Source of the DNA: Macrostomum lignano
Taxonomy: Eukaryota
Assembly: GCA_002269645.1 (NCBI GenBank)
Contig: NIVC01000928.1
Location: forward strand, 248,001-312,000
DNA length: 64,000 nucleotides
Direction of reading: 5' to 3'
The position numbers and the translations under genes are program-made. Below the pieces are notes generated by a model. That model was given only the letters and a program-made list of their open reading frames with translations. It made no database searches and had not been told where the DNA came from. This document shows positions 1-64,000 of this stretch, one piece after another; position 1 is the stretch's first letter, and the number at the start of each line of letters is the position of its first letter.

Positions 1-6
1 ATATGT

Positions 7-1075
<1,069 letters not shown>

Positions 1076-1212
1076 TGTCCGGCTTACCTTGAAAATGGGG
1101 CGGCACAGGTAATTCTCTTTAACAGGCAGCAGACTAAAATGCAGTTCAATGATGAATTTCTTGAAAACAAACTCGCTTCAGATTTTGAGCAGCTCAAGCG
1201 GCAGTTACTCAC

Positions 1213-4200
1213 CGAGCCATCTCGCTCAGCTGCAGTTTGCCGTCCCTGTTCTGATCGAACAGTTGCAGCTGCAAGAATCCGAGATCAAAAGCTACTTCAG
1301 TAAATGCGGATTCGTCAGGGGCATGACAACATCCGTCTATTTGTAAGATAAAAACACACAGAGCTCGCAACCGGGATCAGTTATTCGGCTCATTCCATGC
1401 CGATTTGCGTGACAAATAGATTTGCTACTGTGAGTTGATAGAAACATAGAAGCCTCCGAAAAACCCCATCTGGATGATGAAGCTGAATCAGTTTCTTTTT
1501 AATGCACCATAAATTTTCATTCATTTAGTGACCCGAATTGCGTGACATCAACTGGGGATTATGGAATAATAAATGCAATATTGTGAAAGCGAAGGATAAG
1601 AAGGCAGAGTGGGGAAGAGGGAGGCAGGGTGAGGTCGGGTGAGGCAGAGTGAGGTAGAGTGAGGTAGGGTGAGGTAGAGTGAGGTAGAGTGAGGTAGAGT
1701 GAGGTAAAGTGAGGTAGGGTGAGGTAGAGTGAGGTAGGGTGAGGTCGGGTGAGGCAGAGTGAGGTAGAGTGAGGTAGGGTGAGGTAGAGTGAGGCAGAGT
1801 GAGGTAGAGTGAGGTAGAGTGAGGTAGAGTAAGATAGGGTGAGGTAGAGTGAGGTAGGGTGAGGTAGGGTGAGGTAGGGTGAGGCAGGGTGAGGCAGAGG
1901 GAGGCAGAGTGAGGTAGAGTGAGGTGGAGTGAGGTAGGGTGAGGTAGAGTGAGGCAGAGTGAGGTAGAGTGAGGTAGAGTGAGGTAGAGTGAGGTAGAGT
2001 GAGGTAGAGTGAGGTAGGGTGAGGTAGAGTGAGGCAGAGTGAGGTAGAGTGAGGTAGAGTGAGGTAGGGTGAGGCAGGGTGAGGCAGAGGGAGGCAGAGT
2101 GAGGTCGGGTGAGGGAGAGTGAGGCAGAGTGAGGCAGAGGGACGCAGAGTGAGGTAGAGTGAGGCAGAGTGAGGCAGAGGGAGGCAGAGTGAGGCAGAGT
2201 GAGGCAGAGTGAGGTAGAGTGAGGCAGAGTGAGGCAGAGGGAGGCAGAGTGAGGCAGAGTGAGGCAGAGTGAGGTAGAGTGAGGCAGAGTGAGGCAGAGG
2301 GAGGCAGAGTGAGGCAGAGTGAGGCAGAGTGAAGCAGAGTGAGGCAGAGTGAGGTAGGGTGAGGTCGGGTGAGGCAGAGTGAGGTAGAGTGAGGTAGGGT
2401 GAGGTCGAGTGAGGCAGAGTGAGGTAGAGTGAGAAAGGGTGAGGTCGGGTGAGGCAGAGTGAGGTAGAGTGAGGTAGGGTGAGGTAGAGTGAGGCAGAGT
2501 GAGGTAGAGTGAGGTAGAGTGAGGTAGGGTGAGGTAGGGTGAGGTAGGGTGAGGTAGAGTGAGGCAGGGTGAGGCAGAGGGAGGCAGAGTGAGGTAGAGT
2601 GAGGTAGAGTGAGGTAGGGTGAGGTAGAGTGAGGCAGAGTGAGGTAGAGTGAGGTAGAGTGAGGTAGGGTGAGGCAGGGTGAGGCAGAGGGAGGCAGAGT
2701 GAGGTCGGGTGAGGGAGAGTGAGGCAGAGTGAGGCAGAGGGAGGTAGAGTGAGGTAGAGTGAGGCAGAGTGAGGCAGAGTGAGGTAGAGTGAGGCAGAGT
2801 GAGGCAGAGGGAGGCAGAGGGAGGTAGAGTGAGGCAGGGTGAGGTAGAGTGAGGGAGAGTGAGGCAGGGTGAGGCAGAGGGAGGCAGAGTGAGGGAGAGT
2901 GAGGCAGAGTGAGGCAGGGTGAGGTAGAGTGAGGGAGAGTGAGGCAGGGTGAGGCAGAGGGAGGCAGAGTGAGGGAGAGTGAGGGAGAGTGAGGCAGGGT
3001 GAGGCAGAGGGAGGCAGAGTGAGGGAGAGTGAGGCAGAGTGAGGCAGGGTGAGGTAGAGTGAGGTAGGTGAGGTAGGGTGAGGTAGAGTGAGGCAGGGTG
3101 AGGTAGAGTGAGGCAGAGTGAGGCAGAGGGAAGCAGGGTGAGGTAGAGTGAGGTCGGGTGAGGTCGGGTGAGGTAGAGTGAGGTAGGGTGAGGTCGGGTG
3201 AGGTAGAGTGAGGTCGGGTGACGTAGAGTGAGTTCGGGTGAGGTAGAGTGAGGTAGAGTGAGGTAGGTGAGGTAGAGTGAGGCAGGGCGACGTAGAGTGA
3301 GGTAGAGTGAGGTAGGTGAGGTAGGGTGAGGTAGAGTGAGGTAGAGTGAGGTAGGGTGAGGTAGGGTGAGGTAGGGTGAGGCAGGGTGAGGCAGAGGGAG
3401 GCAGAGTGAGGTAGAGTGAGGTGGAGTGAGGTAGGGTGAGGTAGAGTGAGGCAGAGTGAGGTAGAGTGAGGTAGAAAGAGGTAGAGTGAGGTAGAGTGAG
3501 GTAGAGTGAGGTAGAGTGAGGTAGGGTGAGGTAGAGTGAGGCAGAGTGAGGTAGAGTGAGGTAGAGTGAGGTAGGGTGAGGCAGGGTGAGGCAGAGGGAG
3601 GCAGAGTGAGGTCGGGTGAGGGAGAGTGAGGCAGAGTGAGGCAGAGGGACGCAGAGTGAGGTAGAGTGAGGCAGAGTGAGGCAGAGGGAGGCAGAGTGAG
3701 GCAGAGTGAGGCAGAGTGAGGTAGAGTGAGGCAGAGTGAGGCAGAGGGAGGCAGAGTGAGGCAGAGTGAGGCAGAGTGAGGCAGAGTGAGGTAGAGTGAG
3801 AAAGGGTGAGGTCGGGTGAGGCAGAGTGAGGTAGAGTGAGGTAGGGTGAGGTAGAGTGAGGCAGAGTGAGGTAGAGTGAGGTAGAGTGAGGTAGGGTGAG
3901 GTAGAGTGAGGCAGAGTGAGGTAGAGTGAGGTAGAGTGAGGTAGAGTGAGGTAGAGTGAGGTAGAGTGAGGTAGGGTGAGGTAGAGTGAGGCAGAGTGAG
4001 GTAGAGTGAGGTAGAGTGAGGTAGGGTGAGGCAGGGTGAGGCAGAGGGAGGCAGAGTGAGGTCGGGTGAGGGAGAGTAAGGCAGAGTGAGGCAGAGGGAC
4101 GCAGAGTGAGGTAGAGTGAGGCAGAGTGAGGCAGAGGGAGGCAGAGGGAGGCAGAGTGAGGCAGAGTGAGGTAGAGTGAGGCAGAGTGAGGCAGAGGGAG

Positions 4201-7200
4201 GCAGAGTGAGGCAGAGTGAGGCAGAGTGAGGCAGAGTGAGGCAGAGTGAGGCAGAGGGAGGCAGAGTGAGGCAGAGTGAGGCAGAGTGAGGCAGAGTGAG
4301 GCAGAGTGAGGTAGGGTGAGGTCGGGTAAGGCAGAGTGAGGTAGAGTGAGGTAGGGTGAGGTCGAGTGAGGCAGAGTGAGGTAGAGTGAGAAAGGGTGAG
4401 GTCGGGTGAGGCAGAGTGAGGTAGAGTGAGGTAGGGTGAGGTAGAGTGAGGCAGAGTGAGGTAGAGTGAGGTAGAGTGAGGTAGGGTGAGGTAGGGTGAG
4501 GTAGAGTGAGGCAGGGTGAGGCAGAGGGAGGCAGAGTGAGGTAGAGTGAGGTAGAGTGAGGTAGGGTGAGGTAGAGTGAGGCAGAGTGAGGTAGAGTGAG
4601 GTAGAGTGAGGTAGGGTGAGGCAGGGTGAGGCAGAGGGAGGCAGAGTGAGGTCGGGTGAGGGAGAGTGAGGCAGAGTGAGGCAGAGGGAGGTAGAGTGAG
4701 GTAGAGTGAGGCAGAGTGAGGCAGAGTGAGGTAGAGTGAGGCAGAGTGAGGCAGAGGGAGGCAGAGGGAGGTAGAGTGAGGCAGGGTGAGGTAGAGTGAG
4801 GGAGAGTGAGGCAGGGTGAGGCAGAGGGAGGCAGAGTGAGGGAGAGTGAGGCAGAGTGAGGCAGGGTGAGGTAGAGTGAGGGAGAGTGAGGCAGGGTGAG
4901 GCAGAGGGAGGCAGAGTGAGGGAGAGTGAGGCAGAGTGAGGCAGGGTGAGGTAGAGTGAGGTAGGTGAGGTAGGGTGAGGTAGAGTGAGGCAGGGTGAGG
5001 CAGAGGGAGGCAGAGTGAGGGAGAGTGAGGCAGAGTGAGGCAGGGTGAGGTAGAGTGAGGTAGGTGAGGTAGGGTGAGGTAGAGTGAGGCAGGGTGAGGT
5101 AGAGTGAGGCAGAGTGAGGCAGAGGGAGGCAGGGTGAGGTAGAGTGAGGTCGGGTGAGGTCGGGTGAGGTAGAGTGAGGTCGGGTGAGGTCGGGTGAGGT
5201 AGAGTGAGGTCGGGTGACGTAGAGTGAGTTCGGGTGAGGTAGAGTGAGGTAGAGTGAGGTAGGTGAGGTAGAGTGAGGCAGGGCGACGTAGAGTGAGGTA
5301 GAGTGAGGTAGGTGAGGTAGGTGAGGTAGAGTGAGGTAGAGTGAGGTAGGTGAGGTAGAGTGAGGCAGGGCGAGGTAGAGTGAGGTAGAGTGAGGTAGAG
5401 TGAGGTAGGTGAGGTAGAGTGAGGTAGGTGAGGTAGAGTGAGGTAGGTGAGGTAGGTGAGGTAGAGTGAGGTAGAGTGAGGTAGGTGAGGTAGGTGAGGT
5501 AGGTGAGGTAGAGTGAGGTAGGTGAGGTAGAGTGAGGTAGAGTGAGGTAGGTGAGGTAGAGTGAGGTAGGTGAGGTAGAGTGAGGTAGGTGAGGAAGAGT
5601 GAGGTAGAGTGAGGTAGAGTGAGGTAGAGTGAGGTAGAGTGAAGTAGAGTGCAGGCTCATAAAATGAGTCTAAAGTCAGGTAAACAGTAAACCTTAATTA
5701 TCACGACAAAAGCCCCGAACTCGAGCCAGACCCCGCCCCTCGAGTTGAGTCGGCGATTGCTGAAAAAATCGTTTCTTACAAAAAGTGAAAGCGCGTGCCA
5801 GGGAACTCGCCTGACTCCTATCACATTTCCTGACCAATCTGTGCTGCTTCTATTGCTGAGAATAATTTGTACTTGCCATGGTGTCCGTGTACTCAATCAG
5901 CTTGTCCTCCGTCACAGGCTTGTCAGCTGAATCCAGGATGCTCTTGAGAAAATCCTGCGGGTGGAGTTGAATAAAATCGGTGCATTATTGACTAATTGAT
6001 CAGATGGATTGCTAATCTAGCCAATGATAAAGAATAAAGAGTTGAATGGATTGCTAATCTAGCCAATGTTAAATATTAAAGAGTGGAATGGATTGCTAAT
6101 CTAGCCAATGTTAAAGATTGAAGAGTGGAATGGATTGCTAATCTAGCCAACGTTAAAGATTACAGAGTGGAATGGATTGCTAATCTAGCCAATGTTAAAG
6201 ATTACAGAGTGGAATGGATTGCTAATCTAGCCAATGTTAAAGATTACAGAGTGGAATGGATTGCTAATCTAGCCAATGTTAAAGATTGAAGAGTGGAATG
6301 GATTGCTAATCTAGCCAATGTTAAAGATTGAAGAGTGGAATGGATTGCTAATCTAGCCAATGTTAAAGATTGAAGAGTGGAATGGATTGCTAATCTAGCC
6401 AATGTTAAAGATTACAGAGTGGAATGGATTGCTAATCTAGCCAATGTTAAAGATTATAGAGTGGAATGGATTGCTAATCTAGCCAATGGTAAAGATTACA
6501 GAGTGGAATGGATTGCTAATCTAGCCAATGTTAAAGATTGAAGAGTGGAATGGATTGCTAATCTAGCCAACGTTAAAGATTACAGAGTGGAATGGATTGC
6601 TAATCTAGCCAATGTTAAAGATTACAGAGTGGAATGGATTGCTAATCTAGCCAATGTTAAAGATTACAGAGTGGAATGGATTGCTAATCTAGCCAATGTT
6701 AAAGATTATAGAGTGGAATGGATTGCTAATATAGCCAATGTTAAAGATTGAAGAGTGGAATGGATTGCTAATCTAGCCAATGTTAAAGAATGAAGAGTCG
6801 AATGGATTGCTAATCTAGCCAATGTTAAAGATTATAGAGTGGAATGGATTGCTAATCTAGCCAATGGTAAAGATTACAGAGTGGAATGGATTGCTAATCT
6901 AGCCAATGTTAAAGATTACAGAGTGGAATGGATTGCTAATCTAGCCAATGTTAAAGATTAAAGAGTGGAATGGATTGCTAATCTAGCCAATGTTAAAGAT
7001 TAAAGAGTGGAATGGATTGCTAATCTAGCCAATGTTAAAGATTAAAGAGTGGAATGGATTGCTAATCTAGCCAGTGTTAAAGATTACAGAGTGGAATGGG
7101 TTGCTAATCTAGCCAATGTTAAAGATTAAAGAGTGGAATGGATTGCTAATCTAGCCAATGTTAAAGATTAAAGAGTGGAATGGATTGCTAATCTAGCCAA

Positions 7201-10200
7201 TGTTAAAGATTAAAGAGTGGAATGGATTGCTAATCTAGCCAATGATAAAGAATAAAGAGTGGAATGGATTGCTAATCTAGCCAATGATAAAGAATGAAGA
7301 GTGGAATGGATTGCTAATCTAGCCAATGATAAAGAATGAAGAGTGGAATGGATTGCTAATCTAGCCAATGATAAAGAATGAAGAGTGGAATGGATTGCTA
7401 ATCTAGCCAACATGGATGAGGGGATATATAGGCCTGGAGTAATTATTTACTTAAGTCATAAGAATCTAGAAGAGAAGACAGCACAGCACTTGGGCCCAAA
7501 GTCAGAAAAACTGTTCCATACCTTCAGTTCGTCAGCCTCAATGAAGCCAGAGTTGTCCTTGTCGAACTGTTTCCAGATCTGCAATTAAAACAAGCGACCA
7601 GTGCTGATAAAGAAGATTTTATTCTCAGAAAGCCGAGAGGCTTCTGTTTCCGACAGGTTCTGAAAAATTCCCCGTAAAGAACCGCTTTTAAGGCGATGCG
7701 CATTTTGGGAAATTTCACCAGAAGATTTCCAGCTCAGATCTGGTTAAACTATATTTAGAACTGAGAATTTTGCTTCCAATGAATTTGAACTACGCTAAAA
7801 TAACAATTTTAAGCTGAGCTGAAGAACCATAATGGAAACACTCCGACCACGTCCATATTAAAGTACTTTTGCCTTAAGAAGTCAGGGGTTTAGAGCAAGT
7901 CTTGGGGCAGATTGGAGTTGCTTGATGAAAATAAAATGGGGTGTACAAGTAGAGTGAGGGGTAAGATGACTGGGGGTAAGAGGGCAGAGAGTGAGGGGCC
8001 GTTATTGGGGTAAGGTGTAAGAGGGGTAGAGGGGAAGAGAGTGAGGGGCCGTGATTGGGGTAAGGGGTGAGAGGGGTAGAGGGGCAGAGAGTGAGGGGCC
8101 GTGATTGGGGTAAGGGGAAAGAGGGGTAGAGGGGCAGAGAGTGAGGGGCCGTGATTGGGGTAAGGGGTAAGAGGGGTAGAGGGGCAGAGAGTGAGGGGCC
8201 GTGATTGGGGTAAGGGGTAAGAGGGGTAGAGGGGCAGAGAGTGAGGGGCCGTGATTGGGGTAAGGGGTAAGAGGGGTAGAGGGGCAGAGAGTGAGGGGCC
8301 GTGATTGGGGTAGGGTAAGAGGGGTAGAGGGGCAGAGAGTGAGGGCCGTGATTGGGGTAAGGGGTAAGAGGGGTAGAGGGGCAGAGAGTGAGGGGCCTTG
8401 ATTGAGATAGAAAGGTTAAAAAGCAGTCAATTTCTATACCGAATCTCATGTAATGCACCTGATTTAATAAGACAACCCAGCCTACCTGAAAATACTTATG
8501 ACCCGCCCACTTGCACGCCTATTTTATTTTATTTGCTTTTCTACAAACTTTTCTGCTCCATAGCAACGCGCAGACGGTTTATCCAGCTGATGCTCTGCTG
8601 AGAACTAGACTGCATTAAATTGATGACCAAGTATGTAATTAATAGTCTGTGGTTGCATTCTTGACCGGGAACTGAGTAAGGGAGTTGCTAGGCGGACAGA
8701 CACAACACGCAAAGCTGGCTGCAAAGTGATGTATGGAGCTGAGCACTGAATCAGCTAGGGCGATGGGGCGGCGGTGTAATGAGCTGATGCTGAGCTGCCC
8801 CAGCTGGGAGGCTGGTGAGACTTGGCTGCTGTGTAGTGCCATTTTCATGTGTGCGGCTTTGAGAGCGCATTCTGGGCTGAGGGATTGAATTCAAGCTTAG
8901 AGAGACTGTCTGTGAGTGGGTGGGGTGAGACAATGAGAAACATGGAGAAAGTAGTTGTAGTAGAAACAGAGAGATTGGAGAGAGGGGAGAGAGGATAGAG
9001 AGAGGGGAGAGGGGGAGAGGGGAGAGAGGGGAAGAGATGAGGAGAGAAAGGAAAGAGAGGGGAAGAGAGGGGAAGAGAGGGGAAGAGAGGGTAAGAGAGG
9101 GGAAGAGAGGGGAAGAGAGGAGAAGAGAGGGTAAGAGAGGGGAAGAGAGGGGAAGAGAGGGGAAGAGAGGGGAAGAGAGGGGAAGAGAGGGGAAGAGAGG
9201 GGAAGAGAGGGGAAGAGAGGGGAAGAGAGGGGAAGAGAGGGGAAGAGATGAGGAGAGAAAGGAAAGAGAGGGGAAGAGAGGGGAAGAGAGGGGAAGAGAG
9301 GGGAAGAGAGGGGAAGAGAGGGGAAGAGAGGGTAAGAGAGGGGAAGAGAGGGGAAGAGAGGGGAAGAGAGGGGAAGAGAGGGGAAGAGAGGGGAAGAGAG
9401 GGGAAGAGAGAGGAAGAGAGGGGAGAGACGCGGTAGCGGGTGCAAGACAGGGGAGACAGGAGAGGAGGAGCAGGCTGATGAGGCTGTGCAGAAAAAAGCA
9501 TTTGCAAGTCACTGAGTGAACTGGCGAGGAAGTTGCGGGCACCTCAATTTAGATGGCAGGGAAAATGAGAAAACTTGTCGCCTGTCCGACCCCTCAGTTT
9601 CAGCCAGCATGCAGACACACGCGGCGGGGTGCCCTGGGGAACAAAGGGATGCCCCGCTCCCAGAAAGTTTTCCCAGATGCTCTGGTGGTCTCAAGTGTGC
9701 ATCTGGTTGTTTATGCTGGCCAGAATTGCTGAGACAGGAGCTGCGGCAGTACTTGATGCTGGGAACTTGGAGGCAGAGGGTGAATTCCCGGCATAACCCC
9801 GGCTCCGGAAGCCGCTACCAGCTGCAGGGGGGGGGGGCAACAATGCTTCTGTTGTGAAGGCGTGACGGGGTTTGACACAATCTGAGCTGAGGCCAGCAAG
9901 CTTTGCCTGAACTGGCTGGCTCTCAGGAAGCCTTGGAGGCCGGCCGTTGTGGAAGTTTTGAACTTTTCTGTCAATAATGTGGTTATGATGCATGCTTGGA
10001 ACGAGAGGCTCTCTGGGTTTCCCGTTTTAACAAGGGCTCAGACTGCACTTCTAGCTGCTTTGTATAACTTGCTGAACACTTTAAAGAACTTGAAATTCAT
10101 ATTTACTTTTTATGCATTACCCGCACGTAACACCCAAGCATAACACCTCAAACACCAAGCATAACGCCTCGAACACCCAAGCATAACACCTCAAACACCA

Positions 10201-13200
10201 AGCATAACACCCCGAAAACCCAAGCATAACACCTCAAACACCAAGCATAACACCCCGAAAACCCAAGCATAACACCTCAAACACCAAGTATAACACCCCG
10301 AAAACCCAAGCATAACACCTCAAACACCAAGCAAAACACCCCGAAAACCCAAGCATAACACCTCAAACACCAAGCATAACACCCCGAAAACCCAAGCATA
10401 ACACCCCGAAAACCCAAGCATAACACCTCAAACACCAAGCATAACACCTCGAACACCCAAGCATAACACATCGAACACCCAAGCATAACACCTCGAACAC
10501 CCAAGCATAACACCTCGAACACCCAAGCATAACACCTCGAACACCCAAGCATAACACCTCGAACACCCAAGCATAACACCTCGAACACCCAAGCATAACA
10601 CCTCGAACACTTACGCGCATGAACTCCACGCTGGAATCCACAGGATTGTTGCGTCGGAACAGAAGCAGAAAGTTTTCTTCAGTTGGCAGAATTTGGGAAA
10701 GCTTGAAAATTAGAATAAAGTGGCAAATTAATATTATAAGTAGATAAGCTATCATAGCAGTTAATTTAGTTCAAGAACTCATGCTGTCTCACTTCTCCAA
10801 TCTCGATCTTGCCGTCAAGGTTTTCATCGAAGGCCTCCATAAAGTCCTTCTTCATCTGGGCCATGGCTGTCTCAGAAACCACCTGTTTAAAAGTTATTTT
10901 TATCAGGTGCTACTTCAGAATTCACCTAGTAGGTAGTATTAAACTTGTGCTTTTACAGCCTTTATATGAATAGTATCAAGATTTGCAGTATCCCATGAGG
11001 GCCAAAGCTTCCCATGAGGGCCAGTGTGAGCGTCATAAGCTTGCAGCAGGAGCCACAGTCTCTGGTCTGAACGTCTGGGGTTAGGGCCATAGACACTAAC
11101 TTCTGCTGCTAATTCTTAAGAGCAGCAGAAGCTACAGTCTATGGTCTGAACCCCGGGGTTTGGGCCATAGACACCAGCTACTGCTGCTAATTCTTAAGAG
11201 CAGCTGAAACTACAGTCTCTGGTCTGAACCCCGGGGTTTGGGCCATAGACACCAGCTGCTGCTGCTAATTCTTAAGAGCAGCTGAAACTACAGTCTCTGG
11301 TCTGAACCCCGGGGTTTGGGCCATAGACACCAGCTGCTGCTGCTAATTCTTAAGAGCAGCTGAAGCTACAGTCTCTGGTCTGAACCCCGGGGTTTGGGCC
11401 ATAGACACCAGCCGCTGCTGCTAATGCCCATCTATGTGACTAAGAAAAACCCAGTGTCGCGTCTTTCTGCTTCAGCTGTTCATGGTGAGTGCAGTGGAAG
11501 TTTCCACCAATTCAAAGAACTGAAACATCTGTGTGACAGTCGCTCACCTCATTGCCAGCATCCTCAGACACCACGGAGGAAATGAACTCGTGAAGGAACT
11601 CGTCCAGTTCAGCGCCCTCGATGAAGCCGTTGCCTGAGCAGGGCGGGAGGGCAGTTTCACAGCAATTGAGAGCTCGGACGCCCATAATGGTTATGGCTGG
11701 TAATTTATTCATCAATGAAGATTGACGCATGAACTCCTCCCTGTCTCAGGGATAACAATGGAGCTCAACTTCCTTTAGCGTTATAGAGATGCAGGTTAGG
11801 GGCTCAATGTGAGAATTGGGCTGGATTATGCTGCATTGGGATTAATTCATGCTTCTCAGCTCAGGACAGGCGCTCCCTTATCAGCATGGAAGGGAATTCT
11901 CTCGAATGTCAAGAGACTGTGGGTTGCATCGTAAAATGCAAATCCAACTGTGGCAGCTGGGCAACCCCCGCCCCAGACGCCAGTGAATTGTAAATTTCCC
12001 CATTCTGCATTCTCCCATCTGAAATTTTATTCTGTAAAACTGAATCCAAGACAGGAGAGTCGCAACAGCTGAACTTTCGAAAAGTTCATCGGGTGCACTT
12101 TTTCGCTCCTTGCACTGCGGTAGCCTGTACAAGAAAATTGCACTATCAATCAAGCTCGGTCTCAGAGACCCTGTGCACCATTTCACTTCTTTGAAGTTTC
12201 TTTTCACCCTATAAAAGATTTTCCAAGCAGCGACAAGCTGCAATTCTGAAAATTTGAATGCGGAATTCCACCTGGGCATCCGGGAAATGAAATAAATGTC
12301 AGCATGCGAACATTTGCTTCTTAATGTCTTGCAGTCTCCATCGGGATGAAGGATGCGATGAACTTGAAGGAGTGGGTCAGACAGCATCCTGTGCATCCGG
12401 TATTCGTTTTGCCCCCTCGGCTGGCCTGACACTGCAGACGGGACGGCAGCTGCACTTCTGCCTCTCTGTGTGCTCCCGTGCCGCAATGAAGATAATGTTA
12501 GATGAGATTAGATGAGATTAGATAAGATTAGATAGGACTAGATCAGATCAGATTAGATTAGATTAGATTAGATTAGATTAGATTAGATAGGACTAGATCA
12601 GATCAGATTAGATTAGATTAGATTAGATTAGATTAGATTAGATTAGATTAGATAGGACTAGATCAGATCAGATTAGATTAGATTAGATTAGATTAGATAG
12701 GACTAGATCAGATCAGATTAGATTAGATTAGATAAGAAGAGATATGACAGGATGAGATGAGATTAGATTAGATGAGATTAGGCGGGACTAGATCAGATTA
12801 GATTAGATTAGATAAAATAAGATTATATGAGATTATATGAGATAAGACAGGATGAGATTAGATAAGATAAGATTAGATCAGACTAGATCAGATCAGATAA
12901 GACAATATACAATAGACAATAGATTGGATTAGATGAGATTATATGAGATTAGATGAGATAAGATTAGATCAGACTAGATCAGATCAGATAAGACAATATA
13001 CAATAGATTGGATTAGATGAGATTAGATGATATAAGACAGGATGAGATTAGATGAGACTAGAACGTAGATTCGCAGGGCGAGTTGCTGGGGAACCGGGAC
13101 CTTAACGCCCCCCCCCCCCGCCAGACCAATTTGCCCATCGACCCGGCCGCAATCAACTTGTTGCTTGTTGCAAAGCAGAGATCGGGGAGATCAATAAATT

Positions 13201-16200
13201 TGAGAGAGACTCGCGACACTCGATCGATCGATAATTTGGAGGCTCTCTGCGATTTGAAATATTCATGCTGCAGCCATTTCAGGCGATGCTTCTGCGGAGA
13301 GATTGAGGAACTTATCTGCTTTTTAGATAAACAGCTAGAGTGAAAAAGCAACAGGATTTCCTGAGCTGTGATGACTTCAATTCGATAGAATTTTTTGGTG
13401 CGTTCCTATTTCTGTAGCCTTGATTTGCTCGGACCCCAACTGGCCACTGCCAAATTGTTTCTGGGGAGAGGGAGTCTGGGGAGAGCTCCATCTTCCTCTT
13501 AATCAATCTCCATCACCCTCTCTCCCTCTCCTTCTCTCTTCCCCTCTCCCCCTCTCCCCCTCTCTCCCCTCTCTCCCTCTCCTTCTCTCTCCCCCTCTCC
13601 CCCTCTCCTTCTCTCCCCCCTCTCCCCCTCTCCCCCTCTCCCCCTCTCCCCCTCTCCTTCTCTCTCCTTCTCTCTCCCCCTCTCCCCCCTTTCCCTCTCC
13701 CCTCTCCTTCTCTCTCCTCCTCTCTCCCTCTCCCTTCTCCCTTTCTCTGCCTCTCTCCCCGTCTCTATTTTATTTTTTATTAGAGGCAGGGGGGTTGTGT
13801 GCACCCTGGCGCACTTTAAGCGACATAGGCACACAACCGGCGAGAGGCATTACTGCCCATTCCGCCGACTCCCCTGAGCAGGCAGACAAGCGCGCGGATA
13901 CGTACGCAGGCACACACTCACACAGGAGTGTACAGCGGCCCTAACTTTATATTATCGTTAGGCATGTACACTTCACTGCGCCTTGGGGGGGGGGGTTGGC
14001 TCTCAAGGCCGCTACTTGCACGAGCAGAGCCAAGCCGAGATTCCAATTCAGCCCCAAATTAATGTGACTGCACTTGGAATCGAGCCTGGGTCGCTGGCAC
14101 ACCAGAGCAGCTGCGCTACCGCTGGGCTACGGCCCCCCCTCCTCGTCTCTCTCTCCTCCTCCATCCTCCATCTCCCTCTACCTCTCCCTCTACCTCTACT
14201 TCTCTCTCCTCACTTTCTCCACTCTTTTCCTTTCATTTCATTCCCCACCCTCATCTCCCCAGGCACTTCAATCTCCCAGCTTCTTCCGCATCCACAAAAT
14301 CCGACCTCCATCTAATCTCATTCCCGCTTTTCCTCAAACGGCCGCACTTCTCTCCCACTCTCTTATCTCTGAGCCCCGCCAGCTCAACAAGATAAATCCT
14401 GAGCAGCCATGCCATGTAGGAATCTTTTTCTCAGCCCACGGCAGCTGTCAGAAAGTGAAGCCTCCACAGCCCTGTGCCGCCTGATATTTGCAGCACGGGA
14501 TGTTTTCATTGCTGCAACAGCTGGCGTCTTCTTCTCCCGCGCACTCTTTGACAGTTTGGCCGTGCGAAAAAGCACTTCACTTTAACTTTTTCGATATCCG
14601 ACTGCTGCGGACTGCCCGGGGACCTCGGCAAATGTCAAGCCGCTAGCTGTGTGCCTCAAAGCACGGCCCGCCTGTCTGCCCAGACAGACCCATTGTGTAT
14701 TAAATTCGAGGGACAAAAATTTGCACCTGTCATTTCGGATGCGAAGGCAATGGTGGGTGCTGCTTGATGGCGACGGCAAGTTTACTGTGCATTTTAAAAA
14801 AGTTTAGTATTTTTTTCGGTCAGGTAACAGAGTTACTGTGAAGCATGCAGACAGACAAAAATCCGGGTTCCAGACCTCATGGGGTCTGTCACAAAATCCC
14901 ACATTTAATTCTCATGCGTGCACCGCAGATCCAGATAACTGCTTCTTGTGCAAACCTCAACAGACCCCAGCAGACCACAGCAGACCCCAGAAGACACCAG
15001 CAGACCCCAGCAGATATCAGCAGACCCCAGCAGACATCAGCAGACCCCAACAGACCCCAATAGACCCAATAGCCCCCAGCAGACCCCAGCAGACCCTAAA
15101 AGACTCCAGCAGATCCTAGCAGACCCCAGCAGACCCCAACAGACCCCAACAGACCCCAGCAAACCTCAGCAGACCCAACAGACCCCAAAATACTCCAGTA
15201 GACCCCAGCAGACCCTAAAAGACTCCAGCAGATCCTAGCAGACCCCAACAGACCCCAACAGACCCCAACAGACCCCAGCAAACCTCAGCAGACCCAACAG
15301 ACCCCAAAATACTCCAGTAGACCCCAGCAGACCCCAGCAGACCCCAGCAGACCCCAACAGACCCCAACAGACCCCAGAAGACCCCAACAGACCCCAGCCA
15401 GACCCCAACAGACCCCAGCAGGCCTTAGCAGACCCAAACAGACCCCAGCAGGCTTTAGCAGACCCAAACAGACCCAGCAGACCCCAACAGACCCCAACAG
15501 ACCCCAACAGACCCCAGCAGACCCCAACAGACCCCAGCAGGCCTTAGCAGACCCAAACGGACCCCAGCAGGCTTTAGCAGACCCAAACAGACCCAGCAGA
15601 CCCCAACAGACCCCAACAGACCCCAACAGACCCCAGCAGACCCCAGCAGACCCAGCAGGCCTTAGCAGACCCAAACAGACTCCAACAGACCCCAGCAGAC
15701 CCCAGCAGACCCCAACAGACCCCAGCAGACCCCAGCAGACCCCAGCCAGCAGACCTCAGCAGACCCAGCAGACCTCAGCAGACCCAACAGACCCCAGCAG
15801 ACCCCAAACAGACTCCAGCAGACCCCAAACAGACCCCAGCAGACCCCAGCAGACCCCAAACAGACCCCAGCAGACCCCAGCAGACCCCAACAGACCCCAG
15901 CAGACCCCAGCCAGCAGACCCCAGCAGACCCAGCGGGTCTGTGAAATTTGCTAGCAGGAAATCTGCTAGCCGAAGTTTGCTAGCGAGAAATTTGCTTGCC
16001 GAAATCTGCTAGCCGAAGTTTGCTAGCCGAAATGTGCTAGCCGAAATCTGCTAGCCGAAATGTGCTAGCCGAAATCTGCTAGCCGAAATCTGCTAGCTGA
16101 AGTTTGCCAGCCGAAATCTGCTAGCCGAAATCTGCTAGCGGAAATCTGCTAGCCGAAGTTTGCTAGCAGGAATTTTGCTAGCGATAATCTAACCAAAACC

Positions 16201-18198
16201 GGCGAACAGCAATTTACGAAGTTGTAATTTGCTAGAGATATTTTTTCTTGTCCAATTTCGCAAGAAACTTTGCAGGACTTATCATGCAGGACAAATAAAT
16301 TTGCGTTTTTCGCTCTAATGACTCTCTTTGTCGTGCTTATTAGCAGTGATCTGCAAATTGCAATATATAATAATAATTGCAGCCTGCATTGTTGTATCGT
16401 AATATAATGCAATTAGAAATTACTAAATCAGAAATTTCTTTGTAGCTAGCACTCGTACGACAAGAATCTGAATGTAATTTGTATACAAAATGTGCTTGTT
16501 AATTTTATTCTTCAAGTTTGTTGGCTCTGTTGTTTTGTTTGCCCGCTCTCGGTAGTCAGAGTAAATTAAGAAGGCAATCTGTTGTGGGGACGACTTAATC
16601 TGGACGACTTAATCTGGACGACTTAATCTGGACGGCTTAATCTGCCACCTAGCCTTCGCCGTGGGTTCTCGTACATGTACGTGTTAAAACGCAATCAGTA
16701 GATGACGTCATAGACAAAAAGAAAATAAGATTTAGGTTTTAACGTAGGTGGGTTGAAAAGTTCATATACAAGCTATTGAATAAAGAAAATATATAACATC
16801 CATGATCACAGGGTAAGAGCTTGTGGGCCACACCTGCATAGAGTTTTTGCTTGTACACAGTGCCGTAAGCGATGGAAAATATCTATACATTAACAATACA
16901 TATAGCTATAGTAAATTGTACCTTGGACATACATGTATCTAGCTATAGATACTGTACACCAACATGTGTGTTACTGTATGCTAAAGTACTGTATATGCAA
17001 AACTGCACTTGGAAATCGTCAAAATCATTTATAATTTTTTGTCCTTTTTTACTTGTAGACATTTGATAATGTTTTAGCATTATCAGCTGTAAGGCCGTAG
17101 TTCAGGTAGCTCAGGCAGCTGTAGTTCAGGTAGTTAATTTTAAACTTATCTATACACACAACTTTCAGTCTTAATGGCTGGTAGTGGCAGTATATGCATG
17201 GTATATAAGTTATATATTTACTCGTACGAATCAAAGTAGCTCAAATCGGAATCAAAACACAGCAAATAACATGCAACAGCTACGAGAGCAAGGCAGCTAG
17301 CAAAATCCTTGCTAGCAAAATTCCTGCTAGCAGATTTCGGTTAGCAAAATCCTCGCTAGCAAAATTCCTGCTAGCAAACTTCGGCTAGCAGATTTCGGCT
17401 AGCAAACTTCGGCTAGCAGATTTCGGCAAGCAAATTTCTCGCTAGCAAACTTCGGCTAGCAGATTTCCTGCTAGCAAATCTCGTACTCCCGACCCAGCAG
17501 ACCTCAGCAGACCCAACAGACCCCAGCAGACCCCAAACAGACCCCAGCAGACCCCAGCCAGCAGACCCCAGCAGACCCAGCAGACCTCAGCAGACCCAAC
17601 AGACCCCAGCAGACCCCAAACAGACCCCAGCAGACCCCAGCCAGCAGACCCCAGCAGACCCCAGCCAGCAGACCCCAGCAGACCCAGCAGACCTCAGCAG
17701 ACCCAACAGACCCCAGCAGACCCCAAACAGACCCCAGCAGACCCCAGCCAGCAGACCCCAGCAGACCCAGCAGACCTCAGCAGACCCAACAGACCCCAGC
17801 AGACCCCAGCCAGCAGACCCCAGCAGACCCAGCAGACCTCAGCAGACCCAACAGACCCCAGCAGACCCCAAACAGACCCCAGCAGACCCCAAACAGACCC
17901 CAGCAGACCCCAGCCAGCAGACCCCAGCAGACCCAGCAGACCCCAGCAGACCCCAAACAGACCCCAGCAGACCCCAGCCAGCAGACCCCAGCAGACCCAG
18001 CAGACCTCAGCAGACCCAACAGACCCCAAACAGACCCTAGCAGACCCCAGCAGATCCCAGCCAGCAGACCCCCAGCTCACCATCCTGATCGTAGTGACTC
18101 CACACCTCTGCAAACTGAGTGGCGGTGAAGTTCTTCAGCTTCTTGGTGCCCTGGTCCCGGAACTGACTGAGGAAGTTCTTCTGCTTGCCGTGGCTCAT
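1213..18198 (-). CDS. Cbp53E: Calbindin-32/calretinin-family EF-hand Ca2+-binding protein, 3'-partial; exons 18081-18198, 11548-11633, 10793-10882, 10615-10701, 7522-7578, 5877-5954, 1213-1268
   Basis: Spliced translation [56 protein letters not shown]...[72 protein letters not shown]...[30 protein letters not shown]. Four EF-hand loops and hallmark motifs ([25 protein letters not shown]) match Drosophila calbindin-32 as recalled. All exon phases are compatible. Confidence 0.95.
1600..5655. repeat. 10-bp satellite (GAGGYAGRGT)n, ~4 kb, intronic
   Basis: Direct reading; 9-bp variants at ~3060-3320 and ~4960-5600. Confidence 0.98.
6002..7410. repeat. 42-bp minisatellite (GAGTGGAATGGATTGCTAATCTAGCCAATGTTAAAGATTACA), ~33 copies
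   Basis: Direct reading. Confidence 0.97.
7960..8400. repeat. 50-bp G-rich minisatellite, ~9 copies
   Basis: GTGAGGGGCCGTGATTGGGGTAAGGGGTAAGAGGGGTAGAGGGGCAGAGA unit. Confidence 0.95.
8985..9430. repeat. (GGGAAGAGAG)n polypurine repeat
   Basis: Direct reading. Confidence 0.95.
10128..10610. repeat. 22-bp minisatellite (CCCAAGCATAACACCTCGAACA) starting at the splice donor
   Basis: Direct reading. Confidence 0.95.
11055..11420. repeat. 78-bp minisatellite with internal palindromes, ~4.5 copies
   Basis: Period 78 (11210 vs 11288); contains AACCCCGGGGTT. Confidence 0.92.
12495..13060. repeat. (GATTA)n-based pentanucleotide satellite
   Basis: Direct reading. Confidence 0.95.
13768..14139 (-). 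mobile_element. tRNA-derived SINE, copy 1
   Basis: Reverse complement of 42884-43244 at high identity; A-box/B-box head and A-rich tail. Confidence 0.88.
14960..18075. repeat. (CAGACCCCAG/CAA)n ~10-bp satellite, split by the TIR element (14960-15934 and 17491-18075)
   Basis: Direct reading. Confidence 0.95.
15935..17490. mobile_element. Non-autonomous foldback-like DNA transposon with long TIRs made of 15-bp subrepeats
   Basis: GGG...CCC termini; about 90 bp of near-perfect inverted identity (ATTTGCTAGCAGGAAATCTGCTAGCCGAAG...) extending into ~200 bp of GCTAGC subrepeats; 8-bp direct repeat GACCCAGC at 15927-15934 and 17491-17498; no transposase ORF. Confidence 0.88.
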
Positions 18199-18699
18199 GC
18201 TGTAAAATTTGTCTGGGGTTGCTCTAAGAGAAAGAATTCGCTACAAGTGGAGCGGCAAAGGTTGCGGACACTCTCGAACTGCTGTTCAAACAAATCCTAG
18301 TGATTGGGATATTCGGGATCCGTGTTGCAGAGCTGGGACTGAAAGCAGAGAGCCAAGCAGCCGCCAGCTCCCTGGCATATCACCCCCTGCTCACGCCCTC
18401 CCCCATCCTCCGCGCCTCAGCCACACTCTGCAGTGCATTGGGGAGCGCCGCCCTGATCCAATCAGGTGTGGCAGAAAGTTGCTGCTAGCGGATCAGAGCA
18501 GGGTGCGCAGTTCATTATTTGGTCAGGAATGCACAGCTGACCCCAACAGAGCTCAAAATGCGTTTGAGTCTGCCTTCATCTGGGGTTGCTGGGAATTTGT
18601 ATTGACTCTGGTGATTGCAGTGAATATTGGATAATTGAATATTCCGACTAACGGAATGTACTCTCGTAGATGTATATCGTGTAGGCTGGCTTTGCTGTA

Positions 18700-19450
18700 C
18701 GAGTCTGTATTAGTCTGTACGAGAGACTGTAATGATGCTGTATTAGTCTGTACGAGAGACTGTAATGATGCTGTATTAGTCTGTACGAGAGACTGTAATG
18801 ATGCTGTATTAGTCTGTACGAGAGACTGTAATGATGCTGTATTAGTCTGTACGAGAGACTGTAATGATGCTGTATTAGTCTGTACGAGAGACTGTAATGA
18901 TGCTGTATTAGTCTGTACGAGAGACTGTAATGACGCTGTATTAGTTTGTACGAGAGACTGTAATGATGCTGTATTAGTCTGTACGAGAGACTGTAATGAT
19001 GCTGTATTAGTCTGTACGAGAGACTGTAATGATGCTGTATTAGTCTGTACGAGAGACTGTAATGATGCTGTATTAGTCTGTACAAGAGTATGTAATGATG
19101 CTGTATTAGTCTGTACGAGAGACTGTAATGATGCTGTATTAGTCTGTACGAGAGACTGTAATGATGCTGTATTACGATAGTCTGTAATGATGCTGTATTA
19201 GTCTGTTCGAGAGTCTGTAATGATGCTGTATTAGTCTGTACGAGAGTCTGTAATGATGCTATATTAGTCTGTACGAGAGTCTGTAATGATGCTGTATTAG
19301 TCTGCACGAGAGTCTGTAATGATGCTATATTAGTCTGTACGAGAGTCTGTAATGATGCTATATTAGTCTGCACGAGAGTCTGTAATGATGCTATATTAGT
19401 CTACAAGATAGTCTGTAATGATGCTGTATTCGTCTGTACGAGAGTCTGTT
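18700..19450. repeat. 33-bp minisatellite (TGTAATGATGCTGTATTAGTCTGTACGAGAGAC)
   Basis: Direct reading; upstream of the calbindin ATG exon. Confidence 0.95.
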
Positions 19451-19872
19451 TGAGTTTATATGAGACTGTGTGGGTCTGTATGAATCTAAGCTAGAGTCTG
19501 TGCGAGTCTGTGTGAGCCTTGTGATCTGTAATAGAGTATTTGAGAGCCTGCAATACGAAAGACATGCACTTAATCATGATAAACAACATTAAATATTGAA
19601 TTATGATTTCTTAGGACCCATTAGAGTACCGTGCCAATTACAAACAAATAGCGCCTACCTGACGAAAATTGTGAAATTGAAGATGTTCGTCTAAAAGAAG
19701 ATTTAAACAAAAATGGGCAGAAAAATAGGAGAGGACATTTGTTGAGAGCATTGCGGCTCTCGCGGCTCTTCCCACGAGGCGAACAAACAAATCACTGACT
19801 ATAATGAATAGCTGAGTTCTTGAGAGCGCGCGGACTTCAATAATACAGACTTAATCCTTTTTGTTTCAAGCG

Positions 19873-19878
19873 TTTATT
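19873..19878 (-). promoter_or_regulatory. Candidate polyadenylation signal (AATAAA) of the WSC gene
   Basis: About 130 nt after the stop codon. Confidence 0.45.
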
Positions 19879-20006
19879 CTCGAATGTCTGGAGTGAAAAA
19901 ATAAACCTGTAAAAACAGTCTCAGTTATACTACTATAGAAATGTGCAGTAGTAGTTTAGTTCGAATGAAAGTGCCTAATATTGTTGAAAGAAAGTATCGA
20001 TAAAGT

Positions 20007-21174
20007 CTAAGTGATTTTGTAGACATTGTTGTGCATCGGGCCGCCGCACGTGATCTCTGGCTGACCGTTGCACGGCAGTGAGCAATCGGAGTTCGGCAGC
20101 TTCTCACCGTGATTGCCGTGGCTCTGGCCGCACCAGCAGGCGTTGCCGCCCTGCAGGCCAAGAAATTTGGTGTCCCAGGCTACGCAGGTTTTCAAACAGG
20201 CTGCCAGAGTCATCTCGGTGCTGCGCTTTCCCATGATCGGCAGGTCGCGGGCGTGGGGCCGGTCCGGATAGCAACCGACCAGCTCGGTGTTGTGGGTCTT
20301 GACCTTTTTGAAGAACTTCTTGATTCCTGTAAGAGGGAGTTTATACACCTTTTAACGGTCTTTTGAGGGTGTTTGACTGGGGTTGGCGGAGTGGGGTGGG
20401 GTGCCGGAGTTTATGAGGGTGTTTGACTGGGGTTGGCGGAGTGGGGTGGGGTGCCGGAGTTTATGAGGGTGTTTGACTGGGGTTGGCGGAGTGGGGTGGG
20501 GTGCCGGAGTTTATGAGGGTGTTTGACTGGGGTTGGCGGAGTGGGGTGGGGTGCCGGAGTTTATGAGGGTGTTTGACTGGGGTTGGCGGAGTGGGGTGGG
20601 GGTGCCGGAGTTTATGAGGATGTCTGACAGGGATTGGCGGATGGGGTGGGGGTGCCGGAGTTTATGAGGGTGTCTGACTGGGATTGGCAGAGTGGGGTGG
20701 GGTGTATGAGCTAGGGTGTTTTACTGGGATTGGTGGAGTGGGATGGTGTATGAGCTAGGGTGTTTTACTGGGATTGGCGGAGTGGGGTGGGGTGCATGAG
20801 CTAGGGTGTTTTACTTTGGATTGGCGGAGTGGGGTGGGGTGTATGAGCTAGGGTGTTTTACTTGGATTGGCGGAGTGGGGTGGGGTGTATGAGCTAGGGT
20901 GTTTTACTACTGAGATTGGCGGAGTGGGTTGGGTGCCGGATTTTTTAGGGTGTTTGTTTGATGTTTGGCGGAAGGGAGCCACAGTTCTTGAGTCATTGAT
21001 CCTTTTTCAAACTCACGAGCTAAATGTACATGTATAGCTACTTAATAATCACAGCGCAGCTTCGTAAAACTTACTTTTAGGGCAGCAATCGACGTTAGTG
21101 ATTAGCTGGCAGAACACTGCACAGAGCAAGCAAATCTTGGCGAATGTTTTCAATGAACCTAATTGCGATCGCAT
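20007..21174 (-). CDS. Secreted single WSC-domain protein (139 aa); exons 21075-21174 and 20007-20326
   Basis: Exon 1 MRSQLGSLKTFAKICLLCAVFCQLITNVDCCPK (signal-peptide-like, donor gtaagt, phase 1) joins exon 2 (ttacag). Exon 2 has the 8-Cys WSC pattern GCY..CLKTC..LGLQGGNACWCG..DCSLPCNG..TCGG..NNVY, then a stop. Confidence 0.9.
20360..20940. repeat. ~42-bp G-rich minisatellite filling the WSC gene intron
   Basis: GAGGGTGTTTGACTGGGGTTGGCGGAGTGGGGTGGGG... units. Confidence 0.93.
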
Positions 21175-21724
21175 TTTGATTGCCGCAAATTTTATCCGCA
21201 AGTGACAGTAGGTGCAGCGATGTACATCATTTACAAAGAAGGTATACCTACTATAGAAAGTGCAAGTAAGCTCTAATAGCTGGCAAGTTTCTATTTTGTG
21301 TATCAAACCACAAATTAAATAAAAAATCGTCTATGGCGTAATCAACTTTGGTTTCAATTGAACAAGTGAATACATACCGAATAAAAAACTCTGATTCGAG
21401 CTATTTTATCTACCTCAAGTAGACAGTTCAGGTTCATCGGATATAATTTTTTCAAATAACTTTTCAAGTCGTAACAAAAAAATTCAGATTGTGGTTAACC
21501 AAAATATGATCTCCAGCAATGCTGCCGTTATGCAAAACGAAAAACCCACTGCAGAAAATGTTACGCAACTTTATTCTGTGTATTTTGCTGTTCTCAGATC
21601 AAGCGCAATAACTGGAATAAAAAATAGACGAACACAATTATCTATAGGGGCTTCCAGCTACAACAGGTTGGGAAATTCGGTGCAAGCGATCGAACTGCGC
21701 TACTTACAGTAGTTTTGTGAGGTG

Positions 21725-21730
21725 TTTATT
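21725..21730 (-). promoter_or_regulatory. Candidate polyadenylation signal (AATAAA) of the nesprin gene
   Basis: About 625 nt after the KASH stop; a second AATAAA at 21570-21575. Confidence 0.35.
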
Positions 21731-22353
21731 GTTTAAATTCCTAATAGAATAAATAACACAAATAACGGAAACACTGCAGCAGCAAAGAGAAAACTGAGGC
21801 TAAAGATGAGCCGAATGATTTTACAGAGGCGTGGCAGACACAAAAATGAATGAGAAATTCACGCGGTACACAAATTTACCAGAAATTTGCTGTACATAAA
21901 TACACACTTTGAAGTACTGTTCTATATTCTTACTGTTACTTCTGTACACGTACATGCTATGCTAATTATAACTCACGCTAAAGTACATGGAAAAATATAA
22001 AATTTATGCACATGAATTCTCATTTTTAGCAGTGTCTTAGAAATGGAATTTCAAGGTAAATATGGATAGATTTTGTCGATTGGAAATGGATTGAAATTTA
22101 ACAAGCGCAAACAGATGATATTAAAGGGCAATAATATAATAAGTACTTTTGGCCGCTAATAATTTCCACTGAAGGCTGCTCATGTTTTGCTAGTTTCAGA
22201 TTCTTCTGCTTATTTCATACTTAGGAATATTTCAAAACTTGACTATATTAATATTTACGCGACATGCAAAGTGCTTTGTCTCTTGCAAAAAAGTGCATCG
22301 AGTCCTTATTTGAATTGTAACAGATGCGGACGGACAGATAGACTGTGACCTGT

Positions 22354-22561
22354 TCAATACGGCAGGCCCTGCGATTTAACGCTGAACATGTTGGGCCACT
22401 CGGAGCAGTCGGTCTCGCAGCCGGGCTTCAATAAATAGCCAATGCCGCACAGCAGGAGGAAGAATGCCTCAATAGGGAGGCTGAGCAGCATGCCGCGGTA
22501 CAGGGTGTTCAGTAGGCTGCCACGACGGCGACCGACTCCGCTAGAGGAAGCGACCCGCAAT
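22354..22561 (-). CDS. Terminal nesprin exon: basic patch, transmembrane helix and KASH-like luminal peptide
   Basis: RRRGSLLNTLYRGMLLSLPIEAFFLLLCGIGYLLKPGCETDCSEWPNMFSVKSQGLPY*. Acceptor ccgcag, phase 2, matching exon 23182-23306. Confidence 0.85.
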
Positions 22562-25500
22562 CTGCGGATAGAACGATAGACAAAACAATGTACAATATAA
22601 TCTAGTAAGGTTATAAAGCTGATAGTTTGACTGTGACTTTTTTAGTTAGTTGGGCCTGAAAAAGGCTGGGGGAGTTTTATGGGTTTAATTTGGGGTGGTG
22701 GGGCTGTTAAGTGTGCGCTAGAGGGAGTTTTATGGCTTTAACTTGGGGTGGTGGGTCTGTTAAGTGTGCGCTAGAGGGAGTTTTATGGGTTTAATTTGGG
22801 GTGGTGGGGCTGTTAAGTGTGCGCTAGAGGGAGTTTTATGGCTTTAGTTTGGGGTGGTGGGTCTGTTAAGTGTGCGCTAGAGGGAGTTTTATGGCTTTAA
22901 CTTGGGGTGGTGGGTCTGTTAAGTGTGCGCTAGAGGGAGTTTTATGGCTTTAATTTGGGGTGGTGGGTCTGGTAAGTTAAATAAATTTGCTAGAATCGAA
23001 ATATTTAAGTCTAATAGACGTAGACAGGACAATGGGTGCTCACTAACTAGTAAAGTTCAGTGTGCCACAGTAAATTCAAGCCACAAATAGAATTAGCTGG
23101 CATTTTTTCGATGGATAGACGATTATGATTAATTAGCAAGACAAAGGTGGATGTTAATTTAAATTCGCGCGAAAATCATACTTAGCAGCGGCAGCGGCGG
23201 CGGCGGCAGCAGTGGCAGCTGCGTAGCCTGGTTCGTCGTCATAATAATCAGCATCAGCATCTTCTACACGCGGAACAGAGGCGACAGCGTCAACAGAATC
23301 AAGCCGCTACAAAAGTAGAAAAGAAAGCATAAACAAAATAGAGAAATAGCTAGGAAACAAAATCAATAAAAGACTGGATTTGGTGCGCACAGTGCAGTAG
23401 GTGACACATCAATAGCAGTGGGGAATTTCAAATAAAGCTACAGAGCAAATTAATCGAAGAACTTACTAAGTCTACAGACTAATTATAATCGTGCGCGCTT
23501 TAAGCTCGAGTATTTATAACTCGGATCAAGTGTCAAGGTAATAGATAAAAAAAACAGATAGACAACAGGAATCTATTTTCGTAGCTACTCGAGATAAGTA
23601 GTAGCATTCTAAACGTTTCCAATTGATTTTTTCATTGTTTCAGTAAAATATTAGCATTTAACTACTTAGCTAGTAGGGCAGTAACGAGTTTTACTCATAT
23701 TTTTCTCTAAACTGTACAGAAATGACGCAACTCACCTCGTACGACGATTCTCTAAGCGCCAGCTCTCGCTTCACCGCCCTCAACCGGCGGAGCGCATCAG
23801 CCAGCTCAGCTTCCAGCCTGGTCAGCTGACCGGCCACCTTGGCCATTTCTGGGCTGCCCGCCGCCGGCGCTGCTACAGAATCTCCGGCCGCAGCGCCATG
23901 ATCAAAACTGTTGGCTGCCAGCACCACGGCGGCGTAGCCGGCCCACTTTCGGACCAGCTCGGCCGCTTTGGCCACCCGAGCCTCGGCAGCCGCGGCCCCG
24001 GTGGCCTTGGCCGCCAGCTGGGCCGCCGTGTCCGACAGTCGCGGCCGGTTCTCCAGCGCCAGCTGCCGCGCCTCGGCCACGCCGCGCGAGATCTCGGCGA
24101 GGCGGTCGGACAGTTGGGCGCAGCCGGCGAACGACGACTGCAGCCGGCGATGCCGACGGCGCGCCTCGGCGTAGGCCTGGCGCCACAGCGACAAACAGTC
24201 GGCGATGCGGCCGCGCTGGCGCTCGGACAGGTCCGGCCGGCGGAGGCAGAGCTGCAGCGACATCGCGGCCGATTTGTGCCGCTCAAGCCGGTCAACGAGC
24301 TCTTTGAGTCGGCGAGCGGAGGCTTCGACATTGGCGAGGTCGCCGTCTTCTGCTGTGGATGACGGCACTGTCGGCTGCTGCTGAAGCTCGCGCAGGGTGG
24401 CCGCCAGCCACTCGGACATCCGCTCGGCCTCGTGCTCCAGGCTGGCCGCCGAGCCGCTGCGGGCCGCCAGCTGAGCATCGCGTTGCGTCGCTTCGGCCAG
24501 TAGGCGTCTCCAGCGCGCTATCACGCGACCGGCGCGCGATTCCTCGTCGACGCCGTTTGTGGCGCCAGAATCGGCACCGGCCAAGCCTTCGGCGCTGGCC
24601 ACTTCTCTTAATCGCCGTTCGAGCTCGCGAATCCGATCGATTTTCGAGCGGCAGGCGGTGAATAGGCGAGTCTGGGGGAATAGTTGGAAGAAGACAATCG
24701 ATAGATAAGTTAGTTGCCGAATTGCACTACTGCCATGAGTAGGCAAGTAAAGCGAATCAATGTCGAAATTTGAAAAATTACATCGAAAAAAGTCGATTAT
24801 TGGTGGGAAAATTTGCAAGCTCGGGTTGTGAATAAATGATGACAGCTCAGGTAGGAAATCAGATAGAACCGTGACAGATGCTTGCAGCAGATTTACATGA
24901 AGGCGCTTGTCACAAATTTTTAATCGCTAGCATAGTAAGATAAGTAGTATATTCAGTGAAAGAATGTGCACATCTTAAAATACAGAGGTGGATCAAAGCT
25001 GCGCTTGTGCTCATTCTGGGCACGAAGGTGCTCAAAAGGGCTTTATAACACAATGTGAATGGTGGGGTGGCGATTGGGCGAACCTGAACGGAAAAGTGCG
25101 ACCGAACTGGAGACCGACTGGCACTTCGACGATGCGGAGGAGGGCAGCGAAGAGTCTGCGTGCGGGCGGCCGAGTGAAAATTGTTATATCGAATAGTATT
25201 AACAAAGGCTCTATTTTATTCGAAATTGAGTAGTCTCAGTGAAAAAAAAATTGAACTAAAATTAAAAATAAATGCTGCGTGGATAAGTACTAAAATATGG
25301 GTATGATAAAACGAAAGTCAACTACAAGAGCGGTATAAAAGTGAAAGTATATAAGTATTATAAAAGTACACGAGCACTCAAGAAGTACGCGAGTACTATA
25401 AAAGTACACGAGTACTATAAAAGTACACGAGTACTATAAAAGTACACGAGCACTAAAGAAGTACGCAAGTACTGAATAAGTACAAGAGTACTATAAAATT

Positions 25501-28500
25501 ACGCGAGTACTAAGATTATATTCCAGAAATGAAAATTACTTTGAAACTTTAAAACTAAAAAAACGCATTAGTACTCAAAAGTATACGAACACTGTAAAGT
25601 ACATAATCAAAGTAGTATTACAGTGATTAAGGCATAAATTTACAAATTTTAGCACTTAGAGAACGCCTTTGGTGACAAGAAATGAACAGGCAGGCACTCA
25701 CGTAGGTGTCCGGCCCGACCAGTTCGGCCTCCTCTGCAGCTGTCGGTGTCGCCCTCAGCCTGGCCTCGCCAAATTCCAGATCGTTGTCCACTTCGTCCAG
25801 CAGACGCTCCAAATCGTTAACAACGCGCTCAACGCGTTCCAGCTTGGCCTCGGAGCTCGAACTCGCGATTGCGCGAGCCCGGCCGCCGCGCTGCACGCTG
25901 CCGGTAGCCGCGGCCATCAGCAGATCCTCGGTCTTGTCGCTGTAGACGCTGACATTGTCCGCGGCTGACATGGCGGTCGCTGTCGATGCGGCAGTGGCTG
26001 CTCGCATCGGCGCCGGCATCGGAGTTGGCGTCGGCGCTTCCCCGTCGCCGCTGCCACGTCGGCCGCGCATTCGCCCCATGAGATCGGCGGTCTCCCTAGC
26101 CACTCTGTCCAGCTCCTGGCCGAGGGCGGCCGGATCGCCGGACTCGGTGCCGGAGAGCAGAAAGCGACTAGCCTGTGGAAGTAAACAAGACGGAAAGTAC
26201 TTTAAACGTACGAATGAACTTTTTAAAGTACACAAGACTTTCCAAGTACGCACATACTTTACTCTTTAAGTAGGCACGTACTCTTCAAAAGTATGCATGT
26301 TGTACTCTTAAAGTACGCGTGCACTCTTAAAGTACGCGTGCACTTTTAAAGTACACATGCACTCTCAAAGTATGCATGTACTTACCTGTTCAACATACTC
26401 CAGCTTCTTCAGCTGTGTCTCCAGCCTGGCCCGAATCTCTCTCGACTGCTCGCCGCTTGTTGAATCGTCCAGAGCCCGGCGTAGCTGGCCGCGCAGCCGA
26501 TCGACTCCTCGGCGAATATCGCCGGCACCGCGGCCGCGCCGTTGCCGCCCGGTCAACCGGCCGGCCAGCGAGTCCAGCCGGCGATCCAGCCGGTCCAGCT
26601 GGGCCCGGGATTCGCCCCGTGCGTCCGTCCGGCCCAGCCCGGCCAGCTGGCGGTGCTCGGCGGACAGCGCGGAGGCCTCAGCCGTCAGGGCGTCGAGGCG
26701 CTGTCGCAGCTCGTTCAGCTCCTCCTCCTGACTGTCGATGTCGTCGCCCCGCTCGTGCAGCGCCAGCAGGTCGGTCTCCAGGCCGGAAACGGCCGACTCC
26801 AACTGGCGAAGGGTGTCGCGCATCTTCTGCCAGCAGCGCCAGGTGTCTTCGATCTCTAATCTGCGCTCCATAGCGCGCTGACAGATTCGGCGCCAGCGCT
26901 GCTCCAGACTGCGCATCGCGCGCTGAATGGCCAGGCGCTCCTGCTCGGTGGGGCAGGCGTCCCGCTCGTAAATCAGCAGCTCGCATAGGTTGATCACGGC
27001 CTGGATGCCCGCACTGCGCGACTCGATCTCCGACTGCAGCTTCTGCGGGGGGCCAGGGGGTCAGGTAAGCTGGTAGATTACTCAAACAACTGTAGGTAGA
27101 TTACTCATACAACTGCAGGTAGATTACTCAAACAACTGCAGGTAGATTACTCATACAACTGCAGGTAGATTACTCAAACAGCTGCAGGTAGATTACTCAA
27201 ACAACTGCAGGTAGATTACTCAAACAGCTGCAGGTAGATTACTCAAACAACTGCAGGTAGATTACTCAAACAGCTGCAGGTAGATTACTCAAACAACTGC
27301 AGGTAGATTACTCAAACAGCTGCAGGTAGATTACTCATACAACTGCAGGTAGATTACTCAAACAACTGCAGGCAGATCACGGTAACCTGTAACCATAAAG
27401 AACACCCAGATCGCCAATGCCCCCCCGCAAACCTGGTGAGCCAGAGTCTTCCGCTGTATCTCGGCAAAGTCGCAGGCCTCGTACACGAGCTTGGCCTGCA
27501 GCTCCCGCTCGGTGGCCAGCAGCCAGCCCCGCAGCTTCTGCATGCTGAGCTCGAGCTGGCGCACTGAGTCCAGAGTGTCCCGCAGCCGAGCCAGCCGATC
27601 GTCGGTTGCCAACTGCAGCGACTGCCACCGATCGTCCAGCCTCTGCAGCTTGAACTGGATGTCCCGGGATCGAACCTCGGAGCTGGCCGACAGCAGGGCG
27701 CGGCCGCACTCCAGCGTCTCATTGTAGGCCGACTGCATCGCGGCGATCTCGGCTTTGTACTCCTGGGGTGGGGTTGGGGATTTTCGCAGGTGAGGCAGAG
27801 AACTTTGCTTTATACTGAACTGTGCTTGAAGCCGGCAGGCCAGTTGATGGAATATTTAATTATAGGAGACCCTAGCAACCGCCGTAGCCAAGTCAATATA
27901 AGGCAGCTGAGAAGTTTGCTCAGCCTAGCTAGTGCTTTCTCTTGGCCGGCTGTTAAAGTTTGCTTTCTACTCTTTTAAACGCATCGTTAAGTTGGTGGTA
28001 AAATTTTTTTCAAAGTTTACTTTCGCTACATATCGGCTCAGATACGGCTCTGAAAGTTTTGGAGCAGATTTTCAGGTAGATTTGGGGTAGATTCATAGTA
28101 GTTTTGGAGCAGATTTTCAGGTAGATTGGGGGTAGATTCATAGTAGTTTTGGAGCAGATTTTCAGGTAGATTTGGGGTAGATTCATAGTAGTTTCGGAGC
28201 AGATTTTCAGGTAGATTTGGGGTAGATTCATAGTAGTTTTGGAGCAGATTTTCAGGTAGATTGGGGGTAGATTCATAGTAGTTTTGGAGCAGATTTTCAG
28301 GTAGATTTGGGGTAGATTCATAGTAGTTTTGGAGCAGATTTTCAGGTAGATTTGGGGTAGATTCATAGTAGTCTTGGAGCAGATTTTCAGGTAGATTTGG
28401 GGTAGATTCATAGTAGTTTTGGAGCAGATTTTCAGGTAGATTTGGGGTAGATTCATAGTAGTTTCGGAGCAGATTTTCAGGTAGATTTGGGGTAGATTCA

Positions 28501-31500
28501 TAGTAGTTTCGGAGCAGATTTTCAGGTAGATTTGGGGTAGATTCATAGTAGTCTTGGAGCAGATTTTCAGGTAGATTTGGGGTAGATTCATAGTAGTTTT
28601 GGAGCAGATTTTCAGGTAGATTTGGGGTAGATTCATAGTAGTTTCGGAGCAGATTTTCAGGTAGATTTGGGGTAGATTCATAGTAGTTTTGGAGCAGATT
28701 TTCAGGTAGATTTGGGGTAGATTCATAGTAGTATTGGAGCAGATTTTCAGGTAGATTTGGGGTAGATTCATAGTAGTTTTGGAGCAGATTTTCAGGTAGA
28801 TTTGGGGTAGATTCATAGTAGTTTTGGAGCAGATTTGCAGGTAGATTTGGGGTAGATTCATAGTAGTTTTGGAGCAGATTTGCAGGTAGGTTTGGGGTAG
28901 ATTCATAGTTTTGGAGCAGATTTGCAGGTAGATTTGGGGTAGATTCATAGTTTTGGAGCAGATTTGCAGGTAGATTTGGGGTAGATTCATAGTAGTTTTG
29001 GAGCAGATTTTCAGGTAGATTTGGGGTCGATTCAAAGTAGTTTTGGAGCAGATTTTCAGGTAGATTTGGGGTCGATTCAAAGTAGTTTCGGAGCAGACTT
29101 GGGGTGGATTAGTATTTTTGGAAGCAGAATAACCTGCGGATTTAAGGTAGATTTCTGAAGGCTGGACAGATAAACTATGAAGCTCATAGTTTACTCAAAA
29201 GTTATATTAGCTATCGATTGAATTGCACTCACGCTGGCGATCCTGTCAATCAAGTCTTCCACCTGATAGTCCTGACTGACGCCAACCTTCGCCTCCATGC
29301 CGGTCAGCCACTCCATTAACCGGTCGTATCTGCGGGCGCAATATGAATTTAGCAATGGTGTAGCAGCTGTTCCTAACAAATTCCATAATAATCAAACAGC
29401 ATTTCAAAAAAACAATAAACCACAATAAACCTCAATAAACAAACAAACCTGTCGTTAAATTCACGCCACTCATTAACGCCGTGCTGCAGTCGGTCCTCTT
29501 TGAGCAGCAATCGATGATGAAGCTCGTCCCACAGTTTCTCCAGCAGCACAGTTCGCTGATGCAGCAGGTGAATGTCTTCAGCGCTGACCAGCTCCCTCAG
29601 CTGGCGCTCTTTGTCGCGCAGACGGTCCCGAACGCCGCTAGTTGACTCGAATGTTTTCAGATAGTCCTAGAATATTTTTTAGAAAATATATAATAAAGTA
29701 ATGTCCGATTATAACTACTGACAAAATTTTAATTTATAAAAGTAGCGTAATTAGCAATTTTCGTACGAATTTCACACAGCTTACAATTTTTATTATAGAA
29801 TCACTCAGATGGGATAAAAAGCGGTAAAAAATTGAGAAAACTTTCGCATAGGGAAAAACAGAAAAGTAACAAAAATAGAATCTCAGCTAATACTTCGATA
29901 TTCATTGGCTTCCACCTTGCTGATATGCTTGAATCCACATTAGATACGGGGCAATTATCATGGCTGATTTTGTGACAATTCTCAAGCATTGACTAGAGCT
30001 AAGGTGTGTAGTAAAAGTACAACATAAAAATAAAACAAAAGCGATAAAAACAGAGGATAGAATTTTTCCGCGACAGATTCTTTTTGCTTTCATAAGCAGC
30101 GACTTACGTAGAGTTGATCGAGGAATTCCTTCTGTAGAAATGTCAAAAGACATTGGGTTGATAAAGTTTACTTTCGATACATATCGGAAGTTTAAATCAT
30201 CATAAAAAATTCTATCTAAACTGCTTCCCAGCACTTTTAAAAGTTACATGTAAAAGTAGAAATCACAATACGTGTTCAAATCAGTATTAAAAAACTAACA
30301 AATTGAAAAAGATTCGAACCTACAACCTTCCTATCCTACATAGAAATCAACTTTCGATACAAATCGGAGGTATTAGCTACTTGAATAATATTTCAAACTG
30401 CAAATTTTAAAATTCAAGTTATAGGTCTGAAAAGAGATAGATACAGACATTTTTAACTACGTGTATAATAAAGTCCCAAAAATCCCATCGAAGATTCGAA
30501 CTCATGACCTTCCCGCCTCAAAAAACTCACCCGACATCGCTGAGCCTCCGCGTGCAACTCGTCGAACGCTGTCGGGGCCTCGCGCTCAGCAAACAGTCGA
30601 ACCTCGCGCAGCCAGGCAAGACAGTCTCGGACACCTTCGTCCGCTTCCGTCCACAGCTGGCAGATGTTGTCCAGGCGGTTCAGCTGCTCAGTCAGTCCTC
30701 GATTAACCGCCTGCCAGCGAGCGTCCAACTCGGCTGTTCGTGCCTCCAGACCGGCTCGGACAGTCGGCTGTCCGGACATCTCGGCCAGCTGTTTAGCCAT
30801 GTCGCGGCAGCGGGCGTGCGACTCGGCGCGCTCGCCAGCCGAAGCCTGGCACAGCCGGAGCTGCTCGGCCAGGATTCGAACCTGCGGACGGTTGAGACAG
30901 TGTTATTCGAATGTGTTGAGAAAAGAATACTATCGATACATATCGGGATAAAGAATACTATCGATACATTTCGGGATAAATAATACTATCGATACATATC
31001 GGGATAAAGAATACTATCGATACATTTCGGGATAAATAATACTAACGATACATATCGGGAAAATATTACTATCGATACATATCGGGAAAATATTACTATC
31101 GATACATATCGGGAAAATATTACTATCGATACATACTGGGAAAATATTACTATCGATACATACTGGGAAAATATTACTATCGATACATATCGGGAAAATA
31201 ATATCGTTACATATCGGGAAAATATTAATATCGATACATATCGGGATAAATAATACTATCGATACATATCGGGATAAAAAATACTATCAATACATATCGG
31301 GATAAATAATACTAACGATACATATCGGGAAAATATTACTATCGTTACATATCGAGAAAATAATATCGATACATATCGGGATAAATAATACTAACGATAA
31401 ATATCGGGAAAATATTACTATCGATACATATCGGGAAAATAATAACATCGTTACATATCGGGAAAATATTACTCGATAAATACTAGGAAAAAGATACTAT

Positions 31501-34500
31501 CGTTACATATCGGGAGATATAGAATCGACGGTAAATATCAAGAAATATAGTTTTCGATACATATCGGAAAGAAGTAACAAACCTTCTGCATGCTGGCCAC
31601 ACTGAAGCGGCACATATCCAATCGGTCCTCGGTGTCGGCCAGCCAATTCATGAGGCCCTCCAGCAGCGCCTGGTAGCTCTGCCACTGCGCCAGCCAAGCG
31701 TCAGTAGAGGCCTTCCGCTGCCTAGCCTGGCTGCACACGGCGTTCCACTGCTGCTCAAGCGACTCCAACTTCTCGGCTAGTTGAGCTCGAACGTCGGGAT
31801 CGGCACATCGGCGCAGGTAGGCGCCGCCGTCGGCTAGCAGAGCTTGAAGCACCTGCTGCCGACTGACCAGCCGGTGTAGGAAGCTGTCCAGGGCCGCCTG
31901 CTGGCGCTGCAGGGCCGGCTCGCCACCGACCGGCGGCATGTCGGGCGCGCCGCTCGCTGATGGCGCCAGGTCGCGCTGGGCGGCGTCCAGGAATTGGCGC
32001 CATTCGGTCACCTTGTCCAGGAAGGTCTCCTGCGGTGTGAACGGTTCGAGAGCGGGTTTTCATTAGCAAAGGGGCAGAGGGCGGATTTTAATGGCTGATG
32101 TGAGTGGTTAGAAGGGCGGATTTAGGCGGTAGAGAGCGAATTTGAATAGTATAGGAGCGGATAGGAGTGGTAGAGAACGGTTAGAAAAGCCAGAGGGAGG
32201 ATTTAGAGTGAGCGGATATTTTAGTAGGGAGCGGATAAGAGAAGTAGGGGGCGGATGAGTAGTAGAGAGCGGATATGAATACCTGAGGGTAGTCATATGA
32301 GTAGTAGAGAGCGGATATAAGAGGTAGAGGGCGGATATAAGCGGTAGAGGGCGAATATAAGCGGTAGAGGGCGGATATAGGCGGTAGAGGGCGGATATAG
32401 GCGGTAGAGGGCGGATATAGGCGGTAGAGGGCGGATATAAGCGGTAGAGGGCGGATATAAGCGGTAGAGGGCGGATATAAGCGGTAGAGGGCGGATATAG
32501 GCGGTAGAGGGCGGATTTAATCCATAGACAGCGCACACAAAAGAGCAGAAGGCAACTTTCTCAAACTAACCTGCACAAGCACAGACGCCTGCAGGGCCCG
32601 GCTCCGGTCCAGGCACTGGGCCATGAGGCGCTGCCACTGCTGGCTGAGCTGCCTCACCCTGGCCACGTCGGACTCGCCCAGCCAGCTGGCTTGGCACAGC
32701 TCCCCCAGCCTGTCAATCTGGTACTGCCGCTGAGCGAACAGGTCGGTCAGACCCAGCAGCTCGCACAGTCGTTTCTGAGTGTCCTCGATTGAGTCGCCCG
32801 AGCCGGGCTCCGGGTCGGGCTGGGCCAGGCAGGACTCGGCGCTGTCCAGGAAGGCCTGCGCCGAGTTGAACATGTCGAAGAATCGCTTGCGCTGGGCGCT
32901 GCTGCGGTCCACCTGGGACGGCGGTTGGGGTCGGGCGATTGGGCTTTGAAGTTTTGAAATATCCCTTGCACTCTTCTCAACCTGTTTGCCCTCTCCTTCG
33001 CCCTCTCTGCCTTCTCCTTTACCCTCTATGCCTTCTCCTTTACCCTCTTTAACCTCTCCTTCCATTCCATGCCCTCTCCTTCACCCTCCATACCCTCTCC
33101 TTCCCCCTCCATGCCCTCTCCTTCACCCTCTCTGCCCTCTCCTTCCTCCTCCATACCCTCTCCTTCCTCCATACCCTCTCCTTCCCCCTCCATGCCCTCT
33201 CCTTCACCCTCTCTGCCCTCTCCTTCCTCCTCCATACCCTCTCCCCCCCTCCATACCCTCTCCTTTCTCCTCCATACCCTCTCCTCCCCCCTCCATACCC
33301 TCTCCTTCACCCTCCATACCCTCTCCTTCCCCCTCCATGCCCTCTCCTTCACCCTCTCTGCCCTCTCCTTCCTCCTCCATACCCTCTCCTTCCCCCTCCA
33401 TGCCCTCTCCTTCACCCTCCATACCCTCTCCTTCCCCCTCCATGCCCTCTCCTTCACCCTCTCTGCCCTCTCCTCCCCCTCCATGCCCTCTCCCCCCTCC
33501 ATGCCCTCTCATCCCCCTTACATGCCCTCTCCTTCCCCCTCCATGCCCTCTCCTCCCCCCTCCATGCCCTCTCCCTTCCGCAGCGCTCACCTCCATCTGG
33601 AACTTCTTCAGCACGGATCGCAGGGCCGACCGTCTCTGGTCGATGGCGGTCTCCGCAGCGGCCATCGCCGACAAGTTGGACGATTCCATTCGGCCTGACA
33701 GACCGCTGCCGCGGGCTTCGGCCAGCCGGCGCAGTCGGGCGGTCAGCGGAGCGTCTAGCTCGGAGTCCAGCACACGGCAACGGCTTAGCAACGCGGCCGG
33801 ATCGAGCGGTTGAGTCGCCAAGCCTCCGCCGTCGCCTCGCATCAGGCGGTCGGCTGAGCGCTCCTGCAACAGGCAGGTGTGGAGTTGCTGATACTTAAAG
33901 TACTTTTGGGGGAATTAAAAGTACTTAAAAGGTCATTCTTAGGACTGATAAGGCTCGAAAGGCACTTCAAGGTAGATTGACGAGTCTTACGCTCGTATGT
34001 TTTAAAGTTCTTTGAAAATGATCTTAAAAGTACTCTCTATGCAAGGTGATTCTTAAAAAGTACTTTAGTGAGACGATTTATCGATATCAAAATTCCGATG
34101 GCTCAAAAAAAAGATTATACGCTTGTAGAAGTCATTTTAAGGGCGATTCTAAGAAAATGTACACATAAATTACAAGAACATGTACTCAACCATTTAAAGT
34201 TGAGTAAAAACATTTGCAGGTGTTTGCCTTCGGCGAAAGCGTCCCACAAGGAAAGGATCCAAAAGTGGCCCAAACCAGATTTCATCCCAGATTTCAGATT
34301 TGCAAACGGAGGTTTCTCTCACCTGTTCGGCCAGAAACTTTTCGCATTCGTCCAGGGCGTCGTTGTACGCCTTCCACTGTCCGGCTGTCCGGGACAGCTC
34401 GGCCGCTCTTTCAGACGCTTCGCTGGCAGCCTGGCGCCACCTGGCGGCGAAATCCTTGCGAGAAGCTTCCAGACTCCGAGCTACGGCGGGCTCGCACAGG

Positions 34501-37500
34501 CGACTCAGAATGTCCGACGACCTGGCCAGCTCGCCCAGCTCGTCTCCGTCTGTCCGAAGATGCTCGGCCAGTTCGGACAGCCGTTCAACCGAGGCTACAA
34601 ACTCGGGCAGCTCGCCGCCAGCCAGGCGATTTCTGTCTAGCAGGTAGGTGACCTCGGCCAGCAGCTGGGTGGCCGCCTGCTGCGCCCGGCTGTGCGACTC
34701 CCACTGGGCCAGGGCGTTGGCCAGGCGGGACTTCACCTGGGGGAGGGATCGGTACAGGGGCTCATGCCTTGATCAGGACTAACTAATGCTTCAAAAAAGG
34801 TCAACAGGTCATAGGTCAATGGGTCGATGGGTCAACTGTTCAATGGACAAGTAGATCATTGAATGGGTCAATAGGTCACAAAGTTGACTAAATAGGTCAC
34901 TAAATAGGCAAACAGGTCACTGAATAGATATGCAGGTCACTGAATGGGTCAATAGGTCACTGAATGGGTCAATAGATCACTTAATAGGTCAATAGGTCAC
35001 TGAATTGGCAAATGGATTACTGAATAGGTCAATAGGTCACTGAATGGGCAAATGGGTTACTGAATAAGCGGATGGTCACTGAATGGGTCAATGGTCAGTT
35101 AGCAGACGCATTAAGCGGATGAGTTAAAGGCTAATAGGTCAATGAGCTAACTCAGTGGGTCAGCAATCAGTCCACCTCAAACAGACACAAGCAAGCACAC
35201 AGTCACAAGCACTGACTCACCTGTGTCAGCTGATTATTGACCAGCGCCAGTTCCTGAGCGAGCCGCTGCAGCAGTTCCCGCATACACTGGGGATTGACAA
35301 TCAGCGAGTCGCAGCCCAGGCAGCCAGAAGCGCCGGCTTCCTCAGTCAGCAGACTGCGGGCCTCGGTCTCCAGGGCAGCCAGCTGCGGCTCCAGAGCCGC
35401 CAGATCAGCCGCGGTGGCCTCGGCTTCCCTGGCCGCGAACCTGGCGCCCTCCTCGTGCCCGATCTCGCCCAGACCGGCCACTCGAGCTTTCAGCTCGTTC
35501 AGTCGAGCCGTCAGAGCCGAGCCTCGGTCGTCCACGGCGGCCCAGCGCCGGGCGAAGGCCTCCAGGCTGGTGGCGATGCTGGCGACGGAGTCGCTGGCCC
35601 GGTCGAAGTCGGCGCCCAGCCGGGTCAGGGATTCGAACTCGCGAGCATCCGACTGGGCGAGGCGAAGCTCGGCGAAGGACTCGCGAACGAAGGCGAGGGT
35701 AGGGGAGCGGGTGGACAGCTCGACTCGGAGCGACTGGAAGGACGGTGAAAAGGTTTTCAAGGATGTCAAGTATGAGTGTACGAACCCATTCTCACTCTAT
35801 ACAGAAAGCTAGGTCACTCTCATACAGTCAATTGTCACTATATGCACAAAGCTAGGTCACTCTCATACAGTCAATTGTCACTATTGCACAAAGCTAGGTC
35901 ACTCCCATACAGTCAATTGTCACTATATGCACAAAGCTAGGTCACTCCCATACAGTCAATTGTCACTATATGCACAAAGCTAGGTCACTCCCATACAGTC
36001 AATTGTCACTATATGCACAAAGCTAGGTCACTCCCATACAGTCAATTGTCACTATATGCACAAAGCTAGGTCACTCCCATACAGCCAATTGTCACTATAT
36101 GCACAAAGCTAGGTCACTCCCATACAGTCAATTGTCACTCTATACACAAAGCAGGTCACTCCCATATAGTCAATTGTCACTCTATACACAAAGCTAGGTC
36201 ACTCCCATATAGTCAATTGTCACTCTATACACAAAGCTAGGTCAATCCCATACAGAAAACCGTCACTCTATACACAAAGCAGGTCACTCCCATATAGTCA
36301 ATTGTCACTCTATACACAAAGCTAGGTCACTCCCATACAGCCAATTGTCACTATATGCACAAAGCTAGGTCACTCCCCATACAGTAAGCTGTCACTCTTT
36401 ACAATAAGATAGGTCACTCCCCATACAGTAAATTGTCCCTCTTTACAGAAAGCTAGGTCACTCCCCATACAGTAAACTGTCATTCTATCTACAAGGCTAG
36501 GGTCACTCCCTAGCTGGGTAAAAGTACAGCAGAACGGTAAGCCCATCAATTCATAGATTTTTGACAAGCCAGCCATCGAAGCCTCACCTGGAACTCGGCG
36601 GCCAGCGCCTCAGTCTCGGCCCGGCTGTGCAGAGTCCGCCTGCTCGCGCTCGCCAGCCGGGACTCGAACCCGGACAGCCAGTCGCGCAGTCCCAGCAGGG
36701 CCTCGTGGCTGGGCGTCAGCTCGCGTTCCCGGCGCTGCAGCCGAGTCTCCAACGCCCGCCAGCGCCGCTCCAGACCGACCCAGGCCGCTTCGACCTCCTC
36801 GGCTCGTCGACGTCGAGATGTCGTTGAAGCCAATGCCGACGGTGAGCCGGCAGCCAGGTCCTGAAGTAGCCGACGCTCGCGCTGGCGAGACTCCAGCAGC
36901 TGGGCCACGGTGCACAACCGCTCCAGGCCGGCCCGGACGCCTTCTAGCGAGGCCTCCTCCGCTGCCGCTGCTCCCGAGGCCGCAGTCGCCGACTCCAGTT
37001 CGACCTCCGCCCGCTGCAAGCAGTCGCTAACATCAGCCAGGTGTTGGGCGAATTCTTCGCCAACTCGGCGACGATCTTCGGCTACGGAGAGTTGATCTTC
37101 CACCGAGTCGGTCAGCTGCACCCAGCGCTCGGCCAGGTCGGACAAGGCGGTCTCCAGGCGGGGACAGGCCACCCAGCCGAGCAGCAGGCGGCCCCGGTCC
37201 ACCAGCTGGAACACTGCTGAGCGGCGGCCGCGGAGCGAGCTGGCCAGCTCTTGCAGGCCGGAGAGGCGGCGCTCCTCTGCCGCTTCATCAGCTGCTGGTG
37301 GCTGCGACTGCAGCAGTGCACGGGATGGCGGGGCTGTTTCAGATCCCCAGAACTCTGATCCCTATTCTCCAAAAAATTCTTATTTATTTCAGATCCCCGA
37401 TTCTCCTGTTTATTTCAGATCCCCGATTCTCCCGTTTATTTCAGATCCCCATTCTCCCGTTTATTTCAGATCCCCATTCTCCCGTTTATTTCAGATCCCC

Positions 37501-40500
37501 ATTCTCCCGTTTATTTCAGATCCCCGTTTTCCCCTTATTTCAGATCCCCATTCTCCCCTTATTTCATATCCTCATCATCCCCTTGTTTCAGATCCCCATT
37601 CTTCCCTTATTTCAGATCCCCATTCTTTCCCATTATGTCAGATCTGAATTCTCCCCTTACTTCCAATCCTCATTCTCCCCTTCAGATCCCCACCCTTCCC
37701 TTATTTCAGATCCTCATTCTCCCCTCGATCTCCTTGACCTTCAAAACTCACCCGAATCTCGGCCAGCCTGTCGGCCGCCCCGGCCACCCAGGCATCAAGC
37801 TGAGCCAGCCGGTCGTCCAGCTCAGCCCAGTCCTGAGCGAGGGTCTCCATCTGGTTAGTTCGCTGAGCAGCTGCCAGCTTCACTGCCCGAGCCACCTGGC
37901 CCAAGCGGGCGTGCTGAACGGAGTGCCGGGCCGCCTCGCGCGGGTCTAAGCGACGCCGAGCCTTGATGAAGGAGGTCGATAGTATCTTAGACATGTTTGG
38001 AATCCCTTGATTAGAATTCTTCAAACCAAAATCGCCCCTGATTAGAATCCTTCAAAATCGCCCCTGATTAGAATCCTTCAAAATCGCCCCTGATTAGAAT
38101 CCTTCAAACCGAAATCGCCTGATTAGAATCCTTCAAACCAAAATCGCCCCTGATTAGAATCCTTCAAAATCGCCCCTGATTAGAATCCTTCAAAATCGCC
38201 CCTGATTAGAATCCTTCAAACCAAAATCGCCCCTGATTAGATTCCTTCAAACCAAAATCGCCCCTGATTAGATTCCTTCAAACCAAAATCGCCCCTGATT
38301 AGATTCCTTCAAACCAAAATCGCCCCTGATTAGATTCCTTCAAACCAAAATCGCCCCTGATTAGATTCCTTCAAACCAAAATCGCCCGATTAGAATCCTT
38401 AAAAATCGCCCCTGATTAGAATCCTTCAAAATCGCCCCTGATTAGATTCCTTCAAACCAAAATCGCCCGATTAGAATCCTTAAAAATCGCCCCTGATTAG
38501 AATCCTTAAAAATCGCCCCTGATTAGAATCCTTAAAAATCGCCCCTGATTAGAATCCTTAAAAATCGCCCCTGATTAGAATCCTTCAAACCAAAATCGCC
38601 CGATTAGAATCCTTAAAAATCGCCCCTGATTAGAATCCTTCAAAATCGCCCCTGATTAGAATCCTTCAAACCAAAATCGCCCGATTAGAATCCTTAAAAA
38701 TCGCCCCTGATTAGAATCCTTCAAACCAAAATCGCCCGATTAGAATCCTTAAAAATCGCCCCTGATTAGAATCCTTCAAACCAAAATCGCCCCTGATTAG
38801 AATCCTTCAAACCAAAATCGCCCCTGATTAGAATCCTTCAAACCAAAATCGCCCCTGATTAGAATCCTTCAAACCAAAATTGTCCGATTAGAATCCTTCA
38901 AAATCGCCCTGAGTACTCTCGAAAGCAGTCAATGCCTGACATCTACCTGCTCAAGCGTTGCCTCGTGAGTCTCCAGGCCCTCAAAGAAGGCCCGATGCTG
39001 CTGCTGCTGCCGCCGAACGTCGGCCGAATCAGCGGCAGTCAGGGAAGCCTCGGCCAGCTTGGATTCGGCAGTCTCCAGGTACTCAGCCCAGCTGTGCAGC
39101 ATCTGCTCGTACTGAGCCTGGCTGGTCTGGATTCTGTGCAGCTCCTGGCGCCGCTCAGTCACCCGGACTCGAAGCTCCTCCCAGTCGATGCGCAGGCTCT
39201 GCAGCTCGCCAGATCTGTCCGCTTCGCTGAACTGCGGCGCCCGTTCCAGGATGCGGCCGCCTTTGCGAGTGAGCTCGGCCAGCTTGGCCTCGTACTGCCG
39301 GATGGTGGCCTCCAGCAGCTGCAGGTGTGTGGGATTTGAATGGGGGATTTTACTGGGGAAGTTGAGGCTATGTTAACGAGTCGATTTCGGCAGGTTAATT
39401 TGATAACTTGGAATTGGCAGTTGAAGCGCTGTTGGATGGTAGCTGAGTGGTATCTGAGAGGTAGTTGAGGGTAGCTGAGTAGTATCGGAGGGGTAGTTGA
39501 GTGGTAGTTGAAGGGTAGCTGAGGGGTAGTTGAGGAGTAGTTTAGTGGTAGTTGAAGGGTGCTGAAGGGTAGCTGAGAGATAGTTGAGGAGTAGTTAAGT
39601 GGTAGTTGAAGGGTAGCTGAGGGGTAGTTGAGGAGTAGTTTAGTGGTAGTTGAAGGGTAGCTGAGGGGTAGTTGAGGAGTAGTTTAGTGGTAGTTGAAGG
39701 GTAGCTGAAGGGTAGCTGAGAGATAGTTGAGGAGTAGTTAAGTGGTAGTTGAATGGTAGCTGAGGGGTAGTTGAAGAGTAGTTGAGTAGTAGTTGAATGG
39801 TAGCTGAGGGGTAGCTGAGTGCTAGTTTAGCAGGTATTTGAGAGGTAGCTGAGGAGAAGTTGAAGCATTAGCAAATATTACCGATGGAGGGTTTGGTGAC
39901 AGGCAATACCTAGCTATTTGAAAATACAAAACCGATCCAATCAAGTCGCTCACCTGACTGTCCCGCATCTGCTGCTCAACTGGAGCTGAGGAGTCTCTCG
40001 AAGCTTCGTACTGCCTCCGGCTGGCCTCCAGCTGCGCCCGAACCCGGGCGATCTCGTCTTTGAAGCCGCGCCACTCGCGCTGGCACTCGTTCAGTCGGGC
40101 CTGCCTCCGCTGGGCGCACTGCTCAAGCAGACTCAGCCTACCGTCCAGGTCCGCCACCGACTCCATGGCCAGGTCGGCCGCGCGTTCCCCGCCCGCCAGG
40201 CTGCCCACAACAGCCGGCGTGGCGTCGGACAGACGCTGGGATTGGTCGCAAATTCTTGACAGCTCTTCTAGTAGGATCTGCGAGAGTTTGAGAGTTTTTT
40301 GGGAGAATCGATTCGATTGGTCAGTAGCGGTCATTTGAGGACAACAGTTGGGTTAAAGTCGGTGACTTGTTGTTCAGGACCAATGTCAATGTCTTGGAAC
40401 ACGGGTGCTGAAAATACCATAGACTTAGGTCATCTGAGGACACAAGTGTTAAAAATACCACAGACTTAGGTCATCTGAGGACACGAGTGTTAAACATACC

Positions 40501-43500
40501 ATAGACTTAGGTCATCTGAGGACACAAGTGTTGAACATACCATAGACTTAGGTCATCTGAGGACACAAGTGTTTAAAATACCATAGACTTAGGTCATCTG
40601 AGGACACAAGTGTTAAAAATACCATAGACTTAGGTCATCTGAGGACACAAGTGTTAAAAATACCATAGACTTAGGTCATCTGAGGACACAAGTGTTAAAA
40701 ATACCATAGACTGGGGTCATCTGAGGAAACGAGTGTTAAAAATACCATAGACTGGGGTCATCTGAGGACGAGTGTTAAAAATACCATAGACTTAGGTCAT
40801 CTGAGGACACAAGTGTTAAAAATACCATAGACTGGGGTCATCTGAGGAAACGAGTGTTAATACCATAGACTGGGGTCATCTGAGGACGAGTGTTAAAAAT
40901 ACCATAGACTTAGGTCATCTAGCTGAGGACACAAGTGTTAAAAATACCATAGACTGGGGTCATCTAAGGACGAGTGTTAAAAATACCATAGACTGGGGTC
41001 ATCTGAGGACGAGTGTTAAAAATACCATAGACTGGGGTCATCTGAGGAAACGAGTGTTAATACCATAGACTGGGGTCATCTGAGGACGAGTGTTAAAAAT
41101 ACCATAGACTTAGGTCATCTAGCTGAGGACACAAGTGTTAAAAATACCATAGACTGGGGTCATCTGAGGACGAGTGTTAAAAATACCATAGACTGGGGTC
41201 ATCTGAGGACGAGTGTTAAAAATACCATAGACTGGGGTCATCTGAGGAAACGAGTGTTAAAAATACCAGACTGGAGTCATCTGAGGACGAGTGTTAAAAA
41301 TACCATAGACTGGGGTCATCTGAGGAAACGAGTGTTAAAAATACCAGACTGGAGTCATCTGAGGACGAGTGTTAAAAATACCATAGACTTAGGTCATCTA
41401 GCTGAGGACACAAGTGTTAAAAATACCATAGACTGGGGTCATCTGAGGAAAAGTGTTAATACCATAGACTGGGGTCATCTGAGGACGAGTGTTAAAAATA
41501 CCATAGACTTAGGTCATCTAGCTGAGGACACAAGTGTTAAAAATACCATAGACTGGGGTCATCTGAGGACGAGTGTTAAAAATACCATAGACTGGGGTCA
41601 TCTGAGGACGAGTGTTAAAAATACCATAGACTGGGGTCATCTGAGGACGAGTGTTAAAAATACCATAGACTGGGGTCATCTGAGGACGAGTGTTAAAAAT
41701 ACCATAGACTGGGGTCATCTGAGGAAACGAGTGTTAAAAATACCAGACTGGAGTCATCTGAGGACGAGTGTTAAAAATACCATAGAAGGGGGTCATCTGA
41801 GGATACGACACGAGTGCAGGTAAGAGCCTAGACTGAGGTCATCTGAGGACACGCGTGGACGTATACTGGAAGACGTTTAAGAATGAGAACGAGGCCATAC
41901 CAAAGTTCATTTGAGGACAAAGGGAGAACATACGCAGGCAGAATGGAGGTCATTTAAAAGCTTAATCGTGTCTTGAATACTCATTTCGTGAACAGCATGT
42001 ACAGAAGTTTGCAAAGTGAATTGTGAATAAATGTAGAGTATCGTATCGTAGCTCAAGCGAATTTTAAGCTCTCGGTTAGATGATACAAATATAACCTAGT
42101 TAATTTACCTGAAATCTGTATAAGAATTGAAATGATGACTGCAAGTTGTTGCAAAAATGAAACGCTTGATTAAATGCTCAATATGGTGGACATATTTCAA
42201 AGTTAAACAGTTAAATAAAAGACAATTACTCACATCTAAAGCGGGTCCACTCTCGGTTGAGTCAGTCTGGGAACGGAACAGACGCGATTCAACACCGTCC
42301 AGAGCTGATGAGACGGCAAGCAGAGCAGCCTGATAGCGGCGCTGCTGCTCTTGACGACCCTGTGATTGAATCTGTTGACTCTCGGTGGCTGACTGACGGC
42401 TCAGTCTAGTCATAGCTGCTGACAATTGCGATAGGGCGTTATTGAGCTCAAGGCTGGCTTTAGTTGGCGACTCTGATGGATCTACAGCTTGTAGAGACGC
42501 TGGCCGAGTCTGAAAAAAAACAAATAATAAATAATTGACAATGCTTTCATTACCGGACGAAATGCCTTTAAAAACGTCAAAATTCTGATGACAAGCAGAA
42601 CGAATCCGATTGCGCAAGACATTCAACTTTCAGGTTTCAGCGATGCATAAACAATAATCATATTCATTAGTAAGTTGTAAAGGGACATACATGCGATATA
42701 TAAAGACATTAAAAAACATACTAATATGCACTTTCAGCTTGATTTCCGCGCAATTCGTTGATGCTAAACCTAATTGTACATTGCTAAATTTAATCAAGTT
42801 TTTTACAATCAAAGCTCTACATTTGTACATTTGATTTAATTTTAACACTTCCTCCGACTAGATAAGGCAAGCCTCGATTATAAGGGGGGCCGTAGCTCAG
42901 CGGTAGCGCAGCTGCTCTGGTGTGCCAGCGACCCAGGCTCGATTCCAAGTGCAGTCACATTAATTTGGGGCTGAATTGGAATCTCGGCTTGGCTCTGCTC
43001 GTGCAATTAACGGCCTTGAGAGCCAACCCCCCAAGGCGCAGTGAAGTGTACATGCCTAACGATAATATAAAGTTAGGGCCGCTGTACACTCCTGTGTGAG
43101 TGTGTGCCTGCGTACGTATCCGCACGCTTGTATGCCTGCTCAGGGGAGTCGGCGGAATGGGCAGTAATGCCTCTCGCCGGTTGTGTGCCTATGTCGCTTA
43201 AAGTGCGCCAGGGTGCACACAACCCCCCTGCCTCTAATAAAAAAAAGCCTCGATTATATAGCGCCGGCCGGGGTGTGGGAGAAGATTGAAAAACAGGCAA
43301 TAAAATTCGCGACGGGGTGCCTGATCTTGTTTTTGTCTACTAGGGTTAGGCTAAGGTTGATCGATAGTTCAGCCGCGTCGTCTCTCTATCCCCCATTCCC
43401 CCTCCAATGTATGTACACCGAAGGCACTAGCCACAAATAGTGGAATGTACATTAAATATCAAACCACATCACACTGAATGTCACAGCAGCACAGCATAAT

Positions 43501-46500
43501 CACCGATCACTCAGCTCACTCATGCAGTGCCTTACAATCGGGAAAAATATAAAGAGCCTTCGTTTCTGCTCGTTTTCGAGCAGAAAAGATCATGCAAGAA
43601 AAACATTGGGTTCGATATCACATCAGCAGCAAGCTCGATTCAACTTGGCTAATCTAAGCACACTATAGCTATTCTGCACTTATCAAGACCTAAAGGCATT
43701 GCGTTGTACTTTTCCAAACAAGCTAATCGTTTAGTCAGTAGACAGATCTCGGCGGCAACAGTCGGTAAACGGTGAGCAGACAGTCGGCCGATAAGAACAT
43801 ACAAGTGAGCAGAATGAATGGTAGAAGGACCAAAAGAAGCAGCAGCTGAAAATTGATAGTTAAAAACAACAATAGTTGTTCTTCAGACTCTATACGGTTA
43901 CGTTCGTCATCTCGATTTAGGAAAATGTTTACAGCCGAAAATTCGATACTCAAATGCAACACGGTCGTTCATGCCAAACACGAAACAACACTTACGACAA
44001 GCAATAGGACTGCCAATTTTCTAAGAATATTAGATTTATTGGCATTAGTACTTTCGTCCTAAATGGGAAATTAACAAAATGGTGGACACGAAAATGTTTT
44101 TTTGATGTCGTGTGATTTTCAGGTAGACAAAAGAACCTCTGCATAGCTTTTGCTTACCCCAGAATCAACAGCCTGAACAGTTTCATCGCGCCGCCTTCTA
44201 ATATGCCGAGAAATGTTGCTAAGCTGCTCGTCCAGTTGAGCTTGCAATTCGTCAGAATCGTCGTACACTGGCTCGTCAGAGAGTTCCAGACGTTCGAAAT
44301 CGTTGCCGAGACTCTGTATCAGACTGTGATGATCTTGGATGCCGCTTTGAAGACGCTGCAAATTTAGATCGATTTCAATGTCAAATATTGATATTGATTC
44401 GATATCGCTTGCTTCTATCGTAGAAGCTTCCTGTATAGCATTGTTATTGTTGGCGTCGTGTTCCATAAATACTGGGAGCAGGTTTAATACGGTGAACACA
44501 CAGGGAGATTGATCCCTTGGCTTTGAATAACGGGTCAACGGGAGGCCTGCGGACGACCCGACTTTTAACCGCGTGTTTGCAGCTAAGAAGCGCGGCAGGG
44601 GGTCTTCTAACCACCCCCAAAACTTGCGCCAAGTTGGATTTCCAACGTACAATGAAGTGGGGGAATGGGGGAGCTAGCTGGGTAGAAGTTTTTGGAGCTA
44701 ATGTACATTGGGCAATAAAATAGGTTGCGTACATTCAAATCATCCGACTTGACCAATCCCTTTAAAAATGGTTGGGCTGGGTGGGTCTGGCGCAGTTTGT
44801 GATTTTTTATTTAAACATTATTTAACAGCCTAAACAGTTTTTTACACAGCTATAAAAGTCTACAAGTGTACAGTGAATGTACACTATTAAAACGGCTTGA
44901 GTTTAAACCAGCCAAGTACATGAGCGATGATAAATAATCTTGTACAGTTTTCTATTGTAGTTTTGCACTTTATTGGTGACGCAAAAGAACTTACTAATAG
45001 ATTAAGCTTGAATTTTAATTTCTCAAATTTCAAACCTTTCAGAGAACTTTCAGGCAAGCAGTAGACGATTTTGAATTACAACAACAACAAAATAAATTGT
45101 CAGCCAGCCAGGCGTGAGGCGTGAATGACAAGAATAGAGCATCAAAAACATACATAACAGCACTCACCATAGCCAAGCCCTCCTCAGCGGCTCGTCTTTG
45201 TCGGCCAATCTCGGCGGCCTCCGCGTGCTGCTGTTGTCGCCGAACTCGGTACTCGGTGCTGTCAACCGATTCGGCATCCGCTGCAGCATCTGCTCCAGCT
45301 GGCGCGGCAGGTGGCGCTCGTTCTGCAGCTTTGGCCGCTTCCCTTAGCGCCACCTGACGCTCAATACAGTCATTCTTCAACGCCTCCATCGCTTCTTGCA
45401 ACGCGTGCAACCTGTTCTCAATTGGCCGGCGCTCGTCCGGCGACTCAAACTCGCACAGCTGATTATAGTGCACCTGGGCATCGCTGAGCTCCTGCAGTCG
45501 GCTATTGAGCTCCGAGTTGATCGACCGACAGGCTTCAATGGCTGCGTCTGGATCAGCGGCACTGCTCACAGACTGCGCTAGTCGAGTCTCAGCCTGGCTA
45601 GTCCAGGCTTCAAGTCGGCCAGTGTCATCCAACAGGCGCGTCCGAGCATTCTGATGACGCTCCCGATCGCGCGCCGTCTGCAGAATCTTTTTCTTCTTCT
45701 GTTCGGCCAGATCTTTCAAGGATTTCTCTTTTTTCTGCAGCGCAGTCAAGCTCTTCTGCATGGCCTCTTCGTCGTCTTTGCTGGACGACTCGCACAGCTC
45801 GAGACCGAGTCGCACCAGCGAATCAATCTCCTGACTGATCACCTCGACTTCGATCATCAGATTCTCGTGCTCAGTTGTGCACTCATCTAACGAAGCGGCG
45901 TTGCGCGGATCGAGACTGTCCAGACTCTGCTTAGTAGAGTCCATCCTCATGGCCACCGTGCGCAGACGCTCGTTGAACTCTTCTTGACGCGTTAGCGTGC
46001 GCTTCAGTTCCGCTTCTTTGGCGCGTAACTGGGTGGCAGAGAATTAAACTGATGTCTGGAGTTAACTGATTACAACTTTATCAGCGAGAGGCGGAGTGGG
46101 GTGGGCTTTTTTGTCAATGTACATTGGCTGCAGCGACTGGAGCGGGGAAAGAGGGTCCCTGACTGGATGTACAGAGAGGGTCCCCGACTGGATGTACAGA
46201 GAGGGTCTCCGGCTGGATGTACAGAGGGTCCCCGACTGGATGTACAGAGAGGGCCCCCGGCTGAATGTACAGAGGGTCCCCGACTGGATGTACAGAGAGG
46301 GTCCCCGGCTGAATGTACAGAGAGGGTCCCCGGCTGAATGTACAGAGAGGGTCCCCGGCTGAATGTACATATCACGGCTTAAGCGGGGGGAGAGAGGGTC
46401 CCCGACTGAATGTAGAGAGAGGGTCCCCGACTGGATGTACAGAGAGGGTCCCCGGCTGAATGTACATATCATGGCTTAAGCGGGGCAGAGAGGATCCCCG

Positions 46501-49500
46501 ACTGAATGTACAGAGAGGGTCCCCGGCTGAATGTACATATCACGGCTTAAGCGGGGCAGAGAGGATCCCCGACTGAATGTACAGAGAGGGTCCCCGGCTG
46601 AATGTACATATCACGGCTTAAGCGGGAGAGAGGATCCTCGACTGAATGTACAGAGAGGGTCCCTGGCTGAATATACCAGTACAGAGAGGGTCCCCGGCTG
46701 AATGTACACTTGTTAAAAGTTCAAGAAATGCAGGTAAAAATGCTGGAAGATGTTGAAAGTCAAAAAAGGTTCAGCAGGATAGTGGACTGGATTGAAAAAT
46801 TTATACACTCGTAGGAAAAGTAGGTTCACACTCCTCCAAGGCTCGTAAATGAGCTTAATAATAATACCGATAAAATATGTACGAAATAATTACCATAATA
46901 CTTGTCACAGGTTTTTATGGAATCCAAATGAAGATGGCGATGGCGAGATTTCAAATTAGAAAATCAAAAATTAGGAGTAATGAAGCGAAGAGGCGGAATA
47001 CTTCAAGTATGAATGAACGAATTAATTCTTAAATGCAAGGCGCTCTATAAAGAAAGCAGAACCCTCATTGATATTAATAAGCTTTATAGCAGTCATACAT
47101 CGTGAACATTGCAGCCTGCACAACAAGTGTACCAGAATCTGTGCTAAATTTACAAGTCAGGCTAATGGTGTGTTTATTCCAACTGCCGGAGAGAGACAGT
47201 TGAAATCGGTTGTGGCGCGTGCAGACAGCCACAAATTGTGGGTAGGATGTAGAGAGCGGTTGCCCCGAGGTTTTGCGCAGCTAGACGTGTAGAGTCAGTC
47301 GAATTCAGGCATCAACAGTAAACTAAGGACAGGAAGTGAGATATAGTTATGAATGGTCTGCGAGCCGGTATTGAACTCACCTTGCCGTGCATGCTGGTCA
47401 CCCGCTCATCGATCTGCTCCTCGGTTAGAGCTCTGGCCTCCTCAGCTGGCACAGCATCGATTGTGGTGCTGCTGGCGGCCATTTCGGACGACCTCTCAGC
47501 TGTAGCTGACGAGTCTGACCTGACGGGCCGGTCCTGCGTATTCCAGAACACAACAACCTCGCCGTCGGCAAGAGACTGCGTAGCGCCTTGCAGGCTGTAG
47601 GTCTCGCCCTCGCCAAGGTACATCGCGTCGCCAGCTCGAAGCAGTCGCGACCGGAAGTTCACAGTGACAACGGTCTCCCGGTCGAGCGGAACCGCCATGG
47701 CCCGACGACACCGATGGAAGTCCAGCGGCACCAGCAGCCTCGGCTGTTGGCCAGTCGGTCTGGCAGACTGCTCGGCGCTGTTCACGAAGCTGACCCGATC
47801 GGCCGGCTGCAGGCGCACCGGCTCGCCTGGCTGCACAGTCACTGGCAATTCGTTCACTAGCACAGTCTCGTACGGGTCCACCCACACAACTTGCTGCCTC
47901 TGCTGCTCGGCCAGCGAGTACACGCAGATGACCTGATCGGCCGGGCTGTAGCACAGGCTGGACCCAACTTTGGCCTCCTGCATCGGCCCGATCAGGTGCA
48001 GCTCATTGGCGACTACCGGAGTCGCTTCTCCGTCGCGCACGATCGGAGTTTCGGCGTCCACACGACACCAGGATCGGCGAAGACGGCTCCAGCTGCTGGC
48101 GGCCCCGGGCCTCGTCGCTGCCACTGCGGTCGCGGCGCAGGAAGCGAATCTCGTTTGGCCTGGCCGAGGGCTGCCGTTCGCCGTCCAGCTGGATGGAGTC
48201 TCCGGGTTTCAGCATCGAGAGTGTCGCCGAATCATCGTCAGGCGGTTGATCGTTGATGAGCACTGCTTGGCGATCGGGATTGACGGTCAGGATCGAGACA
48301 GTCTCGTGGCTGATGCTGAGGGCATCGTCGGGCGTGCAGAATCTCTGGGCCCGGGTGGCGCGGGTGCAGCAGAAGACTGCGACGGCTGAGGCGGCGGCGG
48401 CATCGCTTCGAGACGATGGAACGCAGCGTCGAGTTCGTTGGCGCCGCGGCTGGAGACAGCGAGATGCGGTCTGACCGGCTCCTCGTCTGGTGCCGCTGGC
48501 GACTGCTACGGTGGTTTTTTTAAAGATGAGAGACGGATTTTAAAACAAATTCCACAGCTTCCGGCTTTGAATATAAGCACATTGGGTTTGCTCAAGCACA
48601 GAGGTTCGCCTTCTGCTTCTGGTCTTTAACCTACTCGTACTGCTCGCTGGGTTGGTCTGAAACTATTCGCTTCTACCTCTGTCTGTCTCTCTCTCTCTAT
48701 GCGCACAGTCGGGGGCATTTATTAATTCTTGGCTTATTTATTGTTCATTCTCAAATTCGTCTGCATTATTGTCCGCAGCTCCTAACGAAAAACCCATGCA
48801 GTTTTAATTTATTCTACTACTCGACCGCATCTTCATTCAGTCGGTTTGAAGTAAAAAAAGCTGCTATTTGAGTCAAGGCGTGTCTCACGTTCTATTTGCA
48901 GTGATGAGGTGGTGGCGGTCTGCTGGACAGAGACGCACACGAGCCTTTAGAGAAATAGAACACCCCAGGGTGTGCAGTTTGCGCACTATGTCGGCACCGA
49001 ATACAGAGTACAATAAACAACAGATCTTACATCAATTAGAAATTCCATACAGACTACCGAACTAAGTAGTAAGTAAAGAAGATAAAGCTCGTAGTTACCT
49101 GAGCGGCGCTGCGAGCCTCTAGCTGGGCCAGTTCGGCAGCCAGTCTCTCGTACTCGGGGTCCGACTCGGACAAGCCGCCAGTTGTTCGCAGCGTCTCCAA
49201 TTCGTAGCGCAGAGTTTTCACGTTGCGCGCGAGTTCGAGCGACTCACGCTCGGCGGCTGCTGCGGCCACGCCTGCCCGGCTGGAGGCGCCGCTGCCGCGA
49301 CCGCGGCCGGCCTTCAACGCCGCGAGATCGTCGACGTCGGCCGCTGGGTACTGGGACTTTTTAGGAGACTCGCTAGCACTTCCTGCTGATACTGACTCGG
49401 ACTCTGATGCCTCCTTAGCTGGCGACCCTTCCACACTTCTTACTGGAGAGGCCTCGAAACTCTGAGATTCTTTCGTAGGCGACGCGTCCGCGCTAGTAAG

Positions 49501-52500
49501 TGCCCTCGGTGGCGAAGCTTCGGCACTGACAAAGCTTGTGGCGGGTGAAGCTTCGAAACTTGGCGGCGCATCTCCTGTTTGTTGCGCTTCGATTGTTAAA
49601 GCGTCTCTGATCGGCGCTGCTTCAGCACTCGGTACCTCTCTTGTCGGCGATGCTTCAGCACTCGGTACCTCTCTTGTCGGCGATGCTTCAGCACTCGGTA
49701 CCTCTCTTGTCGGTGACACTTCAGCACTCAGTACCTCTCTTGTCGGTGACACTTCAGCACTCAGTACCTCTCTTGTCGGCGATGCTTCAGCACTCGGTAC
49801 CTCTCTTGTCGGCGATGCTTCAGCACTCAGTACCTCTCTTGTCGGTGACACTTCAGCACTCAGTACCTCTCTTGTCGGCGATGCTTCAGCACTCGGTACC
49901 TCTCTTGTCGGCGATGCTTCAGCACTCGGTACCTCTCTTGTCGGCGATGCTTCAGCACTCAGTACCTCTCTTGTCGGCGATGCTTCAGCACTCGGTAACT
50001 CTCTTATCGGCGATGCTTCAGCACTCGGTACCTCTCTTGTCGGCGATGCTTTAGCACTCAGTACCTCTCTTGTCGGCGATGCTTCAGCACTCGGTACCTC
50101 TCTTGTCGGCGATGCTTCAGCACTCGGTACCTCTCTTGTCGGCGATGCTTCAGCACTCAGTACCTCTCTTGTCGGCGATGCTTCAGCACTCGGTAACTCT
50201 CTTATCGGCGATGCTTCAGCACTCGGTACCTCTCTTGTCGGCGATGCTTCAGCACTCAGTACCTCTCTTGTCGGCGATGCTTCAGCACTCGGTACCTCTC
50301 TTGTCGGCGATGCTTCAGCACTCGGTACCTCTCTTGTCGGCGATGCTTCAGCACTCAGTACCTCTCTTGTCGGTGACACTTCAGCACTCGGTACCTCTCT
50401 TGTCGGCGATGCTTCAGCACTCAGTACCTCTCTTGTCGGTGACACTTCAGCACTCGGTACCTCTCTTGTCGGCGATGCTTCAGCACTCAGTACCTCTCTT
50501 GTCGGCGATGCTTCAGCACTCGGTACCTCTCTTGTCGGCGATGCTTCAGCACTCAGTACCTCTCTTGTCGGCGATGCTTCAGCACTCAGTACCTCTCTTG
50601 TCGGCGATGCTTCAGCACTCGGTACCTCTTTTTTCGGTGATGCTTCAGCACTCGGTACCTCTCTTGTCGGTGATATTTCAGCACTCAGTACCTCTCTTGT
50701 CAAAGAAACATCAGCACTCGGTACCTCTCTTGTCAAAGAAACATCAGCACTCGGTACCTCTCTTGTCGGCGATGCTTCAGCACTCAGTACCTCTCTTGTC
50801 GGTGACACTTCAGCACTCAGTACCTCTCTTGTCGGTGACACTTCAGCACTCAGTACCTCTCTTGTCGGTGACACTTCAGCACTCAGTACCTCTCTTGTCG
50901 GCGATGCTTCAGCACTCGGTACCTCTCTTGTCGGTGACACTTCAGCACTCAGTACCTCTCTTGTCGGTGATGCTTCAGCACTCGGTACCTCTCTTGTCGG
51001 CGATGCTTCAGCACTCGGTACCTCTCTTGTCAAAGAAACATCAGCACTCGGTACCTCTCTTGTCGGCGATGCTTCAGCACTCAGTACCTCTCTTGTCGGC
51101 GATGCTTCAGCACTCAGTACCTCTCTTGTCGGTGACACTTCAGCACTCGGTACCTCTCTTGTCGGCGATGCTTCAGCACTCGGTACCTCTCTTGTCGGTG
51201 ACACTTCAGCACTCAGTACCTCTCTTGTCGGTGATGCTTCAGCACTCGGTACCTCTCTTGTCGGCGATGCTTCAGCACTCGGTACCTCTCTTGTCAAAGA
51301 AACATCAGCACTCGGTACCTCTCTTGTCGGCGATGCTTCAGCACTCAGTACCTCTCTTGTCGGCGATGCTTCAGCACTCGGTACCTCTCTTGTCGGCGAT
51401 GCTTCAGCACTCAGTACCTCTCTTGTCGGCGATGCTTCAGCACTCAGTACCTCTCTTGTCGGTGACACTTCAGCACTCAGTACCTCTCTTGTCGGCGATG
51501 CTTCAGCACTCAGTACCTCTCTTGTCGGCGATGCTTCAGCACTCAGTACCTCTCTTGTCGGCGATGCTTCAGCACTCGGTACCTCTCTTGTCGGTGACAC
51601 TTCAGCACTCAGTACCTCTCTTGTCGGCGATGCTTCAGCACTCGGTACCTCTCTTGTCGGTGACACTTCAGCACTCAGTACCTCTCTTGTCGGTGATGCT
51701 TCAGCACTCGGTACCTCTCTTGTCGGCGATGCTTCAGCACTCGGTACCTCTCTTGTCAAAGAAACATCAGCACTCGGTACCTCTCTTGTCGGCGATGCTT
51801 CAGCACTCAGTACCTCTCTTGTCGGCGATGCTTCAGCACTCGGTACCTCTCTTGTCGGCGATGCTTCAGCACTCGGTACCTCTCTTGTCGGCGATGCTTC
51901 AGCACTCGGTACCTCTCTTGTCGGCGATGCTTCAGCACTCAGTACCTCTCTTGTCGGCGATGCTTCAGCACTCGGTAACTCTCTTATCGGCGATGCTTCA
52001 GCACTCGGTACCTCTCTTGTCGGCGATGCTTCAGCACTCAGTACCTCTCTTGTCGGCGATGCTTCAGCACTCGGTACCTCTCTTGTCGGCGATGCTTCAG
52101 CACTCAGTACCTCTCTTGTCGGCGATGCTTCAGCACTCGGTACCTCTCTTGGCGGTGACACTTCAGCAGTCGGTACCTCTCTTGTCGGTGACACTTCAGC
52201 ACTCGGTACCTCTCTTCTCGGTGATGCTTCAACACTCGGTACCTCTCTTGTCGGCGATGCTTCAGCACTCAGTACCTCTCTTGTCGGCGATGCTTCAGCA
52301 CTCGGTACCTCTCTTGGCGGTGACACTTCAGCAGTCGGTACCTCTCTTGGCGGTGACACTTCAGCAGTCGGTACCTCTCTTGTCGGTGACACTTCAGCAC
52401 TCGGTACCTCTCTTCTCGGTGATGCTTCAACACTCGGTACATCTCTTGTCAAAGAAACATCAGCACTCGGTACTTCTCTTGCTGGTGATGCTTCAGCACT

Positions 52501-55500
52501 CGGTACCTCTCTTGTCGGTGATGCCTCAGCACTCGGAACACTTCTGGCTGGAGAAGCTTCAGCACTCGGTACATCTTTTGAAGGCGAGGCTTCAGCACTC
52601 GGTACATCTCTTGAAGGCGATGCTTCAGCTGTAAAAGTAGATGCAGCTGATAAAAACTCTCCACTGGAAGCCGATTTGCTTCGTGCTGTTGAGGCTTCAA
52701 AACTAGTAGCATCCTTGATTTGCGAATATCTAGCGGTTGTCACTTCATCACTGGGGCCGCTCGTCGCTGGTGACGCTTCAGCATATGGGCCTTCCACTGT
52801 AGGCTCACTCGCAGCTGCTGAAAACTCAACACTTGCAACGCTTTTAGCTGGTGAAGATTCGACACTGCGTATGTCTCCAGCAGATGGCGCTTCGGTGCGT
52901 GGATTATCACCAGTTGTCGAGGCTTCAGCTGTTGGAACTGACCTCTTCAGCGACAGTTCAATGCTTGAAGACGCTTCACCAATATCGCCTGTGGCGCTGG
53001 GCAGACTTCTGACTGGAGACCCTTCAACACTTTTGGCTGGAGAGGTGTCAACACTATGGACGGGTGACGTCTCAAAACTGGGTACAGGTCGACTACTGAA
53101 CTCTTCGGTCACAACCTCATCAGCAGGTCTCACCTCAGCACTGCTTGAACTGTCGGCTGGCGCTTGCTGCTCACCGATACTGCCTTGTGCAAGCAAGCGC
53201 TTTGCTGCCGCTCTTCTTGCCAGAAGTTCGTCAGCGCTAGGAAAAGTGGACATGGAATGCAAAGAGGCATCCTTTGACGGTGACGATTCAGCACTTTGAA
53301 CTGGAGATGCTTCGGCACTCTGAACTGGAAGAGCTTCAGCTTTCTTTGACGGTGACGATTCAGCACTTTGAACTGGAGATGCTTCGGCGCTCTGAACTGG
53401 AGATGCTTCGGCACTATGAGCTGGAAGAGCTTCAGCTTTCTTTGACGGTGACGATTCAGCACTCTGAGCTGGAGATGCCTCAGGACGTTGTAATGAAAAA
53501 GCATCTGTATCCTGCATTTTCCCGAAAGTCTCCGCGCTTTTTAGCTGAGAATCTTTGGCCAAGAAATTAGAAGTTGAACTTTCAATGCTTTCAGTAAAAA
53601 CAGTTGTAGTTGTCTGAATTCTTGTTTTGGTTTGCTGCATAGTGTTCTTTTCAGCACTCGGAGCACTTCTGGCTGGAGACGCTTCTGCTTCGGCACTTGG
53701 GACACTTCTGGCTGGAGACGCTTCAGTGCTCTGTCCCTCTTCAAATACTACTGCTTCAGCACTCGGAACACTTCTGGCTGGAGACGCTTCAGTGCTCTGT
53801 CCCTCTTCAATGACTACTGCTTCAGCACTCGGAACACTTCTGGCTGGAGACGCTTCAGTGCTCTGTCCCTCTTCAATGACTACTGCTTCAGCACTCGGAA
53901 CACTTCTGGCTGGAGACGCTTCAGTGCTCTGTCCCTCTTCAATGACTACTGCTTCAGCACTCGGAACACTTCTGGCTGGAGACGCTTCAGCACTCGGAAC
54001 ACTTCTGGCTGGAGACGCTTCAGCACTCGGAACACTTCTGGCTGGAGACGCTTCAGTGCTCTGTCCCTCTTCAATGACCACTGCTTCAGCACTCGGAACA
54101 CTTCTGGCTGGAGGCGCTTCAACACTCGGAACACTTCTGGCTGGAGATGCTTCAGCACTCGGAACACTTCTGGCTGGAGACGCTTCAGTGCTCTGTCCCT
54201 CTTCAATGACCACTGCTTCAGCACTCGGGACACTTCTGGCTGGAGACGCTTCAGCACTCGGAACACTTCTGGCTGGAGATGCTTCAGCACTCGGAACACT
54301 TCTGGCTGGAGACGCTTCAGCACTCGGAACACTTCTGGCTGGAGACGCTTCAGTGCTCTGTCCCTCTTCAATGACCACTGCTTCAGCACTCGGAACACTT
54401 CTGGCTGGAGGCGCTTCAACACTCGGAACACTTCTGGCTGGAGATGCTTCAGTGCTCTGTCCCTCTTCAATGACCACTGCTTCAGCACTCGGAACACTTC
54501 TGGCTGGAGGCGCTTCAACACTCGGAACACTTCTGGCTCGAGACGCTTCAGCACTCGGAACACTTCTGGCTGGAGACGCTTCAGCACTCGGAACACTTCT
54601 GGCTGGAGATGCTTCAGTGCTCTGTCCCTCTTCAATGACCACTGCTTCAGCACTCGGAACACTTCTGGCTGGAGGCGCTTCAGCACTCGGAACACTTCTG
54701 GCTGGAGACGCCTCAGCACTCGGAACACTTCTGGCTGGAGACGCGCTGGGAGCACTTGGGCCGGCCTCCGAGCTCAGGGCCTGGGGCCTTTGCTTGGCAG
54801 TAGCAGCAGTCTCAGAAACTTCATAGGGCAACTCTTCAAGACTGGGCAGTCGTTTCTTAGAGCGAGGCGAGCCGTCGCTTTCTTGGGAAGCAGCAGAGTG
54901 CGGTCTAGCTGGGTGAACTCGGACAGTCTGCGCCTCCTCAACCAGCACTGTCGGTTTCACCGAGCGAGTCGGCGATCCAGACGACGGTTGCGGCGGTCGA
55001 AGGTCGGCGGCATCAAACCGAGAGGACGCAACCACCGGAGACGTTCTCTGACGCACTGAAATTGCTGATGGCGTCGTCCTCGGACTCGACGGCGAGAACT
55101 GGCGCGGCGTCTTACGAGGACTCTTGGGACTCTCGCGACGCCGTTCCAGAGTGAGCCGGACCTCGATGTTGGGCGGCTCGTCCAAACTGTCATCGCCAGC
55201 ACCGAGGCCGAGCTGCGGCGTTTCAATCGTCAGCTGGGGCTTCCGCCTGATGGCGGCGATCTCATCCTGCTGCGGCTCCTCTGGGGCGTTCGCGATGGCC
55301 GCTGCTGACTCCACCTCGGTCTCCAGGTCGGCCAGCTGGGACTCCAATCGGCCAAGTCGATCTCGCAGTTCGGCGGGCACCGAGCCGCCGCTGCCCCGGC
55401 CGGCCGGATAGCGAACGCTGACCTCCTCCACGATCTCCGTGACGCGACGGCGTTGAACCAGAACCTCCTGGCGGGCCAGCGCGCATCGAGCGGCTAGCGC

Positions 55501-58500
55501 CTCGGTTGGCGCGGCGTCAACGCCCGAAGCGGCCGCGCGCGCCTGGCCGAGGCCGAAGCGCTCATCCGGAGCCCGGCGCCGAGGCTGTCCAACCGGGCTG
55601 TCAGGTCCTGACGGTACTCCAGCTCCGAGTCGACGGCAGCCTCCGATTGATTGAGCCGATCCTGGGCTCTTGATGATGATGGAAGAATGAAATGGAATAT
55701 GTATTGCGGCAATAACAAAATTTTCTATGACGTGACTAACCGTGGCTAACTTGGCTTAACTTTCAGCGCCTGAAACAAATGTGAAACCCCAGTCTAGTAG
55801 CGATTATTAATGACGAATAAATTCTTACTCGGAAAATCGCTGCTCAACATCTGTAGCGCTGCGGTCAGCCTCCAGCATCGCGGCCGCGTCCGAACTCGAC
55901 TGGACAAACTGCCGGCTCTGGTCGCGAAATTCGGACAGCCGGTGCTCGGCGGCTCGGAGCTGCTTCTTGGAATTCTAAGAATGCCGAAAGAGCGATAGGG
56001 GTGTTGAACTTGAGACCATATTACTGCTTGTTAATTAGTGCAAATGCACGTAAATACTTTGAAGTTTGAAACTGCATAGCAACTGAGATCCTGGGAGGCT
56101 GACCCAGCAACTGAGGATCTTCTGGGAGGTTGGCCCAGCAACTGAGGATCTGGGAGGCTGGCCCAGCAACTGAGGATCTGGGAGGCTGGCCCTGCAACTG
56201 AGGATCTGGGAGGCTGGCCCAGCAACTGAGGATCTGGGAGGCTGGCCCAGCAACTGAGGATCTGGAAGGCTGGCCCAGCAACTGAGGATCTTCTGGGAGG
56301 TTGGCCCAGGAACTGAGGATCTTGGAGGGTGGCGGTGGCCCAGTAACTGAGGAACTGGGAGGTTGTCATGTGGTCAAGTGATCATAACACTGAAAAATGC
56401 AAGCAAGTGCGCAGCGAAGTGCATGAGTGCATTGAAAGTACATTACAGGTGTAAGTGCATTCTACACAACACCCCAATGAAACGGCAACTCTGCATAAGG
56501 GTGGCAAGGTAAGCAAAGGTGGAACTTCCTGCCTAAAAGCAAAGGAACACTCTCTTTCCCTCACAGCATGGATCGTGCAAAGCTACCAGCAAAATAGCAA
56601 AGCATAAGTGCAATGAATCAAAAGTCGTTAGTTACTAAGGCTAAGATAAAAATTTGAAAATTTATACAAGACCAAAACTTACCTCGATACTTATTTCTTC
56701 GCTAATAGCATAGGTTGACTAGAAAAGGTTAGCAAAACAAAGCAAGTTAGGTGTTTGTTATATAGCTACAAAACTCATTTTAGCGTGTTTAAAACTACTT
56801 ATTAGATGACGAGGCTAAACATGTTCTAGTTTTACTCGCCGTTTATCCAAACTGTTAATTGTAACGTTAAACTAATTAGAGTTAATTTAAACAAAAGTCA
56901 AACAAACGGACCTGAACTCTCCTGGCCCGCTCCTGAAGCTCCTGGCTGGACAGGCGCCCCAGGTCAGCCCCAGAGTCGCCGCCGGCCCCCGTAGCCGCCG
57001 AAGTCGCGGCTTCGATGGTTTCGTCCAGCGAATGTCGCCGATTGCGCAGGTCGCCGAGGCCGCCAGCCTCGCGGTGAAGCTGAGCGCGCTGGCGAACAAC
57101 GGCCGACTGCAGATCGGCGAACCGGCTGAGCAGCTCCTCGGCCTGCTCGGAGACCCGCCGGCGGCTGGACAGGCCGCAGTGCCGCTGCAGCGAGTCGCCG
57201 GCCACCCGCAGATTATCCAGGCTGGCCTTCAGCGACTCGGTCTCGCGCAGCAGCGACTCAACGGAGTCGTCGTACGAGGCTGAGACCGAAGCGGAAGCGG
57301 AGGCTGTATCGCGCCATCTGCGCTCCGTCACCTCGAGGGTCTCCGTGACGCTGCGAACCACTCGCTGAAATTGTTGGGAGAAACAGAAGGAGATGAGAAG
57401 TGAATGGGGCTTCTCGGATGAAGCTTTGCGGCTGACGGAGATGGGAGGCTGGCCCAGCAGGCCAGCAACTGAGGATCTGGGAGGCTGGCCTAGCAACTGG
57501 GGATCTGAGAGGTTGGCCCAGCAACTGGGGATCTGAGAGGCTGGCCCAGCAACTGAGGATCTGGGAGGCTGGTGGCTCAGCAACTGGGGATCTGGGAGGC
57601 TGGCCCAGCAACTGGGGATCTGGGAGGCTGGCCCAGCAACTGGGGATCTGGGAGGCTGGCCCAGCAACTGGGGATCTGGGAGGCTGGCCCAGCAACTGGG
57701 GATCTGGGAGGCTGGCCCAGCAACTGAGGATCTGGGAGGCTGGCCCAGCAACTGGGGATCTGGGAGGCTGGCCCAGCAACTGGGGATCTAGGAGGCTGGC
57801 TCAGCAACTGGGGATCTGGGAGGCTGGCCCAGCAACTGGGGATCTGGGAGGCTGGCCCAGCAACTGGGGATCTGGGAGGCTGGCCCAGCAACTGGGGATC
57901 TGGGAGGTTGGCCCAGAAACTGGGGATCTGAGAGGTTCGCCCAGCAACTGGGGATCTGAGAAGTTGGCCCAGAAACTGGGGATCTGGGAGGTTCGCCGAG
58001 CAACTGGGGATCTGGGAGGCTGGCCCAGCAACTGAGGATCTGGGAGGCTGGTGGCTCAGCAACTGGGGATCTGGGAGGCTGGCTCAGCAACTTAGGATCT
58101 GGGAGGCTGGCTCAGCAACTTAGGATCTGGGAGGCTGGCCCAGCAACTGGGGATCTGGGAGGCTGGCTCAGCAACTGGGGATCTGGGAGGCTGGCCCAGC
58201 AACTGGGGATCTGGGAGGCTGGCCCAGCAACTGGGGATCTGGGAGGCTGGCCCAGCAATTGGGATCTGGGAGGCTGGCCCAGCAACTGGGGATCTGATAG
58301 GTTCGCCCAGCAACTGGGGATCTGAGAAGTTGGCCCAGAAACTGGGGATCTGGGAGGTTCGCCGAGCAACTGGGGATCTGGGAGGCTGGCCCAGCAACTG
58401 AGAATCTGGGAGGCTGGCTCAGCAACTGGGGATCTGGGAGGCTGGCTCAGCAACTTAGGATCTGGGAGGCTGGCTCAGCAACTTAGGATCTGGGAGGCTG

Positions 58501-61500
58501 GCTCAGCAACTGGGGATCTGGGAGGCTGGCCAAGCAACTGGGGATCTGGGAGGCTGGCTCAGCAACTGAGGATCTGGGAGGCTGGCCCAGCAACTGAAAC
58601 TCTGGGAGGCTGGTGGCTCATCAACTGGGGATCTGGGAGGCTGGCCCAGCAACTGAAACTCTGGGAGGCTGGCCCAGCAACTGAAACTCTGGGAGGCTGG
58701 TGGCTCATCAACTGGGGATCTGGGAGGCTGGCCCAGCAACTGAAACTCTGGGAGGCTGGTGGCTCATCAACTGGGGATCTGGGAGGCTGGCCTATCTGCA
58801 GAGTGAGCAGGGAGCAAACAAGGAGGCTACCGGAGAGTCTGTCTGCACTTTCACTGCATTCAAAGGCATTCAAATTGGAACGAAAAATGTGTGAAAGCTG
58901 AGTGGCACCGCCAACCCCCCCCCCCTTCCTTAAGAGCCGCTCCAGCAGAGCGACTGCGAGAGATATTGACAGAAAGACGCAAATGACAAAGGAAACTCCA
59001 GGCAGCCAGGTGTAACTATAAAATATCCTTATCGACTTGAAGTTGTTAACCATGGCAACGGCACGCAATAGATCTTGTAATAAAGGAACTCACGGGGAGT
59101 TGCTACACTAAATTGCTTTACCTGGCAAACGATCCTTCTTCTTTTACACGGGCCTCGTTGCTGCTGCTGTTGCTCTTTCTGCTGCTGTTTGCGCTGCTGC
59201 TGATCATAGCTGGGTCCCAGCTGCGCCGCATGGCAACTAATCAGCTAACTAATTCGAACACCTGGCCTATCTAATTATCTACCTGGGAGAGTTATCTCCA
59301 GAATTGACAATGTAGCAATTTCTTCTGCCGGTGGCGCGGCTGCCGCAGCATCAGCAGCAGCAGCGGCAGGTGTTGCAGAATCTGCATTACCAAAGCCGCC
59401 GCATCAGCTCGGGACTCAATCGAGGCATTGGCAGACAGCCAGCAGGCTGAGAACAACAACAAGAAACACTTCTTTCCGAAAACTGTTGTTCTACTCTATC
59501 CTGCACTGGTTCTTCTGCTTTTGCTTCTCACGCAACTTGTGGCAGAGAAAAAATAATAAAACTCTTTTTCCTAAGTCTGCTTCTTTTAGTCTCTACATGT
59601 TAATAGTCTGCTGCTCTTGCAGATTTTCTTCTTTGTATACTCCACAGCAGCAGGCGGGGAGGGGTTGCGCGCGCTGAGCCTGAGCGGTCTGGGAGGTTGG
59701 GGCGGCTGCTCCGATCTCTCCTCTCTGTGCCTACCCGCGCCTCTCGCCTCGCCCAGAGCAAACACAGAGCCCTCAGCCCCACAACCAGCTGCATTGCAGT
59801 GCAGTGCAGAGGCCCTCGCCAATCTCTCTCTCCCTCTCCCTATCCCCTCCTGTCCGCTTCCCTCCCAGGGCTTGTCCTGCAGTTCCTCCCTGCCGCCCCC
59901 CCTCACCGTTACGGCGTACTTGGCAAGCTGGGAGATTTCTGTGGGCTGAAGGGGAACTGAGGATACAGGGCGAAGCCAGGCGAGTCGTGGCGCATGCGTG
60001 GGAGTGCGCGATGGGGATTCTGGATCCCCTACAGACCCCAACTCTCTTCCCTCCCTCCCTCTTTCTCTCCCCCCTTTCTTAGATGACGCTGACTGGCCGT
60101 CAGTGAGTCACGCGGAGGTAAGGAAGTCGAAAAGCAGAATTAAATCTGGGCCCAGCAAAAAAACAGCTGGCAAAATCGAGATTTCTAGTCACAGATGTTG
60201 CGTAATAAAAAGCGCATGTGCTATTTAACTGACTCGGACTGCCGCTGTCTTCTTCTGTCGATTAGCCACGACAGAAGGATTTAAAACTTTCTGCTTTAAA
60301 AAAGTTGGTATTTCTATCATCATCATTCTTACTAAATTAGGCGTAAAAAAGATGTCCCACCCTAATCTGGATACTTTTAGTGGTAGATAAAGGGCAGGAT
60401 TTTTTTTACAGTTGCACGACAATCCCCACTGGCGCAAAACAGCTCTGGACTTACGCTGAATTTCTCCTGCTCCTCAGTGACCAGCCGCTGCTCCTCAATC
60501 AGCCTCCGCCCAGTCGACATCAGCTCGTTGGCTCTCAGTTTCGCATCCTCAATCTGTCGTTGCATTTCAGCCAGACCCTCCGGCCCCAGACCGTCCTTGA
60601 TGTTCTCGGCCAGAGCGGCCATGGTGTCCAGTCGGCTTCTGGCGACAGTCGCAGCCTCCGGGCCGAATATTCTACTCAGCCGAGTTGCCAGGCTGTCCAG
60701 CTCCATCAGGTCGAATCCTTCGGTGTCCAGCCTCCTGGCTAGCGGCTTCGCCTCGCCTATCCAGGACTCCAGCTCTGCTTTGGCGGACTCCAGCTGGTGC
60801 CGGTGCTGCAGCTCATCGCCGAGCACCTCCAGCCGGTCGGCAGCCGCCGCGGCGAGGTCGGCGCGGGCTTCGCGAACTGCTGCGCTGGATGGCGACGCCG
60901 TTGAGACGTCCTCGGCCGACGCTTTCTGCTCCTGCGGTGCGGGAGGGGCGGCGGCGGCATCAGCTGGTGACTCAGCGGACTCCTGCTGCTGTGACAGCAG
61001 CTGCTGGATGATGTAGGGAACCAGCAGCATGGGATAACTGAGGGCCTCAGACTCAGACAGCAGATATGAGACAGGGCCCAGCCCGCAACCCCAGCACACA
61101 AAAGCAATGAAAGAGCTTTTATCATAGCGATTCCTCTGAAGTCCCCCCGTGTAGACCTCCAGCTGTCTCCTCCCCTCTCCCTCATCTCCCTCTCCCTCGC
61201 CATCAAAAGCAGCCAAGCAATAACTCTGGTATACAGCCTCAGGTGCACAGCGCAGGTGCTTCTAAGCGTACTTTTGTCCTCGCCCGCTGCCTTCTCTCCA
61301 TCTCTCCCCGCTTCCTTTCCCTTAGATTATTCATCCCACCCCACTGTTTCTCCCATTCTTTTACCTCCCAGGCTCCACAGACCGGGAGCTCAGGGACTGC
61401 AGGTGCAGCGGCAACCAATCAGAGCCATGCAGTCTGGCTGCACCCTGGGTTGCCGGCAGGGGACTTTTGCTTCGGCAACAAAAGGAAATGAGTTACACTG

Positions 61501-63079
61501 AAGAGAACTGGAGAGGTTGGGTGGCCGTTAAAAATGAACAGCGGGCTTTGCTTGAAGGCTTCTCTCAGATGCTTGTTGCACAGGATGGAGACTAATTAAT
61601 TAATTATCAATGTGGCTGAGCTAGCAAGAAACAGAAACTTGGCGTTTTCGTGTTTGTAGAGAGAGAAATTTCTGTGCTAACTAGGCTATGGGTTTGACAG
61701 TATGCCATACTGTTTACCCCAACTGTCTACTCTACTATCTACCCTGCATATTCCACTAAACTATCCCATATACCCCAATATCTACCGGTTGTCCTTTCTA
61801 CACGGTCAGCTATTGTCTACCATTCGGGCTACTACCTACTCAAATCCACTCTACTATCTACCTTATCTACTATTTCCTCTTTCCATTCTACTATCTACTT
61901 CATTTACCCTATCTACTCTATCTACTCTACTATCTACTTTATCTACTCTACTATATACCTTATCTACTATACTATCTACCTTATCTAGTCTACTATCTAC
62001 TCTATCTACTCTACTATCTACTCTATCTACTCTACTATATACCTTATCTACTATACTATCTACCTTATCTAGTCTACTATCTACTCTATCTACTCTACTA
62101 TCTACTCCATCTACTCTACTATCTACTCCATCTACTCTACTATATACCTCATCTACTATACTATCTACCTTATCTAGTCTACTATCTACTCTATCTACTC
62201 TACTATCTACTCTATCTACTCTACTATATACCTTATCTACTATACTATCTACCTTATCTAGTCTACTATCTACTCTATCTACTCTACTATCTACTCTATC
62301 TACTCTACTATATACCTTATCTACTATACTATCTACCTTATCTAGTCTACTATCTACTCTATCTACTCTACTATCTACTCCATCTACTCTACTATCTACT
62401 CCATCTACTCTACTATATACCTCATCTACTATACTATCTACCTTATCTAGTCTACTATCTACTCTATCTACTCTACTATCTACTCTATCTACTCTACTAT
62501 ATACCTTATCTACTATACTATCTACCTTATCTAGTCTACTATCTACTATATATACTCTACTATCTACCTTTTCCTTTCAACTATCTACTCAACTTGGCTT
62601 ATCTACTCCATTATCTACCCTTTGTACTCTACTATCGACTCTATTTACTTTACTTTCTATCCTATCTACTCTACTGTCTACTCTAATATCTACCCTATCT
62701 ACTCTACTATCTACCCTGCCTACTCAACCCGCCTCACCTTAGTCCACTGCACAATCCGCAGCAGCGCCTCCGACCTGAGCGGCAGGCCGCCTCGCTGCCG
62801 CATTTTCTCGGCCAGCCCGGCCAGCCGGTCCAACGCCCAGTCCGTCCGGTCTGCGTCGTCGTCGGCGACGGCATCCGCCACGCCGTTGGCGCTCGCGCCG
62901 ACCTCCTGCCAGGCGGCGTCGAGTCGCTGCTGCAAAGATTCGACGTCCTCGCGCAGCCGATGGACCCCGGCGTGGACGGCCTCGCGGTCGCGGCCGACGC
63001 CCTCGCTGCCGATGAGCTGGGCGACTCGCATCAGCTGCTCGACGCTGGCCCGGTCCTCGCCGAGGTGCTGGCGCTGGAG
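22354..63079 (-). CDS. SYNE1: Giant nesprin-like spectrin-repeat KASH protein, 5'-partial; exons 62738-63079, 60455-61003, 56912-57364, 55829-55974, 49099-55668, 47381-48505, 45168-46028, (44158-~44466 optional), 42234-42509, 39954-40277, 38947-39318, 37752-37985, 36588-37307, 35221-35733, 34323-34736, 33591-33863, 32571-32912, 31583-32029, 30531-30881, 29449-29666, 29233-29329, 27433-27762, 26386-27042, 25702-26172, 23736-24671, 23182-23306, 22354-22561
   Basis: GT-AG-bounded GC-rich exons in compatible phases encode helical repeats with spectrin-type W/L patterns (e.g. WQSYQALLEGLMNWLADTEDRL, RYDRLMEWLTGMEAKV, LQRLDDRWQSLQ). The last exon encodes TM plus a KASH-like tail. Apparent 1-nt indels near 55566 and in 48050-48410. 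Confidence 0.9.
22660..22975. repeat. 53-bp minisatellite in last nesprin intron
   Basis: Period 53 (22745 vs 22798). Confidence 0.9.
23736..24671 (-). CDS. Nesprin exon, spectrin-like repeats
   Basis: cccag acceptor, gtgagt donor, 312 codons, AERMSEWLAATLRELQ helical repeat. Confidence 0.88.
25345..26380. repeat. AAAGTAC-core degenerate repeats on both sides of exon 25702-26172 (25345-25620, 26200-26380)
   Basis: Direct reading. Confidence 0.8.
25702..27762 (-). CDS. Three nesprin exons (27433-27762, 26386-27042, 25702-26172)
   Basis: All phase 0-0; spectrin/dystrophin-like LEQRWRRICQRAMERRLEIEDTWRCWQK. Confidence 0.88.
27075..27370. repeat. 23-bp minisatellite (GTAGATTACTCAAACAACTGCAG)
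   Basis: Direct reading. Confidence 0.95.
28058..29080. repeat. 45-bp minisatellite, ~23 copies
   Basis: GAGCAGATTTTCAGGTAGATTTGGGGTAGATTCATAGTAGTTTTG unit. Confidence 0.96.
29233..40277 (-). CDS. Twelve nesprin spectrin-repeat exons between 29233 and 40277
   Basis: Each exon is bounded by consensus splice sites, and frames join without stops. Confidence 0.88.
30925..31560. repeat. ~25-bp AT-rich minisatellite (TACTATCGATACATATCGGGA...)
   Basis: Direct reading. Confidence 0.92.
32110..32520. repeat. 20-bp minisatellite (GCGGTAGAGGGCGGATATAA)
   Basis: Direct reading. Confidence 0.92.
32990..33580. repeat. ~21-bp polypyrimidine minisatellite (CCCTCTCCTTCCCCCTCCATA/G)
   Basis: Direct reading. 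Confidence 0.92.
34860..35100. repeat. ~20-bp TAGGTCACT-core repeat
   Basis: Direct reading. Confidence 0.85.
35805..36510. repeat. 43-bp minisatellite (AAGCTAGGTCACTCCCATACAGTCAATTGTCACTATATGCACA)
   Basis: Period 43 (35934 vs 35977). Confidence 0.94.
37340..37730. repeat. ~27-bp minisatellite (TTTCAGATCCCCATTCTCCCGTTTA)
   Basis: Direct reading. Confidence 0.9.
38005..38910. repeat. 27/35-bp minisatellite (ATTAGAATCCTTCAAA[CCAAA]ATCGCCCCTG)
   Basis: Direct reading. Confidence 0.94.
39430..39820. repeat. GGTAGTTGA/GGTAGCTGA ~11-bp-subunit repeat
   Basis: Direct reading. Confidence 0.9.
40405..41850. repeat. 39-41-bp minisatellite (GAGGACACAAGTGTTAAAAATACCATAGACTTAGGTCATCT)
   Basis: Direct reading. 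Confidence 0.95.
42884..43244 (+). mobile_element. tRNA-derived SINE, copy 2, with 14-bp target-site duplication
   Basis: Head GGGGCCGTAGCTCAGCGGTAG (A box) ... GGCTCGATTCC (B box); tail AATAAAAAAAA; AAGCCTCGATTATA at 42869-42882 and 43245-43258. Confidence 0.92.
44158..44466 (-). CDS. Acidic coiled-coil exon; probable alternative first coding exon or cassette of the nesprin gene
   Basis: ATG GAA CAC.. to GGG|gtaagc (phase 0), open for 103 codons. The nearest acceptor (cccag at ~44470) is phase 1 and sits 5 nt before the ATG. Confidence 0.55.
46150..46710. repeat. 25-27-bp minisatellite (GAGAGGGTCCCCGACTGGATGTACA)
   Basis: Direct reading. Confidence 0.92.
47381..48505 (-). CDS. Nesprin exon encoding beta-rich, FHA-like modules (frameshifted in this assembly)
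   Basis: Phase 0-0 exon of 1125 nt. The best-looking protein switches frame near 48407 and 48050-48110. Confidence 0.65.
49099..55668 (-). CDS. Giant 6.57-kb nesprin exon with 33-bp/11-aa coding tandem repeats
   Basis: The 2125-aa ORF 49054-55431 lies inside it. Acceptor catcaag at 55669, donor CAG|gtaact at 49098. The repeats keep frame and are flanked by unique coding sequence. Confidence 0.85.
49600..52632 (-). repeat. Coding 33-bp tandem array (SAEASPTREVP), ~90 units
   Basis: Length/33 estimate; in frame throughout. Confidence 0.95.
53645..54755 (-). repeat. Coding 33-bp tandem array (SAEASPARSVP / SAEAVVIEEGQ / STEASPARSVP), ~33 units
   Basis: Length/33 estimate; in frame throughout. 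Confidence 0.95.
55829..63079 (-). CDS. Four most 5' nesprin exons in window (62738-63079, 60455-61003, 56912-57364, 55829-55974)
   Basis: Consensus splice sites and helical repeats, e.g. LESAKAELESWIGEAKPLARRL. Confidence 0.85.
56085..58790. repeat. 28-bp minisatellite (TGGCCCAGCAACTGGGGATCTGGGAGGC) in two adjacent introns (56085-56365, 57440-58790)
   Basis: Period 28 (57601 vs 57629). Confidence 0.95.
61860..62720. repeat. (ACTATCTACTCT/ATCTACTCT) 9-12-bp satellite with higher-order units
   Basis: Direct reading. Confidence 0.93.
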
Positions 63080-63289
63080 CTGAGTTGGGTGTCGCGCGGA
63101 GAGGCGGGGGATTTAATTATAGCGAAAAATGCCCTACTTGCTACTGACAGGTTTCGTTAGTAGGGAAAGAGAGTTAAAATTTCACTCATCTGCTTTGGAA
63201 TCTTGTTAATCAGCTCAGCTACCAGCCCTCTGGTTCACTTAGGCACACTTGTATAAAATCTATTCAAACACTGAAGAGCCTATTTAGAC

Positions 63290-64000
63290 ATCCCCGAATC
63301 CACTCAGACACTCCATCATCCACACAGATATCTCTCAAAACCTACAAAGACACCTTAAAATCAGCTTAGATACCCCAGATCCAATTCAGACACCCAAAAA
63401 GCCACTAAGACACCCTGAACCCACTCAGACACCCCAGAACCCCTTCAGACAACCCTGAACCCACTCAGACACCCCAAAACCCCTTCAGACAACCCTGAAC
63501 CCACTCAGACACCCAGAACCCCTTCAGACAACCCTGAACCCACTCAGACACCCCAAAACCCTTCAGACAATCCTGAACCCACTCAGACACCCCAGAACCC
63601 ACTCAGACACCCCAAAACCCACTCCGACACCCAGAACCCACTCCGACACCCAGAACCCACTCCGACACCCAGAACCCACTCCGACACCAGAACCCACTCC
63701 GACACCCAGAACCCACTCCGACACCAGAACCCACTCCGACACCCAGAACCCACTCCGACACCCCAAAATACACTCAGACACCCAAGACCACACTCAGACA
63801 CCGCAGAATCCACTCAGACACCCCAGAACCCACTCAGACACCCCAGAACCCAATTAGACACCCCAGAACCCACTTAGACACCCCAGAACCCACTCAAACA
63901 CCCCAAAATACACTCAGACACCCAAGACCACACTCAGACACCCCAGAATCCACTCAGACACCCCAGAATCATTTCGGACACACCCAAAACCACTCAAACA
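63290..64000. repeat. ~20-22-bp minisatellite (CCCACTCAGACACCCCAGAA)
   Basis: Direct reading. Confidence 0.92.

What the first reader, a model, noticed from the sequence alone, without database searches (positions are those of the whole stretch)
49099..55668. Nesprin carries a 6.57-kb single exon with ~120 11-aa repeats, most containing a CDK-type S-P-x-R site (candidate phospho-tunable spring)
Seen: between spectrin-repeat exons lies a ~2,190-codon exon with two homogenised 33-bp arrays (SAEASPARSVP ~33 units, SAEASPTREVP ~90 units). An 8-aa array (AEASPVQS) and older degenerate copies lie between them. Even the variant unit SAEAVVIEEGQ keeps the 11-aa period. Known: S/T-P-x-K/R is the consensus for CDK1/CDK5, and KSP repeats of neurofilament-H and PEVK of titin act as phosphorylation- or charge-tuned disordered spacers. 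Inference: this is a long disordered, multiply phosphorylatable segment in the nucleus-cytoskeleton (LINC) tether whose length or stiffness could be switched by cell-cycle or neuronal kinases. I do not recall this repeat in characterised nesprins.
Basis: partly seen in the sequence, partly recalled or inferred. Interest (0 to 1): 0.85.

Follow-up and report, generated by a model that had tools for sequence, protein, structure and literature searches.

The report
Giant serine-proline repeat exon in flatworm nesprin
A Macrostomum lignano nesprin-1-like gene really does contain one 6.6-kb exon encoding about 2,000 residues of short Ser-Pro repeats, predicted to be disordered. The repeat number differs between two gene copies, and a phosphorylation-tuned spring role is plausible but untested.

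Summary
The window is Macrostomum lignano DNA. On the minus strand, 55668..49099 is one exon of 6,570 nt. It holds 33 units of SAEASPARSVP type, a short 8-aa array, older degenerate copies and 92 units of SAEASPTREVP type, with 117 S-P-x-K/R sites.

Only this frame is stop-free through the 742 non-array codons. An RNA-seq-derived GenBank model of a second gene copy splices into the exon and reads into the first array in this frame.

That second copy has a 7,744-nt intact exon, with 94 versus 92 units and about 70 versus 9 8-aa units. All length differences are whole units. These are therefore fast-evolving in-frame coding minisatellites.

The gene is nesprin-1-like. Its closest relatives are annotated nesprin-1/2 proteins with Pfam KASH domains, and Spectrin_SYNE1 scores 76.7 bits. 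Its own tail is only KASH-like and lacks PPPX.

AlphaFold gives coil at pLDDT about 40 for the repeats and confident helices for the exon's end.

As written, the window lacks one G at about 55566, which breaks the frame. This is probably a consensus error.

Phospho-regulation, spring function and linkage to the KASH end in one mRNA are not shown. Lineage-specific repeats in giant nesprins are already known (ANC-1, Msp300-PE).

The parts
49099..55668 (-). The single large exon (6,570 nt; 6,571 nt if the missing G at about 55566 is restored). It encodes about 2,190 residues.
   Evidence: Splice sites were read directly. The frame is open. Models P0001-P0004 and P0193 cover both of its ends.
55190..55668 (-). 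Helical, spectrin-like start of the exon (AQDRLNQSEAAVDSELEYRQDL... to ...LESQLADLETEVES).
   Evidence: Translation and the P0001/P0193 sequences.
55566..55567 (-). Site of a one-base (G) deficit relative to other copies. As written, it puts the long ORF out of frame with the canonical splice phase.
   Evidence: tblastn breakpoint at 55566. The paralogue exon is 1+3x2581 nt and open.
54858..55143 (-). Non-repeat basic S/T-P cluster (RRRESPKSPRKTPRQFSPSSPRTTP ... GSPTRSVKP ... GSPRSKKR).
53665..54753 (-). Array A: 33 units of 33 nt (SAEASPARSVP, with SAEAVVIEEGQ and APPAR variants) arranged in higher-order repeats.
53488..53664 (-). Unique linker of 59 aa, rich in T, Q and S.
53269..53487 (-). 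8-aa array (AEASPVQS / AESSPSKK / AEALPAQS), about 9 units here and about 70 units in the paralogue.
52633..53268 (-). Middle segment with old degenerate copies (FETSPVHSVDTSPAKSVEGSPVRS...).
   Evidence: The Ser-Pro dipeptide is kept through synonymous codon changes.
49597..52632 (-). Array B: 92 units of 33 nt (SAEASPTREVP/L), with 85 S-P-x-R/K sites.
49309..49596 (-). Degenerate repeat copies after array B (FEASPATS, AEASPPRA, ADASPTKE, FEASPVRS, VEGSPAKE, SESPKKS).
49099..49308 (-). Helical end of the exon (ERESLELARNVKTLRYELETLR...AELAQLEARSAAQ).
   Evidence: AlphaFold gives pLDDT 85-95 and helices for this stretch.
55828..55974 (-). Upstream exon ending in phase 2 (..RFS-GA|GTAAGA). Coordinates are approximate.
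56912..57376 (-). Next upstream helical, spectrin-like exon. Coordinates are approximate.
47378..48505 (-). Downstream non-spectrin exon. The window lacks a C at about 48356 and a CG at about 48108 relative to the paralogue.
22354..22561 (-). Terminal exon: basic stretch, transmembrane helix and a 24-aa tail ending GLPY plus the stop codon. The end is KASH-like.

Best explanation
The exon is a genuine coding exon of a Macrostomum lignano nesprin-1-like giant spectrin-repeat gene. Between two helical ends it encodes about 1,900 residues of Ser/Ala/Glu/Pro-rich short tandem repeats. All repeat families share an [S]AE[AS]SP core, in 8-aa and 11-aa forms.

The arrays are in-frame coding minisatellites. 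They grow and shrink by whole units through unequal exchange, so the two gene copies in this genome have different lengths. The reading frame and the Ser-Pro core are kept throughout.

The product is most likely a long, flexible, net-acidic, unstructured linker with a contour length of about 0.7-0.9 micrometres, inserted into the rod about 3,100 residues before the membrane anchor.

The rest is inferred, not shown. The linker probably works as an extensible spacer. Its 117-141 S-P-x-K/R sites, many with a Ser four residues upstream, could let proline-directed kinases add two negative charges per phosphorylated serine, up to four per unit if the upstream Ser is also modified. That would expand or stiffen the linker.
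For: Coding status:
- Only one of six frames is stop-free across 742 non-array codons.
- There are no indels in 2.1 kb of unique exon sequence between the two copies. A neighbouring intron has 8 indel events in 0.9 kb.
- Every length difference is a multiple of 24 or 33 nt, and the paralogue exon is an intact 2,581-codon ORF in the canonical splice phase.
- Degenerate old copies keep Ser-Pro with varying codons (TCA/TCT/TCG, CCA/CCC/CCG/CCT) and mostly keep a basic residue at +3.

Transcription:
- The GenBank annotation of Mlig_3_7 is derived from RNA-seq and transcriptome assemblies (PMC5730564).
- Its model PAA83972.1 runs from the upstream exons through this acceptor into array A in this frame.
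- Small models lie inside array B on the same strand and in the same frame.

Disorder:
- In one AlphaFold run the repeats have pLDDT about 40 and no secondary structure, while the last 60 residues of the exon are helical at pLDDT 85-95.
- The region is 12-13% Pro and 1% aromatic.

Nesprin identity.
Against: - No phosphorylation, expression level or protein data were available.
- The charge-hydropathy plot is borderline.
- Array B is so homogeneous (20 distinct units) that its open frame and its motif could simply be copied from one founder unit.
- Differences between the copies within array B are mostly swaps between existing unit variants, so they say little about selection.
- Only 8 synonymous and 8 non-synonymous changes separate the unique segments, which gives a weak estimate of constraint.
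- The transcript models are fragmentary. They do not show the whole arrays in mature mRNA, nor linkage to the KASH end.
- The window copy as written carries three frame-breaking small deletions.
Confidence: 0.6

Rival explanations
1. The arrays are a neutral by-product. They are ordinary minisatellite expansions of a genome unusually prone to them, which happened to land in frame in a giant rod protein that tolerates insertions. The S-P-x-R motif is abundant only because one founder unit was copied.
For: - About 30 other minisatellites lie in the same 64 kb, and 15% of the genome is simple or tandem repeats (PMC5730564).
- Array B has only 20 distinct units.
- Copy numbers differ strongly between the two gene copies.
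- Unrelated short arrays occur in the nesprins of other animals.
Against: - Diverged old copies outside the homogenised arrays still keep Ser-Pro, and mostly a basic residue at +3, through synonymous changes.
- All three independently expanded families keep the AE[AS]SP core.
- No frame-breaking indel occurs in 7.7 kb of the paralogue exon.
Confidence: 0.3
2. The arrays are not part of the mature mRNA. They are removed as introns, or only the unique segments are exonic.
For: - An open frame through a minisatellite is not proof of an exon here. ORF 33207-33914 runs into a 21-bp array that the RNA-based model splices out.
- The annotation has no continuous model across the arrays.
Against: - PAA83972.1 reads into array A with no splice.
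- Models inside array B use the same strand and frame.
- The unique linkers between the arrays are open in the same frame as the arrays and both flanks.
Confidence: 0.08
3. The copy in this window is a recently disabled duplicate. The missing G at about 55566, C at about 48356 and CG at about 48108 are real frameshifts.
For: - There are three frame-breaking deletions relative to the paralogue and the UniProt models.
- P0002 appears to derive from a sequence with the same G deficit.
- The DV1 genome has 180 Mb of duplicated blocks.
Against: - The surrounding 2.2 kb, including an intron, is 100% identical to the intact copy.
- All three sites lie in short G/C runs, which is typical of long-read consensus errors.
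- More than 2,100 codons downstream remain open.
Confidence: 0.12
4. The repeats act as a multivalent docking platform rather than a spring. About 120 identical phospho-Ser-Pro or Thr motifs would recruit a reader such as a WW, Cks, 14-3-3 or FHA-type module, or would concentrate a kinase or phosphatase at the nuclear surface.
For: - The density and regular spacing of identical motifs.
- UniProt auto-names the models containing the next exon 'FHA domain-containing'.
Against: - Pfam finds no FHA domain in that exon.
- The structure model is uninformative, with pLDDT 35.
- No binding partner is known.
Confidence: 0.08

Closest known systems
C. elegans ANC-1 (nesprin-1/2 orthologue), six 903-residue tandem repeats
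   Same: It is a giant KASH protein whose central region is a lineage-specific tandem array nearly identical at the nucleotide level. The repeats are needed for function as a long cytoplasmic region (PMC8139857).
   Different: ANC-1 units are 903 aa and predicted to be helical and spectrin-like. Here the units are 8-11 aa, proline-rich and predicted to be unstructured.
Drosophila Msp300-PE tandem repeats (about 20 x 108 aa and 19 x 101 aa) with a KASH-like tail
   Same: It is a nesprin isoform with two lineage-restricted, net-negative repeat families and a C-terminal transmembrane helix plus a short non-canonical luminal tail (PMC11230431).
   Different: The Msp300-PE units are about 100 aa and predicted to form beta structures. 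No S-P-x-K/R periodicity has been reported for them.
Neurofilament-H/M KSP repeat tails
   Same: They contain tens of short Ser-Pro repeats in a disordered, charged tail. Multisite proline-directed phosphorylation alters brush extension (PMC11626179 and PMC11151108, listed; the mechanism is from general knowledge).
   Different: The KSP repeats form a side-arm of an intermediate filament, not an insert in a spectrin rod. They number about 40-50 sites rather than 117-141, and there is no sequence relationship.
Titin PEVK segment
   Same: It is a long unstructured P/E/V/K-rich repeat region inserted in a giant modular protein. It acts as an entropic spring and is modulated by phosphorylation (general knowledge).
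   Different: PEVK is encoded by many small exons, each roughly one repeat, and its length is set by splicing. Here a single exon is involved and its length is set by genomic copy number.
Short-period arrays in RefSeq nesprins of Microcaecilia unicolor (XP_030070635.1), Brienomyrus brachyistius (XP_048840963.1) and Lampetra fluviatilis (XP_078720624.1)
   Same: These are lineage-specific arrays of 5-21-aa units embedded in nesprin rods.
   Different: They are much shorter (180-540 aa) and have no S-P-x-K/R sites. They are predicted models and, as far as I know, have not been described.

Membership tests
Nesprin / giant KASH protein (SYNE1/2, ANC-1, Msp300) | Many spectrin repeats, including the nesprin-type repeats | tested here: met
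   On an approximate spliced product of the downstream exons, Pfam Spectrin scores 81.2 bits. Spectrin_SYNE1 scores 76.7 bits against a cut-off of 35, in 6 stretches. Single exons also hit Spectrin.
Nesprin / giant KASH protein (SYNE1/2, ANC-1, Msp300) | Closest relatives are nesprins | tested here: met
   phmmer against 1.84 billion representatives gave top non-Macrostomum hits at E 5e-106 to 1e-50. Those looked up are annotated nesprin-1-like, nesprin-1 or SYNE2 in Lingula, Branchiostoma, Tubulanus, mammals and fish. Three that were scanned carry Pfam KASH.
Nesprin / giant KASH protein (SYNE1/2, ANC-1, Msp300) | C-terminal KASH domain: a transmembrane helix plus a luminal peptide of about 30 aa ending in PPPX | tested here: inconclusive
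   The terminal exon has a transmembrane helix and a 24-aa tail. An HMM built from the tails of 54 hits picks it as the best of 950 window ORFs (E 1.3e-4, 18 bits). Only model positions 5-38 match, which cover the juxtamembrane region, the helix and the E-x-D-x-S motif. Pfam KASH does not hit even at E<=10, and the tail ends GLPY rather than PPPX. UniProt names P0005 'KASH domain-containing'.
Nesprin / giant KASH protein (SYNE1/2, ANC-1, Msp300) | N-terminal paired calponin-homology (actin-binding) domains in the giant isoform | not testable with these tools
   The 5' end of the gene lies beyond the window. P0002 extends upstream but shows no CH domain.
Nesprin / giant KASH protein (SYNE1/2, ANC-1, Msp300) | Outer-nuclear-membrane localisation and SUN binding | not testable with these tools
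   This needs an experiment.
CDK-type multisite substrate | Minimal consensus [S/T]-P-x-[K/R] | tested here: met
   There are 117 sites in the window exon and 141 in the paralogue.
CDK-type multisite substrate | Actual phosphorylation by a proline-directed kinase | not testable with these tools
   No phosphoproteome data were available.
Coding minisatellite (VNTR-type array) | Head-to-tail units of high identity, with whole-unit length differences between copies | tested here: met
   TRF finds 91.7 copies at 91% matches and 0% indels. Higher-order unit patterns are present. The paralogue differs by +33 and +33 nt in array B, by about 61 extra 24-nt units, and by about 11 fewer units in array A.
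Intrinsically disordered spacer (NF-H KSP / titin PEVK type) | Lack of stable secondary or tertiary structure | tested here: inconclusive
   The AlphaFold single-sequence model gives pLDDT about 40 and no secondary structure for residues 1-282. The adjacent exon end is helical at 85-95. The charge-hydropathy plot is borderline. This is prediction only.
FHA domain (next exon, 48505-47378) | Match to the FHA profile or fold | tested here: not met
   Pfam gives no FHA hit on P0004 at E<=1. The structure model has pLDDT 35 and cannot be used for fold search. The name comes only from UniProt's automatic annotation.

The most novel reading that the evidence does not exclude
The flatworm nesprin contains a genetically length-variable linker of about 0.7-0.9 micrometres. 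Its charge, and therefore its extension, would be set by cell-cycle or neuronal proline-directed kinases acting on more than 100 identical sites. That would make the nucleus-cytoskeleton tether a phosphorylation-controlled spring. Copy-number differences between the duplicated genes would give tethers of different length.
Probability: 0.15. Interest if true: 0.75.

Novelty: new variant of a known kind. Interest (0 to 1): 0.45.

Why it matters
Giant nesprins set nuclear position and cytoplasmic mechanics, yet why they are so long, and what their non-spectrin inserts do, is unclear.

This locus offers a natural experiment in a transgenic and RNAi-tractable flatworm. It has an unusually long unstructured insert made of one simple motif. 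Two gene copies carry different unit numbers. The exon also yields a single diagnostic tryptic peptide that makes phosphorylation easy to test.

Together with ANC-1, Msp300-PE and the vertebrate arrays noticed here, it suggests that nesprin rods repeatedly acquire lineage-specific tandem inserts. Length or charge, rather than sequence, may be what is selected.

It is also a practical warning. Older assemblies and annotations break this gene at the arrays.

Tried and rejected
- Searching the whole exon and a 121-aa piece of array B against 5.8 billion proteins returned only four M. lignano flank-matching models and nothing. Even known M. lignano array fragments were not returned. These searches are therefore insensitive to this low-complexity sequence and say nothing about other species.
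- A C-terminal query containing poly-Ala returned nothing.
- Exact look-ups of P0001 and P0004 found no contig.
- Pfam KASH did not hit the terminal exon, and the PDB sequence search returned only chance hits.
- Pfam FHA did not hit the next exon, and its AlphaFold model was too poor for fold search.
- The Uversky charge-hydropathy test was borderline.
- dN/dS within array B was abandoned. The differences are swaps between existing unit variants, not new mutations.
- I first read the frame changes in exon 48505-47378 as mini-introns. Comparison with L001 showed that they are 1-2-bp deficits in the window.


Full report
**Source and gene.** Protein searches identify the window as Macrostomum lignano. 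The flanks of the exon are 98-99% identical to UniProt models A0A1I8.... The gene lies on the minus strand and fills most of the window.

**The observation.**
- The acceptor AG is at 55670-55669, preceded by a pyrimidine-rich stretch. The donor GT is at 49098-49097. These bound an exon of 6,570 nt.
- The frame that starts at 55668 has no stop in 2,190 codons.
- Tandem Repeats Finder reports a 33-bp array of 91.7 copies (91% matches, no indels) at 49604-52629. It also reports 24/72/96-bp arrays at 53272-53483 and 33/66/165/264-bp arrays at 53650-54744.
- Parsed as protein, array A has 33 eleven-residue units. Most are SAEASPARSVP, nine are of SAEAVVIEEGQ type and four are APPAR.
- Array B has 92 units but only 20 distinct DNA sequences. 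The commonest are SAEASPTREVP (28 copies) and SAEASPTREVL (22 copies), and the edge units are more diverged.
- There are 117 S-P-x-[KR] sites, 89 of them exactly 11 residues apart, and 115 S-x-x-x-S-P arrangements.

**Is it coding?**
- An open frame inside a 33-bp array means little. Three of the six frames of array A, and two of array B, have no stop.
- In this same gene, an exon frame runs on into a 21-bp intronic array that the RNA-based model removes.
- The stronger evidence comes from the 742 non-array codons: the N-flank, the linker, the middle segment and the C-flank. Only the proposed frame is stop-free in all of them.
- The degenerate repeat copies in these unique segments keep the Ser-Pro dipeptide while its codons vary. 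Eight of eleven keep Lys or Arg at +3. This points to constraint at the protein level that predates the recent expansions.

**A second copy.**
- The cluster of a C-terminal hit contained GenBank protein PAA83965.1. The cluster of P0001 contained PAA83972.1.
- Both lie on contig NIVC01000393.1 of assembly GCA_002269645.1 (Mlig_3_7). I fetched them as L001 and L002.
- This locus is a diverged duplicate of the window. Its introns are 88-97% identical with many indels.
- Its homologous exon is 7,744 nt, which is 1 + 3 x 2,581. It is open throughout in the phase dictated by the upstream donor.
- Compared with the window it has:
  - 94 rather than 92 array-B units, from two 33-nt insertions;
  - about 22 rather than 33 array-A units;
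  - about 70 rather than 9 eight-residue units of AESSPSKK, AEALPAQS and AEASP[AV]QS type.
- All length changes are whole units.
- The unique exon segments show no indels and 16 substitutions in 2,112 nt, 8 synonymous and 8 non-synonymous.
- These are therefore dynamic, in-frame coding minisatellites.

**Transcription.**
- The Mlig_3_7 GenBank annotation was built only from RNA-seq and transcriptome assemblies with TransDecoder ORFs (PMC5730564).
- PAA83972.1 runs from the upstream exons through this acceptor (...RFSE|AQDRLNQ...) and several units into array A, in the proposed frame.
- Five small models lie inside array B on the same strand and in the same frame.
- This is good evidence that the exon is transcribed and spliced at its 5' end.
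- It does not prove that the full arrays are in mature mRNA, or that the exon is linked to the 3' end of the gene. The annotation divides the locus into several 'genes' (g5 to g11). This may reflect internal trans-splice sites or simply assembly breaks in the repeats.

**Frame problems in the window.**
- The upstream exon ends in phase 2, so the canonical junction reads EAQDRLNQSEAAVDSELEYRQDLTARLDSLGAGLR.
- In the window this frame stops at about 55497. In P0001, P0193 and L002 an extra G (CTCCGGGATGAG) carries it into the long ORF.
- The next exon (48505-47378) likewise lacks a C at about 48356 and a CG at about 48108. The surrounding 2.2 kb, intron included, is 100% identical to L001, where that exon is a clean 376-codon ORF.
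- I read these as consensus errors in short G/C runs. A recently disabled duplicate cannot be excluded.

**What gene is it?**
- An approximate spliced product of the downstream exons scores 81 bits on Pfam Spectrin. It scores 76.7 bits on Spectrin_SYNE1 against a cut-off of 35.
- A full HMMER search of 1.84 billion representative proteins with the C-terminal 1,088 residues gave 401 hits.
- The top non-Macrostomum hits I looked up are annotated nesprin-1-like, nesprin-1 or SYNE2 in a brachiopod, amphioxus, a nemertean, mammals and fish. Two unnamed mollusc proteins and one annelid protein were also among them.
- Fifty-four hits end in the canonical KASH sequence, and three that I scanned have Pfam KASH.
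- The M. lignano gene ends, in both copies and in PAA83965.1, with a basic stretch, a transmembrane helix and the 24-residue tail KPGCETDCSEWPNMFSVKSQGLPY.
- A profile built from the 54 KASH tails ranks this ORF first among 950 window ORFs (E 1.3e-4). Only the helix and the first luminal residues align, there is no PPPX, and Pfam KASH does not hit.
- The gene is therefore nesprin-1-like with a KASH-like but non-canonical end, reminiscent of Msp300-PE (PMC11230431).

**Structure and likely role.**
- In one AlphaFold run, fifteen array-B units plus the degenerate copies were coil at pLDDT about 40. The last 60 residues of the exon were helices at pLDDT 85-95.
- The repeat region is 12-13% proline, 1% aromatic and net acidic. 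There are 307 D+E against 179 K+R in the window core.
- A simple charge-hydropathy test is borderline.
- The best reading is a flexible acidic linker of about 1,950-2,340 residues, with a contour length of about 0.74-0.89 micrometres. It sits in the rod about 3,100 residues before the membrane anchor.
- Each 11-residue unit carries one CDK-type site and a Ser at -4, which is a GSK3-type priming geometry. Full phosphorylation would change the unit charge from -1 to -3 or -5.
- That this happens, and that it tunes extension, is inference by analogy with NF-H KSP tails and titin PEVK.

**Comparison with what is known.**
- ANC-1 has six 903-residue repeats that are nearly identical at the DNA level (PMC8139857).
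- Msp300-PE has about 20 x 108-aa and 19 x 101-aa acidic repeats that are restricted to Drosophila (PMC11230431).
- Among the nesprins retrieved here, I noticed a 54 x 10-aa array in a caecilian nesprin-2, a 17 x 21-aa array in a mormyrid nesprin-2 and a 35 x 5-aa array in a lamprey nesprin-1-like protein.
- None of the retrieved proteins of at least 600 aa exceeds 7 [ST]-P-x-[KR] sites per 500 residues. Array B of the flatworm exon has about 42.
- Lineage-specific tandem inserts in nesprins are therefore a known kind. This one is a new and extreme variant: very short units, unstructured, with a kinase-consensus core, and length-variable between duplicated genes.

**Verdict.**
Gene identity, the coding exon, motif density and probable disorder hold up.
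- The phospho-tunable spring remains an untested hypothesis.
- The main rival is neutral minisatellite expansion in a genome that is 15% tandem repeats.

Noticed in passing
window 1-64000 (for example 11-1076, 1602-5651, 6004-7410, 28055-29097, 40411-41808, 57462-58792): About 30 separate minisatellite or microsatellite arrays with periods of 4-123 bp fill the introns and intergenic DNA. About a third of the periods I tallied by eye are divisible by 3, whereas all three arrays inside the big exon are.
   Followed up: partly
window 32987-33914 (-): An exon's reading frame continues without a stop into a 21-bp minisatellite (GEGEGME-type translation). The RNA-based model PAA83965.1 splices that array out. 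This shows that open frames through arrays are not proof of coding in this genome.
   Followed up: yes
window about 55566, 48356 and 48108: The window lacks G, C and CG respectively, relative to the duplicate locus (L001/L002) and the UniProt models. Each deficit breaks the reading frame, while the surrounding sequence is identical. These are probably assembly consensus errors.
   Followed up: yes
window 47378-48505 (-); L001 4205-5332: This exon encodes 376 aa that are non-spectrin and predicted to be strand-rich, directly after the repeat exon. UniProt auto-names the models 'FHA domain-containing', but Pfam finds no FHA domain and AlphaFold gives pLDDT 35.
   Followed up: partly
window 22354-22561 (-): The terminal exon encodes a KASH-like tail anchor: a transmembrane helix plus 24 residues ending GLPY. 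It lacks the PPPX motif that binds SUN domains in canonical nesprins.
   Followed up: yes
proteins P0021, P0047 and P0058: Nesprin-2 of Microcaecilia unicolor (about 54 x ETRTDGIPRV), nesprin-2 of Brienomyrus brachyistius (about 17 x 21 aa) and nesprin-1-like of Lampetra fluviatilis (about 35 x TQHVD) each carry their own short-period tandem arrays inside the rod.
   Followed up: partly
window 20010-20351 (-) and about 9000-12000 (-); L001 30592-31670 and 33485-39141: Two further genes lie downstream on the same strand. One encodes a WSC-domain protein (Pfam 64 bits) and the other a multi-EF-hand, calbindin-like protein.
   Followed up: partly
L001/L002 (contig NIVC01000393.1): The Mlig_3_7 annotation divides this one nesprin locus into several gene models (Mlig001789.g5 to g11). 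One is a 2,395-aa KASH-end model that starts at an internal Met. This suggests either shorter trans-spliced isoforms or breaks caused by the repeats.
   Followed up: no
window 49099-52643 versus L001 1-3612, and 47378-49098: The C-flank, the next intron and the next exon are 100% identical between the two gene copies, apart from the small deletions at about 48356 and 48108 noted above. Other introns are 3-12% diverged. This suggests recent gene conversion between the duplicates over this stretch.
   Followed up: partly

What the first reader, a model, noticed from the sequence alone, without database searches (positions are those of the whole stretch)
47381..48420. Three degenerate FHA-like beta modules embedded in a nesprin
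Seen: the exon right after the repeat exon is beta-rich, not helical. It has three similar motifs: AVLINDQPP..LKPGDSIQLDG, ETVLVNELPV..PVRLQPADRVSFV and ETVVTVNFRS.LLRAGDAMYLGEG. Known: FHA domains end in xxVNG...L..GD.I.hG, and the second module (AKVG..DQVICV..VVWVDPYETVLVNE) follows the kinesin-3/afadin FHA layout. The canonical GR and SxxH phospho-binding residues are not evident. Inference: a nesprin with tandem FHA-fold domains is a domain architecture I do not recognise.
Basis: partly seen in the sequence, partly recalled or inferred. Interest (0 to 1): 0.75.

Follow-up and report, generated by a model that had tools for sequence, protein, structure and literature searches.

The report
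Strand-rich insert in flatworm nesprin-like gene
The exon is a real, conserved, non-helical piece of a giant nesprin-like spectrin-repeat gene of the flatworm Macrostomum lignano, built from three diverged copies of a short hairpin motif, but no test here shows that it forms FHA domains.

Summary
The exon (48505..47381, minus strand) follows the giant 11-aa-repeat exon. It is poor in helix formers and carries the three quoted motifs. Profile comparison shows the motifs are related: M1 to M2 P=3.6e-5, M2 to M3 P=1.2e-4. A 35%-identical relative on a metagenome contig, with its own splice sites, shows it is constrained coding sequence.

As assembled, the exon has two frame breaks, near 48365-48371 and at 48102/48103. 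The 97%-identical M. lignano protein A0A1I8IHH1 reads through both.

The FHA interpretation is not supported:
- Pfam, NCBIfam and a PDB profile search found nothing.
- Two AlphaFold models had pLDDT 38-40, and Foldseek found no FHA.
- My own FHA profiles match only a 22-27-residue stretch (VLVNELPV..LQPADRVSF) of the central module, P about 1e-4.
- The part that should hold GR and SxxH scores no better than shuffles, and its register changes with the profile.
- Modules 1 and 3 are too short for an FHA domain. Module 1 matches the unrelated ThiS fold better than FHA.

The one positive is that UniProt's automatic name for A0A1I8IHH1 is "FHA domain-containing protein".

Best reading: a lineage-restricted strand-rich region of unknown fold built from a generic VN...GD hairpin unit. 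Interest is modest.

The parts
47381..48505 (-). Whole exon of the nesprin-like gene that follows the giant repeat exon. It has about 375 codons once the two frame breaks are bridged.
   Evidence: Splice acceptor and donor read directly. Junctions match P0001.
48365..48505 (-). N-terminal Pro/Ala/Ser-rich linker (QSPAAPDEEPVRPH..MPPPPQPSQSSAA), frame f1. The first frame break lies at its 3' end (48365-48371).
   Evidence: P0001 has 7 Pro where the window has 4, and it reads on into frame f0.
48102..48332 (-). Module 1 region, frame f0 (PDDALSISHETVSILTVNPDRQAVLINDQPP..LKPGDSIQLDGERQPSARP..SGSDEARG). The repeat unit is 48266-48156. The second frame break is at 48102/48103.
   Evidence: Its similarity to unit 2 shows f0 is the coding frame here.
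47786..48076 (-).
   Evidence: hhalign score 29.3, P=1.2e-4, 81 columns, 0/200 shuffles. Larger or subset profiles shrink the match to 22-27 residues, and the N-terminal half is not significant.
47756..47866 (-). Repeat unit 2 (TVLVNELPVTVQPGEPVRLQPADRVSFVNSAEQSARP). This is the only part with an FHA-favouring profile match.
   Evidence: Its score against ThiS is only 16.4.
47540..47743 (-). Module 3 (PRLLVPLDFHRCRRAMAVPLDRETVVTVNFRSRLLRAGDAMYLGEGETYSLQGATQSLADGEVVVFWN). The repeat unit is 47677-47591. This is the best-conserved and best-modelled part.
   Evidence: Invariant LVPLDF, VTV, LRxGD, LGxGxT and GAT against P0002. pLDDT is 55-69 here only.
47549..47863 (-). Stretch conserved with the distant relative P0002 (39% identity over 122 columns, E=7e-17).
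47381..47539 (-). Ser/Thr/Ala-rich tail and a short helix (EEARALTEEQIDERVTSMHGK) leading back into the spectrin-repeat rod.
49099..55431 (-). Preceding giant repeat exon, part of a 2125-aa open frame. It holds 91.7 copies of a 33-bp unit at 49604-52629 that encode SPTREV[P/L]SAEA. The 5' limit is where the open reading frame ends; the exon's true 5' end was not mapped.

Best explanation
This is a genuine coding exon of a giant nesprin-like spectrin-repeat gene of Macrostomum lignano, or a very close copy of that gene. It encodes about 270 residues of strand-rich, non-spectrin sequence. This lies between the huge disordered SPTREV repeat array and the C-terminal spectrin rod.

The region arose by internal duplication of a unit of about 40 residues: a strand ending in V-x-V-N, a variable loop, then L-x-x-G-D-h-x-h. 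Three diverged copies remain. That unit is a generic beta-hairpin element of the 'GD box' type, which occurs in FHA, ThiS/MoaD and many other strand-rich folds. Its presence therefore does not identify the fold. Only units 2 and 3, with the LVPLDF strand between them, are conserved in the one distant relative known. They most likely form a compact all-beta domain of unknown fold.

I infer, but have not shown, that it serves as a phospho-independent protein-binding module on the cytoplasmic part of the nesprin.

The two frame breaks in this window (1 nt and 2 nt short, in G/C runs) are most likely consensus errors of a long-read assembly. Less likely, they are lesions in one copy of a polyploid genome.
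For: Gene identity:
- Spectrin (E=4.4e-7) and Spectrin_SYNE1 (E=5.6e-9, above the cut-off) on neighbouring exons.
- P0001 maps exon by exon onto 49638..37749 at 85-100% identity for all but the last segment (51%).
- P0001 is UniRef100_A0A1I8IHH1 of M. lignano.

Coding and constraint:
- P0002 is 35% identical (E=9e-13 in the 1.84-billion-protein search). It comes from an unrelated metagenome contig whose exon is bounded by its own ..ttttccag| acceptor and |gtgagg donor.

Repeat nature: hhalign M1-M2 P=3.6e-5, M2-M3 P=1.2e-4, 0/100 shuffles each.

Generic motif:
- M1 scores 20.7 (P=0.0017, 41 columns) against a ThiS profile, versus 16.5-17.4 against FHA.
- M3 scores 14.2 against ThiS, versus 16-19 against FHA.

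Lineage restriction:
- Only 2 proteins with E<=0.001 among 1.84 billion representatives.
- Nothing in JGI metagenomes.
- No Pfam, NCBIfam or PDB family.

Non-helical: composition and essentially strand-only models.

Frame breaks: located. Both published M. lignano assemblies rest on PacBio data (PMC5730564), and the species is a hidden polyploid (PMC10468722 and PMC10733133).
Against: - UniProt's automatic name for P0001 is 'FHA domain-containing protein'. Some curated signature, probably PROSITE or SMART (my inference), therefore fired somewhere in that protein. I could not see where.
- Unit 2 matches the FHA C-terminal strands clearly better (29-30, P about 1e-4) than ThiS does (14.8) and better than unit 2 matches ThiS (16.4).
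- With an 8-sequence FHA profile the match stretched over 81 columns.
- The fold is unknown because both models are unreliable.
- The proposed binding function is pure inference.
- Whether the frame breaks are errors cannot be decided without reads.
Confidence: 0.6

Rival explanations
1. The central module (about 48076-47756) is one genuine but highly degenerate FHA domain. It has lost the phosphothreonine-binding Gly-Arg and Ser-x-x-His residues, as some phospho-independent FHA domains have. Modules 1 and 3 are partial duplicates of its C-terminal strands.
For: - hhalign against the 8-sequence FHA profile: score 29.3, P=1.2e-4, 81 columns, 0/200 shuffles; the reversed query scores 9.7.
- Against the larger profiles: P=5.5e-5 to 1.4e-4.
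- The UniProt name of the near-identical protein.
- This is the only module with enough residues ahead of the motif for a full domain.
Against: - True FHA domains left out of the same profile score 35-105.
- With kinesin-3-only or larger profiles, only 22-27 residues align. Against the non-kinesin FHAs the match is not significant, P=0.16.
- The N-terminal half and the GR-to-VNG core are no better than shuffles (2/200 to 119/200 as good). They align in three different registers: LIGP=VGR, VRDG=VGRE, AKVG=TRVG.
- Part of the 81-column score came from a chance RSWC match to RNF8.
- Pfam is silent, and unfiltered hmmsearch gives about 0 bits.
- P0001 lacks 13 residues (VRDGEATPVVANE) exactly where strands 1-2 would lie.
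Confidence: 0.22
2. One reading: three tandem FHA-fold domains of about 90 residues each.
For: - The motif xxVN...L..GD.h.h recurs three times.
- Each copy gives a weak hit to the last strands of FHA: M1 16.5-17.4, M3 16-19.
Against: - Module 1 is preceded by only about 20 non-proline-rich residues, and module 3 by about 35. That is too few for the 55-60 residues an FHA domain needs ahead of VNG (direct reading).
- The hits cover 10-36 columns with P=0.01-0.04.
- ThiS, an unrelated fold, matches M1 better.
- There is no FHA hit by any library or by Foldseek.
Confidence: 0.03
3. The region has no stable fold. It would be a mostly disordered linker with a few strand-prone patches, and the motif recurrence reflects recent local duplication without structural meaning.
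For: - pLDDT is below 50 for 225 of 275 residues even with the three-sequence alignment.
- About 32% of residues are P/G/N/D/S.
- Module 1 and the Arg/Ser-rich spacer are not covered by the distant relative.
Against: - Units 2 and 3 keep 39% identity across a divergence at which the neighbouring spectrin exon found no database hit in the word-indexed search.
- Invariant hydrophobic strands (LVPLDF, VTV, L-G-G-T) are conserved, as expected of a folded core.
- Low pLDDT is the expected outcome for an alignment of three sequences.
Confidence: 0.12
4. The two frame breaks are real, and this window carries a decaying duplicate of the gene in the polyploid M. lignano genome. This concerns the state of this copy only and is compatible with any of the readings above.
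For: - There are two breaks within 270 nt, plus several in-frame indels relative to P0001: 4 Pro against 7, a 39-nt segment, and two extra codons.
- M. lignano is a recent polyploid with duplicated subgenomes (PMC10733133 and PMC10468722).
Against: - All other exons mapped from P0001 are open and, apart from the last segment (51%), 85-100% identical.
- Both breaks sit in short G/C runs, where long-read consensus errors are typical.
- The frame-f0 segment still looks like coding sequence related to unit 2.
Confidence: 0.25

Closest known systems
FHA domain (Pfam PF00498, PROSITE PS50006; SMAD/FHA fold), in particular the kinesin-3/afadin type
   Same: Unit 2 resembles the strands VNG-x-x-V...L-x-x-G-D/N-x-I (P about 1e-4). 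The region is all-beta in character. The near-identical UniProt entry is auto-named FHA domain-containing.
   Different: - No family-level profile hit.
- No Gly-Arg and no Ser-x-x-His in any register.
- No NG.
- The N-terminal half is not alignable.
- Modules 1 and 3 are too short.
- No structural support.
Nesprin / SYNE / Msp300 / ANC-1 giant KASH proteins
   Same: A long rod of spectrin repeats, including a Spectrin_SYNE1 match above Pfam's cut-off. A very large repetitive exon. A possible tail-anchored last exon.
   Different: - I know of no nesprin described with a strand-rich domain in the rod. A full-text search for nesprin plus 'FHA domain' gave only two papers, neither reporting one.
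- The Pfam KASH model does not match the candidate tail.
- CH domains, if any, lie outside the window.
GD box supersecondary element (Alva et al. 2009, Protein Sci 18:1961; title seen in the reference lists, content from my own knowledge)
   Same: A strand, a tight turn with Gly-Asp, then a strand, written h-x-x-G-D-x-h-x-h: LKPGDSIQL, LRAGDAMYL, and LRCGDAVDL / LRPGDCLQL in P0002.
   Different: It is a motif shared by many unrelated folds, not a family. The paper itself could not be read here. Unit 2 of the window has PAD instead of GD.
ThiS/MoaD beta-grasp proteins (used as a specificity control)
   Same: The stretch A-V-x-h-N-x-x-h...h-x-x-G-D-x-h-x-h aligns with module 1 over 41 columns, score 20.7, P=0.0017, 0/100 shuffles.
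   Different: No C-terminal Gly-Gly, no N-terminal beta-alpha part, and no family-level hit. I do not propose membership.
SH3 domains inserted in spectrin-family rods (alpha-spectrin, plakins)
   Same: From my own knowledge, this is a precedent for a small beta domain embedded among spectrin repeats.
   Different: No SH3 family hit in Pfam. The resemblance to the ALYDY..L.F.KGD pattern is by eye only and was not tested further.

Membership tests
FHA domain | Significant match to an FHA family profile (Pfam FHA, FHA_2, Yop-YscD_cpl or equivalent) | tested here: not met
   - hmmscan against Pfam at E<=10 gave no FHA family, on the window pieces, P0001 and P0002.
- PDB profile search: no FHA.
FHA domain | Beta-sandwich of about 100-120 residues and 11 strands | tested here: inconclusive
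   AlphaFold2 mean pLDDT was 37.8 (single sequence) and 39.5 (3 sequences). Foldseek against PDB found nothing with E below 0.4 and no FHA/SMAD entry among the 50 matches printed (of 57 with E <= 10). The models are too poor to exclude the fold.
FHA domain | Phosphothreonine-binding residues: Gly-Arg (loop 3-4), Ser-x-x-His (loop 4-5), Asn-Gly (loop 6-7) | tested here: not met
   None is present in any of the three registers produced. Candidates are LIGP, AKVG and VRDG instead of GR, there is no SxxH, and VNE or VNF stands in place of VNG.
FHA domain | Profile-profile similarity over most of the domain, robust to the choice of reference set | tested here: not met
   - 81 columns with the 8-sequence profile.
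- 22-27 residues with kinesin-3-only, 18-sequence and 117-sequence profiles, and not significant against non-kinesin FHAs.
- The N-terminal half and core are no better than shuffles.
- Leave-one-out true FHAs score 35-105, against 29 here.
FHA domain | C-terminal strands VNG..h......L..GD.I.hG | tested here: met
   Unit 2: score 29-30, P=5.5e-5 to 1.4e-4. Units 1 and 3 are weak, P=0.01-0.04. The feature is not exclusive to FHA: the ThiS control scores 20.7 on unit 1.
FHA domain | Enough sequence for a full domain in each of the three modules | tested here: not met
   By direct reading, about 20 residues (module 1) and about 35 residues (module 3) precede the VN motif. In KIF1A, Ki-67, RNF8, CHK2 and Rad53, 64 or more aligned residues precede it.
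Nesprin (KASH-domain spectrin-repeat protein) | Spectrin repeats of the nesprin type | tested here: met
   - Spectrin_SYNE1: E=5.6e-9, 36.4 bits against a cut-off of 35, at 32011-31538.
- Spectrin: E=4.4e-7 at 45956-45039.
- Spectrin in P0001: E=8.6e-9.
Nesprin (KASH-domain spectrin-repeat protein) | C-terminal KASH domain (transmembrane helix plus a luminal tail of about 30 residues) | tested here: inconclusive
   The open frame 22572-22357(-) ends in a hydrophobic helix plus 29 residues and a stop (..SQGLPY*). This has the KASH layout, but there is no Pfam KASH hit at E<=1. Its splicing to this gene is not shown.
Nesprin (KASH-domain spectrin-repeat protein) | N-terminal paired calponin-homology domains (giant isoforms) | not testable with these tools
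   The 5' end of the gene lies beyond coordinate 64000 of the window.
ThiS/MoaD beta-grasp | Family profile match plus a C-terminal Gly-Gly | tested here: not met
   Only a motif-level hhalign match. There is no GG end and no Pfam ThiS hit. It was used as a control only.

The most novel reading that the evidence does not exclude
Units 2 and 3, with or without the central stretch, form a beta domain so far seen only in M. lignano and one unplaced metagenome contig. It is either a new fold family or an FHA relative diverged beyond sequence recognition. It has been inserted into a nesprin directly after about 90 copies of SPTREV. Those repeats are Ser-Pro/Thr-rich and would give pT-x-x-V sites if phosphorylated, so the domain could read out the phosphorylation state of its own repeat array in cis or between molecules.
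Probability: 0.12. Interest if true: 0.55.

Novelty: new variant of a known kind. Interest (0 to 1): 0.27.

Why it matters
Nesprins are described as rods of spectrin repeats with CH and KASH ends. A conserved all-beta insert would be an unusual docking site on the cytoplasmic face of the nuclear-envelope bridge, in a flatworm that is a transgenic regeneration model. That makes it testable.

As it stands the finding is mainly a caution. The 'xxVN...L..GD.I.hG' signature is a generic hairpin shared with unrelated folds, and it should not be read as FHA without the GR/SxxH half or a structure. The automatic UniProt name 'FHA domain-containing protein' for A0A1I8IHH1 is not reproduced by Pfam or by the profiles built here.

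The report also flags two frame-breaking indels in this assembly that would truncate any gene model.

Tried and rejected
- **Pfam** on the two window pieces, P0001 and P0002 at E<=10: nothing relevant. **NCBIfam**: nothing.
- **Word-indexed homologue search** with the 248-aa piece and with the neighbouring spectrin exon: no hits. It even missed the 97%-identical P0001, so that index is incomplete for this organism.
- **Exhaustive phmmer**: only P0001 and P0002. P0001 has no contig on record. P0002 sits on a 964-bp contig with no context.
- **JGI metagenome scan** with LVPLDF and GD patterns: 599 pattern matches, none a relative.
- **PDB profile search**: one chance protease hit, E=0.45.
- **AlphaFold2**, single sequence and three-sequence alignment: pLDDT 37.8 and 39.5. 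**Foldseek**: no usable match.
- **Whole-FHA alignment of the central module**: I first took this as positive, then rejected it as fragile. It did not survive subset or larger profiles or tests of the N-terminal half and core.
- **hhalign self-comparison mode**: returned nothing. I replaced it with pairwise sub-alignments.
- **Introns as an explanation of the frame changes**: rejected. The alignments to P0001 abut or overlap (48365/48371 and 48102/48103), which leaves no room.
- **SH3-like reading**: considered by eye only. There is no Pfam SH3 hit, and I did not pursue it.
- **KASH test on the candidate tail exon**: no Pfam hit.
- **GD-box paper**: could not be opened.
Full report
**What is there**

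The window carries a very long gene on the minus strand whose exons encode spectrin repeats.
- Pfam finds Spectrin (E=4.4e-7) at 45956-45039.
- It finds Spectrin_SYNE1, 'Nesprin-1 spectrin repeats' (E=5.6e-9, 36.4 bits against a cut-off of 35), at 32011-31538.
- Several other exons give weaker spectrin hits.

A 2125-codon open frame at 55431-49054 holds 91.7 copies of a 33-bp unit encoding SPTREV[P/L]SAEA. It ends at a phase-0 donor after 49099.

The exon under study follows it.
- Acceptor: ..ccaccgtag|CAG at 48505.
- Donor: AAG|GTGAGT after 47381.

**Origin**

An exhaustive phmmer search of 1.84 billion representative proteins with the 248-residue piece 48124-47381 found two relatives.

P0001 (E=6e-132, 97% identity) is UniRef100_A0A1I8IHH1 of the free-living flatworm Macrostomum lignano. 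The source names it 'FHA domain-containing protein'. It maps exon by exon onto the window from 49638 to 37749, so the window is that locus or a near-identical copy of it.

P0002 (E=9e-13, 35% identity) comes from a 964-bp contig of an ENA metagenome. There the homologous exon has its own polypyrimidine-CAG acceptor, just before AVQVN, and its own GTGAGG donor. An independent, spliced, in-frame relative at 39% identity over 122 columns (E=7e-17 by tblastn) shows that 47863-47549 is constrained coding sequence.

Nothing else was found:
- the word-indexed protein search gave nothing;
- a scan of JGI metagenomes gave nothing.

The region appears restricted to M. lignano and the unplaced organism behind that contig.

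**Frame breaks**

In this assembly the exon reads in frame f1 from 48505 to about 48365, in f0 from about 48371 to 48102, and in f1 again from 48103 to 47381.
- P0001 reads straight through both places.
- At the second place the two readings overlap by 2 nt inside GGCCCGGGGCCGCC, so the window is 2 nt short.
- At the first place it is 1 nt short by net count, among several in-frame differences (and direct reading).
- Introns cannot explain this, because the aligned pieces abut.
- Frame f0 is the true coding frame of module 1, since its product is significantly similar to unit 2.

Both published M. lignano assemblies rest on PacBio data (PMC5730564), and both breaks lie in G/C runs. I therefore favour consensus errors. 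The species is also a recent polyploid (PMC10468722 and PMC10733133), so a decaying duplicate remains possible at about 0.25.

**Strand-rich, with three related units**

The exon has 25% V/I/Y/F/W/T/C and 42% A/L/E/Q/K/M/R. Three spectrin exons have 15-16% and 59-63%. Both AlphaFold models are of low confidence. They contain essentially only short strands until the terminal helix EEARALTEEQIDERV.

Profile-profile comparison of sub-alignments gives:

| Pair | Score | P | Columns | Shuffles as good |
|---|---|---|---|---|
| Unit 1 (AVLINDQPP..LKPGDSIQLDGERQPSARP) vs unit 2 (TVLVNELPV..LQPADRVSFVNSAEQSARP) | 26.6 | 3.6e-5 | 37 | 0/100 |
| Unit 2 vs unit 3 | 25.2 | 1.2e-4 | 38 | 0/100 |
| Unit 1 vs unit 3 | 17.2 | 0.0074 | 9 (LxxGDxxxL only) | 0/100 |

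**Is it FHA? Library searches and structure**

- Pfam gives no FHA-type family at E<=10 on the window pieces, on P0001 or on P0002.
- NCBIfam gives nothing.
- A profile of the three sequences finds no FHA protein among PDB chains.
- Mean pLDDT is 37.8 and 39.5. Only module 3 reaches 55-69.
- Foldseek against PDB finds nothing below E=0.4 and no FHA/SMAD entry among the 50 matches printed.

**Is it FHA? Profiles built here**

To imitate HHpred I built FHA reference alignments from sequences verified against PDB chains: KIF1A, KIF1B, KIF1C, a KIF13-type kinesin, Ki-67, RNF8, CHK2 and Rad53 FHA1. I later enlarged them with 109 FHA domains retrieved by a profile search.

With the 8-sequence profile the central module scored 29.3 (P=1.2e-4, 81 columns, 0/200 shuffles, reversed query 9.7). 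This looked promising but did not hold up.
- Against kinesin-3 FHAs alone, only 23 columns aligned (VNELPV..RVSFVNS).
- Against the non-kinesin FHAs the match was not significant, P=0.16.
- With the larger profiles, only 22 columns aligned (VLVNELPVTVQPGEPVRLQPADRVSF, P=5.5e-5 to 1.4e-4).
- The N-terminal half alone, and the GR-to-VNG core alone, scored no better than shuffles in most settings.
- They aligned in three mutually exclusive registers: LIGP, VRDG or AKVG opposite the Gly-Arg.
- Part of the 81-column score was a chance RSWC match to RNF8.
- True FHA domains left out of the profile score 35-105.
- hmmsearch with all filters off gives about 0 bits.
- No register supplies Gly-Arg, Ser-x-x-His or Asn-Gly.
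- P0001 lacks 13 residues (VRDGEATPVVANE, 48040-48002) exactly where FHA strands 1-2 would be.

Modules 1 and 3 give only matches of 10-36 columns to the last FHA strands (P=0.01-0.04). They have too few residues ahead of the motif for a full domain.

**Specificity control**

The same V-x-h-N...h-x-x-G-D-x-h-x-h pattern occurs in ThiS/MoaD beta-grasp proteins, an unrelated fold. I built a four-sequence ThiS profile from PDB-verified sequences and compared it with the FHA results.

| Query | Score vs ThiS profile | Score vs FHA profiles |
|---|---|---|
| Module 1 | 20.7 (P=0.0017, 41 columns, 0/100 shuffles) | 16.5-17.4 |
| Module 3 | 14.2 | 16-19 |
| Unit 2 | 16.4 | 29-30 |
| ThiS profile itself | n/a | 14.8 |

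It corresponds to what has been called the GD box (title seen in the reference lists; content from my own knowledge). Only unit 2 has an FHA-leaning flavour.

**Verdict on the interpretation**

Its power was limited by a three-sequence alignment.

The one independent point in its favour is the automatic UniProt name of A0A1I8IHH1. That name implies some signature fired somewhere in the protein. I infer PROSITE or SMART, since Pfam does not match. I could not locate it.

My estimates:
- about 0.22 that the central module is a single, degenerate, phospho-independent FHA domain;
- about 0.03 that there are three FHA domains;
- about 0.6 that this is a lineage-restricted all-beta region of unknown fold made of duplicated VN...GD hairpin units;
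- about 0.12 that it is largely unfolded.

**Mechanism (inferred)**

The region lies between a disordered repeat array of more than 2000 residues and the C-terminal spectrin rod. Only units 2 and 3, with the LVPLDF strand between them, are conserved. The most economical reading is a compact beta domain that serves as a protein-docking site on the cytoplasmic part of the nesprin. It would not depend on phosphothreonine recognition, because the FHA binding residues are missing.

A more speculative reading is that it recognises the neighbouring SPTREV repeats when they are phosphorylated. That is given as the novel case.

**Comparison and novelty**

The gene meets the spectrin-repeat criterion for a nesprin. 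A KASH-like tail-anchored last exon may exist at 22572-22357, but the Pfam KASH model does not match it. A full-text search found no report of an FHA or other beta domain inside a nesprin.

The protein is already in UniProt with an FHA-based automatic name, so the idea is not new as an annotation. It is uncharacterised and, on the evidence here, unconfirmed. I rate it a new variant of a known kind, namely a nesprin-like protein with a lineage-specific beta insert. Interest is modest.

Noticed in passing
window 49604-52629 (and 53650-54744), minus-strand ORF 55431-49054: A 33-bp tandem array of 91.7 copies at 91% match encodes SPTREV[P/L]SAEA inside a 2125-codon open frame. Upstream of it lie 66/165/264-bp arrays encoding ASPARSVPSAEA-type repeats. 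The Ser-Pro/Thr-rich units look like a giant disordered, potentially phosphorylated spacer.
   Followed up: partly
window 48365-48371 and 48102-48103: Two frame-breaking indels (net 1 nt and 2 nt short) relative to the M. lignano protein A0A1I8IHH1. Both lie in G/C runs. Any gene model made on this assembly would be truncated or would need artificial introns.
   Followed up: partly
window 48040-48002: A 39-nt in-frame segment (VRDGEATPVVANE) is present here but absent from P0001. It is flanked by similar ACTCCG(A/G)T words. It could be an indel between gene copies or an artefact of the P0001 gene model.
   Followed up: no
window 22572-22357 (-): An open frame ends in a hydrophobic helix (LLSLPIEAFFLLLCGIGYLL) plus 29 residues and a stop (..SQGLPY*). 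This is a tail-anchor with KASH-like layout, 1.1 kb downstream of the last spectrin-like exon, but the Pfam KASH model does not match it.
   Followed up: partly
window 20351-20010 (-): An open frame with a clear WSC domain (Pfam PF01822, E=1.2e-17). It is presumably part of a separate downstream gene.
   Followed up: no
window 18240-18040, 11745-11515, 10909-10769 (-): Short open frames with EF-hand-like loops (DQDGE.., [25 protein letters not shown]). Only a weak Pfam EF-hand_1 hit (E=0.008). They may be exons of a calcium-binding protein gene.
   Followed up: no
window 45956-45039 (-) versus P0001 residues 544-792: P0001 lacks about 39 residues (..HQNARTRLLDDTGRLEAWTSQAETRLAQSVSSAADPDAA..) that are open and spectrin-like in the window. 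The UniProt gene model is therefore itself imperfect.
   Followed up: no
window 1548-5660, 7874-9542, 14900-18130, 18650-19400, 28010-29080: Long minisatellite arrays produce large spurious open frames on both strands (for example [20 protein letters not shown] and MNLPQIYLKICSKTT units). This fits the highly repetitive M. lignano genome.
   Followed up: no
L001 (ENA ERZ23499590 scaffold_48700), 322-885: The only distant relative of the exon sits on a 964-bp eukaryotic contig in a metagenome assembly. It has AT-rich introns and a GC-rich exon, like Macrostomum. An intron interrupts unit 2 there, whereas the window has none at that position.
   Followed up: partly
tool behaviour: The word-indexed homologue search missed a 97%-identical protein that the exhaustive search found and that the cluster look-up says is in the collection. 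Negative results from that index for this organism are therefore weak.
   Followed up: no
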